Shown here in pieces: positions 1-64,000 of a DNA stretch of 64,000 nucleotides (positions are counted from its first letter, which is position 1; each line of letters starts with the position of its first letter). The stretch covers positions 665,489 to 729,488 of the forward strand of contig OY282375.1 in assembly GCA_958295825.1 (NCBI GenBank). The letters are read 5' to 3'. The DNA comes from an uncultured Candidatus Entotheonella sp. Its GTDB lineage: Bacteria > Tectomicrobia > Entotheonellia > Entotheonellales > Entotheonellaceae. A program made the translations under genes and the position numbers. The notes beneath the pieces are model-generated. The model worked only from the letters and a program-made list of their open reading frames with translations, did no database searches and was not told where the DNA came from.

Positions 1-1038
1 GCCGAGCACGGTATCCGGCAGCAGGTGCCCGATGATGTGCCGCGCCGCCACCGCGCACGGGCGCGGCGCGTTGAGGATGCAGCCCTCCGGGGCCGAGAAG
101 GTGATCGGCAGCAGCGAGCCGTAGTTGTTCGGAATGTCCGGCGCCACCGCGCACTTGACCCCGAAGCAGGTGTACGCCTTGGTGTAGTTGAGCACCACGT
201 TGATGCCGTGACTGCTCACCGGCGAGGTGCCGGCGTAGTCCACGTGGATGCCGCCGTTGCCCACCGTCAAGGCGGCGCGCAGCGTCACCGGCTCGTCGTA
301 GCCGTCCATGGTCAACTCGTTGCAATAGGTTCCCGGCTTGATGGCGCGGATGCGCTCGATGGTCGCCTGGCGCGAGTTCTCGAAAATGAACTCCGCCAGA
401 TCGTCGAGCTGCTCGATGTCGAACTCCGCCATCATGCTCTGCAGGCGATGGGCGCCGGTGTCGTTGGCAGCGGCGAAAGAGAAGATGTCGCCGACCACCT
501 GCTGCGGCTCGCGCACGTTGGCGCGGATGAGGTCGAGCAGGGTGGCGTTCGGTGCGCCGCGCCGAAACAGGTGCAGGATGGGAATGGTGACGCCTTCCTC
601 GAACACTTGGCGGGCGTCCGGCCCGAAGCCGCGCCCGCCGATGTCCACCACGTGGCAGGTGTTGGCGAACAGCCCGACCAGCCGGTCGCGGTAGAAAGTC
701 GGCGTCACCACCGTGATGTCGTGCAGGTGGCCGGAGGTGAACCACGGGTCGTTGGTGATGAACACGTCGCCGGGTTCCATGGTGTCCACCGGGTGCTTGG
801 CGATGAAATGCCCCACGCCCTCGGCCATGGAGTTGATGTGCCCCGGCGTGCCGGTGACGGCCTGCGCCAGCATGCGGCCCTGGCGGTCGAACACCCCGGC
901 GGCGAGGTCGCCGGCTTCCCGCACGCTGGTGGAAAAAGCGGTGCGCACCAGCGTCTGCGCCTGCTCTTCGACGACCGAGATCAGGCGGTTCCACATGATG
1001 TGCTGGTGGATGGTCGATAGCGAGGCGGTGTTGCTCAT
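1..1038 (-). CDS. hyuB: Hydantoinase B/oxoprolinase family protein (HyuB), 3' end runs off the window
   Basis: Minus-strand translation from the ATG at 1038 gives MSNTASLSTIHQHIMWNRLISVVEEQAQTLVRTAFSTSVREAGDLAAGVFD..., typical of the HyuB N-terminus. AAGGAA RBS 8 nt upstream. Not in the ORF track because it is open at the window edge. The + ORF 25-1020 is its antisense artefact. Confidence 0.75.
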   Translation of the reverse strand, partial: MSNTASLSTIHQHIMWNRLISVVEEQAQTLVRTAFSTSVREAGDLAAGVFDRQGRMLAQAVTGTPGHINSMAEGVGHFIAKHPVDTMEPGDVFITNDPWFTSGHLHDITVVTPTFYRDRLVGLFANTCHVVDIGGRGFGPDARQVFEEGVTIPILHLFRRGAPNATLLDLIRANVREPQQVVGDIFSFAAANDTGAHRLQSMMAEFDIEQLDDLAEFIFENSRQATIERIRAIKPGTYCNELTMDGYDEPVTLRAALTVGNGGIHVDYAGTSPVSSHGINVVLNYTKAYTCFGVKCAVAPDIPNNYGSLLPITFSAPEGCILNAPRPCAVAARHIIGHLLPDTVLG

Positions 1039-1052
1039 GGTTTGGTTCCTTA

Positions 1053-1373
1053 TCAACTGCCAGCCTTTACCAGGGTGCACGGCTCAAGCCGGGCCAGGCA
1101 TTCCAACACATCGGGCATCAAGGGCCGAAGCGCCCCGTAGGTGTTGTTCCGTGCGCTCAGCACCACAATAGCCAGCGGCAAGGCACTGAGCTTCTGCTGA
1201 TACTCGATATTCTGAGCAGCGGTGAGAAAGGCGTCGAACCTTCCGGCAGCAACTTGCAGAAGCTCGCCATTTTCCAAACCGGACCAACCGCACTGTGCCA
1301 CCGCGACGACCGCGTGCCCGGTGAAGTCACCTCTCAATCTGCGCGGCAACGACTCATCAAGCAGGATGCGCAT
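1053..1373 (-). CDS. DUF5615 (PIN-like) family protein, putative toxin of a DUF433/DUF5615 pair
   Basis: Within minus ORF 1053-1469. From the internal ATG: MRILLDESLPRRLRGDFTGHAVVAVAQCGWSGLENGELLQVAAGRFDAFLTAAQNI..., a DUF5615-like pattern. The start overlaps the upstream DUF433 stop in an ATGCGCAT...TGA arrangement. Confidence 0.5.
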   Translation of the reverse strand: MRILLDESLPRRLRGDFTGHAVVAVAQCGWSGLENGELLQVAAGRFDAFLTAAQNIEYQQKLSALPLAIVVLSARNNTYGALRPLMPDVLECLARLEPCTLVKAGS

Positions 1374-1575
1374 TCGCGCACAAGGCTCCTTGCGCCATCT
1401 CCAGAGTTGCGGTCGCCTTGGCGCGGTCCACTGAGGGAAAGTCGAGCAGGAACTGATCGAGGGTCTCACCCGTTTCCAGGTAATCGAACAGGTTTTTCAC
1501 GGGCACCCGGGTGCCGGCGAACACCGGTGCGCCGCCTTGGATTCGCGGGTCCTTACGGATAACGTCGTTTTTCAG
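1357..1575 (-). CDS. DUF433 domain protein, putative antitoxin partner
   Basis: Minus-strand translation LKNDVIRKDPRIQGGAPVFAGTRVPVKNLFDYLETGETLDQFLLDFPSVDRAKATATLEMAQGAL carries the DUF433 signature (IRKDP..GG.PVFAGTRVPV). No ATG is present, so a CTG/alternative start is assumed. The 5' end is uncertain. Confidence 0.45.
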   Translation of the reverse strand: MKNDVIRKDPRIQGGAPVFAGTRVPVKNLFDYLETGETLDQFLLDFPSVDRAKATATLEMAQGALCANAHPA

Positions 1576-1667
1576 CTTCCCTCTTCGCGCTCGCGGATTT
1601 CCCGAGGTTTATACTCCGGGGAGCTCCAACAAGAAACCATACACGAAAAATGGCGTGGGCAGGCCCA

Positions 1668-3785
1668 TTAATGCCTGTCCACAGCGTCTTGGGGCGCAAG
1701 ATGTTCAAGCACGAGGTAGTTGAGCGGGTGCACCTGGGCGCGAAACCGGCTGCTGACGACGGTGGCGGTGTCGTCTTCGACGATGACGGCTGGCCCGGTA
1801 AGCTGCGCCCCCGGCGGCAGGTCGCGGCGTTGATAAACCGGCGCGGTGAGCGGTTCTCCAGTCACCGTGTCGACGATGCGGCGCTGACCGCCGGACGGCG
1901 GGACAGCGACGGCCTGGGCCGGCTCGACGACGGGGGCGGGCGCTTCGTCGGCGGTGCTGACCAGCAGGACCCAGGTGAGAATTTCCACTTCGAGGTACGG
2001 GATGCTACGTTCGTAGAGGCGGCGGTACTCGCCCTCGAACGCCGCCAGCAGGACGGCCGGCGCGTTGGGCTCCAGGCGCGGGGTGTGAATGCGCACCGGC
2101 AACTCGACGCCCACCTCGTGGCCCTGGCCGACGTAGCGCATGAACGCCGTGCGGGTCTCGCTCAGCGGCCGGCCGGCGGCGCCGGCTTCGACTACGGCGA
2201 GCGCCTCGGCGCGCATGGCGTCCAGCAGGGCGTTGGCGGCGCCGACGTCGAGCGACGTCACGCGCTGGTAAAAGCTGCGGGTCACCTCGTACGACACCGG
2301 CGCCCGCAGAAAGCCGATGGCGGAGCCCACACCGGCCTCGGGCGGGATGACGACACGCCGCACGTTCAGCTTTTCCGCCAGCCGCGCGGCGTGTAGCGGG
2401 GCGGCGCCGCCAAAGGCGATGAGGGTGCGGTTTTCCACAATCCGGCCGCTTTCGATGGCGTGCACGCGCGAAGCGTTGGCCATGTTCTCGTCCACTATTT
2501 CGGACACCCCGAGGGCGGCCCCGCCGGCGTCGAGGTCCAACCGCTTGCCGACGCCGTGCAACAGGGCGTCAGCGGCTTTGTCGTGGTCCAGCACGATGCG
2601 CCCGCCGGCGAACTGCTGCGGGTCGATGCGCCCGAGAACAACGTCGGCATCGGTGACGGTCGGGTGCTCGCCGCCGCGGTCGTAGCAGGCCGGGCCGGGT
2701 TCCGAGCCGGCACTCTCCGGCCCCACGGCGACGCGCCCCAAGGCGTCCAGCGTGGCGATGGAGCCGCCGCCGGCGCCGATTTCGACCATCTGGATGACCG
2801 GAATGCGCAACGGGATGCCGCTGCCCTGCAGGAACCGGTAGACGCGCGCCACCTCGAAGCTGCGCGAGGTTTGCGGAGCGCCATCGTCGATCAGGCAGAT
2901 TTTGGCGGTGGTGCCGCCCATGTCGTAGGACAGCACGGCGTCCAGCCCGAGCTGGCGCGCGACGTGGCTGGCGAAGATGGCGCCGCCGGCCGGGCCGGAT
3001 TCGACCAGGCGGACGGGGAAGCGGACGGCGGTTTCGAGGGTCGTGATGCCGCCGCCGGACAGCATGAGATAGAGCGGGCAGCGCAGCCCGGCGTCGGCCA
3101 GTTGTTGTTGCAGGCCGCGCAGGTGGCGGCTCATCAGCGGCTGTACGTAGGCGTTGGCGCAGGCCGTCGAGATGCGCTCGTACTCGCGCATTTCGGGCGA
3201 CACCTCGCTGGACAGCGTGACTTCCAGGTCGGGTAGGGCGGCCAGCAGGATGTCGCGCGCCTGTTCTTCGTGGGCGGCGTTCATGTAGCTGTGCAGAAAG
3301 CCGATGGCGACGCTGCGCACGGCTTGCGAGCGCAGGCGGGGAATCAGGGCTGCGACGTCGGCCTCGGCCAGGGGCAGCAGCACCTCGCCGCGGGCGTTGA
3401 GGCGTTCGCGCACCGGCAGGCGCAGGCGGCGCGGCACCAGCGGGGTGGGCAGGTCGATGTCGAGGTCGTACTGCTCATAGCGGTTCTCGTTGCGCATCTC
3501 GATGACGTCACGGAAGCCCTCGGTGGTGACCAGCGCCGTTGCCGACCCCTTTTGCTCGATCAGCAAATTGGTGGCCAAGGTGGTGCCGTAAATCACCGTG
3601 GTGACGGCCTGCGGCTGCACGCCGGCGCGTTGCAGCACCTCGCGCACGCCCTGCAGCACGCCGTGTTCCGGCGCTTCGGGGGTGGTGAGCGTTTTGGCGG
3701 TGTGAAAGGCGCCGCCGATTTCCAGCGCCACGTCCGTGAACGTGCCGCCGATGTCCACCGCCAGCCTGATTTCTTCTGCCGCCAT
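1668..3785 (-). CDS. hyuA: Hydantoinase A / N-methylhydantoinase A / 5-oxoprolinase subunit
   Basis: 705-aa ORF. N-terminus MAAEEIRLAVDIGGTFTDVALE (the DxGGTFTD motif of the hydantoinase A family). Full-length family architecture. Confidence 0.9.
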   Translation of the reverse strand: MAAEEIRLAVDIGGTFTDVALEIGGAFHTAKTLTTPEAPEHGVLQGVREVLQRAGVQPQAVTTVIYGTTLATNLLIEQKGSATALVTTEGFRDVIEMRNENRYEQYDLDIDLPTPLVPRRLRLPVRERLNARGEVLLPLAEADVAALIPRLRSQAVRSVAIGFLHSYMNAAHEEQARDILLAALPDLEVTLSSEVSPEMREYERISTACANAYVQPLMSRHLRGLQQQLADAGLRCPLYLMLSGGGITTLETAVRFPVRLVESGPAGGAIFASHVARQLGLDAVLSYDMGGTTAKICLIDDGAPQTSRSFEVARVYRFLQGSGIPLRIPVIQMVEIGAGGGSIATLDALGRVAVGPESAGSEPGPACYDRGGEHPTVTDADVVLGRIDPQQFAGGRIVLDHDKAADALLHGVGKRLDLDAGGAALGVSEIVDENMANASRVHAIESGRIVENRTLIAFGGAAPLHAARLAEKLNVRRVVIPPEAGVGSAIGFLRAPVSYEVTRSFYQRVTSLDVGAANALLDAMRAEALAVVEAGAAGRPLSETRTAFMRYVGQGHEVGVELPVRIHTPRLEPNAPAVLLAAFEGEYRRLYERSIPYLEVEILTWVLLVSTADEAPAPVVEPAQAVAVPPSGGQRRIVDTVTGEPLTAPVYQRRDLPPGAQLTGPAVIVEDDTATVVSSRFRAQVHPLNYLVLEHLAPQDAVDRH

Positions 3786-3802
3786 AATTTGTACCTGTGG
3801 GA

Positions 3803-3997
3803 TCAGCCGATTTCGAGAAACAGCTTGCGGAGGACGGTAAACCGGTCGGCGGACTGGTTACGCAGCGCCCGTACGACAATGGCGCGCGCGGCGAACCACA
3901 GCAGCACCGAGCCGATGCCCAGCAACGTCAGCAGGGCGCCGACGCCGAAAAGCCATTTCAGAACGACGAATACGTCGTGTAAAGCCGCCAGAATCAT
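3803..3997 (-). CDS. Small membrane protein (2 predicted TM helices), hypothetical
   Basis: 64-aa ORF immediately upstream of hyuA with an ATG start and an AGAGGG RBS-like sequence. Hydrophobic segments LLTLLGIGSVLLWFAA. Could also be a chance ORF. Confidence 0.3.
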   Translation of the reverse strand: MILAALHDVFVVLKWLFGVGALLTLLGIGSVLLWFAARAIVVRALRNQSADRFTVLRKLFLEIG

Positions 3998-4025
3998 CGT
4001 CCCAACCCTCTAGCCGTAACGGCAA

Positions 4026-4574
4026 TCACCCGGCTGTGAAACGGTCCGTCTGCTGCAACAGGCGGTGAATGGCTGCCGCCTTGCGGCGCAGGTCGTCCGC
4101 CTCGCTTCTGCTTTGCGCCGACACGTCATACGTCAGGTCCGCAACGGCATGATAACGCTCGCGCCGTTCCGCCCACACCTGGGCAATTTCCGCTTCCGCG
4201 GACCCCTGTCCGGTGAGCGACGGCCGGTGGCTGTGGCGAGCAATACGAGCCGCCAGCACCGACAGGTCGCCGCAGACGAGCAGGACCACCACACTGCATT
4301 CTTTGAGGACCCGCTCGTTAGCCTCGTCGACCAGGGCGCCGCCGCCGACCGCGATGACGTGCTTGCGGAGCCGCGCGGCGGCCGCCACGACCTGGCGCTC
4401 CAGAGCGCGAAAATGCTCCCAGCCGTGCTGCGCCACGATGTCGTTGATGGACGTGCCGGCGCGGCGCACGATGTCCTTATCGGTGTCGCGGAAGCCGTAG
4501 CCCAGCAGGCGGGCGAGGACCCTGCCGAGGGCGCTTTTGCCGGTGCCGCGCAGGCCGGTCAGGACGACGTTCAC
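4026..4574 (-). CDS. aroK: Shikimate kinase
   Basis: N-terminal Walker A MNVVLTGLRGTGKSALGRVLA. Length of 182 aa and position downstream of aroA are typical. Confidence 0.85.
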   Translation of the reverse strand: MNVVLTGLRGTGKSALGRVLARLLGYGFRDTDKDIVRRAGTSINDIVAQHGWEHFRALERQVVAAAARLRKHVIAVGGGALVDEANERVLKECSVVVLLVCGDLSVLAARIARHSHRPSLTGQGSAEAEIAQVWAERRERYHAVADLTYDVSAQSRSEADDLRRKAAAIHRLLQQTDRFTAG

Positions 4575-4577
4575 GCC

Positions 4578-5867
4578 TCACACCTTCTCGACGGCGACGC
4601 CAAGGTGCTGCAGGTCATCCCAGAAGCCGGGGTAGGTCTTGGCGACGCAGCCCGGCTCGCGGATGCGGATACCCGGCAGGCGGGCGCCGGCCATGCCGAA
4701 GCACATGGCCATGCGGTGGTCGTCGTAGGTGTCGATTTCCGCGCCGTGCAGGGCCGCGGGGTTGCCGGCGATGCGCAGGCCGTCGGGCAATTCCGTCACC
4801 ACGGCGCCGATTTTGCGCAGTTCGGTGGCCAGGGCCCGAAGGCGGTCGGTTTCCTTGACGCGCAGGTTGGCGATGTTGCACAGGCGCGTTTCACCCGGGC
4901 AGAAGGCGGCGAGCACGGCGACCGTCATGGCGGCGTCGGGGAGGGCGTTGAGGTCGAGGTCGCCGAGCGGCCGTAGCTGCTGCGGCCCGGCAACGCGCCA
5001 CCCCTGGCGCCGCGACACGGTGCAGCCCATGCGCTCCAGCACTTGCAGGAAGCGCGTGTCGCCCTGTACCGAATCGGGCGGCACGTTGGTGACGCACATG
5101 GTTTGCCCGAGCAGGGCGGCGAGGCCCCAGAAATAGCTGGCCGCGGACGCATCGCCCTCGATGGCGTAGTCACGGGCCGCGTACGCCTGCCGGCCCGGAA
5201 TGCGAAACAGCCGGTAATCATCGTGCGCCACTTCGACGCCAAAGCGCGCCATGATGTCCAGGGTCAGGGCGACATAGGGCACCGACACCAGCGTGTCCTG
5301 CACCGCCAGCACCACGTCCTGCCGGGCGTACGGCGCCGCCATCAGCAGGGCCGACAGAAACTGGCTGCTGATGGCGCCCGAAACGGTGGCGTGGCCGCCT
5401 TGCAGGCGCGTGGCGCCGATGCGGACCGGCGGACAGCCGTTGCCGCGCACGCTGGCGACGTCGGCGCCAAGCTGGCCGAGGGCAGCGAGCAGGTCGGCGA
5501 TGGGGCGCTCCTGCATTCGCTCGTTGCCGGTAATCGTGACGGCGAATCCCGCCAGGGTCATCATGGCGGTCAGGAACCGGGTCGCGGTGCCGGAATTGCC
5601 GAGGCAGAGGGGGGCGCCGGGGTTGCTGAATCGCCCGCCCAAGCCGTGCACGGAGAAGGCGTCGCCGTCGTGCGCAACCTTGATCCCCAGACGTTCGAGG
5701 GCGGCGCGCGCAACACGTGTATCGTCGCTGATCAGGGCGCCGCGCAGGGTGCTCGCGCCGCGCGCCATGGCGGCGATGGTCAGAGCGCGGTTGGTATAGC
5801 TCTTGGAACCGGGAACGGCGTGTTCCGGCGCGATGCCGGGGGTTGGGATGACCTCGATGCGTTCCAT
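4578..5867 (-). CDS. aroA: 3-phosphoshikimate 1-carboxyvinyltransferase (EPSP synthase)
   Basis: 429 aa. KSYTNRALTIAAMARG and LGNSGTATRFLTA motifs typical of AroA. 4-nt gap to aroK. Confidence 0.9.
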   Translation of the reverse strand: MERIEVIPTPGIAPEHAVPGSKSYTNRALTIAAMARGASTLRGALISDDTRVARAALERLGIKVAHDGDAFSVHGLGGRFSNPGAPLCLGNSGTATRFLTAMMTLAGFAVTITGNERMQERPIADLLAALGQLGADVASVRGNGCPPVRIGATRLQGGHATVSGAISSQFLSALLMAAPYARQDVVLAVQDTLVSVPYVALTLDIMARFGVEVAHDDYRLFRIPGRQAYAARDYAIEGDASAASYFWGLAALLGQTMCVTNVPPDSVQGDTRFLQVLERMGCTVSRRQGWRVAGPQQLRPLGDLDLNALPDAAMTVAVLAAFCPGETRLCNIANLRVKETDRLRALATELRKIGAVVTELPDGLRIAGNPAALHGAEIDTYDDHRMAMCFGMAGARLPGIRIREPGCVAKTYPGFWDDLQHLGVAVEKV

Positions 5868-5968
5868 GCGCGGCTCGTTAGGATGACTCCGGGCGGGAAA
5901 CGATGCCGGAGCGGGGGAGGCAATTGTTCATCCTGCGCGCGGCAGGACGCTGGGATGCAGTAAGGGAA

Positions 5969-6045
5969 GGTACCCCCGAGACGATTCGAACGTCCGACAC
6001 ACGGCTCCGGAGGCCGTTGCTCTATCCATGCTGAGCTACGGGGGC
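5969..6045 (-). tRNA. tRNA-Arg (anticodon CCG)
   Basis: Minus-strand sequence GCCCCCG-TA-GCTC-AGCATGGATA-GAGC-A-ACGGC-CTCCGGA-GCCGT-GTGTC-GGACG-TTCGAAT-CGTCT-CGGGGGT-A-CC folds as a 77-nt cloverleaf. It has a 7-bp acceptor stem, a GTTCGAAT T-loop and an anticodon loop CT-CCG-GA. Confidence 0.8.
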
Positions 6046-6157
6046 ACGGCTGAACGAGGCCATACTATAACTGAGTTTGCAGGGACCGGACAACACCATT
6101 CTCTCAGCCTGGCAGCAGCGCAGACGTCAACGCCGCGGTCGTGCTATAGTTCGCCGC

Positions 6158-6766
6158 ATGCACGGCAATCCACAGAAAGACTCACGAGGCGTTTCGCCTT
6201 CCTTCAGCATAAAACAGAAGTTGCGTCCTGGCTGTTCGTGGTTTCGGCAGTGGCGCGGCTTGGCGCTTCTGGCTGTCATTGGGTTGACGGTTTGGGGCTG
6301 CGGTTACATGCTCATCGGTGCGCCGTCGGCCAGGCTCGACCAGCGGGTGGCCGTGGAGCCGTTCGCCAACGAAACGCGCGAACCCGGGGTGGAACATTAC
6401 GCCACCGCGGCGCTGCGCCAGGCGCTGATGCAGGGCCGCGGGTTCGTGCTGACCTCGGCAGCCGCGGCGCCGACGCGGGTACAGGGCCGCGTTCGCCGGT
6501 TGCGCGCCACGGCGCTGTCGTACGGCTCGAACGACAACGTGCTGGAGTACCGCCTTGAAGCCGACTTCCGCATCGTCGTGCTGAGCGGGGAGGAGCCGCA
6601 GCCGTTGCTGCAGCATGACATCCCGGCGCGGGCCGAGTATTTGGTGTCGCGCACCGGGGACGTGCGCGAGGAGGCCGTCGCGCGCGAGGCCGCCCTGGCC
6701 CTGCTGGCGCGGCAGTTTGCCGAGCGCTGCGCCGCCTGGCTGACCATCGCCTTGTTGGAAGAGTGA
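6158..6766 (+). CDS. lptE: LPS-assembly lipoprotein LptE-like
   Basis: Signal-peptide-like LALLAVIGLTVWGCGY with a Cys lipobox. Body ...ATALSYGSNDNVLEYRLEADFRIVV... resembles LptE. Stop overlaps holA start, the conserved lptE-holA arrangement. The true start may be a downstream TTG near 6221. Confidence 0.55.
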   Translation: MHGNPQKDSRGVSPSFSIKQKLRPGCSWFRQWRGLALLAVIGLTVWGCGYMLIGAPSARLDQRVAVEPFANETREPGVEHYATAALRQALMQGRGFVLTSAAAAPTRVQGRVRRLRATALSYGSNDNVLEYRLEADFRIVVLSGEEPQPLLQHDIPARAEYLVSRTGDVREEAVAREAALALLARQFAERCAAWLTIALLEE

Positions 6767-6770
6767 CCGC

Positions 6771-7778
6771 ATGCCGCGTCTTGCCATCGCCGAGCTCTGG
6801 CGTCGATTGGACCAGGGAACCATCGATCCGTTCTACCTCTTCTTTGGCCAGGAAGCCTACCTGATCCGCGAGTACACCGAGACCCTCACGGCCCGCATTC
6901 TCGGCGCCGCGCCACGCGACTTCAATTTCGACCGTTACGCCGTGACGGATCGCGACAGCCTCGCGGAGGCGCTGGGAACGGCCCGCACCCTGCCCGTCAT
7001 GGCGGTGCATCGCGTGGTGGTGGTGCAGGATTTACAGGCGTTGCGCAAGGCCGATTGGAAGCTGTTGGCAGGCTACGTGACGTCGCCTTCCGAGAGCACG
7101 GCGTTGATCGCCGGCAGCCGCGACAGCGAGCCGAAGAAGTTTCCCGATTTCGTGTGGAAGCACGCGGTGGCGGTGGCCTGCGCGCCGCTGGAGGGCGGCA
7201 ACCTGCGCGGCTGGGTGGCCAAGGCGATGTCGGCGGCGGGCTACCGCATGACCGACGAGGCGATTCGCGGCCTGTTGCAAGACCATGACCCCGACCTGCG
7301 AATTCTGGAGCGCGAGATCGAGAAGCTGTGCACCTACGTGGGCGAGCCGGGGGAGGTGAGCCTGGAGGACGTGCAGGCGGTGGGGCAGGCGTCGCGGCAG
7401 CATTCCCTTTTTGCGCTGTCCGACGCGCTCGGCGGCCGTCAGCCGGGGCCGGCGTTGCTGGAAATCGACCACCTGCTCAATCAGGGTGAGCCGCCGCTTG
7501 TCGTCATGAGCATGATCGTGCGGCACTTCCGCCTGCTGTGGAGCATCAAGCAACTCGGCGGCCAAGACCAGGACCGCTACCGTATCGCCAAGACGTTGCG
7601 CTTGCCGCCCAACGTGTGTCGCACTTTGATGGCGCAGAGCGGCGCCTTTTCCGCCGAGCGGCTGCAGGCATTGTACGGCGCGGCTTTGGAGGCGGATTTG
7701 ACGTTCAAGAGCACGAACAAACCCCCACGGGCCATTCTGGAGGGTTTGATTCTCCAGTTATGCGCGGGGGTTTACTAG
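6771..7778 (+). CDS. holA: DNA polymerase III delta subunit
   Basis: 335 aa. N-terminus ...DPFYLFFGQEAYLIREY... and length typical of HolA. Follows lptE. Confidence 0.85.
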   Translation: MPRLAIAELWRRLDQGTIDPFYLFFGQEAYLIREYTETLTARILGAAPRDFNFDRYAVTDRDSLAEALGTARTLPVMAVHRVVVVQDLQALRKADWKLLAGYVTSPSESTALIAGSRDSEPKKFPDFVWKHAVAVACAPLEGGNLRGWVAKAMSAAGYRMTDEAIRGLLQDHDPDLRILEREIEKLCTYVGEPGEVSLEDVQAVGQASRQHSLFALSDALGGRQPGPALLEIDHLLNQGEPPLVVMSMIVRHFRLLWSIKQLGGQDQDRYRIAKTLRLPPNVCRTLMAQSGAFSAERLQALYGAALEADLTFKSTNKPPRAILEGLILQLCAGVY

Positions 7779-8053
7779 GCGGACTGACTGGCGAGCGCCG
7801 CCACCTTGCGGGTGAGGCGGGAGATGCGCCGGGAAGCCTGGTTCCTGTGGATAATGCCCTTGGTGGTGGCTTTGCCCAAGGCGCGAACCGCAGCGGGAAG
7901 CTCGGCTTGAGCGGTGGGAACGTCGTTGTGCGCGACGGCCGAGGTGACGCGCCGGATGGCGGTGCGAAGGGCCGAGCGCAGCATGGTGTTACGCTCGTTG
8001 CGCTTTTTGTTCTGGCGGTTGCGTTTCAGTGCTGAGGGATGACGATTGGCCAT
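7775..8053 (-). CDS. rpsT: 30S ribosomal protein S20
   Basis: 92 aa, MANRHPSALKRNRQNKKRNERNTMLRSALRTAIRRV...KGIIHRNQASRRISRLTRKVAAL, the S20 pattern. Confidence 0.9.
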   Translation of the reverse strand: MANRHPSALKRNRQNKKRNERNTMLRSALRTAIRRVTSAVAHNDVPTAQAELPAAVRALGKATTKGIIHRNQASRRISRLTRKVAALASQSA

Positions 8054-8178
8054 AAATGAAGTCTCCTTTTGGTGGGCGGGCAGTATAGCAATTCGAGTTT
8101 CTGATTTCCAGTTTTTAGTTTCTGGTTTTTAGTGAACCCGCTTTTAGTGGAAAGAGGTTCAGGGATAAAGGGCGCATC

Positions 8179-11100
8179 ATGGAGCGGCGTGGCAACAGGG
8201 GTGGGCGACATATCGAGACCTACGCGCATACCGACAAGGAGCGTGTGAACAACCCGCCCGTCGGCTTGGTTACACCGGACACCGACCGCGACGCGGGCCG
8301 CAGGACCTACGCTCACGACCCGCACCTGGACCCACAGTTGTCCTGGGCCGGCAAGGCGGAGCATACCTCGTTCGAGGTGCCGACCGTGTCGCTGCACGTG
8401 CACGAACGCATCGACCCGCGTACGATCGTCGAAACAGCGCGCAAGCGCAACGGTGCGGAACCGCAGATGTCCTTGTTCGCCGCGCCGGAGGAAAACCCGC
8501 CGCTCCGTCAGGCTATCGAATTCTACCGGCACCGTCACAACTGGACCAACCGCCTGATTGCCGGCGACAGCCTGCTGGTGATGAACAGCCTGATCGAGAA
8601 GGAGGGCCTTGGCGGGCAGGTGCAGACGGTCTATCTCGATCCGCCCTACGGCATCCGTTATGGCTCCAACTTCCAGCCCTTCGTGAACCGGCGCGAGGTC
8701 ACCGACGGCAGGGACGAGGACCTGACCGGCGAGCCGGAGCAGATTCGCGCCTTCCGGGACACCTGGGAGCTTGGCATTCATTCCTACCTCGCGTATCTCC
8801 GGGACCGCTTGTTACTGGCGCGTGAGCTTTTGCATGAGAGCGGCAGCTGTTTCGTGCAAATCGGCGATGAGAACGTCCACCGCGTCGGCGTGGTCATGGA
8901 CGAGATCTTCGGTGCGGATAATCGGATGACGACGATTTCGTATGCGACAACCGGAGGGAGTTCCGCGAACACGTTGCCGCAGGTGGCGAACTATCTGCTC
9001 TGGTACGTAAAGGACAAGGGGCGCGCCAAGTACCGTCAGTTGTACGAGGAATTGACGCGGAAGGAAATTGTCGAGCAGATGAATTGGGATGCCATGGTTG
9101 AATTGGAGGATGGCAGTTGTAGATCGCTGTTGGCCACTGAGAAAGCTGATCCAGACAGAAACTTGCCATCGGGTGCCCGGCTGTTCCAACGCGCCATGCT
9201 GACATCACAACACGAGTCGCGCACCGGACGGTCTGAACCATACAAAGTCAGCGGAAGAACGTATATCTGTCCACGGAATCGGCAGTGGCAAGTGAGCAAA
9301 GAGGGCCTTGATCGTTTGACAGAAATTGGTCGCTTGGATTTCAGCGGACAGCACGCCAGACTGGCCTGGAAACATTACGAGGAGGAGATTCCGGGGAGGC
9401 GGTTAAACAATGTCTGGGCGGATCTGGCTCGCCCGGTCGACAAGCTTTATGTGGTTCAGACAGCGATTAAACTCCTGCAGCGAGCCATCCTGATGACCAC
9501 CGACCCCGGCGACTTGGTGTTCGATCCCACCTGCGGCTCCGGCACCACCGCCCACGTTGCCGAGCAGTGGGGCCGCCGCTGGATCACCTGCGACACCTCG
9601 CGGGTAGCCATCGCCATTGCCCGGCAGCGGCTGATGACCGCCAATTACGATTATTACGAGCTGGCCCATCCCGACGAGGGCGTCGGCGCCGGGTTCCGCT
9701 ACCGCAGCGTCGCCACCGTGTCGGCGCGAACCTTGGCCTACGACGAGCCGCCCAACGAGACCTTGCTCTACGACCAGCCGCATCGCGATCGCCGGAAGGC
9801 CCGCGTCACCGGTCCGTTCACCGTGGAGGCGGTGCCGGCTCCCGTCGTCAAGGCCGTGGATGAGATCATGGATGCTCATCCCGACCCCGGCGCAAGCCCC
9901 GCCGCCGACCTTTCCATCGCTCGCTCCGGCGAGACCCTGCGGCAAAGCGACTGGCGCGACGAATTGCTCAAGACCGGCATTCGCGGCAAGGCCGGACAGC
10001 GCATCTCGTTCGCGCGGCTGGAACCGTTGCCGGGAACCCGCTGGCTGCACGCCGAGGGCGAGACGCGCCCGGACACCGCCGGCGCCGACCACGTCCACGA
10101 CCCCGCAACCGCCTACACGTCCACGCCCCTTGTCGCCTCGTTCGGGCCGGACCACGCACCCCTGGAGCAGCGGCAGGTCGCCCGCGCCATCGAGGAGGCG
10201 CAAAGCCTCGTCCCCAAACCGAAGATGATTGTCTTCGCGGCGTTCCAGTTCGACCCCGAGGCGGCCAAAGACATCGACGAGACCCACTGGCCCGGCGTCA
10301 CGCTGCTCAAGGCGCAGATGAACGCCGACTTGCTGACCGAGGACCTGAAGAAGAAGCGGGCGAGCAACGAGAGCTTCTGGCTGATCGGCCAGCCGGACGT
10401 GGAAGTTTCGAGTTTTCAGTTTTTGGTTTTTGGTGAGGGGCAGCGGAGGATTGGCGGCTATGGAGCGTTCAGGAAGCTATCGGGACTTGAGCGTTTGGAA
10501 GAGATCAATCGGCTTGATTGGCAGGCTCTATGCCTCTACGCGCTCCTGTCCCAGGGAAGAGACGTATGGCGTTACCTCGCAGATACGCAGGGCTGGGATT
10601 TCGATAGCGGCCAATCTCGCGGAAGGCCAAGCCAGCAACACGAGCGGGGAGTTCCGGCAGTTTCTTGGAATAGCCCAAGGCTCGTTGGCGGCATTGGAAA
10701 CGCTGCTGACGATCTCGCAGAATTTGGGATATCCGACCTCGCCGGATGCCGCAGGGTTATTGAGCGACTGCGAGGCGATCGGCGGGTTGTCGGCGGGCTT
10801 GCAGAAGTCGCTGAAGCCCTGGATTTTCCCATCCATCCCCACGCTCGAACCTATCAACTCACAACTCAAAACCTGCACAGCCTCGCGGTGCGCGGCTTTG
10901 ACTACTACAACACCAAGACCGGCAACGTCGAATCCGGCGGCGCGGACCGCATCGCCCTGTGGATGCTCGACCCGGATTACGACGGGCGCAGCCTGTTTCC
11001 GCGCCAGGTGTTCTTCCCCATGGCCGGCGGCAATGACGGCTGGGCGAGATTGGCCCGTAATCTCAGAGCCGAAATCGACCAGGGCCGGATGGAAGCCTAC

Positions 11101-11208
11101 CGCGGCACGGTGTCGCTGCCGTTCGAGGCGGGAGAGCATGGACGGGCGGCGGTGAAGATTGTGGACGACCGGGGGATCGAGAGTTTGAAGATCGTGGAGT
11201 TGGGGTGA
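8179..11208 (+). CDS. mod: Type III restriction-modification Mod (N6-adenine DNA methyltransferase) subunit carrying an in-frame about 150-codon insertion
   Basis: DPPY motif (VYLDPPYGIRYGSNFQPF) followed by AdoMet motif I (LVFDPTCGSGTTAHVAEQ), the beta-class order. Mod C-terminal signature ...GFDYYNTKTGNVESGGADRIALWMLDPDYDGRSLF...AAVKIVDDRGIESLKIVEL. The codons between ...LIGQPDVEV (about 10405) and LTTQNLHSLAVRGFDYY (about 10860) are not Mod-like. Confidence 0.85.
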   Translation: MERRGNRGGRHIETYAHTDKERVNNPPVGLVTPDTDRDAGRRTYAHDPHLDPQLSWAGKAEHTSFEVPTVSLHVHERIDPRTIVETARKRNGAEPQMSLFAAPEENPPLRQAIEFYRHRHNWTNRLIAGDSLLVMNSLIEKEGLGGQVQTVYLDPPYGIRYGSNFQPFVNRREVTDGRDEDLTGEPEQIRAFRDTWELGIHSYLAYLRDRLLLARELLHESGSCFVQIGDENVHRVGVVMDEIFGADNRMTTISYATTGGSSANTLPQVANYLLWYVKDKGRAKYRQLYEELTRKEIVEQMNWDAMVELEDGSCRSLLATEKADPDRNLPSGARLFQRAMLTSQHESRTGRSEPYKVSGRTYICPRNRQWQVSKEGLDRLTEIGRLDFSGQHARLAWKHYEEEIPGRRLNNVWADLARPVDKLYVVQTAIKLLQRAILMTTDPGDLVFDPTCGSGTTAHVAEQWGRRWITCDTSRVAIAIARQRLMTANYDYYELAHPDEGVGAGFRYRSVATVSARTLAYDEPPNETLLYDQPHRDRRKARVTGPFTVEAVPAPVVKAVDEIMDAHPDPGASPAADLSIARSGETLRQSDWRDELLKTGIRGKAGQRISFARLEPLPGTRWLHAEGETRPDTAGADHVHDPATAYTSTPLVASFGPDHAPLEQRQVARAIEEAQSLVPKPKMIVFAAFQFDPEAAKDIDETHWPGVTLLKAQMNADLLTEDLKKKRASNESFWLIGQPDVEVSSFQFLVFGEGQRRIGGYGAFRKLSGLERLEEINRLDWQALCLYALLSQGRDVWRYLADTQGWDFDSGQSRGRPSQQHERGVPAVSWNSPRLVGGIGNAADDLAEFGISDLAGCRRVIERLRGDRRVVGGLAEVAEALDFPIHPHARTYQLTTQNLHSLAVRGFDYYNTKTGNVESGGADRIALWMLDPDYDGRSLFPRQVFFPMAGGNDGWARLARNLRAEIDQGRMEAYRGTVSLPFEAGEHGRAAVKIVDDRGIESLKIVELG
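10460..11155 (+). CDS. Four-helix-bundle protein (TIGR02436-like, '23S rRNA intervening-sequence protein' family) ORF embedded in mod in the +1 frame
   Basis: MERSGSYRDLSVWKRSIGLIGRLYASTRSCPREETYGVTSQIRRAGISIAANLAEGQASNTSGEFRQFLGIAQGSLAALETLLTISQNLGYP...LQKSLK matches the 4HB family over the first ~118 codons (to about 10810). GGAGGA RBS sits 8 nt upstream. The frame then stays open to 11155, so the 3' end is uncertain. Confidence 0.55.
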   Translation: MERSGSYRDLSVWKRSIGLIGRLYASTRSCPREETYGVTSQIRRAGISIAANLAEGQASNTSGEFRQFLGIAQGSLAALETLLTISQNLGYPTSPDAAGLLSDCEAIGGLSAGLQKSLKPWIFPSIPTLEPINSQLKTCTASRCAALTTTTPRPATSNPAARTASPCGCSTRITTGAACFRARCSSPWPAAMTAGRDWPVISEPKSTRAGWKPTAARCRCRSRRESMDGRR

Positions 11209-11259
11209 TGGAGAGACAGAAGCAGGGCGGGGAAAATCATTGAAAAGATCGAGAGCGTG

Positions 11260-12066
11260 ATGGCGCCAACGAAAAAAGGCAAAGCGCTTGAACGGTTGCG
11301 GAAGGCGCTGGACGAAATCGCTGAATTGAAACAATTATCGTCGGATTCTCCGCAATTCAAGACATGGCGGAGAAATGCAGGGGTTGCCATCAGAGAAACG
11401 TTTGGTAGTGCTTCAGATCATATCAGGGAGTTTAGAGGATCACAGTTTGCTGTTTCTGGTCGATCTGATTCCGAAATTAGAAAGGCCTATATACGAGATT
11501 TGGAATCGGATGCGGCGATGCTTCAATCCATGATTGATGAGGTTAATGAGTATTGGAAAGACGAGAGCGAGATGCCAGGATCTTCCGATAGTCACGGAAA
11601 CGAACAGGTAAACACGAAAGAAGTCTTCATCGTTCATGGCAGGGACGAAGGTGCCCGCGAAAAGGTGGCGAGGTTTCTGGAAAGGTTGGGACTCGATCCC
11701 GTGGTGCTGCACGAACAGCCGAATGAGGGCCGCACGATTATTGAAAAGTTTGAGGGTTATGCGCACGTCCGGTTTGCTGTGGTTCTGTTGACGCCAGACG
11801 ACAGAGGCGGACTTCAGGACGATGAGGGCAGTTTCAAGCCCCGCGCAAGGCAAAACGTCATTTTCGAGTTCGGGTACTTCATCGGAAAGCTCGGTCGGGA
11901 ACGCGTCTGCGCCTTGGTGAAGGGGGAGGTGGAAAGACCGTCAGATTACGATGGCGTTATTTACATTACACTTGATGATTCGGACGGGTGGAAAATGAGA
12001 CTTATCCTGGAGCTGAAGAACGCCGGATACGATGTCGACGCGAACCGGGCATTTACTACACCATGA
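11260..12066 (+). CDS. Two-domain protein: uncharacterised N-terminal domain plus C-terminal TIR-like (COG4271/pfam10137-type) domain
   Basis: C-terminal ...KEVFIVHGRDEGAREKVARFLERLGLDPVVLHEQPNEGRTIIEKFEGYAHVRFAVVLLTPDD... fits the TIR-like nucleotide-binding domain. The N-terminal ~110 aa are homologous to the N-terminus of the protein at 32978-34261. Located between mod and res. Confidence 0.7.
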   Translation: MAPTKKGKALERLRKALDEIAELKQLSSDSPQFKTWRRNAGVAIRETFGSASDHIREFRGSQFAVSGRSDSEIRKAYIRDLESDAAMLQSMIDEVNEYWKDESEMPGSSDSHGNEQVNTKEVFIVHGRDEGAREKVARFLERLGLDPVVLHEQPNEGRTIIEKFEGYAHVRFAVVLLTPDDRGGLQDDEGSFKPRARQNVIFEFGYFIGKLGRERVCALVKGEVERPSDYDGVIYITLDDSDGWKMRLILELKNAGYDVDANRAFTTP

Positions 12067-12080
12067 ACGCAGCCCAGGCA

Positions 12081-12164
12081 CATGCGGTTCGATCTCGACG
12101 ACATGGAACTCGAATTGAAGGAAATTTTTGGGCGCAAGGTCGATCTGGTCAGTCGGCGGGGATG
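12081..12164 (+). pseudogene. C-terminal remnant of a minimal nucleotidyltransferase (MNT/MntA-type antitoxin) gene
   Basis: Translates MRFDLDDMELELKEIFGRKVDLVSRRG*, the conserved MNT C-terminus (...LEELLGRKVDLV). Only 27 codons remain. Confidence 0.45.
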
Positions 12165-12247
12165 AGGCGAGTCCCAACGATCTGCGCAGGAACGGCCTCC
12201 TGAAGTCCGCCCGGGTGATCTATGGACCGTGACGCCCCGCACGTCGT

Positions 12248-15193
12248 ATGGACGACGGCGCACGGGCAAATTCCGGAATGGCTGGCGCCGCCAACGTCCG
12301 ACGAACCCCTGGAGAGCGAATAGTGGCCCGCACGACAATCGATCAATTGATCGTCAATTCTCCCTACGAAGAGCCGGCGGAACACTGGTAGTACGACCGG
12401 GTTACACGCTCGTTCGACCGTGCAGAAGGCCGGCGGCCGGCAGGCTATGTCGTCGCTTCCCAGGCTTCCAGGGCGTTTGACGACCCCGGCGCGTTTGTCG
12501 AAATCCCCTTGGTCAATCAGATCCGGCCGCGCGTCAAGGCGTGGCGTGAGGCGGGATATCCGGGCGTCACCGGCATGACCAAGCGGCTGCTTACGCACTG
12601 GACCGACCCGGAGGAGTTTGACAGCCGGCGTTTCTTCTTCTGCCAGGTCGAAGCGGCGGAGACGCTTATCTGGTTCACCGAAGGGCCGGCGGTCGAAAAG
12701 GTCGGCGTGGAGATTCCCTCCGATGGCGGCGCGTTCAGACGGCTGTGCGCAAAAATGGCGACAGGCTCAGGCAAAACCGTCGTCATGGCGATGGTGGCGG
12801 CGTGGCACGTCCTGAACAAGGTGACGTCGCCCCAGGACACCCGGTTCGCCAGGCACATTCTGGTTGTCGCGCCGGGGTTGACGGTCAGGAACCGCCTGGC
12901 GGTGTTGGAGCCGTCCCACCCGGAGAACTATTACGACGCCTTCCGCATTGTGCCGCCGGCTCTGCTCGATAAGCTGCGACGGGGCAAGGTCGCAATCCGC
13001 AACTGGCACGCGCTCAACTGGGAGGGTGAGGACAAAATCGCCGCCCGGCGCGGCGTGGACAAGCGCGGCGCCAAAAGCGACGAGGCCTATGTCCGCGACG
13101 TGCTCGGAGACATGGCGCGAGCGCGGAACATCCTGGTCATCAACGACGAAGCGCATCATGCCTGGCGCGTTCCTGCCGGACCCAAGCTGAAGGGCGTGGC
13201 CAAGGCCGACGTCGACGAGGCCACGAAATGGATTGGCGGGCTCGACCGCATCCACGGGGCACGGGGCATTCTCGCCTGTTATGACTTCTCGGCAACCCCA
13301 TTCGCGCCGTCAGGCAAGCAGAGTTCCGAAGAGGCGCTGTTCGGCTGGATCGTGAGCGACTTCGGCTTGAACGACGCTATCGAATCGGGTTTGGTCAAGA
13401 CGCCGCGCGTGGTGATCCGGGACGACGCAGTGCCCGATGCCAAGAGCTACAGATCCCGCCTCTATCACATCTACAACGATGCGGAGGTCAAGGACGACCT
13501 GAACCGCCGCGCCAAGACGGAAGAACCGCTGCCCGATCTGGTCCTGAACGGCTATTACCTGCTTGGCTATGATTGGCGCGAGACGGCGAAAGACTGGCGT
13601 GAGAAGGGATTCCAGACCTCGCCGGTCATGATTACCGTTGCCAACCGCACGGAGACGGCAGCTCGCATCAAGTACGCGTTTGATCACAAGAGGGTCCGCA
13701 TCGAGGAGCTATGCGACCCGGAGCGAACCCTGCACATCGATTCGAAGGTGCTTGAAGCGGCCGAGGCTGCAGCGGAGCCCATTTCGGACATTGACGCGGG
13801 AGAACGCGCGGGAGGTGGAGACGATGGCCCTTCGACGCAGCTCACCAAAAAACAGCAGGCCGAGTGGTTGCGACGGCGGGTGGACAGTGTGGGCCGGGTC
13901 GGCAAGGAGGGTGAGCGAATACTGAACGTGATTTCCGTCGGCATGCTGTCCGAAGGATGGGACGCGAAAACCGTGACCCACATCATGGGGCTGCGCGCGT
14001 TTACCAGCCAGCTTCTCTGTGAGCAGGTGGTCGGGCGCGGCTTGCGCCGGACCGCTTATGAGGTGGACCCGGATAACGGCCTGTTCCAGCCGGAATACGT
14101 CAATATCTTCGGTGTGCCCTTTGCCTTTTTACCTCATGAGGGTGGAACGGACGGCCCACCGCCGCCGCCGGAACCAAAGACGGCTATCGAGCCGGTAGCG
14201 GACAAGGCGGGTTTCGAAATCTCCTGGCCGAACGTGGTCCGCATCGACCACGGCTTCCGTCCGCACCTGTCCCTGGATTGGCAGGCGCTGCCTCCCCTGG
14301 CACTGGATGCCAGCCAGACGGCTCAACTGGCGGAGCTTGCTCCGATCGTCGAAGGCAAGCCCGACGTGTCGAGGATCGAGGCCATCGATTTGCAAGAACT
14401 GGCGGCGGAGTTCCGCACGCAGCGCATCGTCTTTGAGACCGCGCGGGACGTGTACGATCTGATGCAACCGAATTGGCCGGGCGGCAAGGCGTTGCTGCTG
14501 GCTCAGCTGGTACGGTTGATCGAGCAATTCGTCCGTTCGGACCGCATCAGGATGACCCCGGCTCTGTTCCGGCACGACGATCTCAAGCGCCGCCTCGTCA
14601 TCACGTTGAACATGACCAAGGTCGTGCAGCATGTCTGGGAGGCAATTCGCTTCGAGAACACCGAAAGACCGGAGCCGGTGTTTGACCGGGACCGTCCTGT
14701 CCGTTCTACGGGTGACATGGCGACGTGGTACACGGGCAAGCCCTGCGAGCGCGCGGCGCGCAGCCACGTCAACTTCTGCGTCTACGACAGCACGTGGGAG
14801 GCGTCGGAAGCCTTCGTGTTCGACCGTGCCGACGAGGTAGCCGCCTGGGTAAAAAACGATCACCTTGGCTTCGAGGTGTTCTACGTTCACCGAGGCGTGG
14901 TGCGGAAGTATCGCCCGGACTTCCTGATCCGGCTCGGCTCGGGCGACATGATGGTTCTGGAGACCAAGGGCCGTGACAGCGATCAGGACCAAACCAAGCG
15001 TCGGTTCCTCGACGAATGGGTGCGTGCCGTCAATGCTCATGGTGGCTTCGGTCGCTGGTCTTGGGACGTGTCGAAAAATCCCGGTGATGTCCGGGACATT
15101 CTCGCAAGGCATCTACGTGCTGCGGGCAACGTCGCGGCGATGGAAACACCCAGGGTTCGGGGCGACGCGTCGAACCGGGTTTCTGGCCGGTAA
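12248..15193 (+). CDS. res: Type III restriction enzyme Res subunit (SF2 helicase plus C-terminal PD-(D/E)xK nuclease), frame interrupted by an in-frame TAG at 12389-12391
   Basis: Helicase motifs ATGSGKT, VINDEAHHAW, SEGWDAKTV and QVVGRGLRR. C-terminal nuclease region FEVFYVHRGVVRKYRPDFLIRL...VLETKGRD. The N-terminal Res-like stretch ...TIDQLIVNSPYEEPAEHW*YDRVTRSFD reads from the ATG at 12248 through a TAG in the same frame as the 12509-15193 ORF. Confidence 0.8.
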
Positions 15194-15365
15194 GATCTCC
15201 GTGCCGGAGGACTTCGACCGCATGGCCTCCGCCGGAATCGCAGCCTTGTTCGAAACGGACGAGTGAGCTTCCTTCTCAAGACACCCCGGTAAAGCGCTGA
15301 TCTGCCGCTGCCACGGTGTCCCGCGTCCATCATGGCCTCGGTATATATCTACGGAGTTAGCATCA

Positions 15366-17339
15366 ATGGTTACCCATATTGGCGTTGATACCGGCGGAAC
15401 GTTCAGCGATTTCATCCGCATCGAGAATGGCGCGCCGGTCATTCATAAAGTCTTGTCGACCCCGGGCAACCCGGCGCAGGCGGTGTTGGAGGGGCTGGCG
15501 CACCTGTGTCCCGATCTCGTCGGGGCGGAGGTGGTGCACGGCTCTACCGTGGCGACCAATGCGCTGCTGGAGCGCAAGGGCGCTCGCACGGCGCTGGTGG
15601 CCACGCGGGGGTTCGAGGACGTGTTGGAGATTGGGCGTCAGACGCGCCCGCACCTGTATGACCCGTTCGTGGAGAAGCTGCCGCCGCTGGTGCCGGCGCG
15701 CATGCGGTTCGGCGTTGCCGAACGGCTGGCCTACGACGGCGAGGTGCTGGAACCCCTGGCGGCGGCGGAAATCGAGCGGGTTATCGAGCGCGTGCGGCGT
15801 TCCGGGGCGCAGTCGCTGGCCGTCTGCCTGCTGCACGCCTACGCCAACCCGGTGCACGAGGCGGCCATCACGCAGGCGGCGCAGCGCCTCGGCATCCCGG
15901 TGTCGGCGTCGCATCAGGTGCTGCCGGAGTTTCGCGAATACGAGCGCTGCAGCACCACGGTGGTGAACGCCTATCTGCGCCCGGTGATGCAGCGTTACCT
16001 GCAGAGCCTGTCGGCGGCGCTGCAGGGCGCCAAGCTGCGGGTGATGCGCTCCAACGGCGGCGTGATGTCGGCGGCGCGGGCGCACCAGGAAGCGGTGCAC
16101 ACGGTGCTGTCCGGCCCGGCGGGCGGCGTTGTGGGGGCGTTTCGCAGCGCCCGCGAGGTCGGCTATGCCCGCGTCATCACGTTCGACATGGGCGGCACGT
16201 CCACGGACGTGTCGCTGTGCGAGGAACAGCCGCGCACGACCACGGAGACGATTGTAGCCGGCTGTCCGGTCAAGGTGCCGGTGCTGGACATCCACACGGT
16301 AGGGGCGGGCGGCGGCTCGCTGGCGACCATCGATCCGGGCGGCGCGCTACAGGTTGGCCCGCAGAGCGCGGGCGCTGATCCGGGTCCGGTGTGTTACGGC
16401 AAGGGCGCGGGGCTGACCGTCACCGACGCCAACCTGTACCTGGGGCGCCTGCACCCGGACGGATTCCTGGGCGGCAACATGCGGCTCGACGTGCCGCGCA
16501 CGCGGGCGGCGGTGGCGGACTTCGCGGGGCGCAGCGGCCTGAGCCCGGAGGTGCTGTGCCAGGGCATCCTGGAGGTGGTGAACGCCAATATGGAAGGCGC
16601 CATCCGCGTCATTTCGGTGGAACGCGGCCACGACCCGCGTGAGTTTGCCCTGGTGTCGTTCGGCGGCGCCGGCGGCATGCACGCGGCCGATCTGGCGCGG
16701 CGGTTGTCCATCCCCACGGTGCTGGCGCCGGCGCATCCCGGCATTCTGTCGGCCTACGGCATGCTGGTGTCCGACTACGTGCAGGAATACGCCCAGACCC
16801 TGTTGCTCCCGGTGGCGGAACTGACGAGCGAGCGAGCGGCGGCGGCGTTCCGGGAGTTGGAGGCGCGCGGCCGGGAGACGATGCGCGAGGAAGGCGTGGC
16901 GCCGCAGGCCATCGAGATCAGCCGTTTCGTTGACATGTGCTACGTGGGCCAGTCGTTCGAGCTGGTGGTGCCGTGGAGTGACCATTGCAGCGAGGAGTTT
17001 CACCGCCGGCACGAAAGTCGCTACGGCTATGCCGACAGCACGCGGGCGACGCAGGTCGTCAACGTGCGCATCCGGGTGGTGGGGCCGGCCGGGGTGGCGC
17101 AGCGCCCGCTGCGGCGGGCGGACGGCAACGGCGGCGGTGACGCGCACGTCGACACGGCGCCCATGTGGGGCGAGAAGGGCTGGCTGCAAACGCCGGTTTA
17201 CGACCGCCAGCGCCTGCAGCCCGGTCAGCACTTGCCCGGCCCGGCGCTGATTACCGAATACAGCGCGACCACCGTGGTGCCGGACGATTTCACGGCGCGC
17301 ATCGACGATTACTACAATCTGGTACTGCAGCGGCGCTGA
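15366..17339 (+). CDS. hyuA: Hydantoinase A / 5-oxoprolinase subunit, second paralog
   Basis: 657 aa, MVTHIGVDTGGTFSDFIRIE... The family is conserved throughout. Confidence 0.9.
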   Translation: MVTHIGVDTGGTFSDFIRIENGAPVIHKVLSTPGNPAQAVLEGLAHLCPDLVGAEVVHGSTVATNALLERKGARTALVATRGFEDVLEIGRQTRPHLYDPFVEKLPPLVPARMRFGVAERLAYDGEVLEPLAAAEIERVIERVRRSGAQSLAVCLLHAYANPVHEAAITQAAQRLGIPVSASHQVLPEFREYERCSTTVVNAYLRPVMQRYLQSLSAALQGAKLRVMRSNGGVMSAARAHQEAVHTVLSGPAGGVVGAFRSAREVGYARVITFDMGGTSTDVSLCEEQPRTTTETIVAGCPVKVPVLDIHTVGAGGGSLATIDPGGALQVGPQSAGADPGPVCYGKGAGLTVTDANLYLGRLHPDGFLGGNMRLDVPRTRAAVADFAGRSGLSPEVLCQGILEVVNANMEGAIRVISVERGHDPREFALVSFGGAGGMHAADLARRLSIPTVLAPAHPGILSAYGMLVSDYVQEYAQTLLLPVAELTSERAAAAFRELEARGRETMREEGVAPQAIEISRFVDMCYVGQSFELVVPWSDHCSEEFHRRHESRYGYADSTRATQVVNVRIRVVGPAGVAQRPLRRADGNGGGDAHVDTAPMWGEKGWLQTPVYDRQRLQPGQHLPGPALITEYSATTVVPDDFTARIDDYYNLVLQRR

Positions 17340-17361
17340 CGCAGCCCGTATGGAGGCACGC

Positions 17362-18936
17362 ATGGCTTACGATCCGATTCGCCTGGAAGTTTTCAAGAAC
17401 CTGCTGAGCGGCATTGCCGAGGAGATGGGGGTGACGCTGTGCCGCACGGCGTTTTCGCCCAACATCAAGGAGCGCAAGGATTTCTCGTGCGCGCTGTTCG
17501 ACGGCGAGGGGCGCATGATCGCGCAGGCCGAGCACATCCCGGTGCACCTGGGGGCCATGCCGATGTCCGTGCTGCACGCCATCGAGCACGTGGACATGGC
17601 GCCCGGCGACGGCGTGCTGGTGAACGACCCGTACGGCGGCGGCACCCATCTGCCGGACATCACGCTGGTGACGCCCATTTTTGTCGGCAGCGACCGGCGG
17701 CCGTCGTTCTTTGCCGCCAATCGCGCCCACCACGCCGACGTGGGGGGCATGACGCCCGGTTCGATGCCGCTGTCAACCGAGGTGTTTCAGGAGGGCATTC
17801 GCATTCCGCCGGTCAAGATCATGGAGGACGGGCGCGTGCAACAGGACCTGCTGCGGCTGATCCTGGCCAACGTGCGCACGCCGCGCGAGCGCGAGGGCGA
17901 CCTGACGGCCCAGATCGCCGCCAACCGGACCGGCGAGCGGCGCCTGCAGGAGGTCATCGACAAGTACGGGCGGCCCGAGGTCGTCCATTACTGCGACGAA
18001 TTGCTGAACTACTCGGAACGCCTGACGCGGCACGTGATCGAGGCGATTCCCGAGGGCGACTACCGTTTTGAAGACGTGATGGATGATGACGGTATCGGTT
18101 CGGAAGCGGTGCGCATTCGGGTGACCGTGCGGGTGAGCGACACGCAGGCGGAGGTCGATTTCAGCGGCACCGACGCCCAGGTGCGTGGCAGCGTGAACGC
18201 CAACTGGGCGGTCACCATGTCGGCGGTGTATTACTGCATTCGCACCCTGGCGGAGCAGCAGTTTCCTTTCAACCACGGCTGCATGGTGCCCATACGGATC
18301 GTGGCCGACGAGGGCTCCGTGGTCCACTGCGCCTTTCCCAGCGCCGTGGCCGGCGGTAACGTCGAGACCTCGCAGCGCATCGTCGACGTGGTGCTCGGGG
18401 CGCTGTCGCAAGCGATGCCGGCGCGCGTCGCCGCGGCGTGCAGCGGCACCATGAACAACATCACCATCGGGGGATACGACGCCCGCAAGGGGGGGCCGTA
18501 TACCTATTACGAAACGATTGCCGGCGGCACCGGCGGGCGTCCCGGTCTGCCCGGCATGCACGCCACGCACGCGCACATGACCAACACGCTGAACACGCCG
18601 GTGGAGGCGCTGGAGCACGCCTTTCCGTTCCGCATCACGCGCTATGCCATCCGCCGCAACTCGGGCGGCAAGGGGCAGTTCGCGGGCGGCGACGGGATTG
18701 TCCGGGAGGTGGAGTTTCTCGATGCGGCGCAGGTGACCCTGCTGTCGGACCGGCGCAAGAGCCGTCCCTACGGGCTGGCAGGCGGCGAGCCGGGCAAGAG
18801 CGGCGAGACGGTTCTGCGGCACGACGACAGGCGGAAGAAGTTGCCGTCGAAGTTCAGCCTGCGGGCGCAGCCGGGGGATCGTCTGACGATTGCCACGCCC
18901 GGTGGCGGGGGTTACGGCGCGAAGGAAACGACCTGA
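17362..18936 (+). CDS. hyuB: Hydantoinase B / 5-oxoprolinase subunit, second paralog
   Basis: MAYDPIRLEVFKNLLSGIAEEMGVTLCRTAFSPNIKE... GGAGG RBS 5 nt upstream of the ATG at 17362. The track ORF starts 12 nt earlier. Confidence 0.85.
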   Translation: MAYDPIRLEVFKNLLSGIAEEMGVTLCRTAFSPNIKERKDFSCALFDGEGRMIAQAEHIPVHLGAMPMSVLHAIEHVDMAPGDGVLVNDPYGGGTHLPDITLVTPIFVGSDRRPSFFAANRAHHADVGGMTPGSMPLSTEVFQEGIRIPPVKIMEDGRVQQDLLRLILANVRTPREREGDLTAQIAANRTGERRLQEVIDKYGRPEVVHYCDELLNYSERLTRHVIEAIPEGDYRFEDVMDDDGIGSEAVRIRVTVRVSDTQAEVDFSGTDAQVRGSVNANWAVTMSAVYYCIRTLAEQQFPFNHGCMVPIRIVADEGSVVHCAFPSAVAGGNVETSQRIVDVVLGALSQAMPARVAAACSGTMNNITIGGYDARKGGPYTYYETIAGGTGGRPGLPGMHATHAHMTNTLNTPVEALEHAFPFRITRYAIRRNSGGKGQFAGGDGIVREVEFLDAAQVTLLSDRRKSRPYGLAGGEPGKSGETVLRHDDRRKKLPSKFSLRAQPGDRLTIATPGGGGYGAKETT

Positions 18937-19865
18937 ATCGGCAGCGGCATGAAACACAGGATGAAGATGACAAGGGCGAGGCAGGCGACGGCCCGGCTGG
19001 GGAGGTCGAGCGTCGCGCAGGGGTCGATAACCGCCGGGTGGCGGCGGCTGACGAATAAGCCGATCAGGGCCCAGATCCACCAGCCTTCCCACATCAGAAG
19101 GCCCATGCCCAGGAGCCCGGCGACGAGCGCCCAGGTGACGTAGCGGGCGCGCGCCCCTATCAGGGCATAGACAATGTGCCCGCCGTCGAGTTGGCCCATG
19201 GGGAGTAGGTTGAACATCGTCACCAGGATGCCGAACCAGGCGGCCATGCCGACACTGTTGAGGCTCAGCGTGGTCTCCGGCGGCAGCGGGCCAACCACGG
19301 CCTGGCTGATCACCTGCAGCAACAGCGGTTCTCCCAGCCTGAACCCGAATCCCACCTGCGAATTCGCCACCACCTCGGAAGTCGCGTAGCCGTAGAGCAT
19401 GGCGGGCAGCGCCACGCAAAAGCCGGCGATGGGCCCGGCGGCGGCGACGTAGAGCAAGGCGCGCCGATTGAGCGGCGGCGATTTCATGCGGATGAAGGCG
19501 CCGAAGGTGCCCACCGGCGGGATCGGCGAGGGGATGAAGTACGGCAAGGTCACGTCCATGCCGTAATAGCGCGCCGTCAGGTAATGACCCATTTCATGGC
19601 ACAGCAGGATGGCCATGAGCGTGCTGGCGTAGGGCAGGCCGCGGTGGAAGAGGTCGGGCCGCGCCAGCGGGTTGAGGCCCTCCCAGACCATGCCCGCCGC
19701 GACGGTCGTGACCAGGGTGGCGAGAAACAGCAACGCGTGCAGGACGCGGGACCGGCGGACGGGCGCCGTTGTGGCCATCGTGGGGACGCCCGTCCAGTCG
19801 GGCGCCGGAGCGTTCCAGGGCGAGCCGAGAGGTCGCGGCCATTGGGGGGAGTCAAAAGGGCGCAT
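18912..19865 (-). CDS. Site-2 protease (M50 family) membrane metalloprotease
   Basis: HEMGH zinc motif (LLCHEMGHYLTARY), LDGGH motif and multiple TM segments. The start may be the internal M at 19778. Confidence 0.7.
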   Translation of the reverse strand: MRPFDSPQWPRPLGSPWNAPAPDWTGVPTMATTAPVRRSRVLHALLFLATLVTTVAAGMVWEGLNPLARPDLFHRGLPYASTLMAILLCHEMGHYLTARYYGMDVTLPYFIPSPIPPVGTFGAFIRMKSPPLNRRALLYVAAAGPIAGFCVALPAMLYGYATSEVVANSQVGFGFRLGEPLLLQVISQAVVGPLPPETTLSLNSVGMAAWFGILVTMFNLLPMGQLDGGHIVYALIGARARYVTWALVAGLLGMGLLMWEGWWIWALIGLFVSRRHPAVIDPCATLDLPSRAVACLALVIFILCFMPLPIQVVSFAP

Positions 19866-19898
19866 GCGGGTACCTTCCGCGGGCGAGCCGTCCGGCGC

Positions 19899-20849
19899 TT
19901 ACGACGCCAGGACGGGTGCGTTACGGCGCTCGAAACAGGGCATGATCTCTTGCGCGTAGAAGGCCAGTTGGCGAATGAGCTGGTCGGGCGGGCAGGCCGG
20001 CCACAGGGCGTACTTGGTCAGGCCGTGTTCGCAATACCGTTGCAGGATGTCACGGCATTCGTCGGGCGTTCCCACGGCGCTGCGTTCGAGCATCATGTCC
20101 GGCGGCCGGCGCGGGTTGCCGGCAAAAAAGGCGGCAAAGTCACGCCGCGCCTTGTCGCCGTCCGGGTCGACGTGGCAGAAGACAATGCTGCCGGACTCGA
20201 TGCTCTCGGGCTGGCGTCCGTATGCCGGCGCAAACGCGGCGATTTTTTCGATGCCCGCGGCGAATTCCTGCGGCGTGACGAAGGAGGCGAACCAGCCGTC
20301 GCCGACGCGCGCCACCCGTTTGAGCGCGGCGTCACTGCGCCCGCCGACCCAGATGTCGATTTTCTGTCGTGGACGCGGGGTGATCGTTACGTGCTCGAAC
20401 TGGTAATGCTTGCCGTGGTGGGTGACGTCAGATTCCCGCCACAAGCGGCGCAGGACGGCGATGCTTTCGTCGGTCATGCCGCCGCGCGACTTGAGCGGCA
20501 CCTTGAAAGCCTCGGCTTCCTGCTTGTCGGCGCCGAGCCCGGCGGCCATGATCATGCGTCCGTTCGACAGGTAGGCCAGCGTCGCCACCTCGCGGGCCAC
20601 CGCGATGGGGTGGCGGAGGGGCATCATCATGACACTGGGGCCGAATTTGAGGCGCCGGGTGCGCGCCGCGATCGCCGCCATCATGGGAACGATGGCCACC
20701 TCTTCGCGGTTTCCCATCATGTGGTCGCTGAGCCAGACGGAATCGACACCCCAAGCTTCGGCTTTGTCGATGTACTCGAACAGCGTTGCGGCGTCCGGCA
20801 TGCCCTGGTGCCACAGCCCCAAGCCAATGCCCATCTTGATGCTTGTCAT
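19899..20849 (-). CDS. LLM-class (luciferase-like) flavin/F420-dependent oxidoreductase
   Basis: 316 aa, ...VDSVWLSDHMMG...FGPSVMMMPLRHPIAVAREVATLAYLSNGR..., typical of the LLM family. Confidence 0.75.
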   Translation of the reverse strand: MTSIKMGIGLGLWHQGMPDAATLFEYIDKAEAWGVDSVWLSDHMMGNREEVAIVPMMAAIAARTRRLKFGPSVMMMPLRHPIAVAREVATLAYLSNGRMIMAAGLGADKQEAEAFKVPLKSRGGMTDESIAVLRRLWRESDVTHHGKHYQFEHVTITPRPRQKIDIWVGGRSDAALKRVARVGDGWFASFVTPQEFAAGIEKIAAFAPAYGRQPESIESGSIVFCHVDPDGDKARRDFAAFFAGNPRRPPDMMLERSAVGTPDECRDILQRYCEHGLTKYALWPACPPDQLIRQLAFYAQEIMPCFERRNAPVLAS

Positions 20850-20917
20850 GGTTTCCTCCTGAAAAGGCGGCCATTGTAGCGGGTTGGCCAGGGTGTCGCA
20901 AACAGCCGCCGGGCCGG

Positions 20918-21646
20918 TCAGGTTGCGGGTCGGGACAGTTCCCGGACGTGCGGCTCGCCGGCGATGAGCTCGCCCACCAGCACCAGGTCGGCGAGGCCCA
21001 CGAACAGGCCATTTTCGACAACGCCGGGAATGTTGTTCAAAGTCCGTTCGAGGCGCGCGGGGTCGTCAATGGCCTGGAACGTGACGTCCAGCAGCATGTT
21101 GCCCTGGTCGGTGATCAGAGGACCGATTTTCTTCGCGCCCATGCGCAGCTGCGGGTGGCCGCCCAAGCGCTCGATGGCGCGCGTTACGGGTACGACGGCC
21201 AGCGGCAGCAGCTCGACGGGCACGGCGAACGTGGAGCCGAGACGCGGCACCAGTTTCTTGTCATCGACGATGACGATGAACAGGTCGGCATGGGCGTCGA
21301 TGATTTTTTCCTGCGTATGGGCCGCGCCGCCGCCTTTGATCAGCGCCAGGTGCGGGTCCACCTCGTCGGCGCCGTCGATGGCGACGTGGATGCGGGGCGT
21401 GTCGTCCATGGTGGTGAGGGGAATGCCGTTGCGTCTTGCCAGGTTGGCGGCGTCGAAAGACGTGGCAACGCCGCGAACGTCCGTGAGGTCGCCGGTCCGC
21501 AAACGCTGCCCGAGGTGCTCGATGACGAACGCCGCGGTGGAGCCGCTGCCGAGCCCCACCACGCTGCCGGACGCCACGCGGGCCGCGGCGGCCTGTCCGA
21601 CGGCGCTTTTCAGCCGTTGTCGCGTGTCGGGGTTGCTGTCGTTCAT
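20918..21646 (-). CDS. rpiA: Ribose-5-phosphate isomerase A
   Basis: ...[17 protein letters not shown]...[27 protein letters not shown]... are RpiA motifs. The start is taken at the internal ATG (MNDSNPDT...), because the track ORF extends upstream into the intergenic region. Confidence 0.8.
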
Positions 21647-21737
21647 GGCTGTTTCCTCCGCATCATGGCGGTTTGCCTTTGCGTTCCGGCGCTTCTGGAA
21701 TATCCTATCCGCTACCTGTACCTGGAGACGAAAAACC

Positions 21738-22877
21738 ATGCACCCTTCCGACGACCCGCAACGCTCCTCCTACGAGTCCGTCAGGCGCTGGCGCCTGTGG
21801 GCCTTGGGATTCCTCCTTCTGGCGCTCGTCTGGTTGTTCGTGAGCCGCGTCGGCGTCGGCGTGTACGACCCCGACGCGGTGCCGCGGGCCATCACGCCGC
21901 GCGGCGAGTTGGCGCCGGACGAGCAGACCACGATCGATCTGTTCCGCAATGCCTCGCCGTCCGTCGTCTACATCACGACGGTGGCGCTGCGGACGGATCG
22001 TTACAGCCTCAACCTGTTCGAAATTCCGCAGGGTACCGGGTCGGGATTCGTGTGGGACGACGAGGGGCACGTCATCACGAATTTTCACGTCATTCAAGAC
22101 GCCAGCGCCGCCCGGGTAACCCTGGCGGATCACACCACGTGGGAGGCGCGGCTGGCCGGTGCGGCGCCCGACCAGGACCTGGCCATGCTGCACATCAACG
22201 CGCCGAGCCATCGCCTGCGGCCGATTGCGATCGGCGCCTCCAGCGGCCTGCAGGTCGGGCAGAAAGTGTTCGCCATCGGCAACCCGTTCGGATTGGATCA
22301 AACGCTGACGACGGGCGTCATCAGCGCCCTGGGACGGGAGATCACCTCGGTTACGGGACGGACGATCACGGGCGTCATTCAGACGGACGCGGCGATCAAT
22401 CCGGGCAATTCGGGTGGCCCGTTGCTGGACAGCGCCAGCCGGCTGATTGGTGTCAACACGGCGATTTACAGCCCGTCGGGCTCCAGCGCCGGCATCGGTT
22501 TCGCGGTGCCGGTGGATACCGTCAACCGGGTGGTGCCGCAGTTGTTGCGTCATGGCAGGGTGGTGCGTCCGGGCTTAGGCGCGCGCTTTGCCGATGACGA
22601 CACGGCGCGGCGGCTGGGCTTGTCCGGCGTTCTGGTACTCGACGTGATCGAGGCCGGCGCCGCGGCGGTCGCCGGACTGCGGGGCACCGGGCGCGACGCA
22701 CAAGGCAGGTTGATTCTGGGTGATGTCATTGTAAGCGTGGAGACGCGCCCGGTGTCATCCCTGAATGATCTCCACGACGCGCTGGCGGCCTTCGAGGTGG
22801 GCGCCGTCGTACAGGTGACCTTCATCCGCAACGCCCGGCGCCGCAGCATGCCGGTAGTCCTCCAGGCGTTGCCGTGA
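21738..22877 (+). CDS. htrA: HtrA/DegP-family serine protease (trypsin-like domain plus PDZ)
   Basis: [12 protein letters not shown]... with a TM segment. Catalytic motifs HVITNFHVI and GNSGGPL. C-terminal PDZ-like region. The long + ORF 20964-22877 is an open-frame extension. Confidence 0.85.
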
Positions 22878-22978
22878 AGCATAGGGATGCGGCCGGCCGC
22901 GCGTGCGCCGGCGGCGTTTCGTTTGCGCTGCGCTGGTCCGTAAGAGGAGATAGGCTCTTCAGTAGCTTGGGTAAGAAG

Positions 22979-23740
22979 TTAAATGCCCGTAGGCGTCTGG
23001 GAGAACAGCTTGATATCGAAAGCGGCAGGTTTATCTTCCCCGAACCGAATAACTGATTTTTCCCGGAATGATACCGGAATGTCCAACTGCCGCCAGCCTG
23101 TCGATTCTTCTTGGACGGCTTCAATCCGTGTCAGGACTTCTTCATCAACGTCATTCCTGATGTGGAAGAAGACATTGTTGGGTCGACTCTCACACTCAAT
23201 AAATCCGTACCCCTTTTCTTTATTAAAGTTGATGATCTTTCCCTGCAACAACTCCTCGCTGAGCGTCACGGCTCGCGAAGATTTGATGGTTTTTTCCATG
23301 TCTTGCAAGCGTCGGATATTCTCTTCGAGATCGAAGAACTCGAAAGAGAAGTTGCGGGTGAGCCGTAAACCAACAACGCGACGATACTTGTAAGCACGAT
23401 TGAACACCAGCGTCAAGAGTGCGGCATAGACCAGCGTGGCGGCGCCCTGTTCAATATCAGCCGTAGGGTCGGCTTCCAAATACACCGCTTTAGGAACGAT
23501 GATGTTTTTCTTCTGAACGTAGGCGAAGTCGCGCTGCTTTGCCACATCGTCTTTATTGGCCGTGATCTGTATGCCGATATGCTCCGGTAGCCGTGCCACG
23601 TCTCGAAAGCCGTTCACGATGAAGTCGAGCTTGTACTGGTGATCGTACGTTTGATCGTAGTAGATACGGCATCCCAACGCTTCAAGTTTGGTGCGTAGAC
23701 GTTCCTCAAAGTTGATCCCGTGAATGAAAGGACGATTCAT
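22979..23740 (-). CDS. Hypothetical protein with an internal cold-shock (CSD/S1-like) nucleic-acid-binding domain; AT-rich, probably horizontally acquired
   Basis: 253 aa. Cold-shock-like segment GKIINFNKEKGYGFIECESRPNNVFFHIRNDVDEEV. The N-terminal ~160 aa and C-terminal ~50 aa have no recognisable family. Local GC is well below that of the flanks. Confidence 0.55.
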   Translation of the reverse strand: MNRPFIHGINFEERLRTKLEALGCRIYYDQTYDHQYKLDFIVNGFRDVARLPEHIGIQITANKDDVAKQRDFAYVQKKNIIVPKAVYLEADPTADIEQGAATLVYAALLTLVFNRAYKYRRVVGLRLTRNFSFEFFDLEENIRRLQDMEKTIKSSRAVTLSEELLQGKIINFNKEKGYGFIECESRPNNVFFHIRNDVDEEVLTRIEAVQEESTGWRQLDIPVSFREKSVIRFGEDKPAAFDIKLFSQTPTGI

Positions 23741-24068
23741 TGAGATATCTCCTTCGTGTTACACACCAAAGAGGACAATATCTCGCGCCCGGGACCAGGG
23801 TCGGGCAAACGGAATTTTGCAATTGTCACAGAGCGGGTACTGGCTTCGGAGGGCTAGAATAACAGAACGCTTTTGGGGGCGCAAATGCGGCGCGAGCGCG
23901 CGCGGAAGGGGGTGTTCTCAGTCGTTTCCGGGTCCGTGGGAGTCAGGAATTCCGCTGCCTTGCGGCAAATTGACGGGGCCATGCGGGTTCTCTGCATTGG
24001 CTGTTCCGGCTTTCCTCAGAGCAGAGGAAAATCAGAGGCTTTTGACCTTCTCGAAGTGGAGGAGTGGT

Positions 24069-25181
24069 GTGAACCACAGCAGATCAGGATGGATGCTTGG
24101 CGCGGTATTGGGTTTGGTTCTTACGTTGGGTAGCGACGCGCGGTCGCAGGACATGCAATCGTTCGATCTGCCGGCGTGCGCCCGTGACGCCGCAACGGAC
24201 GTGGTGCTGAATGACCGGGTGCTGGATGCCATGATCGAGGCGGCGGCTGCCGCCGGGGTTCGACCGGACCGTCAACAAGAGAAATTCTTCATCGTGTTGC
24301 AGCATTACCTGGGCTCGAGTGGGAACCTCTTGTTCGTCTCTCGCACGTCGGGCGAGGGGCCTGTTTTATGGCGCGGCAATTGCGAGCCGGAGCCGAGCGC
24401 CGCCGCCCACGTGCAAGCCTACGTAAGCGGCCTGACGGCGCAGCAGCAGCGCGCCTTGGTGACCTATCGCAACCTGGTTGTGACGGCTGACGTGGAGCCT
24501 GCGGCGCCCGAGATGCCGTCAATCCCGTCAATGGCGGACATGGTCCGCATTCCGGCCGGCGCCTTTCAGCGCGGCGATGGCGCGACGGCGACGTTGGCGG
24601 CCTTCGCCATAGACGTGTACGAGGTGACCAATGCCGAATACCAGCGCTTCATCGCCGCCGGCGGGTACGCCGAGGCCGGCTACTGGCTGCCGGCAGGATG
24701 GGCTTGGCGCCAAAGCAAGGGACGTGAGCGGCCCAGCTATTGGGACAACGAGGATTTCAACACCGCCCGGCAGCCCGTGGTCGGGGTGACGTGGTACGAG
24801 GCCGATGCGTATTGCCGCTGGGCCGGCAAGTCGCTTCCCGAGGAGCCGCAGTGGGACAAAGCATGCCGGGGCATTGACGGCCGCGCCTTTCCGTGGGGCA
24901 GCGAGCCGCTGGCGGGGGAGGGAACCGGGCAGTCGTCCTTCACCCTGCCGGTCGCCGTGGGGGGCCTGCCTCAGACACCGAGTCCGTACGGCGTCTACGA
25001 CCTGGCCGGTAACGTTTTGGAGTGGAGCGGTACGGCGAACGAGCGGGGCGGCCGCGTGCTGTGCGGCGGCTCCGGCGCCAGCGATTCGCGTCACGTCGGG
25101 TGCGGCGTGCGCTCGGTCCTGCTGCCGGGTGTTGCGGCGAATTTCGTCGGGTTTCGCTGCCAGCAGGCGGCGGCTCAATAA
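24069..25181 (+). CDS. Formylglycine-generating enzyme (SUMF1/FGE-sulfatase domain) family protein, secreted
   Basis: ...DMVRIPAGAFQRGDG...YEVTNAEYQRFIAAGGY...RPSYWDN...QPVVGVTWYEADAYCRWAGKSLPEEPQWDKACRG...YDLAGNVLEWS... are FGE-family motifs. GTG start with a GGAGGA RBS and a signal-like MLGAVLGLVLTLGS. The track ORF 23724-25181 is over-extended. Confidence 0.7.
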   Translation: MNHSRSGWMLGAVLGLVLTLGSDARSQDMQSFDLPACARDAATDVVLNDRVLDAMIEAAAAAGVRPDRQQEKFFIVLQHYLGSSGNLLFVSRTSGEGPVLWRGNCEPEPSAAAHVQAYVSGLTAQQQRALVTYRNLVVTADVEPAAPEMPSIPSMADMVRIPAGAFQRGDGATATLAAFAIDVYEVTNAEYQRFIAAGGYAEAGYWLPAGWAWRQSKGRERPSYWDNEDFNTARQPVVGVTWYEADAYCRWAGKSLPEEPQWDKACRGIDGRAFPWGSEPLAGEGTGQSSFTLPVAVGGLPQTPSPYGVYDLAGNVLEWSGTANERGGRVLCGGSGASDSRHVGCGVRSVLLPGVAANFVGFRCQQAAAQ

Positions 25182-25241
25182 GCCTGCCCCATGTAGGCCG
25201 GGTTGAGGTGCCCCATACCGCCGTCCACGCTGATCACTTGG
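25133..25241. repeat. Direct repeat copy A (about 109 bp) covering the FGE gene 3' end and a copy of the SDR 3' end
   Basis: Near-identical to 26489-26600 (...gtcgggtttcgctgccagcaggcggcggctcaataagcctg(c/t)cccatgtaggccgggttgaggtgccccataccgccgtccacgctgatcacttgg). Confidence 0.8.
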
Positions 25242-25243
25242 CA

Positions 25244-25350
25244 GATGATGCCCTTCGGCCAACGGAGTTGTTCAAGATGCTCGATGCAGGCATCTTCGGT
25301 GGGAAATGCTTCCAGCAGAGCGTAAAGGCTATCATATTCTTTGGTGTTCA
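25244..25350 (-). pseudogene. N-terminal fragment of an IS1595-family transposase (zinc-ribbon region), fused in frame to the duplicated SDR C-terminus
   Basis: Minus-strand MNTKEYDSLYALLEAFPTEDACIEHLEQLRWPKGIIC... matches the IS1595 Zn-ribbon N-terminus. The ORF then continues into repeat copy A as QVISVDGGMGHLNPAYMGQAY*, identical to the SDR C-terminus. Confidence 0.45.
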
Positions 25351-25485
25351 TGGCGGTGTCTCCCTCTTACACAACCAATATAATGCCAACAATATAATGC
25401 CAATTGTCGTGTCAAGTATGTAATTCCCTTTCCGAACCCGCGCGGAGCGGGTATTCCATGACCGAATTCTCACTTGGAGGGGGCA

Positions 25486-26460
25486 ATGAAGCGATTCAAT
25501 CCCTGGCTGCCGATGCCGATTGTGATGACGATCGGCTTGGTATCGTCCCTGTTGGCTGGCTGCGGCGGAAGTACGGTATCTGAACCCGCGGTGATGGACG
25601 CCGCTCTGACGGCGGAAGAGGTCAAGCTCGGTACGATTGCGCGAGTGGAATCCGCCACCGCCGTACTTGCGAGCGATCAACACGTGTTCCGCTTTGATGG
25701 TGAATCGTCCCGCACCTTCACGAAGTGCGACGGGACGGTCTGTGGCGTCAGTCCGACTGCCGCGGGCATTGAAGGCGCCCTGCAGCGTGCTCGAAGCGAC
25801 CCTCGATTCGACTTCGGAAATCACCATTTCGCCCAGCGCCTGAAAGATTCTCTGGAACTCAAACCACAAGCTGGATCTGCCCTCGGTGTCTCACTCGTGG
25901 AAGGCTTCGGCCTGCGGACGGCCGGGGAACGAGCGTTCAGTGCGAAGTTCTACGGCGGTTGGCTCGACGAGGGAGCCTTCTTCGTCAACCGTGCGGTCCT
26001 AACGGTTAGAGACGAACGGGGTCAGCCCATCGGGCTTGGCACCGTCTTCGACGCCAGCGCCCTCGGCGTGGCGAACGACGTGGCGCCGGTGGTCACGCAG
26101 GGCATGTCCGGAACCTGGAAAGGCATGATGATCGGCACGGATGTCAGCGACAACGTGACCCGCGGTCAGTTCGTGCGAGGCGATGCGACGCTCAGCATCG
26201 ACGACTTCGTTAATCCGGACGTCGACGTCGCTTTCAGCAATCTCCACGAGCTGGAGACCGGCGCCAAGCTGGATGGCAGGAGCATCCCGGCATGGGAGGA
26301 CATTCCCCTTGCCGGCGGTACCTTCGGGGAAAAGCCGGTTGGGAGCACGGACTACGTCGAGGGCCAGTTCGTTGGCGAGAACCACGCCGGCGTCGTGGGC
26401 ATTTTCGAACGCAGCAACATCGTCGGCTCGTTCGGCGCGAACCGACAGCCCGGCGAGTAG
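25486..26460 (+). CDS. Surface lipoprotein with C-terminal TbpB/fHbp-like beta-barrel ('handle') domain
   Basis: Lipoprotein signal MKRFNPWLPMPIVMTIGLVSSLLAGCGG. C-terminus ...YVEGQFVGENHAGVVGIFERSNIVGSFGANRQ fits the transferrin-binding-protein-B-like 8-stranded barrel ending (G.FGA.RQ). Paralog of the C-terminal domain of 53949-55553. Confidence 0.6.
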   Translation: MKRFNPWLPMPIVMTIGLVSSLLAGCGGSTVSEPAVMDAALTAEEVKLGTIARVESATAVLASDQHVFRFDGESSRTFTKCDGTVCGVSPTAAGIEGALQRARSDPRFDFGNHHFAQRLKDSLELKPQAGSALGVSLVEGFGLRTAGERAFSAKFYGGWLDEGAFFVNRAVLTVRDERGQPIGLGTVFDASALGVANDVAPVVTQGMSGTWKGMMIGTDVSDNVTRGQFVRGDATLSIDDFVNPDVDVAFSNLHELETGAKLDGRSIPAWEDIPLAGGTFGEKPVGSTDYVEGQFVGENHAGVVGIFERSNIVGSFGANRQPGE

Positions 26461-26488
26461 ACGACTCTTGCTGGCCACTCGGCACCGT

Positions 26489-26600
26489 CGCGGCGTGAAC
26501 GTTCGTCGGGTTTCGCTGCCAGCAGGCGGCGGCTCAATAAGCCTGTCCCATGTAGGCCGGGTTGAGGTGCCCCATACCGCCGTCCACGCTGATCACTTGG
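26489..26600. repeat. Direct repeat copy B (about 112 bp) at the true SDR 3' end
   Basis: See copy A. The two copies flank the lipoprotein gene plus the IS1595 fragment. Confidence 0.8.
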
Positions 26601-27364
26601 CCGGTGACGAAATCCGACAGGTCCGTGGCGAGAAATTCAATCACCTTGGCGCAGTCCTCGGGTTGGCCGAGACGGCCCATGGGAATCTGCGTGACCAGTT
26701 CGTCCTGAATTTTTCCCAGTCCGCCCATCCAATTGACGGTTGCCACGTATCCGGGCGCGATAGCGTTGACGTTGATGCCGCATGACGCAAGTTCCAGGGC
26801 CAGCGCGCGGGTCAGTTGAATGACGCCGGCCTTCGCTACGGCGTACGGGGCGAGAACCGGCATCAATGGCCGCAGGCCGGCTACCGAGGCGACGTTGATG
26901 ATCTTGCCGCGGCGGCGCTGTTGCATGTGGCGACCGACGGCGCGGCAACACAAGAAGGCCGAGTGCAGGTTTTTCGCCATGACCGTGTCCCAGACCTCGG
27001 GTGGGCACTCGGTCACGCTCTGGCTGCCGCGTCCGCCGCCGGCGTTGTTGATCAGAACGTCGATGCGACCGAACGCGGCCAGGGCTTCGTCGACCATCCG
27101 CTCGACCGCGGCCTCGCAGGTGACGTCGGCGGCAATGCCGATGGCCTGCCGCCCCAGCTGGCGGATTTCTTCCACCACCGAGCTGGCCGTCAGGGGTTCG
27201 CTGACCTGTTCGGCGGAAGCCAGATCGACGTCATTGACGACGATGTCGGCGCCCAATTGCGCCAGCCGCAGCGCGTAGGCTCGTCCCAACCCGCGTCCCG
27301 CCCCGGTTATCAAGGCCGTTTGTCCCCGCAGACGCGGTGGGAAATACCCCGCATCGTTTTCCAT
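26534..27364 (-). CDS. SDR-family oxidoreductase
   Basis: MENDAGYFPPRLRGQTALITGAGRGLGRAYA... (TGxxxGxG). Catalytic YxxxK (YAVAKAG). GGAGTGG RBS before the ATG at 27364. The track ORF 26534-27724 is over-extended. Confidence 0.85.
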   Translation of the reverse strand: MENDAGYFPPRLRGQTALITGAGRGLGRAYALRLAQLGADIVVNDVDLASAEQVSEPLTASSVVEEIRQLGRQAIGIAADVTCEAAVERMVDEALAAFGRIDVLINNAGGGRGSQSVTECPPEVWDTVMAKNLHSAFLCCRAVGRHMQQRRRGKIINVASVAGLRPLMPVLAPYAVAKAGVIQLTRALALELASCGINVNAIAPGYVATVNWMGGLGKIQDELVTQIPMGRLGQPEDCAKVIEFLATDLSDFVTGQVISVDGGMGHLNPAYMGQAY

Positions 27365-27437
27365 TTCCACTCCTTTCCTCGTCTTCAACATGGCTCGCCG
27401 TTCTCGACGCCAGATGGCTGGCGCAGGGGTGCGGGAT

Positions 27438-28652
27438 TCAACCGCACCGGCGTGACCCCAGGCGTGCGAGGCGATGCTCGGCCTGGCCGTGCAGGTCGTC
27501 GACGTCGCGTTCTCGCAGCAAGGTGCAGTAGAGCTGGCGAGCGGTTTCGACCCGCCCGCGCTGCTCGTACAGGGTGGCCAGGTGGAACTTCGCCCACAGA
27601 CTTTCGTCCCGGGCTGTACGCGGGTCGTTATTGATGGCGCCGCGAAACGCCTCGAAAGCCAAGTCAGGCTGGTCGGTGTCGAGCAGGGCCCGGCCCCAGG
27701 TGTAATACAGGTCAAACCGATCATCCGTACCGGCGAGTGTTCCGGGTCGCTCCGCCAGGGTCGTCGCCAAGGCGCCCAGCGTGGTGGCGGCTTGCGCTTT
27801 ATCGCCGTGCTCGAACTGGCTGCGTCCGGTCAGCAGACTGAAGTAGCCGTTGTCGGGATAGGCCTGGCGCAACGACTGGCCGAGGGGGACAGCTTGGCGG
27901 TAGCGCTTCTCCTTGACGTACAGCCGGAGCAGGAACGCCCGCGCCAAATCCTGGCTGAACCGTCCGGCTTCGGCGGCGCGCCGGAAATGATGGACGGCGT
28001 CCTCGGCGCCTTGCAGCGCCGTGCCGCCCAGCAGGCGCTGCACCAGAGACGGAACGCTATCCCCGACGAAGTAAAGCATCCCCAGGCCCAGATGGGCATC
28101 GCTCATGGCCTCGTCGGACAGGAGTGATTTCTCCAGCCGTGAACGTCCTTGCGCGGCGAGTTGCAGGGGAGCCCATGGCGCTTCCTGCTGCGGTAGCAGG
28201 GCGTCAAAAACGGCGGCCAATCCCACCATCAATTGCAACCGGCCTTGGCGGGGCGACTTGGCGAGTTGCCGCTGCCCCTGGTGCAGAATTTGCGCGAAAA
28301 GCTTGCGTGCGGTGACGTGCGCCGGGGGGCGCTGGCGGGTTTGCCAATGCGTTTGCAGATAGGCTATGATGCCCCGCGTCAATTGCGTTTCAAGGGTCTC
28401 TCGGCCATTCGGTTCCGCACGGCCGACGGCGTCGTGAGCCTGAACAAAACGCAGGTGCAACGCCTCCTGCACGGCGTCTCTCATGGTGCTGAAAGGCAGC
28501 TCGGGGGCGGCCTCGTGGGAATCGGCGCGGCCCAGTTCCACCACGCCGGGCCGCAGACACGTGAACAGCGCAAGGATTGCCAGAAGGGTTCGACCGCGCC
28601 GTTTCACATTCGCCCCCACATGCCTCCGTGTCCGTACCCTAGCCTCGGTCAT
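27438..28652 (-). CDS. TPR-repeat protein, probably secreted
   Basis: 404 aa with repeated helical TPR-like units (...LGMLYFVGD..., ...AKFHLATLYEQRGRVETARQLY...). N-terminal basic plus hydrophobic segment. The start may be the internal GTG/V near KRRGRTLLAIL. Confidence 0.55.
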   Translation of the reverse strand: MTEARVRTRRHVGANVKRRGRTLLAILALFTCLRPGVVELGRADSHEAAPELPFSTMRDAVQEALHLRFVQAHDAVGRAEPNGRETLETQLTRGIIAYLQTHWQTRQRPPAHVTARKLFAQILHQGQRQLAKSPRQGRLQLMVGLAAVFDALLPQQEAPWAPLQLAAQGRSRLEKSLLSDEAMSDAHLGLGMLYFVGDSVPSLVQRLLGGTALQGAEDAVHHFRRAAEAGRFSQDLARAFLLRLYVKEKRYRQAVPLGQSLRQAYPDNGYFSLLTGRSQFEHGDKAQAATTLGALATTLAERPGTLAGTDDRFDLYYTWGRALLDTDQPDLAFEAFRGAINNDPRTARDESLWAKFHLATLYEQRGRVETARQLYCTLLRERDVDDLHGQAEHRLARLGSRRCG

Positions 28653-28749
28653 TCATTATAGACAGGTGAGGCCGACAGGGAAACCCAACGCCGCCGCCGC
28701 TATTGTTGGCTGTCTCTCGCGGGCGGCCATTTTCCGGGACGTTCCGACC

Positions 28750-28977
28750 ATGATGAAAACGTGCTCCCTGTGCCAGACGGAGATGCCCGAGCGCTACAAT
28801 TATTGCTACCAATGCGGCGAGCACGTTGGCGAGACGACGGCACTGCCGGTTGACGTCGACCCGCAGGTCGCCGAGACGCAGCGGCGCCAGGAATGGGTCA
28901 TCCAATACGGCTGTTTAACGCTCATCATTGTCTGGACAATCTTCGGATTGTGGTTTTTCTTCAACATGAACCGTTAA
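28750..28977 (+). CDS. Zinc-ribbon domain membrane protein
   Basis: MMKTCSLCQTEMPERYNYCYQCGEHVG (two CxxC pairs), followed by a C-terminal TM segment LTLIIVWTIFGLWFFF. Confidence 0.5.
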   Translation: MMKTCSLCQTEMPERYNYCYQCGEHVGETTALPVDVDPQVAETQRRQEWVIQYGCLTLIIVWTIFGLWFFFNMNR

Positions 28978-29010
28978 CGGGCGAACCCGTATCTGGGTCC
29001 CGGAGTCAGG

Positions 29011-29265
29011 GTGGTGCGACAAATACCGGACGAGGCGTGGAAGAAAATCCACACGGCTTTCAATGATGCGGAGTTGCATCTGATTACGGGCATCCTGGCC
29101 GGGGAGGGCCTGGCGTGGCGTATCAAGTCGCGGCGGGTGCCGCAGCTGCCGGTGTCGCACGGCACGCTGGGGGAAACGGAGATCTACGTGCCTGAGCCTG
29201 ATGCCCCGTTCGCCCAGCGTATCTTGCTGATTTATCGCAACGCGTCGGCGGCTGGCGACACGTGA
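29011..29265 (+). CDS. Small DUF2007-like protein, hypothetical
   Basis: 84-aa ORF with reasonable coding signal. Its stop overlaps the start of the next gene. Family assignment is weak. Confidence 0.4.
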   Translation: MVRQIPDEAWKKIHTAFNDAELHLITGILAGEGLAWRIKSRRVPQLPVSHGTLGETEIYVPEPDAPFAQRILLIYRNASAAGDT

Positions 29266-30425
29266 CGGAGGCTACCGTGCAGACTTATGACGTGATCGTT
29301 GTCGGTGTCGGGGGGATGGGCAGCGCGGCGGTGTATCACTTGGCGCAACGGGGCCAGCGGGTTCTGGGCCTCGAGCAGTACGACATCCCGCACCAGCAGG
29401 GATCGTCTCACGGCATCTCACGGATCATCCGCATGGCGTATTACGAGCACCCGTCCTACGTGCCGCTTCTGCACCGGGCTTACGAGCTGTGGTGGGCACT
29501 GGAGCGGACCGTCCAGGAGCGCCTGTTGCACGTCACCGGCGCCTTGAACATCGGCGCCGAAGCGGGCGACGTATTCACCGGGGCGCTGAAGTCAGCGCAG
29601 GAGCACAACCTGGCGCACGAAATTCTGGAGGCCGAGGCGGTTCGACGGCGATTCCCCGGCTACGGGGTGCAGGCGCCGCTGATGGCTCTTTACGAGCCCC
29701 AAGCCGGACTTCTGGCGGCTGAACGGTGCATTGTGGCGCACGTGACGGCGGCCCTGCGGCACGGCGCCGACGTACACGGCCACGAGACGGTTGAGGGCTG
29801 GGAGCCCAGCGGCGCCGGCGTGCGGGTGCGCACCCAGCGCGGCGTCTACCAGGCCGAGCGGCTGGTGTTGACGGCCGGCGCTTGGACCCACCGGCTGCTG
29901 ACGCCCTACCACGGCGTGCTGCAACCGGAGCGACAGGTGTTGATCTGGATGCAGCCGCGCGTGCCGAGCGCTTTTCAAATGGACGCGTTTCCGGTTTTCA
30001 TCCTGGATGTCGAGGCAGGGCATTTTTACGGCATGCCGACCTACGGCATTCCCGGCTTCAAAATTGGCCGTTTTCACCACCTGGAACAGCTTGTGGACGA
30101 CCCTGCCAGCATGGACCGGGGTTTTCACCCTGAGGACGAAGCCTTGCTGCGCGGCCTTGTACGGCGCTATTTTCCGGACGGCGAAGGCCCCATTTTGTCC
30201 ACCGCCACCTGCATGTTCACCAACTCTCCCGACGGGCATTTCGTCATCGACGTTCACCCCGAAGACCCACGCGTGGTGTTCGCCGGGGGCTTTTCAGGAC
30301 ACGGCTTCAAATTCTGCCCCGTCATCGGCGAAATCCTGGCCGACCTGGCTGCGGACGGCGCTACTCGGCACGATATTTCCCTGTTCAGCGCCGCGCGTCT
30401 GGCCCCTTCCGACCTCGAGAAATAG
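29262..30425 (+). CDS. solA: FAD-dependent N-methyl-L-tryptophan/sarcosine oxidase family (SolA/MTOX-like)
   Basis: N-terminal Rossmann YDVIVVGVGGMGSAAVYHLAQRG. C-terminal HGFKFCPVIGEILADLA typical of monomeric sarcosine oxidase/MTOX. Confidence 0.75.
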   Translation: MTEATVQTYDVIVVGVGGMGSAAVYHLAQRGQRVLGLEQYDIPHQQGSSHGISRIIRMAYYEHPSYVPLLHRAYELWWALERTVQERLLHVTGALNIGAEAGDVFTGALKSAQEHNLAHEILEAEAVRRRFPGYGVQAPLMALYEPQAGLLAAERCIVAHVTAALRHGADVHGHETVEGWEPSGAGVRVRTQRGVYQAERLVLTAGAWTHRLLTPYHGVLQPERQVLIWMQPRVPSAFQMDAFPVFILDVEAGHFYGMPTYGIPGFKIGRFHHLEQLVDDPASMDRGFHPEDEALLRGLVRRYFPDGEGPILSTATCMFTNSPDGHFVIDVHPEDPRVVFAGGFSGHGFKFCPVIGEILADLAADGATRHDISLFSAARLAPSDLEK

Positions 30426-31220
30426 ATGAGTTTGTCAGACTTGGAGCAGCTGTTCGGCCTGCGCGGCAAGGTGGCGCTGGTCACCGGCGCCTCCAGCGGC
30501 CTAGGCAAGGAATTTGCCAGAGGTCTGGCCATGGCCGGCGCCGACGTCGCCGTCGTGGCAAGACGATTGGAACGCTTGCAGGCGGTGGCCGCCGAGTTGG
30601 AGGCCTTCGGCGTCCGTGCGCATCCCGTGCCGGCAGACCTCCGGCATGCGGAGCAGATCGAGGCGGCCGTCCGCGACGTCCATGACGCGCTGGGCCCTAT
30701 TGACATCCTGGTCAACAACGCCGGGGTCGCGCCCGTGGGCCGTGCGGAACGCCATGACCTGGAGAAATGGCGGCAGGCGCTGGACGTCAATCTCACGGCG
30801 GTATTCTTGGGCTGCCAGCACGTCGGGCGCCGGATGATCGAGCGCGGCCAGGGCGGGCGCATCATCAATGTCTCCTCGGTGCTCGGGGAAGGAGCCAACT
30901 CGGTGCACCGGACCGTCGGTTACGCCGCCACCAAGGGCGCCGTCACCAATCTGACCCGGCAACTGGCGGTCGAATGGGCGCCCCACGGCATCACGGTAAA
31001 CGCCCTGGCGCCGTCCTGGTTTCCGACCGCAATGATCACCGATCCCCGCCTGGGCCGGGTGCACGACGCGCAGCGGGCGCGCATGGAGCAATTCACGCCC
31101 CTGGGGCGCCTGGGCAGGGAAGGGGAGTTGCTGGGCGCCATTATCTACCTCGCCTCGCCCGCCGCGTCCTACGTAACCGGAACCGTGCTGCACGTTGATG
31201 GCGGCTGGCGGGCCTGGTAG
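30426..31220 (+). CDS. SDR-family oxidoreductase (gluconate 5-dehydrogenase/3-oxoacyl-ACP reductase-like)
   Basis: KVALVTGASSGLGKEFA, NNAG, and S...YAATKGAV catalytic tetrad context. Confidence 0.85.
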   Translation: MSLSDLEQLFGLRGKVALVTGASSGLGKEFARGLAMAGADVAVVARRLERLQAVAAELEAFGVRAHPVPADLRHAEQIEAAVRDVHDALGPIDILVNNAGVAPVGRAERHDLEKWRQALDVNLTAVFLGCQHVGRRMIERGQGGRIINVSSVLGEGANSVHRTVGYAATKGAVTNLTRQLAVEWAPHGITVNALAPSWFPTAMITDPRLGRVHDAQRARMEQFTPLGRLGREGELLGAIIYLASPAASYVTGTVLHVDGGWRAW

Positions 31221-31335
31221 CGGGCTTTGCACAAAAAGTCGGAATCCTGCACAAAAAGCCGGTCGCTGACCGACCGGAAGCAAGGTGTTCAGGTCGGCTG
31301 AAATTTTTACATTTTTGTCGTGCTGCAGGTTGAAC
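31221..31335. repeat. Dispersed repeat copy with GCACAAAAAG motifs
   Basis: About 93% identical (apart from a 20-nt internal duplication) to the reverse complement of 55801-55890. Shares the GGCTTTGCACAAAAAGTC motif with 37262-37312. Confidence 0.7.
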
Positions 31336-31378
31336 GCAGACTTGCTTGGTGAGGGTCAAAAGCGGTTTCAGCACCATG

Positions 31379-31421
31379 CAAAAAGGGCGGGCGCTTGCGC
31401 TGGGCGCCCGCCCTTTTTGCG
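31379..31421. terminator. Rho-independent terminator, bidirectional perfect hairpin
   Basis: caaaaagggcgggcgc-ttgcgctg-ggcgcccgccctttttg: GC stem flanked by A-run and T-run. Confidence 0.7.
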
Positions 31422-31510
31422 TTCGGGGACAGCGGATCGCCAAAAGGTTATTCTATAAGGGTCGTATCCGGGATTGGGGAAAGGCTGGGTCGTCCTGAAG
31501 GAGAAGAAAG

Positions 31511-32491
31511 ATGGATTTCGTGGGTTTCTTCAGCTCGCTGCTGAACGCCGGGAACCTCGTGCTGCTCGTCGCCGTCGTCCTTGGCTTCGCGACCTTGAAG
31601 CGGGGCGTGTACGTGGTGCCGCAGTCGAGAAACTACGTGGTCGAGCGCTTCGGGCGGTTCTCGCGCGTCCTGAAGCCGGGGCTGAACGCGGTGGTGCCGT
31701 ATTTCGACCGCGTGGCGCACCGGGTTTCGGTGCTGGAGCGGCAGGCGGCGCCGTCGGGCGTCAGCGTGTTCTCGAAAGACAACGTCGAGGTGGAGATCGT
31801 GACCGTGGTGTACTGGCGCGTCATGGACCCGGAGCTGTCGGTTTACCGCATCGAGGACGTCGGCGGCGCGATCCGGGTGGCGACGGGGTCGATCGTGCGC
31901 AACATCGGGGCGGGCCTGGAGCTGGACAAGCTTCAGGGCAGCCGCGAGGAGATCAATCTCAAGATGCAGAGTTCCTTGGGCGAGACGGCGCAGGCGTGGG
32001 GCGTTGAGATTACGCGCACCGAGATTGTGGATATTGTCTTGGACAGCAAGACGAAGGAGGCGCAGCGGCAGCAGGTGGAGGCGGAGCGGGCTCGGCGGGC
32101 GGCGGTGACGTCCGCGGAGGGCAAGGCGTCGGCCGTGAAGCTGGAGTCGGACGCGGTGCTGTACCGCTCGGAGAAGGAGGCCGAGGCGGTGGTGCTGGCG
32201 GCGCAGGCTAGGGCTCGGGAGATCGAGCTGGTGGCGGCGGCGCAGGCGCGCGAGATCGAGCTGGTCGGGGTCTCTATGCGCGACTTCGGGGAGGCCGCCG
32301 CTCTCTTTGAGCTGGGCAAGCGGCAGGTTCTGGCGCTGGAGGGGCTGGCTTCTAGCCCCGGGTCGAAGGTGCTGGTGCTGCCGACGGACGTGACGACGAT
32401 GCTGGGCAGCCTGGCGGCGGTGGCGGAGGGGCTTCGCCTGGGCGATTTTACGGGCGCTCGGGCCAAGGTTAAAGAGGAGGACGCGTCGTGA
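31511..32491 (+). CDS. SPFH/band-7 (stomatin/prohibitin-like) membrane protein
   Basis: N-terminal TM, then ...YVVPQSRNYVVERFGRFSRVLKPGLNAVVPYFD... SPFH core. C-terminal Ala/Glu-rich coiled coil. Confidence 0.85.
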   Translation: MDFVGFFSSLLNAGNLVLLVAVVLGFATLKRGVYVVPQSRNYVVERFGRFSRVLKPGLNAVVPYFDRVAHRVSVLERQAAPSGVSVFSKDNVEVEIVTVVYWRVMDPELSVYRIEDVGGAIRVATGSIVRNIGAGLELDKLQGSREEINLKMQSSLGETAQAWGVEITRTEIVDIVLDSKTKEAQRQQVEAERARRAAVTSAEGKASAVKLESDAVLYRSEKEAEAVVLAAQARAREIELVAAAQAREIELVGVSMRDFGEAAALFELGKRQVLALEGLASSPGSKVLVLPTDVTTMLGSLAAVAEGLRLGDFTGARAKVKEEDAS

Positions 32492-32895
32492 GCGATTACT
32501 TGGTGCAGGGCTGGCTGCTGAACCCGCTGCTGTGGGTAGCGGTTGCGGGGCTGGTGCTGCTGCTCGATCTGTTCGTGGTCAGCGGCGTCAGCTTGGCGAT
32601 TGGCGTAGCGGGGGTGGCGGCGGGGGCGGCGATGTTCGCGTTCGCGCCGCTTTTCGAGGACCCGCAGGCGCGGGAGGTCGGGCGGCTGATGCTGGCGGTC
32701 GCGCTGGCTTGGAGCTTGTTTTCGCTGCTGTCGGTCGTCTTGTTCCGCTTTTGGCTGCGACGGGGCGGGGACGCTAAGGACCCGAACGATTACGCGCGCG
32801 GGACGGGGGTCGAGGCGGGCGACGTGAAGACGGCGGAAGTCGAGACGCCGGGTTACGAAGATGTGCTGAAGGGCTACCGGCGGCGGTTGGAGTGA
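32488..32895 (+). CDS. NfeD-like membrane protein (SPFH partner)
   Basis: GTG start overlapping the SPFH stop. Multiple TM helices and a C-terminal soluble segment. Classic SPFH-NfeD pairing. Confidence 0.65.
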   Translation: MSDYLVQGWLLNPLLWVAVAGLVLLLDLFVVSGVSLAIGVAGVAAGAAMFAFAPLFEDPQAREVGRLMLAVALAWSLFSLLSVVLFRFWLRRGGDAKDPNDYARGTGVEAGDVKTAEVETPGYEDVLKGYRRRLE

Positions 32896-32977
32896 GGTTG
32901 TTGGGCAGGAATTTGGCAGTTTTGTTGTTGCTTGGGAGTGGAATAGGGATAAAGGAAAGGATGGAGGAGAGCAATTG

Positions 32978-34261
32978 ATGAGGAAAGATAAGGCGCTTGG
33001 GCGATTGCAGAAAATTTTGGATGAAGTTGATGGATTGAAGCAATTTTCTTCGTCGAGTTCTCCGCAATTTGAGAGATGGTGGAGAAACGCGGAGCTTGCT
33101 ATCGAGAAAGTATTTGGCAGTGACTCGAGTCATATCAAACGTTTTAAGAATGCAAGGGATGCTAGAGTAAATGTTGGAGTGCTTCTTTTTGTTAATTTCG
33201 GTCCGGTTGGTCCTGATGGGGTTAAGAAGGATTACATACAAGATTTAGAGTTCTATGCGGCTATGATTCAGTCTATGATTGATGAAGTCGGTGAGTATTG
33301 GGAGGATGGGAAAGAGGTATTGTCATCTTCTAGTTCTTCTAGCAGTCTTGGAAATGAGCAAATAATGACTGGCGATTTGAAGAAGAAAAAGGTCTTTCTG
33401 AGCCACAAGAGCGATGATAAGGAACTCGTGATCGACTTTAAGGAAACCTTGAAAATTCTAGGTTACGACCCATGGTTGGATGAAGATGCGATGTCTGCCG
33501 GTACGAGACTTGAACAAGGACTTCTTGAAGGCATGCAGGATTCCTGCGGCGTTGTTTTTTTTGTTACTTCGTCTTTCAAGGATGAGGGTTTTTTGAGCAC
33601 CGAAATTGACTATGCGATTCAAGAGGAGCGAAAGAAGGGTAATAAATTCAAAATTGTTACCTTGCAATTTGTTGATGCTGATGGCAACAGGAGTGAAATT
33701 CCGGGATTACTCAAGCGTTATGTTTGGAAAAAGCCGAAAACAAGGCTTGAAGCACTACGAGAGATTGTTCATGCGTTGCCTGTTGCTTCTTTGGGTATTG
33801 GCTGGCGGGGTGAAATTGGAGGAGTCGTTGTTAGGTCTGAGGGGGATGAAGGTGTTCTTGTTGGGTCTGAAAGGAGATTGGTAGTTGCAAGACTTTCTGA
33901 GGAAGCAAAGACTTTGCTGAAGACGGCAGTGGATAATAAAAAACAGATTGGGTATTTTTCTTATGGCAGTGGTGGTGTTGGTGAGCTTATTACTATGGGA
34001 GGAGAGGAGTTTTTGTCGTCTGATAAGGAGACGCTTGAAACAATGGCTAAGTGGAGAGGAGGTTTGAAGGATTTAGAAAGAGAAGGGTATGTCAAAAAGG
34101 AAGTTGAAGGAGAAGGAGATCAAGGTTTATATACGGTTACGCGAGAGGGTTATGAGGCAGCAGAATATTTGGAGATGGAAATTCAGGCGATACCAGAAAA
34201 AGTAAGAGTGTCGGTTGTTGGGAAAGAGGGTGATGAGGTTAGAAGCAGTTTCATAACTTAA
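32978..34261 (+). CDS. TIR-domain protein with the same uncharacterised N-terminal domain as the 11260 protein, plus a C-terminal extension; AT-rich
   Basis: N-terminus MRKDKALGRLQKILDEVDGLKQFSSSSSPQFERWWRNAELAIEKVFGSDSSHIKRF... is about 50% identical to the 11260 N-terminus. TIR motif KKVFLSHKSDDKELVIDFKETLKILGYDPWLDEDAMSAGTRLEQGLLEGMQDSCGVVFFVTSSFKDEGFLSTEIDYAIQE. The stop codon lies inside the IS left inverted repeat. Confidence 0.75.
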   Translation: MRKDKALGRLQKILDEVDGLKQFSSSSSPQFERWWRNAELAIEKVFGSDSSHIKRFKNARDARVNVGVLLFVNFGPVGPDGVKKDYIQDLEFYAAMIQSMIDEVGEYWEDGKEVLSSSSSSSSLGNEQIMTGDLKKKKVFLSHKSDDKELVIDFKETLKILGYDPWLDEDAMSAGTRLEQGLLEGMQDSCGVVFFVTSSFKDEGFLSTEIDYAIQEERKKGNKFKIVTLQFVDADGNRSEIPGLLKRYVWKKPKTRLEALREIVHALPVASLGIGWRGEIGGVVVRSEGDEGVLVGSERRLVVARLSEEAKTLLKTAVDNKKQIGYFSYGSGGVGELITMGGEEFLSSDKETLETMAKWRGGLKDLEREGYVKKEVEGEGDQGLYTVTREGYEAAEYLEMEIQAIPEKVRVSVVGKEGDEVRSSFIT

Positions 34262-34294
34262 TTTGCCATGAGGCCTCCTTTTGGTATGTAATCA

Positions 34295-34768
34295 ATGGCT
34301 GAAAGGAGGCCTGATATGAACCGCCATCAGAGTGAACTAAGCGATGAGCAGTGGGAAAAAATCGCTCCCTTCCTGCCCAAACCCCAAGCCTCGCCTTGGG
34401 GTGGACCCAAACCAATCCCCAATCGCCCTTGCTTCGAGGGCATCTTGTGGGTCCTTCGCAGCGGCGCCCGCTGGAAAGACCTGCCAGCGTCCTATCCTTC
34501 TCCCAGCACCTGTTGGCGTCGTCTGTGCCTCTGGGAGGAGCAAGAGGTGTGGCTTAAGGCATGGCGCGCCTTTCTGGCGCAACTTGACCGCCAAGGACAG
34601 CTTGATTGGGCCGAAACCTTTGCTGACGGCAGCTTTGCCCCGGCCAAAAAAGGGGGCCTTGCGTCGGCCCTACCAAGAAGGGCAAAGGTACGAAGTGGAG
34701 GGGGGTGGCAGACGGCCAAGGTGTTCCTCTGGGAAACCTCCTGGAATCGGCGTCCGCAGCGGAAGTGA
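34295..34768 (+). CDS. IS427-like transposase OrfA (DUF4096 N-terminal domain)
   Basis: MAERRPDMNRHQSELSDEQWEKIAPFLP...GGPKPIPNRPCFEGILWVLRSGARWKDLP... Confidence 0.8.
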   Translation: MAERRPDMNRHQSELSDEQWEKIAPFLPKPQASPWGGPKPIPNRPCFEGILWVLRSGARWKDLPASYPSPSTCWRRLCLWEEQEVWLKAWRAFLAQLDRQGQLDWAETFADGSFAPAKKGGLASALPRRAKVRSGGGWQTAKVFLWETSWNRRPQRK

Positions 34769-35100
34769 CCTTGATCGAGCGGGCCTTGACACAGGTGTCG
34801 GTGCCGCGTCGTGGCCGCGGTCGGCCTCGCCAAAAGCCCGCGCGCCTCATTGATGACAAGGCGGCGGACGCAGACGCCCTTCGCCAGCGTCTGCGGTCTC
34901 GGGGCATTGATTTGATTTGCCCGCATCGCAGAAACCGTAAACGAGCCTCCTTGCAGGATGGTCGCAAGCTGCGCCGTTACAAACGTCGTTGGAAAGTTGA
35001 GCGAAGATTTCCTGGGTGGGCAATTTTCGTCGCTTGGTGGTGCGCTGGGATCGCTATATTGAGGTCTACCGCGGCTTCTTTCATATCGCGTGCATGCTGA
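34645..35100 (+). CDS. IS427-like transposase OrfB (DDE C-terminal part), expressed as an OrfAB fusion by -1 frameshift or transcriptional slippage at AAAAAAG
   Basis: The -1 frame from the A-run reads ...KRGPCVGPTKKGKGTKWRGVADGQGVPLGNLLESASAAEVTLIERAL...LIDDKAADADALRQRLRSRGIDLICPHRRNRK...KRRWKVERRFPGW..., typical of IS427 OrfB. Confidence 0.7.
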   Translation, partial: QKRGPCVGPTKKGKGTKWRGVADGQGVPLGNLLESASAAEVTLIERALTQVSVPRRGRGRPRQKPARLIDDKAADADALRQRLRSRGIDLICPHRRNRKRASLQDGRKLRRYKRRWKVERRFPGWAIFVAWWCAGIAILRSTAASFISRAC

Positions 35101-35201
35101 TAACGCTGAATAAGCTTCTCAATGGCTTCTAACTCATTTGCTTGTGACTACCATCAGGTAGTTATGAAACAGCCTCTAGCCAGGATACCATGATAGTACA
35201 A

Positions 35202-35402
35202 CTAGAACCGAAATTGCTCTAGAGGCAGCCGTTCAACGGGCGTGAGATTTACCGCATAAGTTGTTACCAAGGAAGCGAGGGCATACACCAACACAATGAA
35301 AAGAGCGATGATCCCAAGCGGGTTACGCGCCAACTGCCTGGCTATCTCTCCAAAACTCTGAACTGGGCTACTCATTATTTGTTGCCCATGCGTCGCAAAC
35401 AT
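35202..35402 (-). CDS. Small hydrophobic protein, hypothetical
   Basis: 66 aa with one or two TM helices (IIALFIVLVYALASLVTTYAV), sitting between the IS right end and the PanT-like gene. Possibly a chance ORF. Confidence 0.2.
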   Translation of the reverse strand: MFATHGQQIMSSPVQSFGEIARQLARNPLGIIALFIVLVYALASLVTTYAVNLTPVERLPLEQFRF

Positions 35403-35529
35403 GGAATCTAATCTATTCGGAAAAGCCGATCATACTGAGCACTTACGTTTACCCTAACCTCAGCGCTGCCACACAAAATCAGCGACAGCTTTCCCAATTC
35501 GCGTTCCCTGGGCTCACTCCAGATCATTT

Positions 35530-35841
35530 TTATTTCTTGGTCTCAGAGATGTTGAAGATTGATCGCACTACGACCAAGAACAAACCTACCACCGTAGCGG
35601 TAGTGCCTCCGATGAGCGCAATGAGGACAGAATCAGATAAAGCGAAGGAAAACAATGTGAAGTTGGGAATGGATATTCCCTGTGCGAGAATGCAGGCACC
35701 GATTCCGAGAAGCCACACGACAATCAGCCAATATACACGATTGCTGTATTTTTTTCGGTCGTTCAGCAAGTCCTCCAGGGCTTGGGTGCGGAGTTTCTCC
35801 TGAGCGAGATGCTGTTCTTTTAGGAGGAGTTGTTCCTCCAT
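35530..35841 (-). CDS. Small 2-TM membrane protein, putative toxin partner (PanT-like) of the adjacent DUF4065 protein
   Basis: MEEQLLLKEQHLAQEKLRTQALEDLLNDRKKYSNRVYWLIVVWLLGIGACILAQ...LIALIGGTTATVVGLFLVVV: N-terminal coiled coil plus two TM helices. Begins 60 nt after the DUF4065 gene stop on the same strand. Confidence 0.5.
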   Translation of the reverse strand: MEEQLLLKEQHLAQEKLRTQALEDLLNDRKKYSNRVYWLIVVWLLGIGACILAQGISIPNFTLFSFALSDSVLIALIGGTTATVVGLFLVVVRSIFNISETKK

Positions 35842-35901
35842 GGGGGTGCCTTCGTCACCTTGGGGAGGCCTAGTCTCTGAAAGACTTGACGGTATCTTCA
35901 A

Positions 35902-36417
35902 CTATTCCGCTGCCAGCTTGGAGAAATGCTCTTTGAGCAGATCTATCCCAATGTCAGTACCAAAAAGCAATTCATTAGAATTATCTGCCATGACTTTAGA
36001 CCACGGACTGTCCGCCTCGTGTGTTTTCATGGATAACTGCCCAGCCGTCCATTGCCCATACACTCCCCAAATTGCGTCGAGCAGTTTCTGTGTGTCTTTG
36101 TCTTCTTCGGGCACCTTCGGTGTTACCAATTCCAGTCTGCCTGATGCGGCGCTGCCGCGGTATTCTATGGTCGTTATGAGGTCTGTTATGGGGTCAGTAC
36201 CCCAAGATTTTAGGTCCTGGTACAGCGAAGGAATGACGGGACCATAATACCAAGCTTCCACCTGCTCGTTTATGAGCGGCTTCTGGGTAATTCCGAGGTG
36301 CCATCCATGGGCAAAGTAGACCAGCTTCTGCACCTTCATGTGGGTGATAGGTCTTTCCCGTCCGGCACGTTCCAGGAAATAGTTAGCTATGGCACAGGCT
36401 CTGTAGGGAGTAGCCAT
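35902..36417 (-). CDS. DUF4065 (Panacea domain) protein, SocA/PanA-type antitoxin-like
   Basis: MATPYRACAIANYFLERAGRERPITHMKVQKLVYFAHGWHLGITQKPLINEQVEAWYYGPVIPSLYQ..., the conserved N-terminal core of DUF4065/Panacea. Confidence 0.7.
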   Translation of the reverse strand: MATPYRACAIANYFLERAGRERPITHMKVQKLVYFAHGWHLGITQKPLINEQVEAWYYGPVIPSLYQDLKSWGTDPITDLITTIEYRGSAASGRLELVTPKVPEEDKDTQKLLDAIWGVYGQWTAGQLSMKTHEADSPWSKVMADNSNELLFGTDIGIDLLKEHFSKLAAE

Positions 36418-36610
36418 GGTTCGCCTCCATTTGGTGTGTGCGATAGTAACAGCTTGGTTTCTTCCATGCCCAGAGTGTATTCACTTATCATCTGTTTATG
36501 CGGAAGTAAATCCCACAGCATTCTCTTTTATCCCACGATATGACGTAATTTTCCAGCTTTCCATAGTTTGTTTTCCTGCAAATTGAGTGCTTGCCCCGGC
36601 GTTGATACCG

Positions 36611-37273
36611 TCAAGGAGTGCTGTCAGACACAGTCAACGAATTCTGGCACAATTGTAAAATCAACGAATTCTGGCCAAACGGCCAGATATTTTTAATTTG
36701 CATAATAGGACTCACGTCCGTTCCCACGAGTCCTGATTCCATCGCGGTTCTGTGCAATTCGCCGGTGCTTTCCAGGCTGCCTCCCGCCTGTTCGTGGAAG
36801 ACAAGAATGCGTCGGTATCCCGCTCGGAGCAGCGTTCCCGTTCCGCAGGTAAGGTCCGCGAGCCGCCTTTCGGCGTTTTTGGCGAAGAGGTCCGCCGACT
36901 TCCAATCGTCGGGATGATCGTTCCAGCGTATGGTCAGCCCGGCAAGGAGTTCCGCTGTCCATGGATTGGTGTAAAAGGCGGCGGCCTCCTTGCGGTCTTC
37001 GCTGAGCTTGGGGAATAACTCGGCGCCGATGTTGATTTGTTCGCCGAGTCTCGCCTCCTCGATTTTCAATACGGCTTCGGCGAGAAGTTTCAAGGTGAAA
37101 GCGGTGTCGCCAGGGGTGATGATTACCGTTCGTTCAAGGACTTCGACTGCGGGTTCGAAGGTTGAGCGCCAGTTCCATTCGAGGATTTGTTTCCATACCT
37201 TGATGGTGTCGGTTGGAGAAGGCGCGAGGCCAATTGGGGGGATGTCGTTGACGCCTTGCTGCATCTTGCACAA
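36611..37273 (-). pseudogene. Truncated N-terminal fragment of an N6-adenine DNA methyltransferase (type I HsdM / type IIG / PglX-like)
   Basis: ...AAFYTNPWTAELLAGLT...ADLTCGTGTLLRAGY (FYTP-like and motif I-like). Homology is lost after about 36780 and the ORF ends at about 220 aa. A full enzyme would be three to five times longer. Confidence 0.45.
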
Positions 37274-37312
37274 AAAGTCTTCGAAAAAGGGGACTTTTTG
37301 TGCAAAGCCCTG
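37262..37312. repeat. Hairpin copy of the GCACAAAAAGTC motif
   Basis: ttGCACAAAAAGTC-ttcgaaaaagg-GGACTTTTTGTGCaaagcc: a 12-bp perfect inverted repeat sharing its sequence with 31225-31260 and 55868-55888. Confidence 0.6.
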
Positions 37313-37628
37313 GTAGCGGAAGAAAAATCACTGCCTTAGTGCCTTGACTTCTGAGAGGCTACGTTTGTTGCCGGGCGGTTTCGTTCGATGCGAAGCCAGG
37401 TGGGGGCTTGCCCTGTGGAAAACACCTGTGGTAGAGTGCCCGTCACCGTTCAGAATCACTTCAAAAGGCAACGACTGCTCATGACGGATATTTCCACGAC
37501 GAGTTACCGGTTTTCTTCCACCTCCCTGTGCACCCATGAGACTGGCGGCACGTGTTGTCGCGGTACGGTCTGCTGCGTGCGCCAGCCACGGGGGTGTGGA
37601 TGAAGTAAGCTGTTTTGCCCGTCGTCAG

Positions 37629-37670
37629 AAAACGCCCGCTCCCTTGCCGCAGGCGAGGGGGCGTTTTTTT
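37629..37670 (+). terminator. Rho-independent terminator
   Basis: aaaacgcccgctccc-ttgccgcagg-cgagggggcg-ttttttt, 57 nt upstream of the cysH start. Confidence 0.6.
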
Positions 37671-37727
37671 GTCTTGTCGCCGGTTAAGTCTTGAGCCTCG
37701 GCATTGCATAGATGGAGGAGTTAAAGA

Positions 37728-38510
37728 ATGGGTTTAAAACGCATCCGCTTTGACAAAAGTGAAGTTGACGCCGTGGCCGTCAGATTCGCCGACGCCGACC
37801 CGCAGGAGGTGATCGCGTGGGCTTTGGCGGGATTCGGCGACGCTGCCATGGTGGTCACCGGCTTGCAGGCGGAAGGCATGATCATTTTGGACATGGCCTG
37901 CCGCCTCCGTCCCTCGGTTCGCGCCCTCACGGTGGACACGGGCCGCCTTCCGCAAGAGACCTATGCCTTTATCGACCGCGTCCGCGACCACTACCCGGCG
38001 ATGCGGCTGCAAACTCTCTTTCCCGACCACCGCGACATCGAAGCATTCACCCGGGAAAACGGCGTCAACTCCTTTTACAACTCGGTGGACCTGAGGATGC
38101 AGTGCTGTAATCTGCGCAAGGTGCGTCCCTTGGCGCGCGAGTTGGAAAGGACGGATGCCTGGTTTGCGGGACTCCGGCGCGACCAAAGCCCCTCGCGAGC
38201 TCACATCAGAAAGATTGAATTGGATTACACGCACGGCGGCATCGTGAAGCTCAACCCGCTCGCCGATTGGACCAAGGAAGACGTGTGGGCGTATATCCGC
38301 GAGCATGACGTGCCTTACCATCCGTTGTACGAGCAAGGCTATCCGAGTATTGGTTGTGGACCCTGCACGCGCGCCGCGTTTCCCGGTGAGGATGAGCGGG
38401 CCGGTCGCTGGTGGTGGGAAACACGTGCAGCGAAGGAATGCGGCATCCACTTCTCCCCCGTTACGGGCCGCACCAAACGAAACGGCGCCTTCGTTGCAGC
38501 CATGTCTTAG
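37728..38510 (+). CDS. cysH: Phosphoadenosine phosphosulfate (PAPS/APS) reductase
   Basis: 260 aa. PAPS-reductase fold (...AMVVTGLQAEGMIILDMA...) and the C-terminal thioredoxin-dependent signature KECGIH. Confidence 0.8.
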   Translation: MGLKRIRFDKSEVDAVAVRFADADPQEVIAWALAGFGDAAMVVTGLQAEGMIILDMACRLRPSVRALTVDTGRLPQETYAFIDRVRDHYPAMRLQTLFPDHRDIEAFTRENGVNSFYNSVDLRMQCCNLRKVRPLARELERTDAWFAGLRRDQSPSRAHIRKIELDYTHGGIVKLNPLADWTKEDVWAYIREHDVPYHPLYEQGYPSIGCGPCTRAAFPGEDERAGRWWWETRAAKECGIHFSPVTGRTKRNGAFVAAMS

Positions 38511-38853
38511 CGTCTGTTGACATTCACGCGATCGACACGAAGGGGGTGTTTGAGAGTGATTCCGCCTTTGTTCTGGCCGGTTTCAGAAGTCGCCTTGCGG
38601 CCTCATCGTCACGCTTCCCATGCCTGGGAGCGCGGGCTTCCAGCCCGCTAAGGCGGAACCCGGCGGGCAAGATGCCCGCGCTCCCAGGAGAGGCATCGCG
38701 ATTTACAACCGCTCTCCAAAGACCGGTAGGGTGCTGATTTCTGGCATCCCCATGGGCTCCCGCGCCAAGCCGGCGACTCATACGACCGTAGGGTCGCTCT
38801 CGTGAATGTCAACAGGGTCCTGGAGTCTGTTCCATCGTGTGACGGGCGCCTCG

Positions 38854-38883
38854 TTGACAGCCTCAAGGCTCGGCGCTTATAAT
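38854..38883 (+). promoter_or_regulatory. Near-consensus sigma70 promoter (TTGACA-N18-TATAAT)
   Basis: cgTTGACAgcctcaaggctcggcgctTATAATac, about 100 nt upstream of the dksA/traR-like gene. Confidence 0.5.
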
Positions 38884-38987
38884 ACTGCCCTTTTTTCCGC
38901 GAGGGGCGGTTGCCAGAATGCGTTCTTGCTGGTCTCTCCTGGATCACGTTTTCCGGTGCAAGTCATTATCAGAGGGTGGCAACGTCA

Positions 38988-39364
38988 TGACAGAAGCATA
39001 CGAAAAGATACGGACGGATTTACAACGGCGGCGTCAGGGCATCCTCTCCAAAATATCCGGCGAACAACACCTGCAGGCGATAGATGATGAGGCCACCCAC
39101 GGAGATTCCCTCGATATTGCCAGCAATGCCCGCGACCGCGAAATTACGTTCATGCTGAAAAGCCGCGAGCTGGATGAGTTGCGCGCCATTGAGGATGCCC
39201 TCGAGCGCATGACTCACGACGATTACGGGATTTGCGCGAACTGCGAAGACGCGATCGAAACCAAGCGCCTTGAAGCGATTCCGTGGACACGTTTCTGCCG
39301 CGGCTGCCAGGAAGAAATGGAAAGCCGCAAAGCCGGTGGGCGTCTGAATTACGACGTGTCGTAA
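38988..39364 (+). CDS. DksA/TraR-family C4-type zinc-finger protein
   Basis: MTEAYEKIRTDLQRRRQGILSKI... coiled-coil region plus CANCEDAIETKRLEAIPWTRFCRGCQ four-Cys finger. Confidence 0.75.
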
Positions 39365-39382
39365 CCTCTCTGAGTCTCCCTC

Positions 39383-41890
39383 ATGGCAAGCGACGCCGAG
39401 CTCGCTCGATCCTCCGCTTCTGATTCCACGCCCCTGTCCACGTCAGCCCCTTGCATCGCCAAGGTCGTCGTCGAACTTCCCATCGAAGACCCGCTTGACT
39501 ACCGCGTTCCGCCAGCTCTTGAGGAGCATTGTGCGGTGGGGCAACGGGTGATGGTGCCGGTCGGGCGCCGGGAACTTCTCGGCTACATCGTCGGGTTTGC
39601 CGCCCGCAGCACCGTAGCCGGTCTCAAACCGTTGAATGAGGTGCTGGACGAGACACCGGTGGTCCCGGCCGACCTGCTGCGGTTGACGAAGTGGGTTGCC
39701 GACTACTACCTGTGTTCGTGGGGTCAGGTCCTGAAGGCCGCCATGCCCGAGGGCTTCCGCGAACGCTCGGCCACCGTTTACGACCTGACCCCCGAGGCCC
39801 GGCAAGCGCCGGCGACATGGCCGGCGGGCAGGGCAGGGGAGGTGCTTCGTTGTCTGGAACGCCAAGGCGTCTTGCGCCGGCAAGACCTCGCCAAAGCCGT
39901 TGGCGCCGGCAACCTCGCGGCCTTGCTGCGGCGTCTGCAGAATCAAGGACTCGTCAGCCAGACCCGCCAGCGCCATGCTCCCAAGGTGCGGGAACGCACG
40001 ACAACCATGCTGCGCCTGCTTCCCGCGGCTGACGCCGCCCGAGCTCTGGTGGAACAGATTCGCCCCCGCGCTCCGAACCAGGCGCGGGTCCTGGCCTTCC
40101 TGCTGGAACAGCCGGCGTGCGAACTGAAGACGCTGCGTCGTCAGCTTGCGGGCGCCCCGGCTGCCGTCAAGCGCCTGCAGCAGCAGGGGGTCGTGGAGGC
40201 ATACGAGGTCGAGGACCTGCGCCGGGTCGTCCCGTCGCCGCCCGACCAGCCGCCCGCGCTGCCTGTCCTGAATGATGCCCAACGGCGTGCCCTGGAGCAG
40301 ATCGAGGTCAAGCTGGCGGCGCCGGACGGAATACCGATTCTGTTGCACGGCATTACCGGCAGCGGCAAGACCGAGGTTTACATGCGCGCGATTGCCGGCG
40401 TGCTCCGCCAAGGCAAATCGGCGCTTGTCCTGGTGCCTGAAATTGCTCTGACCGACCAACTCGTGCAGCGCTTTGCGGCCCGTTTTCCTTCCCGGCTCGG
40501 CGTTCTGCACAGCGGCCTTTCCGGCGGGGAACGCTTCGACGAATGGCGTCGTCTGGCGCGCGGCGAAGCCCAGATCGCCATCGGAACCCGCTCGGCGGTT
40601 TTCGCCCCGCTGCGGCATCTCGGCCTTATTGTCGTTGACGAAGAGCACGACACCTCCTACAAGCAGGAGGAAGCGCCGCGCTACAACGCCCGCGACGTCG
40701 CCATCGTTCGCGCTCGGCAGAGCGGGGCGGTGGTGGTCCTGGGCAGCGCGACCCCGGCGGTGGAATCGTTCCACAATGCCCAAACGGGCAAGTACCTGCT
40801 CCTGTCGCTGCCGCATCGTATCGACGACAAGCCGCTGCCGGCTATCACGCTGGTGGACCAGCGGGAGCACACGGCGCCGAACGAACGCATCGTCTCCGAC
40901 CCACTGCGGGAAGCCATCGCCGCCTGCCTGGAGCGCCGTGAACAATGCCTCATTCTGATTAACCGGCGCGGTTTTGCCGCCTACCTGCAATGCCGTGATT
41001 GCGGCACCGTTCCCTACTGCGAACATTGCAGCGTGGCGCTGACGTATCACCGCGGCACCCATAGACTGCGGTGCCATTACTGCGGCTTCAACCAAACGGT
41101 GCCGACATTCTGCACGGGGTGCGAAAGCGCCGCGCTGCGGCCCCACGGGCTCGGCACCCAGCAGGTCGAAGCGGTGCTGAGCGCGCTGTTTCCCGAGGCG
41201 CGCCTGGCCCGCATGGACCGCGACACCACGCGCGCCAAGGCGGCGCATCAGCGCATTCTGCGTGCCCTGGGCAACGGCGACATCGACATCCTGGTTGGTA
41301 CCCAGATGATTGCCAAAGGCCACGATTACCCCAACATCACCCTGGTCGGGGTGGTGTCCGCCGACGCCAGCCTGTCGATGCCCGACTTCCGGGCCCCCGA
41401 ACGCCTGTTGCAACTGCTGACCCAGGTCGCCGGGCGGGCCGGGCGAGGCGAACGCCCCGGACGCGTGCTCATACAGACCTACCGCCCGGAGCATGACAGC
41501 GTGACTTTCACCTACGAGCATGACTTCACCGGCTTCTTCCGACACGAGACCGCCCGGCGGCGGGACGTAATGTACCCGCCGTTTTCCCGCTTGGCGCGCT
41601 TGATTGTCGAGAGCCCCAAGGCCGAGCAGGCGGAGGCGACCAGCCAGCGCATCGGCCAGGAGTTGCAACGTCAGATTGCGCCGCGCTCTGACGTCACCGT
41701 CCTGGGGCCGGCCGAGACGCCCATCGCCAAGTTGCACGACCGCTACCGCTGGCACCTCCTCGTGAAGAGCGTGTCGAGCAAGGCGTTGCACCAATGCCTC
41801 ATCGCCGGATTGGCGGAAGCCCGCCGGCGCCAGGCTTTCCCGCGGTTGACGCGCGTCAGCGTGGATATTGATCCGGTCAGTTTTCTGTGA
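39383..41890 (+). CDS. priA: Primosomal protein N' (PriA replication-restart helicase)
   Basis: 835 aa. Helicase motifs HGITGSGKTEVY, VVDEEHD, GSATPA. Cys-rich zinc-binding region CRDCGTVPYCEHCSVALTYHRGTHRLRCHYCG. C-terminal domain. Confidence 0.9.
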   Translation: MASDAELARSSASDSTPLSTSAPCIAKVVVELPIEDPLDYRVPPALEEHCAVGQRVMVPVGRRELLGYIVGFAARSTVAGLKPLNEVLDETPVVPADLLRLTKWVADYYLCSWGQVLKAAMPEGFRERSATVYDLTPEARQAPATWPAGRAGEVLRCLERQGVLRRQDLAKAVGAGNLAALLRRLQNQGLVSQTRQRHAPKVRERTTTMLRLLPAADAARALVEQIRPRAPNQARVLAFLLEQPACELKTLRRQLAGAPAAVKRLQQQGVVEAYEVEDLRRVVPSPPDQPPALPVLNDAQRRALEQIEVKLAAPDGIPILLHGITGSGKTEVYMRAIAGVLRQGKSALVLVPEIALTDQLVQRFAARFPSRLGVLHSGLSGGERFDEWRRLARGEAQIAIGTRSAVFAPLRHLGLIVVDEEHDTSYKQEEAPRYNARDVAIVRARQSGAVVVLGSATPAVESFHNAQTGKYLLLSLPHRIDDKPLPAITLVDQREHTAPNERIVSDPLREAIAACLERREQCLILINRRGFAAYLQCRDCGTVPYCEHCSVALTYHRGTHRLRCHYCGFNQTVPTFCTGCESAALRPHGLGTQQVEAVLSALFPEARLARMDRDTTRAKAAHQRILRALGNGDIDILVGTQMIAKGHDYPNITLVGVVSADASLSMPDFRAPERLLQLLTQVAGRAGRGERPGRVLIQTYRPEHDSVTFTYEHDFTGFFRHETARRRDVMYPPFSRLARLIVESPKAEQAEATSQRIGQELQRQIAPRSDVTVLGPAETPIAKLHDRYRWHLLVKSVSSKALHQCLIAGLAEARRRQAFPRLTRVSVDIDPVSFL

Positions 41891-42122
41891 CGGGGAGGTA
41901 TCTGGACGGGTGATGACTCGCGAGGAAGGGGTGGCATAAACAAGGTTTTGAACGAATTGCGAGCGGACTTTCGGTTGGGGTTTCGACACCCTGAACAGAT
42001 GTCTTCAGTTTCTGATCGTCGTTGCTGTCAGCCCTCTGACGATTGATTGACTGGGTGGGGTCGGGTCGCGGTGGTGCTGAAACTGGTCTGGCGTCGGAAT
42101 AGGGCAGCCGGAAAGGGGAACA

Positions 42123-42341
42123 ATGGCTGAAGAATTTGTCCGCAAGGAGCACTTCGACGAGTCCGCCGTTCGTATAGATGAGCGTTTTCTTGGCATTGAA
42201 AAGCGGATGGAACAGGGTTTTGCCCACGCGGAAAAGGCACGGGAACAGAGTTTTGTTCATCTCAACCAGCGGCTCGATAGCATTGAACGCCGCCCACCGC
42301 ACCCGCACTTCCGCGACGCTACCAATCCGAGCGACTCTTGA
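42123..42341 (+). CDS. Small hypothetical protein
   Basis: 72-aa ORF with a GGAAAGGGGAACA-ATG RBS. Charged and helical, no recognisable family. Confidence 0.3.
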   Translation: MAEEFVRKEHFDESAVRIDERFLGIEKRMEQGFAHAEKAREQSFVHLNQRLDSIERRPPHPHFRDATNPSDS

Positions 42342-42350
42342 GGGAATCCC

Positions 42351-44355
42351 CATGCGAGCCCTGGAAATGCGCGCCGTAGCCCGGTGCATCGTCCGTTTCA
42401 GCCGTGACCGCAAGGCGTGTCTGTACTACACCGCCTGCGTCGTCTTGCTTGTCGCCGCGGCGGGGCTGCGCTTCCATGATCTGTCCGAGCACCAGCTACG
42501 GTTCGACGAAGCGGTAACGGCCAACAATTCGAGAGGCACACTCTCGGAAGTCGTCTCAGGCACTCGTTGCTGCAACTCCAATCCGATCCTGTACCCCTTG
42601 GTCCTGTACGCGGTGCAGAAAGTCGAGAGCACGATCTTCAGCGTCCGAATTGTGCCGGCGACGGCCAGCGTTCTGACCATCGCCTTGATGCTCTTCTTTC
42701 TGCCGCGCCTCGGCGTCGCTCGGGGCGCCGCGTTTCTGGCGGCCCTGCTCGCCACGCTTTCCGTTGAGGCAATCCGGCACGCCCAGGATGTGCGGGAATA
42801 TTCCATTGACGCGCTGGTGGCCCTGTTCATGGTGGCGGGGCTGCTACGGTATCTGCGAGACGGAAGGACCGCCCTGCTCTGCGTCTCTCTGTTCCTCGCG
42901 CCGCTTCTCCAGTACGGCTTGGTCCTGTTCGGCGCCGCCGTCATTGGCGCCGCCCTCGTCGCTCCACGCGTCTCCGGACAGGGAAGGTGGAGTGCCTATC
43001 CTGGCCGGATTGGTGGCTGGCTGAAAAGGCGCCTGGACTTGGCCGCGCCCTGTGGGTTCTTCCTGGCCGGAGGTGCCTTGAGTTACTTGGCGACCTTGCG
43101 CCATCAATGGCAGGAAGGGGGGTTCGCCTCGGGTAGTTATTTATCGGGGTATTACTATCAGGAAAAATTCGATGCGTACTCGATTTTCGAGTTTTCGATT
43201 GACGGTATTTGGAGCTTGTTGAAGTATCATTTGCCGGAGGTTGTTGCGATAGCGGCGCTTCCCGCATTCGCGATCCTCCTGATCGCGGCGTTCCTCCGGC
43301 AATTTCAATACGGCGCCATCGCAGTTTCATTCTCGTTTTGCATTGCGGTTTCCGTCGGTGCTGCCGTGCTGGGCATATATCCGCTTGGGGATATTAGGCA
43401 AAGCATCTATCTGGGTCCGATTATTTTCCTGGCGGTCGGTTTGGCGTTTCATTCAGGAGCTGACGCGCTGGCGTCGACCGCACGGCAAGCATGGCTGGGG
43501 CCCCTATTGATCGTGTTATCCGCAAGCGCAGTAGTGCTTTCCGGAGTAGATGCCATACGGCAGATAGATTTGTACCGGCCCCATGACAAAGGCGAGGAGA
43601 TTGTTTCCGTACTACAGGAGCGCACACAAGAAGATGATGTTTTATGCTATCACAGAGACAATCGAGAACTTATAGAATTCCATCTAAAACCGGATCGAGG
43701 AAGGTTAGTATTTGATGGATTAGTTTTTGACGGAAAGGTAGGTCGTGGGTATGGAGAAGAACTATGTTTACAAGAAATGATCGACGAGATCACTCCGTGG
43801 ATTGGAAGAAGCAGACTCTGGTTGGTCTCCAAATACCCTCTGCCCTTTCTGGGAATGCTGCAGACGATGGCCGCGCACGTTCTGGTTGAGCACGTCGTTT
43901 CTGATGGAACACCCAATCTCTATCTGATTGAAGATGCGAAATCCTTGATTCAAATCGCCACCGCCACTGATATGTTTCGAGACATAAAGCCAATCCTACC
44001 TCGCGAGCCGTCAATCCGCTCCACCTTCGACATCTATCTCCGCGGGAACACACTGGTCTATTTCAAGGAACCGTGCGGCGCAGAGTACATGCAGGCAACC
44101 TTCTTCCTGCACTACCAGCCCGTTCACGGGGACGACCTGCCGGCTGATCGCCAACAATATGGCTTCGATGGCGTCCACTTCAACATCTTCGGCTCCAACA
44201 TCTTCAACATCCAAGAGATGCCAGTCGAGCAATGCGTCGCTTCGCAAGAGTTGCCCGACTACGCCATCGCCCTCATCCGCACCGGCCAGTTCTCGTCTAA
44301 TGAGGACGGCTCCTACACAAACATCTGGGAAGGCGAGATCCGCTTCGATGAGTAG
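42351..44355 (+). CDS. GT-C-fold glycosyltransferase (ArnT/PMT family 39-like) membrane protein with a large C-terminal soluble domain
   Basis: N-terminal ~430 aa carry more than 10 TM helices with an ArnT/PMT-like loop arrangement. The ~230-aa C-terminal domain is unassigned. The start is taken at the ATG at 42351 (MRALEMRAVARC...). Confidence 0.6.
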
Positions 44356-44563
44356 CCGGGCGACGGCCGGCGCCTCCCGGCCCCACGTCGCGGTGATCGG
44401 CGGCGGCTTCTGCGGGCTCGCCGCGGCCTACGAACTGGGCCGGCGCGGTGTCCGCGCCACGGTGCTGGAACGCGACGCCGAAATCGGCGGCCTCGCCGGC
44501 AGCTTCATCGCCGGCGGCACGCGGCTCGAACGGTTACCAAAGTATATAATTCCCTTCCCGTAG
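44348..44563 (+). pseudogene. N-terminal fragment of a FAD-dependent oxidoreductase (phytoene-desaturase/amine-oxidase-like)
   Basis: MSSRATAGASRPHVAVIGGGFCGLAAAYELGRRGVRATVLERDAEIGGLAGSF... is a Rossmann dinucleotide-binding motif. The ORF stops after 71 codons and the sequence becomes unrelated. Confidence 0.5.
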
Positions 44564-44653
44564 GGCGAGTGGTCATCTGTACAGGTCCATAGGACTTCCC
44601 AACGCATTCTGTAAGCTTGATTCCTTCGGCAGTTTGTCGTATTTCCCATTAGG

Positions 44654-44766
44654 AAGCGCCGCGTTACAACGCCCGCGACGTTGCCATCGTTCGCGCCCGG
44701 CAGAGCCGGGCGGTGGTGGTCCTGGGCAGCGCGGTCCCAGCAGTGGAATCGTTCCACAATGCCCAA
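44654..44766 (+). repeat. Displaced about 113-bp duplicate of an internal priA segment
   Basis: About 93% identical to 40670-40783 (priA codons ...[38 protein letters not shown]). Confidence 0.75.
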
Positions 44767-45063
44767 CTGATTGATGCCGAACGGCGTACTGGATAGCGCA
44801 TGGCAGCAGCCCCACATCGCCGGCGCAAACACCCGCTCGCCATCGTCGGGGGCAGGCAAGATCGCGCGATTGTGCGCCAAGCACACAGCGCCCCTCAACG
44901 TCGTGTCTGTCCTGACTCGTCGTAATACCCTCTGTCACGCCTCTCCCGCCGGATGATTCTGGATACGGTTTTCATAATCGCAACGTGGTACATTCCTGGG
45001 AGTTGGTAATGGTTAATCTATGATGCAAGCCTGAATGACAGTGCAGGCCAACCAAGTCAGGCT

Positions 45064-45285
45064 GTGTTTGTGGGGGCAACCTTGAAAGTCTATGGTGTTG
45101 TTCTGAATGAGATGAAGGCAAAAAATTCGGAAGTTGTAAAACGTATTTCCCAAACATATCCAACCCCTCATCTCGCTACCAAGGAAGACATTCAGAAGAC
45201 AAAGGTCTGGATTTTGAGTAGCGTGATAGGTGGAATAATCGTTGCCGCAGGGCTGACCATCGCCATTATGAAACTCTTCATGTAA
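45064..45285 (+). CDS. Small protein with C-terminal TM helix, hypothetical (AT-rich)
   Basis: 73 aa, ...KVWILSSVIGGIIVAAGLTIAIMKLFM. Located in the scar zone upstream of the MmeI-like gene. Confidence 0.3.
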   Translation: MFVGATLKVYGVVLNEMKAKNSEVVKRISQTYPTPHLATKEDIQKTKVWILSSVIGGIIVAAGLTIAIMKLFM

Positions 45286-45391
45286 GTCGCCAACTCTCTC
45301 GAAACTTCAGCTTCTTTACCCCCATGCTCCCTGCAAACAGCGTCATTTGGTTGGCCGTGTGCCTGCTACGGAATCACGGAAGGCCAGAGCC

Positions 45392-48300
45392 ATGACCCTC
45401 GACGCACTCCGAACCTACTGCAATCAGATAACCCGAATCCACGCCACCGGACAGGCCACCGAGCATAGTTATCGTCCGGCTTTCGCGTCCCTGGTCGAAG
45501 CACTGGGCGGCGGCCAGGTCCGGGCGCTCAACGAGCCGTCGCACGTCGCCTGCGGCGCCCCGGACTTCATCGTTGAGCGCCACGGCGTGCCCACGGGTCA
45601 TATCGAATGCAAGAACGTCAGCGTCCACCTGGACGACGTTGAAAACAATGCGCAACTCCGCCGCTACCGCGACGGCCTGCCCAATCTGATCCTTACCAAC
45701 TATCTGGAATTTCGCTGGTATACGGCAGGCCAGCGACGCAAGATCGCCTGCCTCGGACGCTTTGACGGCCAAAACAAAATGGCCTTCGACAGGGTGGGCG
45801 CCGAACAGGTCAGCGCCTTGTTCGACGGCTTCTTTGCCGCCGACCTGCCGATGATCGACAACCCGCGCGAGCTGGCCGAGCGTATCGCCGCCAAGGCGCG
45901 GCTGCTGCGTGACGGCGTGGAGCGTATTTTCGCGCAGGAAAACCCATCCGGGCCGTTGCATGACCTGTTGACGGCCTATCGGCAGGTTCTGATTCAAAAC
46001 CTCAAGCCCACCGATTTCGCCGACCTGCAGGCGCAGACCGCTACCTACGGCCTGTTCGCGGCACGCTGCCAGCACGAGCCGTCGAGGCCATTCACCCGAA
46101 AAGAAGCGATCTTCGCAAAGACAACGCCATTCCTGCGCGACGTCTTTGGCCGCATCGCCGGCCCGGACATCGACCCGCGCATTGCCTGGATCGTGGATGA
46201 TCTGGCGCGCCTCCTGGACCGGGCGGACATGGCGGCGATCCTGACCGATTTCGGCCGGCGCACCCGGCAGGAAGACCCGGTGGTTCATTTCTACGAAGAC
46301 TTCCTGGCCGCCTACGACCCGAAATTGCGCGAAGTGCGCGGCGTCTACTACACGCCCGAGCCGGTCGTCTCCTACATCGTGCGCAGCGTGGATCACCTGC
46401 TACGCGACCGCTTCGGCCTTGCCGACGGCCTCGCCGACACGGCAACGGTTACAGTCGAAAGACCGGACGGCGAACAGGAGACCAGCCCGCGCGTGCTGAT
46501 TCTCGACCCTGCGGCAGGCACCGGCACGTTCCTGCGCGAGGCGATTGCCACAATCCGCGCCACCATCGAGAACAAGGGACTCGGCGGCGTCTGGCCGGGC
46601 TACGTGCGGGACCATCTGTTGCCGCGCCTGTTCGGATTCGAGTTGCTGATGGCGCCCTACGCCATTTGCCATCTGAAGCTGGCGCTGGAGATTGGCGGCG
46701 CGGAGGCGGACTTCACCATGCCGGCGGGCGAGCGGCTGCGGGTTTTTCTCACCAACACGCTGGAGGAACCGCACGAGCGGAGCGGCGCGCTGTTCGCCCA
46801 CGAGATCGTTCGTGAAGCGGCCGGCGCCGATGACGTGAAGCGCAAGAAGCCGGTGATGGTAGTGCTCGGCAACCCGCCGTATTCCGGTCATTCCGCCAAC
46901 AAGGGCGCGTGGATCGCGGAACTGATCGATGACTACAAACGCGGCTTCCCCGAGTTGCAAAAACCGGCGCAGGCAAAATGGCTGAGCGACGACTACGTCA
47001 AATTCACCCGCTTCGCCCAATGGCGGATCGAGCGCAGCGGCGAAGGCGTGCTCGGCTTCGTCACCAATCACGGCTGGCTGGACAACCCGACCTTTCGCGG
47101 CATGCGCCACAGCCTGATGGAAACCTTCGACGAGATTCACGTGCTCGATCTGCACGGCAACGCCAAGAAGAAAGAACGCGCGCCGGACGGGGGCAGGGAC
47201 GACAACGTGTTCGACATTCAGCAAGGCGTCGCCATCGGCTTGTTCGTCAAGCGGTCGGATACCGCCGCCAGACCGGCGCGGGTGTTTCACGCCGACGTGT
47301 GGGGGGAGCGCGAGGCGGGACCCGACGGGGGCAAATACGGCTGGCTCGCCGCCAATGGCGTTGAAACAACGGAGTGGACGGAGCTTGCGCCCAAACCGCC
47401 GCTCTACCTGTTCATCCAGCGTGACGAAGAATTGCTCGGGGAGTACGAGGCGGGGTGGTCCATTCCGGCGATTTTCTCGCCGAACGGCGACCCGGCGCCG
47501 GGGATCGTCACGACGCACGATCAATTTGCGATTTCATGGACCCCGGAAGAAGCCGCGGCCAAAGTGGAGCGTCTGCTTGCCACGACCTCGGAGGACGAGG
47601 CGCGCAGCCAATGGCGTCTATGTTCGCAGAACCAATGGGAGTACGGTCGCGCCAAGCGCGAACTCGCGGACGGCTCGTGGCGCGAACGGATTGAACCGAT
47701 TCTCTATCGCCCGTTCGATGTCAGAACGACCGTGTTCGACGGCAACGTCGCCGTTCACCGGCGCGAGCGTGTCATGCGCCACATGTTGAATGGGAAGAAT
47801 CTGGCGCTGATAATTCCCAAGCAGCATAGGGATGAATTCGGTACTTTAGCGGCGCAATTCATCAGCGCCCATAAAGCCGTTGCGGCCTACGATATCAATT
47901 ATCATTTCCCCCTCTACGTCTATCCATCTACATATCGCCGAGAACCCAATATCGACCAGGACTTCATCAAGACCCTCTCCGCCGCTACCGGTCTCGCCTT
48001 CGTCCCGGACGGCACGGGCGATCTCGAAACCACGTTCGGGCCGGAAGCCGTCTTCCACTACGTCTACGCCATCCTCCACAGTCCCGAATACCGCCGCCGG
48101 TACACCGATTTCCTGAAGTCGGACTTCCCGCGCATCCCGCTGACCAAGGACTGCGAGCTGTTCACGAAACTCGCCACCCTCGGCAAGCAACTCGCCGCCT
48201 TGCATCTCATGGAAACAGAAGGGGAGAACTCACCGGCCTTTCCCGTCGCCGGTTCCAATCGCATGGAGAAGGCGCGGTATGCGCCACCGAACGATGGCCT

Positions 48301-48547
48301 GCCGGGCCGGGTGTGGATCAACCGCGACCAGTATTTCGAGGGCGTTACTCCAGCCACCTGGACCTTCGCCATCGGCGGCTACCGCCCGGCCGAGAAGTGG
48401 CTGAAAGACCGCAAGAACCGCGTCCTGTCGTTCGAGGACATCATTCACTACCGCAGAATCTGCGCGGCGCTCGCTGCAACGCCGGACATCATGGCCCGAA
48501 TCGACGAAACGATTATCGTGTGTGGCGGCTGGCCGCTGACCTGCTGA
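45392..48547 (+). CDS. MmeI-family single-chain restriction-modification enzyme, copy 1 (type IIL/IIG: N-terminal PD-ExK nuclease, gamma-class N6-adenine MTase, C-terminal TRD)
   Basis: N-terminal nuclease-like ...PDFIVERHGVPTGHIECKNV. MTase motifs GVYYTPEPVVSYIV, LDPAAGTGTFL and LGNPPYSG. C-terminal region ...FHYVYAILHSPEYRRRYTDFLKSDFPRIPL...GGYRPAEKWLKDRK... as in MmeI-family TRD/C-terminal modules. GGAAGG RBS before the ATG at 45392. Confidence 0.8.
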   Translation: MTLDALRTYCNQITRIHATGQATEHSYRPAFASLVEALGGGQVRALNEPSHVACGAPDFIVERHGVPTGHIECKNVSVHLDDVENNAQLRRYRDGLPNLILTNYLEFRWYTAGQRRKIACLGRFDGQNKMAFDRVGAEQVSALFDGFFAADLPMIDNPRELAERIAAKARLLRDGVERIFAQENPSGPLHDLLTAYRQVLIQNLKPTDFADLQAQTATYGLFAARCQHEPSRPFTRKEAIFAKTTPFLRDVFGRIAGPDIDPRIAWIVDDLARLLDRADMAAILTDFGRRTRQEDPVVHFYEDFLAAYDPKLREVRGVYYTPEPVVSYIVRSVDHLLRDRFGLADGLADTATVTVERPDGEQETSPRVLILDPAAGTGTFLREAIATIRATIENKGLGGVWPGYVRDHLLPRLFGFELLMAPYAICHLKLALEIGGAEADFTMPAGERLRVFLTNTLEEPHERSGALFAHEIVREAAGADDVKRKKPVMVVLGNPPYSGHSANKGAWIAELIDDYKRGFPELQKPAQAKWLSDDYVKFTRFAQWRIERSGEGVLGFVTNHGWLDNPTFRGMRHSLMETFDEIHVLDLHGNAKKKERAPDGGRDDNVFDIQQGVAIGLFVKRSDTAARPARVFHADVWGEREAGPDGGKYGWLAANGVETTEWTELAPKPPLYLFIQRDEELLGEYEAGWSIPAIFSPNGDPAPGIVTTHDQFAISWTPEEAAAKVERLLATTSEDEARSQWRLCSQNQWEYGRAKRELADGSWRERIEPILYRPFDVRTTVFDGNVAVHRRERVMRHMLNGKNLALIIPKQHRDEFGTLAAQFISAHKAVAAYDINYHFPLYVYPSTYRREPNIDQDFIKTLSAATGLAFVPDGTGDLETTFGPEAVFHYVYAILHSPEYRRRYTDFLKSDFPRIPLTKDCELFTKLATLGKQLAALHLMETEGENSPAFPVAGSNRMEKARYAPPNDGLPGRVWINRDQYFEGVTPATWTFAIGGYRPAEKWLKDRKNRVLSFEDIIHYRRICAALAATPDIMARIDETIIVCGGWPLTC

Positions 48548-48961
48548 CAGGAAAGGTACATGCAGACAATACCCAAACCCGATAATAACAGTTGATTCAA
48601 TTACAAGGCACAACAACTCGGTGACACCTACTGGTTATGCGTCGTTTGGGACCCTCTGGACCGACCCGACCCCGTTCCCCTGATGGTCCGGAACCCGGCC
48701 CAGGCATCTTGACTACGCGAAGAAAGAAGTCGTAGCCGCTCGCTACTATGACCTGCCGGCCGATGCCATCGAGCAGGCCGCCCGCGACCAACAGGGGTTG
48801 AGGTAAACCGAAGAAGCCAGACTTGCGCAGACCAACACCACAACATCTGTTGACATAATCTTCAGGTTTTCTTATTTTCGTGCGATAAAGAACACTGTTA
48901 TTACCCTGTCGGAAAATATCGCGAGGCCGAGTATGCGACTGCAAATACCGGGGACTCCCTT

Positions 48962-49147
48962 ATGAAGAACGTCACGATCACCCTGCCGGAGAACCTTATC
49001 GGCTGGCTAAGGAACTAGGCAACGGAGAACAAACGCAGCGTGTCCAAGTGGGTGGCCGAGTTGCTCGAAAAGATACGGCGCCAAGAAGATGAGTACGAGA
49101 CCGCAATGCAACGTGCCCTATCGATCGCGCCTCGCAAAATGGAATAG
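48962..49147 (+). pseudogene. Ribbon-helix-helix (CopG/antitoxin-like) gene interrupted by an in-frame TAG at 49016-49018
   Basis: MKNVTITLPENLIGWLRN*ATENKRSVSKWVAELLEKIRRQEDEYETAMQRAL... is a typical RHH antitoxin pattern (MKNVTI.LPE.L...L...A.....S.S..V.ELL) with a stop at codon 19. Confidence 0.45.
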
Positions 49148-49193
49148 ATCGACAGCCCTAAGCCATCTCACGAAGAGAGGAAAAGCACAACAA

Positions 49194-49883
49194 ATGAAAG
49201 CGTCAACCGAATGGATAAACATTGCTTACCAAGCTAAATTCGACGTCCCCTTGTTTGACTTGGCAACACGATCACCTGAATTTCAACAACACATATACAA
49301 GGCAATCCGGTCAGACTATCCATATGCGTTAAGCTTGGCGGACATGCACCTTTTCACAAGCGGAATTCAAGCGGAAACCGAGTTACAAATCAAGATGTTC
49401 CACGGCAACGTTTCAGTCAACTTAACTCGTGAACGTTTAGCGATAGACTTCTCCGACATAAACTGGAAGACGGACCTCAACACATGCAAGACATGTATTG
49501 ACCTGGTATGGAAAAGCCTTTTTCAGACTTGGACCGATATGAATATGAGTTTGCTCACAGATTTAATCAGTACCTCGCTTTCCCTGCGTGCTGATGGCGC
49601 GGCACGTCATCTTGAGGAGGTTGTACCGACTAATGAATTCTACGTTGATCCGACTCAGCTCGATGCCACCGAAAGACATCCGGCCGTTGTCATCGAGCTC
49701 GGCAATTCGAAAAATGGGTGGCGAGCAATGGCCAATGCAACCGCGCAAACTCAGGACAATTTGTTCGTATTTTGCCAGACTCGATACAATGCTTCCAGCA
49801 TACCGCTTACCGATCGCGTCGCCAAACAGCTTGATCTGGTTAATTTGATCCTTCATGGAATCAAGGTGGAACTGGAACTATGA
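49194..49883 (+). CDS. Hypothetical protein (229 aa), AT-rich, translationally coupled (ATGA) to the downstream DUF2384 antitoxin-like gene
   Basis: MKASTEWINIAYQAKFDVPLFDLATRSPEFQQHIYKAIRSDYPYALSLADMHLF... GAAGAGAGGAAAAG RBS. No recognisable family. Confidence 0.5.
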   Translation: MKASTEWINIAYQAKFDVPLFDLATRSPEFQQHIYKAIRSDYPYALSLADMHLFTSGIQAETELQIKMFHGNVSVNLTRERLAIDFSDINWKTDLNTCKTCIDLVWKSLFQTWTDMNMSLLTDLISTSLSLRADGAARHLEEVVPTNEFYVDPTQLDATERHPAVVIELGNSKNGWRAMANATAQTQDNLFVFCQTRYNASSIPLTDRVAKQLDLVNLILHGIKVELEL

Positions 49884-50485
49884 CCACTGCATCTCAAGGA
49901 ATAAATGCCGGACTCGAACATCGCAATCGGAATCCTGGCTTGGATTCCAAAGTTTACAACACTCCACAACCGCCAGATTACATGCTTTACACGTTTCGGG
50001 ACTGGTTTTGGGATCAGCCTCGATCCGGCGACAACTTGGCGGCAACTCACTCATCTCGCACTCCGCTCAGACAGAAGAAATCCGCCTCGTCTTTTCCTCC
50101 CACATCGGTTATGCACCCTTTGCACGAAAAAAGGTTAATAAGCGGTCCCATCCAATTCATTTTAAAGCTGCTCGACTACTGGCATTTGAACAGAGACGAC
50201 GCAGTCTCCCTCCTCGGATTTAATTCCACAGACAGCAATTCTGTAAAGGACATTTTAAACGGCATGACATCTCTCGACAGAGACGTGCGTGACCGAATCG
50301 CTCACCTTTTTCACATCTGGACAACTCTGTCATCGCTATTCCAGGACAGGGACGTCGAAAACGACTGGCTGCGCGAACCTCACGCACTACTTGACGAGCA
50401 GTCGCCCCTGAATCTCCTGATGGACGGCGACATGGAAAACCTGCTGTTGGTAAAGGAATACGTCGATGCCGCAGCTGGGCACTAA
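49880..50485 (+). CDS. ParS/MbcA/Xre-type antitoxin-like protein with C-terminal DUF2384 (RES-toxin-binding) domain
   Basis: C-terminal ...RDVRDRIAHLFHIWTTLSSLFQDRDVENDWLREPHALLDEQSPLNLLMDGDMENLLLVKEYVDAAA fits DUF2384. The N-terminal ~90 aa are atypical, with no obvious HTH. Confidence 0.6.
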   Translation: MTTASQGINAGLEHRNRNPGLDSKVYNTPQPPDYMLYTFRDWFWDQPRSGDNLAATHSSRTPLRQKKSASSFPPTSVMHPLHEKRLISGPIQFILKLLDYWHLNRDDAVSLLGFNSTDSNSVKDILNGMTSLDRDVRDRIAHLFHIWTTLSSLFQDRDVENDWLREPHALLDEQSPLNLLMDGDMENLLLVKEYVDAAAGH

Positions 50486-51095
50486 CCAGCTCGACGCCAT
50501 ACCGACTCAGCAATCCGAATACCAAGTCTTTCGGTTAGCCAGCATCGCTGACCACGTCGATTCTCTCAATAAACTTGGGCTTGATGCCCAAAGCAACCGG
50601 GAAATGAGAGAACTACTCCAGAATACAGGCTATTGGCAGTCTCCGAACGAACTATTCCTGATTCCATTTCGACAAAGGCAACGTTGGGCAACACGTTTTT
50701 CGGACCGATCGTTTCCAGTACTTTACTGCTCGCTTGAACCTGACACGGCCAAGACGGAAGTTCAACACTGGTTCGCGAAATTCAGCGGCCGGCCCAGCTG
50801 TCAGCGTTCCGCTTATTACCGGCAGCTATCCTGCTCGTTCGCAGGCACCACAAAGGATCTCCGACCGAAGCTGGCGGCTTGGCCGGACTTGATACATCCC
50901 GATGACTACGCTTTCTGTAACCAGCTCGGCGCTGAAGCGATTCAACTGAAGTTGGACGGTTTGCTGACACCTTCAGCGAGACGACCCAACGGCACCAATT
51001 TGCCGATTTTCAGGAGCCAAGCTATCGCTAGCGCCAAGGTTGACAAAGACGATCTGATCACAATTACGGCCGGTCCCGTTGATGTTGCCGAATGA
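50466..51095 (+). CDS. RES-domain toxin (ParT/MbcT-like NAD+-targeting)
   Basis: ...RFSDRSFPVLYCSLEPDTAKTEV... (R and E of the RES motif) and ...LLTPSARRPNGTNLPIF (the S motif). Overlaps the antitoxin stop by 20 nt. Confidence 0.7.
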   Translation: MPQLGTNQLDAIPTQQSEYQVFRLASIADHVDSLNKLGLDAQSNREMRELLQNTGYWQSPNELFLIPFRQRQRWATRFSDRSFPVLYCSLEPDTAKTEVQHWFAKFSGRPSCQRSAYYRQLSCSFAGTTKDLRPKLAAWPDLIHPDDYAFCNQLGAEAIQLKLDGLLTPSARRPNGTNLPIFRSQAIASAKVDKDDLITITAGPVDVAE

Positions 51096-51133
51096 GCAGA
51101 TTGAAGAATTTGAATTTGAAATGGTAATACACA

Positions 51134-51616
51134 ATGATGCTGCCCCCCCCTGACCGTCGCTTGATCGAAGACTACCTGCCACTGGACGAACTCAACGCCA
51201 TCGCCGGGAAGGAGAAGAAGCATCCCAAGCACCCGGTGGCGCTCGTTCACTATTGGCCGGCGTGCCGACCGACGACCGCTTCTCGGGCCGCTATCTATGC
51301 CGAGTTGGTTCCCGCGCCGAACTCCGATGGCGAACGCACCGAATCCACATCGTTCGTCACCAATCTCGCCGCGTTCAAGCCCGATCCCAATATCCTCAGC
51401 AAGGTAAGAGAGCGAATCAGGACCCAACACGGCAGGCGAGCGCCCAATGACGTCGCCAAAACGATCAGCAAGTATTTACTCGACGTCGAAAACCCTCTTT
51501 CAAAACGCCTTATCCACGCTTTAACCAACCAAATTCAACCTTCAGATGCCGTAGGCGGCAAAAAAAGGAGATCGACCCATGGGCTATTGCATAGACCGCG
51601 TCAACAGGAGACCTAG
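51134..51616 (+). pseudogene. N-terminal fragment of a DUF1156/COG1743 adenine-specific DNA methylase (component of DUF1156-DUF499 defence loci)
   Basis: MMLPPPDRRLIEDYLPLDELNAIAGKEKKHPKHPVALVHYWPACRP... matches the DUF1156 N-terminus (IEDYLP...E.S...reK........lH.WWARRP). Only 160 codons remain and the rest is unrelated. Confidence 0.45.
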
Positions 51617-52123
51617 ACGCTCACTCCACTGACGCCGTTTATGTCTTCTTCGTAGAGCGTGCGTTCCTCCTCGCCTGACCTGCCGGCTTCTCACTACTTT
51701 TCGCATTCGATCCACTCCTCGACCGACTTCCGCGTTACGAAATCAGCTATACCAACCGGATGCGTTTGTCGCATCAATTTGATTCTTCAAACTGGTGGGA
51801 TTGGTCATACGCGCGGCGGTTCATGCGAACAATTGCCAATCGTTCTAATTGAGTCTGCACCCAATGCTGCCACCTGCCACGTCCTACAGGGTAATGCGTT
51901 CGCCCTGGTTCCCACGATAGGCCAAGCCCAACAGCGCCCGGTAGTGAGCAGCGCGCTTCAAGCCCCACCATGCCAGCCGTGGCGATACGATGGGGCCGCC
52001 CACCGCGCCCGGTGGTAGGTCAACAATCAGGCGTAATTCGTCGTCTTCATCCTCGGGAACTTGTGCCATGGTGACAACCTGCCGCCAGCCGCTCTTGCGG
52101 TAGTGATCTAGTTTGAAAAGGGA

Positions 52124-52477
52124 ATGGAAAAACACCCAGTACAAGTCAAGGAAAAATGCTACATTGAAATTGTACAGGTGGGCATCTTGACGCTCTATGT
52201 CGAGCGCCAGGACCTCAACATGCGGATGGGAATGCGCCGCTTCACTCGCCTCACGAACGCTTTCAGCAAGAAGATGGCCAACCACATGGCGATGGTGGCT
52301 CTGTACACGGCGTTCCATAACTTCTGCCGCCTTCACACCTCGTTGCGCATGACACCAGCAATGGCGGCTGGTTTGAGCATGGAACTTCACGATACGGAGT
52401 GGACCGCTGGACTGATCGACGCCCGAACTCAGAAGCCGAATCGTCCCAAAACTTACCGCAAGCGAATTTCAAACTAG
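52124..52477 (+). pseudogene. C-terminal fragment of a DDE transposase (family uncertain, possibly IS1595-like)
   Basis: ...MRMGMRRFTRLTNAFSKKMANHMAMVALYTAFHNFCRLHTSLRMTPAMAAGL..., a conserved transposase C-terminal block. The stop codon is overlapped by the IS427-like copy 2 left end. Confidence 0.4.
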
Positions 52478-53179
52478 AAGCAGTTTCATAACTTAATTTG
52501 CCATGAGGCTTCCTTTTGGTATGCAATCAATGGCTGAAAGGAGGCCTGACATGAACCGCCATCAGAGTGAACTAAGCGATGAGCAGTGGGAAAAAATCGC
52601 TCCCTTCCTGCCCAAACCCCAAGCCTCGCCTTGGGGTGGACCCAAACCAATCCCCAATCGCCCTTGCTTCGAGGGCATCTTGTGGGTCCTTCGCAGCGGC
52701 GCCCGCTGCAAAGACCTGCCAGCGTCCTATCCTTCCCCCAGCACCTGTTGGCGTCGTCTGTGCCTCTGGGAGGAACAAGAGGTGTGGCTTAAGGCATGGC
52801 GCGCCTTTCTGGCGCAACTTGACCGCCAAGGACAGCTTGATTGGGCCGAAACCTTTGCTGACGGCAGCTTTGCCCCGGCCAAAAAAGGGGGCCTTGCGTC
52901 GGCCCTACCAAGAAGGGCAAAGGTACGAAGTGGATGGTGGTGGCAGACGGCCAAGGTGTTCCTCTGGGAAACCTCCTGGAATCGGCGTCCGCAGCGGAAG
53001 TGACCTTGATCGAGCGGGCCTTGACACAAGTGTCGGTGCCGCGTCGTGGCCGCGGTCGGCCTCGCCAAAAGCCCGCGCGCCTCATATCGCGTGCATGCTG
53101 ATAACGCTGAATAAGCTTCTCAATGGCTTCTAACTCATTTGCTTGTAACTATCATCAGGTAGTTATGAAACAGCCTCTA
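52475..53179 (+). mobile_element. IS427-like (IS5 family) copy 2 with an about 230-bp internal deletion
   Basis: Same terminal inverted repeats and the same orfA (52530-53003) as copy 1. The sequence jumps from the equivalent of about 34850 to about 35080 of copy 1, removing most of orfB. Flanked by TA. Confidence 0.8.
52530..53003 (+). CDS. IS427-like transposase OrfA, copy 2
   Basis: MAERRPDMNRHQSELSDEQWEKIAPFLPKPQ... is near-identical to 34295-34768. The slippery AAAAAAG run is retained. Confidence 0.75.
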   Translation: MAERRPDMNRHQSELSDEQWEKIAPFLPKPQASPWGGPKPIPNRPCFEGILWVLRSGARCKDLPASYPSPSTCWRRLCLWEEQEVWLKAWRAFLAQLDRQGQLDWAETFADGSFAPAKKGGLASALPRRAKVRSGWWWQTAKVFLWETSWNRRPQRK

Positions 53180-53463
53180 AGCATGACCCCCTTGACGCGA
53201 ATAATACCCAGCGACTTGCTGATTCACTCAAGCAGCAGATCAGACCTGTAAATGCAGTACTTATAATTTCAGGCATGTACGTGCATTACAGGGATTGGAT
53301 TCAGTATGAAATTGAAGTAGCTCGGAGTTACAACAAACCGATCATCGGGATTGAACCCTGGGGTTCTCAGCGTGTTCCTACTGAAGTTCAGTCGGCCGCA
53401 ATAGCAATGGTGGGGTGGCGCACAAATTCAATTGTCACCGCGGTCAGGAGATACGCCATATGA
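53180..53463 (+). pseudogene. TIR-like (DUF1863/MTH538-type, ThsB-like) gene, 5' end truncated by the IS427-like insertion
   Basis: Open frame from the IS end: ...LDANNTQRLADSLKQQIRPVNAVLIISGMYVHYRDWIQYEIEVARSYNKPIIGIEPWGSQRVPTEVQSAAIAMVGW... matches the C-terminal half of DUF1863 TIR-like domains (...S.W...EI..A....KPII.V......P..L....). Confidence 0.5.
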
Positions 53464-53942
53464 AACCTGAAGAATACGGCGAAAAGTACCGGGATCATCT
53501 CCTGGAGCAGTACAAGCTCTTCGTCGAGATGGCGGACAGGGTGAGCCAGCGCAGAGACCAGTCAAACAGATTTTACGTAACCCTCGTATCCGCTATCGCC
53601 GGGCTTCTGATGGTGCTGGCAAGATTTGGTACGTCTGTCAACGGTATCTGGCCTGTCGTGTTTCTGATAAGCGGATTGCTCGGGGCGACCCTATCGTTCA
53701 TCTGGTTTCTCAACATCAAGTCCTACCGGACGCTAAATACGGCAAAGTTCGAGATCATCAACGATTTGGAGCGGCGATTGCCTTATCAGGGATACTCAAA
53801 GGAATGGGAACTGTTGCGTCCCGCAATCGGCTCTCCCAAATACCTTCAGCTCACAAGAATCGAACAGCTTGTACCCGCGGTCATCATTCTGCTTTTTCTT
53901 GGGATAGCAGGTTACGGCGCGTGTTTGCTGGTACGCGGTTAA
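53460..53942 (+). CDS. 2-TM membrane protein, SLATT-like candidate effector coupled (ATGA overlap) to the TIR-like gene
   Basis: MKPEEYGEKYRDHLLEQYKLFVEMADRVSQRRDQSNRFYVTLVSAIAGLLMVL...WPVVFLISGLLGATLSFIWFL...: N-terminal helix, two TM helices and a C-terminal helical tail, as in SLATT-domain partners of TIR/SMODS genes. Confidence 0.45.
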   Translation: MKPEEYGEKYRDHLLEQYKLFVEMADRVSQRRDQSNRFYVTLVSAIAGLLMVLARFGTSVNGIWPVVFLISGLLGATLSFIWFLNIKSYRTLNTAKFEIINDLERRLPYQGYSKEWELLRPAIGSPKYLQLTRIEQLVPAVIILLFLGIAGYGACLLVRG

Positions 53943-53948
53943 TTAACC

Positions 53949-55553
53949 TTGTCAACTTGGGGAGAACCAATGCCCTACAAACGGATGGACGCCATGTCCC
54001 GCCAACAGATAACCGACATGCAGAGGGCTTATCGTGCCGAAAAGGGGATTTCTCTCCCCGCCGTTGACAAGGCCGCAACCATTCTTCGCACGCTCCGTTT
54101 CATTGTGCTTTTCTTCTTCCCCTTCATCCTTCTCGCCGGCTGCAGCGGCGGCGGGAAGGCGGAATTTCCATTTCCGGCCGTTGAGCATTTTAATGGCGGG
54201 GAGAATGGGGATGCCGCGGTGTCTGGAACGGGGTTGGATCATCGTGATTATGCCAAGTCCGGGCACAGGAGCCCGAATTACGACTGGCACCAGTCATTTT
54301 CCCATCTTCATTTTTGGCGCGATACGGTGCATCTTGGCGGCGATCTCGAGCCGAGGGAGAACTTGCGGCTTATTTTCGAGCCTCGTCATAACGGAGGGGG
54401 ATTTACGATCTCGATGGGCGCGTCGAGGGACGGCGTGGGCGTGGACCGCCTTGATAATTACAGGAATGATCTGGAGACGAAGAACGGCACGGTCTCTTCT
54501 TATCTGTCTGACGATGGATTTCATTCGTTCCGGGTTCAGCCGAGCATTCGGTTCGGGCGAGGGTTCGAGAATTCCGATTCGGAATTGTATTGGGTCCTGG
54601 TGGAAAGCGTGCGGCTGCTGAACGACGCGTTGCCGCCGGAGTTTCAGATCAAGTGGGGAGACGATTTCCTGAGCGGGTCGCTCGTTTACGAGGGGGACAT
54701 CGTGGTGGCGGCTCGCCCGCCTTCTGTTGTTAGGAATGTCTGTTCGGAAAACGCGGTGGCTTGCGCGATCAGCAACATTTCTGTCGGCGGCCATACCCGG
54801 GATGCCACTCTTTTTTTTCCTGATGATTTCGACGCTTCGGATTTGGTGTTTGCTCGCACCGTGGTTGTTCATGAGCTGTTGCACGCGCTCGGCATTCAGG
54901 GGCACGTGGATAGCATCGAGTTTCCCGATTCCATCATGGGAGCGTCGGGGGATTTCTTTCCCAACCCGGGGTTCGTCATGGGTCGCATCGACCGGGAGGT
55001 TCTGCAGATTCTGTATATGTCCAAGGATACGGCGAGGTATAACGACTGGAGCGAGTGGTCGGATACGACCTTGCATCTCGTCGGGCGGTCGGAAGACGAT
55101 TTCGTTCATTTCGGCGTGGCGTTGTTCAACGGGCTTCCCCAGCCGTGGGCGAGGGGCAGGTATCCCGATACGTCGCTGGCGGGCAATAGGCTGTTGACGG
55201 GCCGCGCTTCCTGGGAGGGCTCGCTGCTCGGCTTTTCCGGGCCGTCGCCGATCATGGGCGACGTCAGGCTCGATGTAACGATGAGTCGGCTGTCCGGCCT
55301 TCAGGACTTGAGGTTCCGGGATATTTTCTTTCTTAATCGGTACGACAGCGACGGGCCTGATCGCTGGTTTCCGGCGAGGAACCTTAACTATAGGGTTGCT
55401 ATTACTGAGGGGGGGAACAGCTTTTCGCATTGGGATGATGCCGAGTCCGACGAGGGCATCATCTCCGGCGTTTTTCTCGGCCCTAGGCACGAGGGCATGG
55501 CGGGAACCATCAAGCGGACAGACCTTGTCGGCGCGTTTGGCGGAACACGATGA
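53949..55553 (+). CDS. Surface lipoprotein: metzincin-like zinc metalloprotease domain (HExxHxxGxxH) fused to a TbpB/fHbp-like C-terminal beta-barrel
   Basis: Lipobox FILLAGCSGGG. VVVHELLHALGIQGHVDS matches HExxHxxGxxH. C-terminus ...GIISGVFLGPRHEGMAGTIKRTDLVGAFGGTR parallels the 25486-26460 C-terminus. The true start is probably downstream of 53949. Confidence 0.6.
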   Translation: MSTWGEPMPYKRMDAMSRQQITDMQRAYRAEKGISLPAVDKAATILRTLRFIVLFFFPFILLAGCSGGGKAEFPFPAVEHFNGGENGDAAVSGTGLDHRDYAKSGHRSPNYDWHQSFSHLHFWRDTVHLGGDLEPRENLRLIFEPRHNGGGFTISMGASRDGVGVDRLDNYRNDLETKNGTVSSYLSDDGFHSFRVQPSIRFGRGFENSDSELYWVLVESVRLLNDALPPEFQIKWGDDFLSGSLVYEGDIVVAARPPSVVRNVCSENAVACAISNISVGGHTRDATLFFPDDFDASDLVFARTVVVHELLHALGIQGHVDSIEFPDSIMGASGDFFPNPGFVMGRIDREVLQILYMSKDTARYNDWSEWSDTTLHLVGRSEDDFVHFGVALFNGLPQPWARGRYPDTSLAGNRLLTGRASWEGSLLGFSGPSPIMGDVRLDVTMSRLSGLQDLRFRDIFFLNRYDSDGPDRWFPARNLNYRVAITEGGNSFSHWDDAESDEGIISGVFLGPRHEGMAGTIKRTDLVGAFGGTR

Positions 55554-55800
55554 GCAGAAAGGGAAGGGGTTTGATTTGGTTGCGGGTTGGTGATTGACGG
55601 TGTTTGTTGTCGTCGGTTTTCTACTGTCGTCGGTCGGCTTCGCGGAGGTGAAGCCGACTGGGGTTGGTACGAGACGCGCTTTGTCGATTCCCTCGGCGTG
55701 CTGGTAGGGCTCAATGTGAACATGGTGGAGGCCGCCACGCCGAAACCCGATTTTCCCGTGCCGAGGGTTTTCTATGTCGGTCTGGGTTTTCCCTCCGGCG

Positions 55801-55890
55801 AATAGTCCTGCAGCACGACAAAAATGTAAAAATTTCAGCCCGCCTGAGCACCTTGCTTCCGGTCGATCAGCGACCGACTTTTTGTGCAAA
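55801..55890. repeat. Dispersed repeat copy, inverted relative to 31221-31335
   Basis: tcctgcagcacgacaaaaatgtaaaaatttcagcccgcctgagcaccttgcttccggtcgatcagcgaccgactttttgtgcaaagccg. Directly abuts the IS5-family element. Confidence 0.7.
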
Positions 55891-55899
55891 GCCGATGAA

Positions 55900-57100
55900 G
55901 ACATAAGGGCATCTCTAATAATACACATCTCCCACTTGGTTTAGAATTACTGAACCACGTTAACCAACAAGATGGGAGGAGTTGAGCATGGGTCAGATGG
56001 GCTTTTTCGATGTCGAGAATCGCTACGCCGCTTTGGACGCCAGGAATGACCCCCTGGTGAAGATCAATGCCGTTGTGCCGTGGGAAGCATTCCGCAGCCG
56101 CCTGGAGAGCGTCTGGCGTAAGCCGCCCGACGAGCGCAAGTCGAACGCGGGGCGCCAACCTTGGGACGCCATCGTCATGTTCAAAGCCATCCTTCTGTGC
56201 GCCCTCTACAACCTGTCGGATGACCAAGGCGAGTACCAGATGCGCGACCGCCTGTCCTTCGTGCGCTTCCTGGGCTTGGCCCTTGAAGACAAGGTGCCGG
56301 ACGCCAAGACCGTGTGGCTCTACCGTGAGCAGTTGTCACAGGCTGGCCTCATGGAGGCCTTGTTCGAGGATGTCGACGCTTACCTGAAAAGCCAAGGCTA
56401 CCGAGCGATGGGCGGCCAGATCATTGATGCTTCGATTGTGGCGGTTCCCATTCAACGCAATCGTCGTGACGAAAACGAGCACGTCAAGCGCGGTGAGCTA
56501 CCCGAGGCCTGGACTGACAAGCCGGCCAAGCGTCGGCAAAAGGACAGGGATGCGCGTTGGACAAAGAAGCACGGCAAGAGCCACTACGGCTACAAGAACC
56601 ACGTCACCGTTGACCGTCGGCACAAGCTGATCCGGCGTTATCGGGTGACGACGGCGGCGGTCCACGACAGCCAGGTCCTTGAGGAGTTGTTGACGTCGGA
56701 CAACACGGCACGCGGCGTCTGGGCGGATAGCGCCTACCGGTCGAAAGACATTGAAGCAAAGGTGAAAGCCAAGGGCCTGACAAGTCGGATACACCGCAAG
56801 GCTTCTCGTAACCGTCCGTTGCATGCTTGGGAGAAAGCGGGCAACCGGCGTCGTTGCCGGTTTCGAGCACGGGTAGAGCATGTCTTCGGCGCGCAGCAAA
56901 ACGACATGGGCGGGACGCTGGTTCGCAGTATCGGACTTGTACGAGCGAGGGCGCGGATAGGTCTCAAGAACCTCGCTTACAACATGCGGCGTCTGGTTCA
57001 ATTGCAACGTCTGGCGAGGGTAGGTTAAGCGCCAAGGGTGCGGAAGGGTACGCCGGAGTCCCCATTGACAGGCGAATCCCCCCTGAACAGCCGAGTTCAT
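55900..57100 (+). mobile_element. IS5-family insertion sequence (single DDE transposase); ends not delimited
   Basis: Contains the transposase gene at 55988-57028. Terminal inverted repeats could not be identified by eye, so the boundaries are approximate. Confidence 0.55.
55988..57028 (+). CDS. IS5-family DDE transposase (DDE_Tnp_1)
   Basis: ...RQPWDAIVMFKAILLCALYNLSDDQGEYQMRDRLSFVRFLGL...GQIIDASIV...WTKKHGKSHYGYKNHVTVDRRHKLIRRYRVTTAAVHDSQ...ADSAYRS..., with an IS5-type D, D, E spacing. GGGAGGAG RBS. Confidence 0.85.
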   Translation: MGQMGFFDVENRYAALDARNDPLVKINAVVPWEAFRSRLESVWRKPPDERKSNAGRQPWDAIVMFKAILLCALYNLSDDQGEYQMRDRLSFVRFLGLALEDKVPDAKTVWLYREQLSQAGLMEALFEDVDAYLKSQGYRAMGGQIIDASIVAVPIQRNRRDENEHVKRGELPEAWTDKPAKRRQKDRDARWTKKHGKSHYGYKNHVTVDRRHKLIRRYRVTTAAVHDSQVLEELLTSDNTARGVWADSAYRSKDIEAKVKAKGLTSRIHRKASRNRPLHAWEKAGNRRRCRFRARVEHVFGAQQNDMGGTLVRSIGLVRARARIGLKNLAYNMRRLVQLQRLARVG

Positions 57101-57224
57101 TTTCCGCCACGTGCCAGCGAATTGCCAACCCTGTCATCTTTGACCGTTCGCGGGCATTTTTCGAGGTGCCCATAAGTAAGCGTTCAGCAACATCACACAG
57201 CCGCCAGGGGCGTCATGCCAACGC

Positions 57225-57452
57225 CTACGACGACCGCTTACCCTGCCACAAACAAGAAAAGGGGGCGGTCCTTGTTAAAGGCGCCCCCTTGACTCCGGCC
57301 CTGCTCCAGCGCACGAAGCGGTTGTAGAGGGTCTTGTAGGGTCCGTAACAAGCGGGCGCGTCGCGCCACCTTAACCCATAGCGGATGACGTGGATGATAC
57401 CGCTGATGACCTTTCGGTCATCGACGCGCGGGACGCCGCTGGAGTGGTTCAT
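57225..57452 (-). pseudogene. N-terminal (DUF4096) fragment of another IS5-family transposase
   Basis: ...DDRKVISGIIHVIRYGLRWRDAPACYGPYKTLYNRFVRWSRAGV... is the conserved DUF4096 block. Only 75 codons remain. Confidence 0.5.
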
Positions 57453-57720
57453 CGACCGTTACCGAATCACCCGCGACAAGGAAAGCGGCATCGTCAACGA
57501 CCCCAACGGCTGGTTCGACGACCCGCGTGACCTGATCGCGGCGGTCCGCCGGGTCATGCACATCAGCGTGGAGACCGTCCACGTCGTGAAGCACTTGCCG
57601 GAGCCATTTCTGGAACAAACAACACCCTAAACACCTGAATCATCGGCCGCAACGTCGTCATCATCACCAGCAGCCGAGACATCAAACAGTGTCTATTCAA
57701 AAGTTTGGAGGCGAAATCAT

Positions 57721-59346
57721 ATGCCTAATCGTTTCGTATTGGAATTTCCAACGACTGATACAGATAGAAATGCCGAATACACTCTCGAAACAGGAGAAAT
57801 TCTCTTTATCCTAGGAGCAAATGGCTCCGGAAAATCGAGTCTCATTTCCAAGCTATTCAATGATCACAGTCAAGATGCCAAGCGTATCTCCGCAAACCGC
57901 CAGATTTGGTTTCAATCCAATAGAATTGACTTGACCCCGTATGGAAGAAAAGACCTCGAAAACGCCACAAAAAAGTACGATCAGCAGATATACTCCCGGT
58001 ACCAACAACGCCAAGCTGCCGAACGGACAATTGCCGCAATCTATGACTTGATCGACGCAGAAACCATGATGAATAAAGAAATCGTCGATTTGATGCGACG
58101 CAAAGAGATCAAAGCGGCTGAAAACAGAGCAGAATCTCCTTCACCGATTCAATCCATAAATGAACTCCTGCAACTCTCGAACCTTCCGATCAAAATCAGC
58201 GTAGAAGAACGTCAGAAGATTATGGCCAGCCGAAATGACAGTGCTACCTACAGCATTGCCGAACTTTCGGAAGGAGAGCGTAACGCGCTCCTCATCGCGG
58301 CCGAAATTCTTACCGCCGAACCAGGTACTCTGATTTTAATTGACGAACCAGAGCGGCATTTGCACAGGTCGATTATCTCCCCACTGCTCTCCTCACTGTT
58401 TGAGAAACGAAAAGACTGTTCTTTTATTATTTCAACACATGAAGTGATGCTGCCTGTAAATAATCCGACGGCGCAAACATTGTTAGTGCGATCCTGTAAA
58501 TATGAGGATTCCCAAGCCAAATCCTGGACGGGTGACTTTTTGTGTCCAAAAGCCCAAATTGATGACGAACTGAAGCGCGACATTCTTGGCGCACGCAAGA
58601 AAATCATTTTTGTCGAAGGCACCGAAGGTAGGAGTCTTGACTCGCCCCTCTACAGCCTGTTGTTCCCTCAAGTGTCAGTCATCGCCAAGTCAGGCTGTCG
58701 CGAAGTTGAACAAACCGTGCGGAGCTTGAGGGAAGCCTCGGAAATGCACTGGCTACGCGTTTGGGGCATTGTCGATAATGACCGACGTTCGCAAGAAGAC
58801 ATCAAACGCCTCCAAAGCCTTGGCGTGCACGCTCTTTCCTATTACTCAGTCGAGTCGATCTATTTTCATCCTGAGATGATCCGACGTGTGGCCAATCGTA
58901 AAAGTAAGGAACTCACTGAAGAAGACCCCACTGAACTGTACGACCAAGCTGTCAAGAAGGCGCTTCGCGCAATTGAAAAGCAGAAAACCCATCTGATCCT
59001 CAAGGCTGTTGAGAAATTGGCTCGACAAGAAATCTCTGCTCAATTCCCAACGAAAAAAGATGTCCAAAATATGCAGCCAGTGAATATCAAGGTAGATTTG
59101 GAAAGATTACGAGCCGCCGAAGAGGAAAATTTCGATGCTTTAGTTCAAGCTCGTAACCTTGAAAAGCTGCTTCAGCGGTATCCAGTCCGAGAGAGCGGGG
59201 CTTTAGGGGAAATTGCAAAAGAGATTGGACTTCCAAAAAAATATGAGTCGGCTGTTCAGAAGCTGCTTCGGGAAGATGCTGATGCTCTGGAATACTTCCG
59301 TGGCTTATTCAGTGAATTGCTCACCGAAATCAATTCTGAAAGTTAA
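57721..59346 (+). CDS. OLD-family / PARIS-like (AriA-AriB fused) ABC ATPase plus TOPRIM (DUF4435-like) nuclease
   Basis: Walker A ILGANGSGKSSLISKLF, ABC signature IAELSEGERNALLIAAEIL, Walker B GTLILIDEPERHLH, H-loop SFIISTHEV. TOPRIM/DUF4435-like RKKIIFVEGTEGRSLDSPLYSLLFPQ and the DxD motif in WGIVDNDRRS. AT-rich. Confidence 0.65.
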   Translation: MPNRFVLEFPTTDTDRNAEYTLETGEILFILGANGSGKSSLISKLFNDHSQDAKRISANRQIWFQSNRIDLTPYGRKDLENATKKYDQQIYSRYQQRQAAERTIAAIYDLIDAETMMNKEIVDLMRRKEIKAAENRAESPSPIQSINELLQLSNLPIKISVEERQKIMASRNDSATYSIAELSEGERNALLIAAEILTAEPGTLILIDEPERHLHRSIISPLLSSLFEKRKDCSFIISTHEVMLPVNNPTAQTLLVRSCKYEDSQAKSWTGDFLCPKAQIDDELKRDILGARKKIIFVEGTEGRSLDSPLYSLLFPQVSVIAKSGCREVEQTVRSLREASEMHWLRVWGIVDNDRRSQEDIKRLQSLGVHALSYYSVESIYFHPEMIRRVANRKSKELTEEDPTELYDQAVKKALRAIEKQKTHLILKAVEKLARQEISAQFPTKKDVQNMQPVNIKVDLERLRAAEEENFDALVQARNLEKLLQRYPVRESGALGEIAKEIGLPKKYESAVQKLLREDADALEYFRGLFSELLTEINSES

Positions 59347-59544
59347 AGAAACACAAAAAACATGATCTTGACACACCACAACCAGACGCCAATAAAGCGT
59401 CAAACGATGAGCAATGGCTTTCAGAACACCTTGAATCACATCCGGTCCATCACTACTTCGGAAGCCAGGAAAGACCGGATCTTCGAACGCCTGATGAAGA
59501 TGTACTTCGTTCAAGACCCGCTTTACCAAGGTCATTTCTCCCAT

Positions 59545-62500
59545 GTTCCGAACCTACTGCAATCAGATAACCCGAATCCAAGCCACCGGACAGGCCACCG
59601 AGCATAGTTATCGTCCGGCTTTCGCGTCCCTGGTCGAAGCACTGGGCGGCGGCCAGGTTCGGGCGCTCAACGAGCCGTCGCACGTCGCCTGCGGCGCCCC
59701 CGACTTCATCGTTGAGCGCCACGGCGCGCCCACGGGTCATGTCGAATGCAAGAACGTCAGCGTCCATCTGGACGACGTCGAAAACAATGCGCAACTCCGC
59801 CGCTACCGCGACGGCCTGCCCAATCTGATCCTCACCAACTATCTGGAATTTCGCTGGTATACGGCAGGCCAGCGACGCGAGACCGCCTGCCTCGGACGCT
59901 TTGACGGCCAAAGCAAAATGGCCTTCGACAGGGTAGGCGCCGAACAAGTCGGCGCCTTGTTCGACGGCTTCTTTGCCGCCGACCTGCCGATGATCGACAA
60001 CCCGCGCGAGCTCGCCGAGCGTATCGCCGCCAAGGCGCGGCTGCTGCGTGACAGCGTGGAGCGCATTTTCGCGCAGGAAAACCCATCCGGGCCGCTGCAT
60101 GACCTGTTGACGGCCTACCGGCAAGTTCTGATTCAAAACCTCAAGCCCGCCGATTTCGCCGACCTGCAGGCGCAGACCGCTACCTACGGCCTGTTCGCGG
60201 CACGCTGCCAACACGAGCCGTCGAGGCCGTTCACCCGAAAAGAAGCGATCTTCGCAAAGACAACGCCATTCCTGCGCGACGTCTTTGGCCGCATCGCCGG
60301 CCCCGACATCGACCCGCGCATCGCCTGGATCGTGGACGATCTGGCGCGCCTCCTGGACCGGGCGGACATGGCGGCGATCCTGACCGATTTCGGCCGGCGC
60401 ACCCGGCAGGAAGACCCGGTGGTTCATTTCTACGAAGACTTCCTGGCCGCCTACGACCCGAAACTGCGCGAAGTGCGCGGCGTCTACTACACGCCCGAGC
60501 CGGTCGTCTCCTACATCGTGCGCAGCGTGGACCACCTGCTACGCGACCGCTTCGGCCTTGCCGACGGCCTCGCCGACACGGCAACGGTTACAGTCGAGAG
60601 ACCAGACGGCGAACAGGAGACAGGCCCGCGCGTGCTGATTCTCGACCCTGCGGCAGGCACCGGCACGTTCCTGCGCGAGGCGATTGCCACAATCCGCGCC
60701 ACCATCGAGAACAAGGGGCTCGGCGGCGTCTGGCCAGACTACGTGCGGGACCATTTGCTGCCGCGCCTGTTCGGGTTCGAGTTGCTGATGGCGCCCTACG
60801 CCATTTGCCATCTGAAGCTGGCGCTGGAGATTGGCGGCGCGGAGGCGGATTTCACCATGCCGGCGGGCGAGCGGCTGCGGGTTTTTCTCACCAACACGCT
60901 GGAGGAACCGCACGAGCGGAGCGGCGCGCTGTTCGCCCACGAGATCGTACGTGAAGCGGCCGGCGCCGATGACGTGAAGCGCAAGAAGCCGGTGATGGTG
61001 GTGCTCGGCAACCCGCCGTATTCCGGTCATTCCGCCAACAAGGGCGCGTGGATCGCGGGGCTGCTTCGTGGACGGGATGGAGAAGAGAAAACAGGCAGCT
61101 ATTTCGAGGTAGATGGGCAACCGCTTGGTGAGATGAATCCAAAATGGTTGAACGACGACTACGTCAAATTCACCCGCTTCGCCCAATGGCGGATCGAGCG
61201 CAGCGGCGAAGGCGTGCTCGGCTTCGTCACCAATCACGGCTGGCTGGACAACCCGACCTTTCGCGGCATGCGCCACAGCCTGATGGAAACCTTCGACGAG
61301 ATTCACGTGCTCGATCTGCACGGCAACGCCAAGAAGAAAGAACGCGCGCCGGACGGGGGCAGGGACGACAACGTGTTCGACATTCAGCAAGGCGTCGCCA
61401 TCGGCTTGTTCGTCAAGCGGTCGGATACCGCCGCCAGACCGGCGCGGGTGTTTCACGCCGACGTGTGGGGTGAGCGCGAGGCGGGACCCGACGGGGGCAA
61501 ATACGGCTGGCTCGCCGCCAACGACATTGCAGGCACGCGCTGGACGGAACTTTTCCCGAAGCCGCCTTTTTATTTGTTCGTGCCCCGGAACGAAGCGCTT
61601 GCAGAAGAATACGAGAGCGGCTGGAAACTGACGGACGTGTTCCCCGTCCATTCGGTTGGTATCGTCACCGCCCGCGATGAGTTGGCAATCCAGTGGACTG
61701 CCGACGACATGCGGAAGACAGCTGCGGACTTCGTTGCGCGTGGAGTCGAGGAAGCACGAAACATCTACGGACTTGGGGAGGATGTTCGAGACTGGAAGGT
61801 GTCATGGGCACAGGAGGACGTGCGTTTGCATCCCGATTCCGGCAAGTACGTCAAACCTGTCCTGTATCGTCCTTTCGATACCCGGTTCACGTACTACACG
61901 GGTAAATCACGTGGTTTCATCTGTATGCCTCGCCCCAAAGTCATGCGCCACATGTTGAATGGGAAGAATCTGGCACTGATAATTCCCAAGCAGCATAAGG
62001 ATGAATTCGGTACTTTAGCGGCGCAATTCATCAGCGCCCACAAAGCCGTTGCGGCCTACGATATCAATTATCATTTCCCCCTCTACACGTATCCCGAGAG
62101 CAGGGAAGGTCTCATTCCCGACACTCGAGAACCCAATATCGACCAGGACTTCATCAAGCCCCTCTCCGCCGCTACCGGTCTCGCCTTCGTCCCGGACGGC
62201 ACGGGCGATCTCGAAACCACGTTCGGGCCGGAAGCCGCCTTCCATTACGTCTACGCCATCCTCCACAGTCCCGAATACCGCCGCCGGTACGCCGGTTTCC
62301 TGAAGTCGGACTTCCCGCGCATCCCGCTGACCAACGACCGCGAGCTGTTCACGAAACTCGCCGCCCTCGGCAAGCAACTGGCCGCCTTGCATCTCATGGA
62401 AACAGAAGGGGAGAACTCACCGGCCTTTCCCGTCGCCGGTTCCAATCGCATGGAGAAGGCACGGTATGCGCCGCCGAACGACGGTCTGCCGGGCCGGGTG

Positions 62501-62734
62501 TGGATCAACCGCGACCAGTATTTCGAGGGCGTTACTCCGGCCACCTGGACCTTCGCCATCGGCGGCTACCGCCCGGCCGAGAAGTGGCTGAAAGACCGCA
62601 AGGGCCGCGTCCTGTCGTTCGAGGACATCATTCACTACCGCAGCATCTGCGCGGCGCTCGCTGCAACGCCGGATCTCATGGCCCGAATCGACGAAACGAT
62701 TATCGTGTATGGCGGCTGGCCGCTGACCTGCTGA
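59545..62734 (+). CDS. MmeI-family single-chain restriction-modification enzyme, copy 2 (5' junction differs; TRD diverged from copy 1)
   Basis: Near-identical to copy 1 from ...RTYCNQITRI through the MTase domain, including PDFIVERHG...HVECKNV, LDPAAGTGTFL and LGNPPYSG. Blocks about 61060-61140 and about 61520-62100 differ (...DIAGTRWTELFPKPPFYLFVPRNEALAEEYESGWKLTDVFPVHSVGIVTARDELAIQWTADDMRK...). The similarity to copy 1 starts at 59545, with a fortuitous ATG at 59543. Confidence 0.75.
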
Positions 62735-62751
62735 CAGGAAAGGTACAAATC

Positions 62752-64000
62752 CGTGTTGGTTCCCGATCAAAGCCGCACCAACCGAGACCAAGTTCCCGAT
62801 CAAAGTCACATTAACCGAGTCCGCGATGCTCTCTGGCAGCGTTTCGGCGGCGGTGCGTCCGTCATGGTCGGAAGCGGCTTCAGCAAGCATGCCCTGAAAA
62901 CCCGGCCGGATGCGGAAGACCCACCGCTATGGCGTGACGTCATAGAAGGGATGTCATGCAAACTGTATCCGAAAGGAACCAACGGAATACCAGCAACGGA
63001 CGGTCATTTGAGGATCGCCCAAGAGTATGAAACCGCGTTCGGACGGAGTGACCTGCACCACTTCATCCGACAAACGGTCCGGGACGACGACTTCAATCCT
63101 GGGGACGTGCATGCCCGGCTATTGCGACTTCCTTGGCGTGACGTTTTCACCACGAACTGGGACACCCTCTTGGAGCGGGTGCGTACTTCCGTGCCTGAGC
63201 GAGCTTACAGCGTCCTCCGCACAATGGACGAAATTCCGTTGGCAAGCCGACCACGAATCATCAAATTGCACGGTTCTCTGCCCGCCCAGTTTCCGCTTAT
63301 TTGCACGGAGGAGGACTACCGAACGTATCCGACGAAATTCGCTCCATTCATCAACACGGTGCAGCAGGCCATGATGGAAACGGTTTTCTGCCTGATCGGA
63401 TTCTCCGGCGATGATCCAAACTTCCTGCAATGGTCGGGATGGGTTCGCGACAACCTCGGCGGCGCGGCCCCGAAAATATATCTGGCCGGATGGCTGGATT
63501 TGTCCCCCCACCGTCGGCGCATGCTGGAGGGTCGTAACGTGGTTCCTGTGGATCTTGCGCATCATCCCAAGGCCGGTACGTGGCCGGAGCATCTGCGTCA
63601 TGATTACGCAACGGAGTGGATTCTTCATACGCTGGAGCTAGGGTGTCCCTACGATGTCACAAATTGGCCGTTGCCAAATGTTCAAGCACCTCTGAAATTG
63701 CCAACGCATCTTGAACCGGTCGAAGTCGTCACCTTCGACACGCCCCAAGAAGAGTCTTGGCCTGTTTCCTCATCGAATGAGCCCGAGAACAATGAAAAAT
63801 CCGTTCGGAAAGTTCTTGAGGTCTGGACCCACAACCGAAAAGTTTATCCGGGTTGGTTGGCTGTTCCTGCAAATTCACGATTTTCCATAAACATAAATCG
63901 GAACACTGAAAAATGGGAAAAGAAAATTCTGAACGTGCTTCCCGAGTTTTCTCCGGTAGACCGGCTCAACGCCATTCACGAGTTGGTGTGGCGCCGGGAA
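62752..64000 (+). CDS. SIR2-like (SIR2_2/DSR-type) NAD+-dependent domain protein, 5' part of a large defence-associated sirtuin; 3' end beyond the window
   Basis: Open frame from the GTG at 62752 to the window end: ...RFGGGASVMVGSGFSKHAL..., ...DVFTTNWDTLLERV..., ...PRIIKLHGSLP... are hallmark SIR2_2 motifs (GxGxS, TTNYD, iKLHGS). Absent from the ORF track because it has no stop in the window. Confidence 0.7.

Follow-up and report, generated by a model that had tools for sequence, protein, structure and literature searches.

The 64,000-nt stretch of DNA analysed here (the window), from an uncultured bacterium that is probably sponge-associated, holds two full-length paralogs of a DrdV-like restriction-modification (RM) enzyme. 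The best explanation, to which we give a probability of roughly 0.78, is that the two enzymes have different specificities and that their mosaic relationship was made and kept by homologous recombination and gene conversion. Divergence between them is almost confined to parts predicted to read DNA, and the catalytic scaffold is ~97% identical.

Two DrdV-like genes in a defence island

Both genes lie on the forward (+) strand, in direct orientation and 14 kb apart, inside a defence island that adjoins priA; neighbouring genes encode toxin-antitoxin components, IS transposases, an AriAB-like ATPase and SIR2. Copy 1 (45392–48547) is intact and retains its native 5′ end. Its open reading frame is 45347/45392–48547; the ATG at 45392, with GGAAGG 8–13 nt on its 5′ side, gives a 1051-aa protein that begins MTLDAL and is identical to database protein P0001. 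Copy 2 (59543–62734) is an intact paralog, whose 1063-aa product has all the catalytic motifs and is identical to database protein P0010.

Judged by their sequences, both proteins are single-chain DrdV-like enzymes of Type IIL (a Type IIG subclass). A PD-ExK nuclease at the N-terminus is followed by a helical connector, then by a gamma N6A methyltransferase (MTase) and, at the C-terminus, by a target-recognition domain (TRD) matching Type_ISP_C. Domain and residue evidence agreed in this with the original prediction, which had described a single chain of nuclease, gamma-MTase with NPPY motif, and TRD. Pfam matches for copies 1 and 2 were to Type_ISP_C (E 4e-79 with 267 bits and E 2e-88 with 297 bits, the cut-off being 25.9) and N6_Mtase (E 6e-9 and 2.5e-8, both above cut-off), and the PADLOC profile REase_MTase_IIG (PDLC03610) matched full length at E 3e-265 for copy 1 and 8e-276 for copy 2. 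DrdV was the best match in a PDB sequence search (E 4e-39; with a profile, 1e-58 over aa 301–1025), and LlaBIII and LlaGI came next. An AF2 model of copy 1 (pLDDT 77), helical over residues 134–290, matched the DrdV structure 7lo5 in Foldseek at E 3e-36 over ~1130–1150 columns, essentially both full lengths.

The PD-ExK nuclease domain occupies 45392–45841 in copy 1, with residues E24, P57-D58 and E72-C73-K74, and 59543 to ~59980 in copy 2, with the same residues. Among 94 homologues D58, E72 and K74 were invariant and E24 was at least 90% conserved. These residues align with E25, P63-D64 and E79-x-K81 of DrdV, and the DrdV paper names E25, D64, E79 and K81 as active-site residues; the N-terminal sequence alignment alone was not significant, and the Foldseek alignment takes in the N-terminus of the model. 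The MTase catalytic core of copy 1 (46505–46882), from motif I DPAAGTGTF (aa 372–380) to motif IV NPPY (aa 494–497), is identical in copy 2, and the MTase motifs were conserved in the 94 homologues. Domain searches returned no helicase or ATPase family match in either protein, and the neighbouring genes included no hsdM- or hsdS-like gene for a separate M or S subunit.

Other assignments were rejected. The MmeI-family label of the original prediction failed in Pfam, PDB sequence and fold searches: MmeI_Mtase, at 17 bits, fell short of its cut-off of 27, Pfam gave no match to MmeI_N, MmeI_hel, MmeI_TRD or MmeI_C, and MmeI and BpuSI were absent both from the PDB sequence matches and from the best 50 Foldseek matches listed. 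The proteins are not Type ISP enzymes, having no ATPase domain and matching LlaBIII and LlaGI only in their MTase-TRD halves (residues 840–1523 and 676–1353, respectively). BREX PglX/BrxX was likewise set aside; BrxX was only a distant fold match (E 7e-11, 11–12% identity), the nuclease motif is present, and no brx genes were found near the two RM genes.

Sharp mosaic boundaries between the copies

A pairwise nucleotide alignment, the check proposed along with the original prediction, gave sharp mosaic breakpoints and no uniform spread of divergence. Sliding nucleotide identity was 95–100% outside three sharp blocks (B1, B2 and B3), in keeping with the near-identical nuclease and MTase modules already described for the pair. 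With blastn, 45408–47429 matched 59547–61595 and 47771–48560 matched 61940–62747, each at 94%. A 3.1-kb repeat at such identity cannot have arisen by chance.

Block B1 is a loop of the MTase domain following NPPY. Copy 1 has its short morph, ELIDDYKRGFPELQKPAQAKWLS (46920–46986, + strand, aa 510–532), and copy 2 its long morph, GLLRGRDGEEKTGSYFEVDGQPLGEMNPKWLN (61059–61152, + strand, aa 506–537); these are the two peptides picked out originally, and their nucleotide identity is 40%. B2, the N-terminal part of the TRD, lies at 47356–47770 in copy 1 (+ strand, aa 655–793) and 61522–61939 in copy 2 (+ strand, aa 660–799), with 47% nucleotide and 35–37% amino acid identity between the alleles. B3 is a short loop, reading PSTYR in copy 1 (47918–47938, + strand) and PESREGLIPDT in copy 2 (62087–62125, + strand). 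Between B2 and B3 is a segment that we term V2 (47780–47917 in copy 1, 61949–62086 in copy 2, + strand, aa ~797–842, containing NGKNLALIIPKQHRDEFGTLAAQFISAHKAVAAYDINYHFPLY), common to both copies at 97% identity, against ~35% in most homologues. V2 is the loop region preceding an FPLY motif.

These limits refine the first description, which had seen the post-NPPY segment and the TRD block and had missed the small third indel block; the TRD block, put there at ~190 aa, has exact limits that give ~139 aa. To speak of a swapped TRD is also too simple. The TRD does differ, in its N-terminal part B2; the MTase loop B1 and B3 differ too, and V2 is shared. Between B1 and B2 runs a perfect match of 318 nt (46987–47304 = 61153–61470, + strand), which on the sequence evidence is a recent gene-conversion tract.

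Predicted DNA reading

By analogy with DrdV, each enzyme would bind an asymmetric 6–7-bp site in the cleft between MTase and TRD, flip one adenine and methylate one strand, protecting the host; cutting would occur a fixed distance downstream once several enzyme-bound unmodified sites meet. The DrdV paper lists base contacts Q485, K486, K488, N673, R721, Y764, D803 and K807. The C-terminal end of B1 aligns with Q485/K486/K488; B2 aligns with N673, with R721 (at moderate alignment confidence) and, at its end, with Y764; V2 aligns with D803/K807, also at moderate alignment confidence. The regions originally noted as divergent are therefore ones that align with base-contact positions of the closest solved relative. 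Because B1 and B2 align with DrdV base contacts and V2 is common to both copies, we predict two different, possibly partly overlapping or related, recognition sequences, a prediction of different specificity that rests on alignment to a structure at 21–22% identity.

The first TRD subdomain, B2, appears to form with the MTase loop B1 a linked module, V1. Across the family B1 was dimorphic, and B1 morph and B2 type were paired as short/c1-like in 93 sequences, long/c2-like in 49, long/c1-like in 4 and short/c2-like in none, and at 60% identity V2 fell into 20 clusters and B2 into 13, V2 being the most variable TRD segment of the family; all these counts are approximate, with ~14 sequences (locus-derived ORFs with 5′ extensions) counted twice. 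V1 and V2 assorted independently: pairs with scaffolds at least 85% identical numbered 191, 125, 121 and 46 in the four classes. Segments were compared by pairwise and average-linkage analyses, because single-linkage clustering at 50% identity put them all into one cluster.

The same family pattern lends something to a rather unlikely reading in which the divergent blocks are a structural dimorphism that leaves the target unchanged: with V2 in common, both enzymes would read one site, and the extra copy would be either redundant or distinct only in its regulation or in the geometry of cleavage. Just two morphs of B1, both conserved, occur in the family, B2 is 70–98% identical within a morph, and neither is hypervariable; what V1 sets might then be something besides base specificity. 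V2, by its cluster count the most diverse segment, is nonetheless the one that the copies share. Against a common site, B1 and B2 contain the aligned counterparts of five or six of the DrdV base-contact positions lying outside the conserved MTase core, and the residues at contact-aligned positions differ between copy 1 and copy 2 (Q/N and A/P in B1, T/A and K/Q in B2). It would also be hard to explain why two 3.2-kb genes of the same specificity occur at one locus in three genomes.

State of copy 2

The 5′ end of copy 2 is truncated. Homology with copy 1 begins at copy 1 codon 6 (45408/59547), and the ATG arises within the final codons (cAT Gtt) of an upstream stub of an unrelated gene; the original observation that copy 2 is without the first codons and ribosome-binding site (RBS) of copy 1 and starts at a fortuitous ATG thus holds. 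The stub (59407–59546, + strand, ~47 N-terminal codons) abuts copy 2 in another frame and is 98% conserved in the sister genome L001 and in L002, an alternative haplotig of the sister sample. Its assignment to a Mrr-type (Type ISP-like) nuclease comes from just two observations, a PADLOC match (PDLC03597, positions 4–47 of 1646, E 8e-6) and one homologue that carries PF13156 Mrr_cat_2; the stub had no PDB, Pfam or plasmid match. Copy 2 has no Shine-Dalgarno-like sequence at normal distance and no consensus promoter, and scanning the surroundings of both genes for promoter and terminator consensus sequences gave nothing informative. In the favoured explanation, copy 2 lost its first five codons and RBS in an older fusion to the nuclease-gene stub.

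Such a 5′ end raises the question of whether copy 2 is unexpressed, either a decaying pseudogene or a silent donor of modules for copy 1, with gene conversion alone keeping its frame open. The signs of conversion between the copies are plain, and conversion from copy 1 could keep the copy 2 frame intact without selection on copy 2. Differing codons between copies 1 and 2 were 30 synonymous to 11 non-synonymous in the N-terminal part and 8 to 11 in the C-terminal 200 aa, the latter indicating relaxed constraint. We consider a silent copy 2 improbable all the same: its 1063 codons are intact with every catalytic motif, and both the junction and the intact reading frame are kept in the sister genome L001, at 95.8% nucleotide identity. 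Differences from the L001 ortholog were mostly synonymous, 27:14 in the N-terminal part and 12:0 in B1 plus the M block, and the ratio was 11:6 even inside the copy-2-specific B1 and B2, which are beyond repair by copy 1. Being intact and under constraint, copy 2 is probably expressed from upstream signals.

Related genomes and the origin of the mosaic

Two paralogs occur at the same priA-linked locus in three genomes, and the relatives show other module combinations. The window has module types S-alpha and L-alpha, and L001 has L-alpha and L-beta. In L001 the two paralogs share ~1.3 kb without a difference, V2 being the one segment that sets them apart; L001 protein P0122 has another V2 allele in its place. 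In the M block, differences within a genome numbered 1 in the window and 0 in L001, and there were 9 synonymous differences between the two genomes. In a third genome, L084, the paralogs are 97% identical to each other in the N-terminal 500 aa and 86–87% identical to the window copies. The nearest neighbour switches from segment to segment, and relative to the window the L001 paralogs have traded their 5′ and 3′ flanks. A one-step route from the L001 order to that of the window, by excision of an RM-flanked circle and reinsertion, fits the exchanged flanks and does not fit every junction.

These sequence comparisons point to homologous recombination and gene conversion over evolutionary time as the best account of the mosaic, in preference to programmed switching. 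Gene conversion between paralogs would keep the scaffold near-identical within a genome; the recognition modules would be exchanged with, or retained from, diverged alleles, a mechanism that we infer from the comparative patterns.

Cassette-like switching, as the original prediction had phrased it, did not stand up if read as a programmed system. Reversible specificity switching (phase variation), with frequent exchange of TRD cassettes within the population, would suit two paralogs in one island, long perfect-identity tracts beside variable modules, and other module combinations at the same locus in related genomes. It is very unlikely nevertheless: the copies are direct rather than inverted repeats, and both genes are complete. 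No inverted repeats were present in 44–64 kb of the window, no simple-sequence tracts were found, no tyrosine or serine recombinase was among the annotated neighbours, and tblastn of both proteins and P0122 against the window returned only the two genes, with no partial or silent cassettes. The scaffolds of the two copies have diverged by ~3%, so exchange is not continuous.

Least credible is an assembly artefact, in which two strain alleles of one gene would have been set one after the other in a metagenome-assembled chromosome. In its favour, the source itself is probably a metagenome-assembled genome, which makes some strain mixing conceivable, the relatives are all genomes of that kind, and the sister sample has the alternative haplotig L002. 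Against it, the flanks of the two copies are wholly different with 11 kb of unique genes in between, independent assemblies from other samples also have two paralogs at the priA locus, and another genome has four paralogs.

A wider generalization is offered tentatively. DrdV-like enzymes, widespread in marine-sponge symbionts of many phyla, may form arrays of two to four paralogs per genome, with catalytic scaffolds kept identical by conversion and V1 and V2 reshuffled independently among paralogs and incoming alleles. If true, a paralog array would give single-chain enzymes a combinatorial library of restriction specificities, and there would be a readable two-module recognition code, provided that V1 and V2 each read a separate part of the target.

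Comparison with known systems

DrdV of Deinococcus wulumuqiensis (Type IIL RM; PDB 7LO5/7LVV) is the best match in sequence and fold over nearly the whole length. It shares the domain order of the window proteins and comes close to them in length (1029 aa against 1051 and 1063 aa), and its nuclease active-site residues line up with theirs, as do the landmarks NPPY and YRPF. DrdV differs in being only 21–22% identical and in having been described as a single gene, not a paralog pair with exchanged modules. The MTase and TRD half is also homologous to that of two enzymes of Type ISP, LlaGI and LlaBIII (PDB 5FFJ and 4XQK; Type_ISP_C; E 1e-35 to 1e-50); by contrast, the window proteins have no helicase-like ATPase, coupler or Mrr-type nuclease, are ~500 aa shorter and carry a PD-ExK domain of the DrdV kind. 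The MmeI family (Type IIL; MmeI, BpuSI) embodies the same enzyme concept and domain order in a different sequence family.

In Type IIL enzymes one surface directs both cutting and protective methylation, so a swap of that surface gives a new self-consistent system in one step. The DrdV paper, in citing Morgan & Luyten 2009, makes the point that a single recognition module for methylation and cleavage allows easy change of specificity. The locus and its relatives amount to a natural set of chimeras on a near-constant scaffold. Set beside methylome data, the chimeras could assign parts of the target to the protein segments that read them, and such a map would help to predict and engineer the specificities of the DrdV/Type ISP TRD family. 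The locus further records how defence-gene paralogs evolve in concert and take part in the rearrangement joints of a defence island.

It is a clear case of recombination giving one bacterium two predicted restriction specificities, for which precedents exist; the gain is incremental, because the principle is already known from Helicobacter and the MmeI family. In Helicobacter pylori RM genes, recombination at conserved flanks moves TRDs (Furuta et al. 2011, PMC3077401; Furuta & Kobayashi 2012, PMC3467074). As there, recognition domains in the window genes would have been exchanged via conserved flanks, diversifying specificity with the catalytic parts constant. The H. pylori cases are S subunits of Type I and Type IIG systems and Type III mod genes, whereas the window genes encode single-chain DrdV-like enzymes. 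Unlike those cases, the genes described here combine two modules that assort separately, one of them extending across MTase domain and TRD, and the paralog scaffolds show clear concerted evolution.

Two RM paralogs with mosaic divergence

Copy 1 and copy 2, the paralogous restriction-modification (RM) genes on the + strand of the window, are near-identical outside sharply bounded blocks. We read them as a DrdV-like pair whose modules have been exchanged by homologous recombination and gene conversion, an explanation to which, taken whole, we give a probability of about 0.78. Copy 1 (45392–48547) encodes 1051 aa, the same as database protein P0001. Its open frame extends upstream to a TTG at 45347, but we took the ATG at 45392 as the start because GGAAGG lies 8–13 nt 5' of it and because it matches P0001. 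Copy 2 (59543–62734) starts at an ATG at 59543 and encodes 1063 aa, the same as P0010. Blastn matched 45408–47429 to 59547–61595 and 47771–48560 to 61940–62747, and in a sliding-window profile nucleotide identity was 95–100% outside the discrete blocks, confirming the original prediction of near-identical paralogs interrupted by sharp divergence.

The limits of three blocks were set by flanking exact matches. B1 (46920–46986, aa 510–532, in copy 1; 61059–61152, aa 506–537, in copy 2) has 40% nucleotide identity and corresponds to the pair of peptides first noticed after the NPPY motif. Between B1 and B2, 318 nt (46987–47304 and 61153–61470) are without one difference. B2 (47356–47770, aa 655–793; 61522–61939, aa 660–799; 47% nucleotide and 35–37% amino acid identity) is the divergent block noted in the target recognition domain (TRD) at the C-terminus, though it spans about 139 aa rather than the about 190 aa proposed. 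The third, a short indel block termed B3 (47918–47938; 62087–62125), adds to the two that had been listed. Homology of the copies runs from codon 6 of copy 1 to 13 nt beyond the stop codons; in agreement with the fortuitous ATG first noted, copy 2 takes its start codon from the closing codons of an unrelated stub, a ~47-codon N-terminal remnant of an Mrr-type nuclease gene at 59407–59546.

A DrdV-like enzyme family

Membership in the MmeI family, as first proposed, did not hold up: the Pfam MmeI_Mtase model reached just 17 bits, below its cut-off of 27, with no further MmeI domain reported, while N6_Mtase and Type_ISP_C were found (Type_ISP_C at 267 and 297 bits). PADLOC matched its full-length Type IIG REase-MTase model (E 3e-265 and 8e-276). 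The only solved relatives found by sequence were DrdV (7LO5), LlaBIII and LlaGI, and a 94-sequence family profile matched DrdV at E 1e-58. Copy 1, modelled with AlphaFold2 (mean pLDDT 77, pTM 0.55), had DrdV as its best fold match (E 3e-36, ~1130–1150 alignment columns, essentially both full lengths), followed by Type ISP enzymes and then by BrxX/PglX and CamA; neither MmeI nor BpuSI was among the matches listed (top 50). In the profile alignment E24, P57-D58 and E72-x-K74 fall on DrdV E25, P63-D64 and E79-x-K81, a region whose residues the DrdV paper names as nuclease active site, although this stretch alone is not significant. Across the profile D58, E72 and K74 do not vary, and conservation of E24 is at least 90%; these residues, motif I (DPAAGTGTF) and NPPY are retained in both copies, and neither copy has an ATPase domain. 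From the domain and model matches, the DrdV sequence and fold matches, the conserved motifs and the missing ATPase domain, both copies are predicted to be DrdV-like Type IIL (Type IIG) single-chain RM enzymes.

Divergent blocks on the predicted DNA-reading surface

The DrdV paper lists base-contacting side chains in the MTase domain (N448, Q485, K486, K488, N548, R554, D564) and in the TRD (N673, R721, Y764, D803, K807), and we mapped these positions onto the copies by pairwise and profile alignments. Q485, K486 and K488 align to the C-terminal end of B1, PAQAKW in copy 1 versus EMNPKW in copy 2. N673 aligns in B2 with high confidence (IVT-T-HDQ versus IVT-A-RDE), as does R721 with lower confidence (K in copy 1, Q in copy 2), and Y764 aligns to the end of B2. 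D803 and K807 align, with moderate confidence, in V2 (copy 1 aa ~797–842), the TRD segment before the conserved FPLY motif, 5–11 residues ahead of it. N548, R554 and D564 align to a block identical in both copies. Judged by where the DrdV contacts align, the copies would differ in part of the reading surface, B1 and B2 and perhaps B3, and would have the remainder, V2 and the MTase core, in common. The weakest link in our explanation is that copies 1 and 2 would recognise different sites.

Module variation across the family

The family is large, as every one of the 8000 scored candidates fell at E ≤ 1e-20; in the genome collection, of which the source genome is not part, it occurs almost only in metagenome-assembled genomes. 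Record titles include Ca. Synechococcus spongiarum, Ca. Poriferisodalis, Latescibacterota, Dehalococcoidia and Bryobacterales, which are typical marine-sponge symbionts. B1 has only two morphs across the family, short (S) and long (L), and it is linked to B2: with some sequences counted twice, 93 were short with a copy 1-like B2, 49 long with a copy 2-like B2, none short with a copy 2-like B2, and four long with a copy 1-like B2, these last being recombinants. We call the B1 and B2 module V1. B2 is not hypervariable (70–98% identity within one morph); V2 is the most diverse segment, with about 35% identity in most homologues, yet 97% between copy 1 and copy 2. At 60% identity V2 fell into 20 clusters, B2 into 13 and the M block, the stretch between B1 and B2, into 3. 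We sorted the 483 pairs that are at least 85% identical in the N-terminal 500 aa by whether they agree or differ in V1 and in V2. Each of the four classes was common (191, 125, 121 and 46 pairs), so V1 and V2 assort independently on one scaffold.

Paralogs in related genomes

A sister genome (ENA ERZ19489113), with priA 98.5% identical to the window in nucleotides, carries two paralogs in the same island of a 3.97-Mb contig (locus L001): RMa (P0121, 1063 aa) and RMb (P0122, 1077 aa). In a four-way alignment copy 1 has V1 S, V2 alpha and a short B3; copy 2 and RMa both have V1 L, V2 alpha and a long B3; RMb has V1 L, V2 beta and a long B3. RMa and RMb differ solely in V2 and are identical across about 1.3 kb including B1, M and B2. 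The M block has one difference within the window and none within L001, versus nine, all synonymous, in each between-genome comparison, and the nearest neighbour shifts by segment. The native 5' end (MTLDAL) is found in copy 1 and RMb and the stub junction in copy 2 and RMa; downstream, copy 1 and RMa share the Xre-RES-DUF1156 flank, and copy 2 and RMb a SIR2 gene. Given this exchange of flanks, the two gene blocks between and beside the paralogs stand in different order in the window and in L001, and the RM genes lie where they join.

In a more distant genome (ERZ21830300, locus L084), where priA identity is about 87%, two paralogs likewise adjoin priA; across the N-terminal 500 aa they match each other at 97% and the window copies at only 86–87%, and both V1 and V2 differ between them. 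OZ241861.1 is a further multi-copy genome. Four paralogs, arranged as two tandem pairs, occur in an Alphaproteobacteria MAG (OZ241745.1), with ORFs from 10272 and 13746 at one locus (L036) and from 6352 and 9823 at another (L038). Overall protein identity is 84–90%, alignment windows exceed 90% everywhere but the V2 region, and within each pair V2 is the main difference. Together these sequence patterns bear the signature of concerted scaffold evolution, in which variety among the recognition modules has been kept or brought in.

Both copies are intact, with every motif present. Synonymous to non-synonymous codon differences between copies 1 and 2 were 30:11 in the N part and 8:11 in the C-terminal 200 aa; between copy 2 and RMa they were 27:14 in the N part, 12:0 in B1 and M, and 8:6 in B2. 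The stub junction is kept in L001 and in a further comparison locus, L002, so the fusion is old and copy 2 is still open. Neither an RBS nor a consensus promoter is evident upstream of copy 2, so that we only infer its expression.

The defence island and other repeats

The RM genes sit in a defence island downstream of priA, with G+C below that of the first ~30 kb of the window. It also holds an Xre-RES toxin-antitoxin pair, a DUF1156 fragment, IS5-family elements, an 8xMP protein, an AriAB-like ATPase-DUF4435 gene and a large SIR2_2 gene. The stub matches positions 1–47 of a Type ISP-like PADLOC model that is 1646 positions long (E 8e-6), and one stub homologue carries Pfam Mrr_cat_2. Its homologues in the protein database are only short ORFs (49–79 aa), and the two looked up (L082 6001–6192; L083 6001–6210) lie in other defence islands, one beside CBASS/BrxR genes and one beside a CRISPR-Cas locus; thus the N-terminal stub recurs without the remainder of its gene. 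The SIR2_2 gene (62753–64000, running off the end; 1260 aa in L001) begins 19 nt past the copy 2 stop, likewise follows RMb, and may be co-transcribed with copy 2. Near its start the window version has a small tandem duplication, VPDQSRTNRDQVPDQSHIN versus VPDQSHIN in L001. The DUF1156 ORF (51134–51616) has 160 aa and the N-terminal domain only; it may be a truncated gene, and the same 160-aa ORF is kept in L001.

Several repeats were noted. A 116-bp internal priA fragment recurs at 93% identity (40668–40783 and 44651–44766), 640 nt upstream of copy 1 and beyond a 725-aa Pfam-less gene (42178–44355) absent from L001. One RM paralog of L084 likewise has a deformylase fragment ahead of it; insertion with target duplication may have left both fragments behind. 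An IS5-family element (DUF4096 and DDE) is present in two copies with 98.5% identity (34240–35179, 52474–53179) and at L001 17326–18268; an additional IS5-like transposase gene (55982–57028) is absent from L001. An ~80–180 bp repeat, in both orientations, sits at several island junctions in both genomes (window 31228–31429, 55807–55896; L001 4615–4724, 7496–7597, 13484–13673) and looks like a MITE or other recombination-prone element marking block boundaries. A 106-bp direct repeat (25143–25248 and 26502–26607; 97% identity, 1.3 kb apart) lies around a 328-aa ORF.

A second defence cluster (8179–15193), between two hydantoinase/oxoprolinase genes, encodes a 1009-aa N6_N4_Mtase protein, a CAP12/Pycsar-type TIR protein (11257–12066) and an 894-aa ResIII helicase-nuclease, and resembles a Type III-like RM system into which a TIR effector gene was inserted. 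The low-G+C stretch at 32975–37273 (0.49–0.55; GC3 0.39 for the first gene) has a gene for a TIR_2-domain protein of 428 aa and one that is SocA/Panacea antitoxin-like, and it probably represents a further defence or toxin-antitoxin segment gained by horizontal transfer.

Recombination and comparison with known systems

We read the cassette-like switching originally suggested as module exchange by general recombination over evolution, and not as a dedicated switch. Copies 1 and 2 are direct repeats, no inverted repeats occur in the part of the window from 44 to 64 kb, neither simple-sequence tracts nor partial cassettes were found, and the neighbour genes include IS transposases and no site-specific recombinase. 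With scaffold divergence at roughly 3%, exchange between the copies must be episodic.

MmeI has an architecture in common with the window enzymes and belongs to a different sequence family. Among Type IIL enzymes it is an established idea (Morgan & Luyten 2009, through the DrdV paper) that a single recognition module serving both activities eases the gain of new specificity. In Helicobacter, TRDs move between alleles and paralogs via recombination in conserved flanks (PMC3077401, PMC3467074). To these the present analysis adds a DrdV-like family that forms multi-copy arrays in uncultured symbionts, two modules assorting separately, one of them coupling an MTase loop to a TRD subdomain, and clean evidence of gene conversion between paralogs.

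Follow-up and report, generated by a model that had tools for sequence, protein, structure and literature searches.

A probable DSR2-type defence sirtuin gene, present as its N-terminal third, in a defence island of an uncultured Candidatus Entotheonella

The DSR2 gene family goes back to Gao et al. 2020, as cited in bioRxiv 10.1101/2021.12.14.472415. Its member from Bacillus subtilis 29R, a protein of 1005 aa with several structures (PDB 8k98, 8wy8, 8wkx and others), is an NADase that is activated by a phage tail-tube protein and inhibited by DSAD1. Mutation of N133 or H171 lowers its NADase activity (PMC10981675), and this DSR2 alone protects its host against phage (bioRxiv 10.1101/2021.12.14.472415). 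A comparable NADase core of the SIR2_2 type is found in ThsA of the Thoeris system (PDB 6lhx, 8bto), a SIR2-SLOG protein of ~480 aa whose SLOG sensor serves a signal made by ThsB.

Here, we describe a locus that adds to these known systems. The window, that is, the whole stretch of DNA analysed, comprises 64,000 nt from an uncultured Candidatus Entotheonella sp. (contig OY282375.1, positions 665,489 to 729,488). Its final 1.25 kb hold roughly the first third of a DSR2-family gene, which is cut by the window end. The open reading frame that begins with the GTG at 62753 encodes, with high probability, the N-terminal third of a defence sirtuin of the DSR2 type, a single-protein system, with a full length of roughly 1,240 residues. 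DSR2 systems are already known, and the window copy represents a divergent copy of them within a defence island.

The visible fragment and its fold

The features of the fragment are as follows.

62753..64000, + strand: DSR2-family defence sirtuin gene, first 416 codons, about one third (open frame; PADLOC Dsr2; NCBIfam NF041819)
62736..62755, + strand: Shine-Dalgarno-like AGGAAAGG at 62736-62743 and GTG start codon at 62753-62755 (sequence reading; start alignment)
62759..62824, + strand: 33-nt in-frame tandem duplication, copies 62759-62791 and 62792-62824 (repeat search, pattern search, alignment)
62870..62884, + strand: GSGFS, glycine-rich loop of the SIR2 Rossmann fold, residues 40-44 (sequence reading)
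63143..63547, + strand: Pfam SIR2_2 domain match, residues 131-265 (PF13289, 63.3 bits)
63155..63157, + strand: Asn135 of TTNWD, predicted catalytic asparagine (alignment with B. subtilis DSR2 and ThsA)
63269..63271, + strand: His173 of IKLHGS, predicted catalytic histidine (alignment with B. subtilis DSR2 and ThsA)
63653..64000, + strand: variable linker (about residues 301-343), followed by the first helices of a helical middle region (structure models)

Translation from the GTG at 62753-62755 yields 416 codons without a stop up to base 64000, in agreement with an earlier note on this DNA that had described an uninterrupted frame of more than 415 codons to the window end. That note had placed the GTG at 62752, one base too early; the frame read from 62752 contains stops throughout. 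When the DNA is aligned with that of three relatives, GTG 62753 falls on a GTG in locus L002 and on ATG in L003 and L005, and for this reason we regard it as the true start. The Shine-Dalgarno-like AGGAAAGG is located 9 nt ahead of this GTG, within the spacer behind the upstream Type IIG gene. The spacer, previously given as 17 nt, measures 18 nt (upstream TGA at 62732-62734).

The N-terminus of the window copy contains a slightly diverged 11-codon tandem duplication. The 14-mer GTTCCCGATCAAAG occurs exactly twice in the window (pattern search), at 62759 and 62792, and 0 of 100 shuffles reproduced the two matches, which excludes chance as their source. The earlier note had correctly seen this 14-mer twice, yet its unit length of 14 nt does not stand: each copy forms the core of a 31-nt unit, the two units share 84% identity at a distance of 33 nt (repeat search), and a DNA alignment gives the window exactly 33 in-frame bases more than L002, L003 and L005. 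Homologues possess a single copy of the unit that the window DSR2 has twice, and the extra copy adds 11 residues, VPDQSRTNRDQ, ahead of the conserved N-terminal PDQSHINRVRDALW motif. The 33-nt duplication went unreported by Tandem Repeats Finder, while the other repeat search, the pattern search and the alignment all displayed it.

All three motifs named in the earlier note were located in the 62753 frame: GSGFS, whose Gly40 and Gly42 are nearly invariant among 25 homologues, TTNWD at residues 133-137 (63149-63163), and IKLHGS at residues 170-175 (63260-63277). In alignments, Asn135, which is invariant in homologues, corresponds to N133 of B. subtilis DSR2, within ITTNYD, and to the Asn of the ThsA motif TTNYD. 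His173, nearly invariant in homologues, falls on H171 of B. subtilis DSR2, within KVHGD, and on the His of the ThsA motif KMHGD. Judged from these alignments, the predicted active site of the SIR2 NADase type is intact in the fragment.

Profile searches place the fragment in the same family. SIR2_2 (PF13289) was its sole Pfam match, and the HMM search that the earlier note had proposed as a check passed the threshold for that domain comfortably (63.3 bits against a cut-off of 24.5). The best PADLOC model was Dsr2 (E 4.2e-115, 384 bits over 399 residues), with fragment residues 17-415 running collinear with profile positions 10-375 of 1222, from the N-terminus onwards. Similarly, only NF041819 (Dsr2) was matched in the NCBIfam search, at 393 bits for what is a truncated protein.

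Two AlphaFold models were used in fold comparisons, one of the 416-aa fragment (25 sequences, mediocre mean pLDDT of 67) and one of the 720-aa homologue P0001, which is 77% identical to the fragment (69 sequences, mean pLDDT 83). For both models, the top 50 Foldseek matches in the PDB were all B. subtilis DSR2. The SIR2 domain alone superposes on that protein with TM 0.74 and rmsd 3.4 Å at 20-21% identity. Superposition of the whole chain was poor (rmsd 17-25 Å), so it is the architecture that appears to be shared with DSR2, and we do not extend the likeness to the geometry of the helical part. Helices begin at about residue 344 in the fragment model, in a region that continues past the window end, and the P0001 model has an all-helical region after the SIR2 domain with pLDDT above 90. 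The description of a partial SIR2_2, "DSR-like" defence sirtuin in the earlier note is hence well borne out by the Dsr2 profiles, the SIR2_2 match and the fold matches to B. subtilis DSR2.

Full-length relatives and a divergent clade

Scanning reference genomes confirmed 163 relatives, and 80 loci, 53-72% identical to the fragment, were kept. By their record titles, these belong mostly to uncultivated Latescibacterota, Binatia, Dehalococcoidia/Chloroflexota, Nitrospirales and Gammaproteobacteria. An intact ORF of 1215-1302 aa is present in 58 of the 80, so that the homologues are unlike the short CobB-like sirtuin that the earlier note had named as a refuting outcome. Full-length relatives are 63-72% identical to the window fragment (54% for L081). 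Five of them cover positions ~6-1200 of the 1215 in NF041819; in the PADLOC Dsr2 model of 1222 positions, the match extends over 11-1207 for L003 and L011 and, in its best stretch, over 10-938 for L081. A protein database search with the fragment returned only matches of at most 720 aa. A shorter or two-gene family was rejected as their explanation, the entries of up to 720 aa being fragmented gene calls and the intact genome ORFs measuring 1215-1302 aa. By comparison with these relatives, the window gene is very probably the start of a gene of ~1,240 codons, with def as the next gene.

Against the two Dsr2 models (PDLC02184 and NF041819; 1,215-1,222 positions), the likeness consists of a collinear N-terminal match that becomes an end-to-end match in full-length relatives, and of an N-terminal SIR2_2 domain followed by a long helical region in one large protein in a defence-island setting, the helical part being known from the relatives. 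There are also differences. The window copy has the extra 11-residue N-terminal duplication, and full-length relatives score 550-607 bits, below the NF041819 equivalog cut-off of 1400. Because of these scores, we consider the relatives a divergent DSR2 clade. On profile evidence, the clade is homologous to the NCBI equivalog Dsr2 set, yet lies outside it. Annotated plasmid homologues (Dsr2, SIR2) are at most 44% identical to the fragment, and at NCBI some of them are named dsr2 and most 'SIR2 family protein'. The clade below the NCBI naming threshold is common in uncultivated lineages of marine type, and without a broader Dsr2 model, annotation would label such genes merely as 'SIR2 family protein'.

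The comparison with B. subtilis DSR2 is closest in fold. It provides the best PDB fold match, the predicted catalytic Asn and His align, and a helical region follows the SIR2 domain in both; in contrast, identity is 17-21%, sequence similarity is confined to the SIR2 domain, and relatives of the window clade are about 250 residues longer. When 30 full-length relatives were combined into a profile, it matched B. subtilis DSR2 over the SIR2 domain only, leaving the C-terminal region of that protein unmatched. Consequently, a tail-tube trigger and a tetramer mechanism would carry over to the clade only by analogy, and, with no sequence similarity there, its C-terminal region is not to be equated with the tail-tube-binding domain of the B. 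subtilis protein. ThsA shares the SIR2_2-type NADase core and the aligned catalytic Asn and His. It differs in carrying its SLOG sensor within a much smaller protein, whereas the window type has a helical, Dsr2-like continuation and ThsB is not adjacent.

If the analogy with B. subtilis DSR2 holds (PMC10981675, PMC11087589, bioRxiv 10.1101/2021.12.14.472415), the sirtuin would be held inactive by autoinhibition as an oligomer until a protein that the phage produces in the infected cell, a tail-tube protein in the case of B. subtilis, is bound by the helical C-terminal part. This binding would turn on the SIR2 domain, leading to hydrolysis of NAD+. With NAD+ exhausted in the infected cell, phage multiplication would fail, amounting to abortive infection. 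By the same analogy, the product probably stops infection through destruction of cell NAD+.

Many members of the clade have been inactivated, disrupted loci making up about 30% of it overall. Both closest relatives of the window copy are among them: L002 has an in-frame TGA, and L083 has frameshifts in a contig with a coverage of 2x. In several relatives, TGA replaces a conserved Trp codon. L002 (site 12161-12163) and L055 share the affected Trp, which belongs to the motif F-W-x-E-R-x-R-V; in L012 it is the Trp of FLxWSGW. Such recurrence could mean that a costly gene has been inactivated repeatedly.

The upstream Type IIG gene and alternative readings

Directly upstream lies the gene that the earlier note had called MmeI-like, an assignment that both Pfam and PADLOC uphold.

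59543..62734, + strand: Type IIG restriction-modification enzyme, MmeI/Type ISP-C type (Pfam Type_ISP_C, 297 bits, and N6_Mtase; PADLOC REase_MTase_IIG, E 8e-276)

When 59000-64000 was scanned for promoters and terminators, no signal rose above chance. Because the scan revealed no terminator-like site between the Type IIG gene and DSR2, the two are probably co-transcribed. Their order recurs in two metagenome contigs. L002, whose priA is 91% identical at the amino acid level, has the order priA, Type IIG, DSR2, def, fmt, rsmB, rpe. L083, with 82% nucleotide identity over window positions 61007-63860, has the order Type IIG, DSR2 (~3.7 kb), def, fmt. The upstream neighbours of DSR2 are heterogeneous across 62 related loci. 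Type_ISP_C is the commonest family (6 loci), followed by Type III-like Mod methylases (3-4) and GmrSD (2); transposases also occur, and HsdR, Avs2, HmaC, a STAND-TPR protein and SMODS were found at one locus each. A Type IIG gene stands directly upstream on the same strand at 8 loci including the window, and a Type III-like Mod gene at about 10. The variety of neighbours, as read from these gene orders, fits an autonomous system housed in defence islands, of which the Type IIG gene would not be a defining part, yet the repeated presence of a restriction-modification gene right upstream leaves functional coupling a small chance.

A quite improbable reading is that the Type IIG enzyme and DSR2 work together as a two-gene module and are not independent neighbours, DSR2 being, for instance, an abortive back-up to which the restriction-modification enzyme is wired. 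Its appeal comes from the short spacer on the same strand without a terminator-like site, the repeated order in L002 and L083, the distant Type IIG genes (~28% identity) that immediately precede DSR2, in the same orientation, in L011, L018, L023, L040, L041 and L052, and the rank of Type_ISP_C as commonest upstream family. Yet restriction-modification genes are the commonest residents of defence islands, and adjacency is expected on that basis; only 6 of the 62 scanned upstream neighbours are Type IIG, several Chloroflexota loci may derive from one ancestral arrangement, and B. subtilis DSR2 is protective by itself (bioRxiv 10.1101/2021.12.14.472415). We speculate that the divergent clade may sense a different phage cue and, in lineages where a restriction-modification gene of Type IIG or Type III-like kind precedes it by 10-30 nt, may act as a coupled second line of defence and not independently, an idea that we rate as improbable. 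A different doubt concerns the state of the gene. DSR2-family by descent, the window copy might be a dead or decaying pseudogene, either disrupted past the window end or impaired by its N-terminal duplication, which we judge unlikely, with a chance large enough to be taken seriously. Disruption by in-frame stops, frameshifts or IS insertions affects about 25 of 82 related loci. In L002, the closest of the well-covered syntenic relatives, the TGA divides the gene into 720 + 488 aa, and several IS fragments are present in the island, as is a DUF1156 gene in truncated form. Set against this, the 416 visible codons are free of stops, every invariant residue of the family is retained (N135 and H173 among them), the duplication is in frame and ahead of a conserved motif, and the start codon and SD-like site are intact.

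Least probable by far is that the gene belongs to another kind of SIR2 protein altogether, be it Thoeris ThsA, DSR1, a SIR2 associated with HerA or pAgo, or a housekeeping deacetylase of the CobB type. The ThsA models were next best in PADLOC (58 and 45 bits), Aga_SIR2 matched weakly (16 bits), TIR genes are present elsewhere in the window, and in a plain PDB sequence search ThsA came marginally ahead of B. subtilis DSR2 (1.7e-8 versus 7.7e-8), both over the SIR2 core only. The ThsA matches in PADLOC are likewise limited to the SIR2 core, against the 384 bits over 399 residues for Dsr2; the relatives are without SLOG, and their ~1,250 aa with a helical C-terminus match end to end to Dsr2 only. 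ThsA was rejected on these grounds and on the identity of the next gene, which in syntenic relatives is def, in place of ThsB, HerA or pAgo. The last point, together with the far better Dsr2 profile, also removes SIR2-HerA and pAgo-associated SIR2. No Dsr1 model was among the PADLOC matches of the fragment at E up to 1, and DSR1 was rejected accordingly. A housekeeping CobB/Sir2 protein has ~250 aa, whereas this ORF already extends over 416 codons and its relatives reach ~1,250 aa, and no match to PF02146 (Pfam SIR2, classical deacetylase) was obtained at E up to 1. By profile and gene order, the sirtuin type is DSR2 specifically, rather than DSR1 or ThsA.

The defence island and the rest of the window

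The DSR2-family gene, well supported and incomplete, adds to a dense defence island. It lies in the lower-GC half of the window, in an island downstream of priA (39383-41890), and GC falls from about 0.65-0.69 in the core to 0.50-0.63 across the defence region. Reading its far side from synteny, the island is bounded by priA and by def and fmt. Two Type IIG enzymes, a fused PARIS-like AriAB and an Xre/RES toxin-antitoxin pair are found there among remnants of IS elements, and two TIR genes and a Type III-like system are located elsewhere in the window. The remaining features of note are listed below.

8179-11208: 1009-aa N6_N4_Mtase protein (Type III Mod-like), second cluster
11257-12066: CAP12/Pycsar-type TIR protein (137 bits)
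12509-15193: ResIII helicase, second cluster; the TIR gene sits between mod and res
32975-34261: TIR_2 gene
49880-50485: Xre/MbcA-type antitoxin, paired with the RES toxin
50466-51095: RES toxin (72 bits)
51134-51616: truncated DUF1156 fragment, which follows the RES pair; IS fragments are also there
53415-53942: 8xMP octameric membrane protein gene
57721-59346: 541-aa protein with AAA_21/ABC ATPase and DUF4435 (PADLOC fused AriAB, PARIS, E 1.6e-64)

The remark in the earlier note that the window is rich in NAD+-targeting effectors is broadly right, those confirmed being one RES, two TIR and the SIR2 gene. Island ORFs at 42178-44355 (725 aa) and at 53949-55553 / 54294-55928 (534 or 544 aa, on opposite strands) had no Pfam match, and the 725-aa ORF had no PADLOC match either; the syntenic contig L002 lacks this gene.

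The two Type IIG paralogues, at 45347-48547 and 59543-62734, have 85% protein identity and are almost identical except in two patches, at about residues 506-535 and 660-860, the likely target-recognition region, which suggests from sequence a duplicated enzyme with swapped specificity. At the DNA level, the repeat pairs 59547-62747 with 45408-48560 (94%) and stops 5 nt short of the DSR2 start. A second DSR2 5′ end was sought behind the first Type IIG copy and was not found, the repeat stopping at 62747/48560. L002 and L083 have a single Type IIG copy, and in the window ~11 kb (48560-59547) with toxin-antitoxin, IS and PARIS-like genes lie between the copies. Directly upstream of the second copy, an 81-codon ORF (59362-59607) without a Pfam match overlaps its first 65 nt. 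By eye, this ORF, a possible marker of the recombination junction in the Type IIG duplication, resembles the N-terminus of another restriction or helicase protein.

A second defence cluster, with mod-like, TIR and res-like genes, occupies 8179-15193 in the high-GC half of the window. In a Rhodothermales MAG (L078), a mod/TIR/res trio with 73%, 51% and 74% identity to the window trio is found beside a DSR2 gene. Further, DSR2 lies downstream of a Type III-like res ... mod cluster in L020, L021, L022, L003, L008 and L013, mostly Latescibacterota/Nitrospirales MAGs, and directly after that cluster in L003 and L020-L022. Where a substantial part of the gene is present, the Mod proteins of those loci are 42-45% identical to the window protein encoded at 8179-11208.
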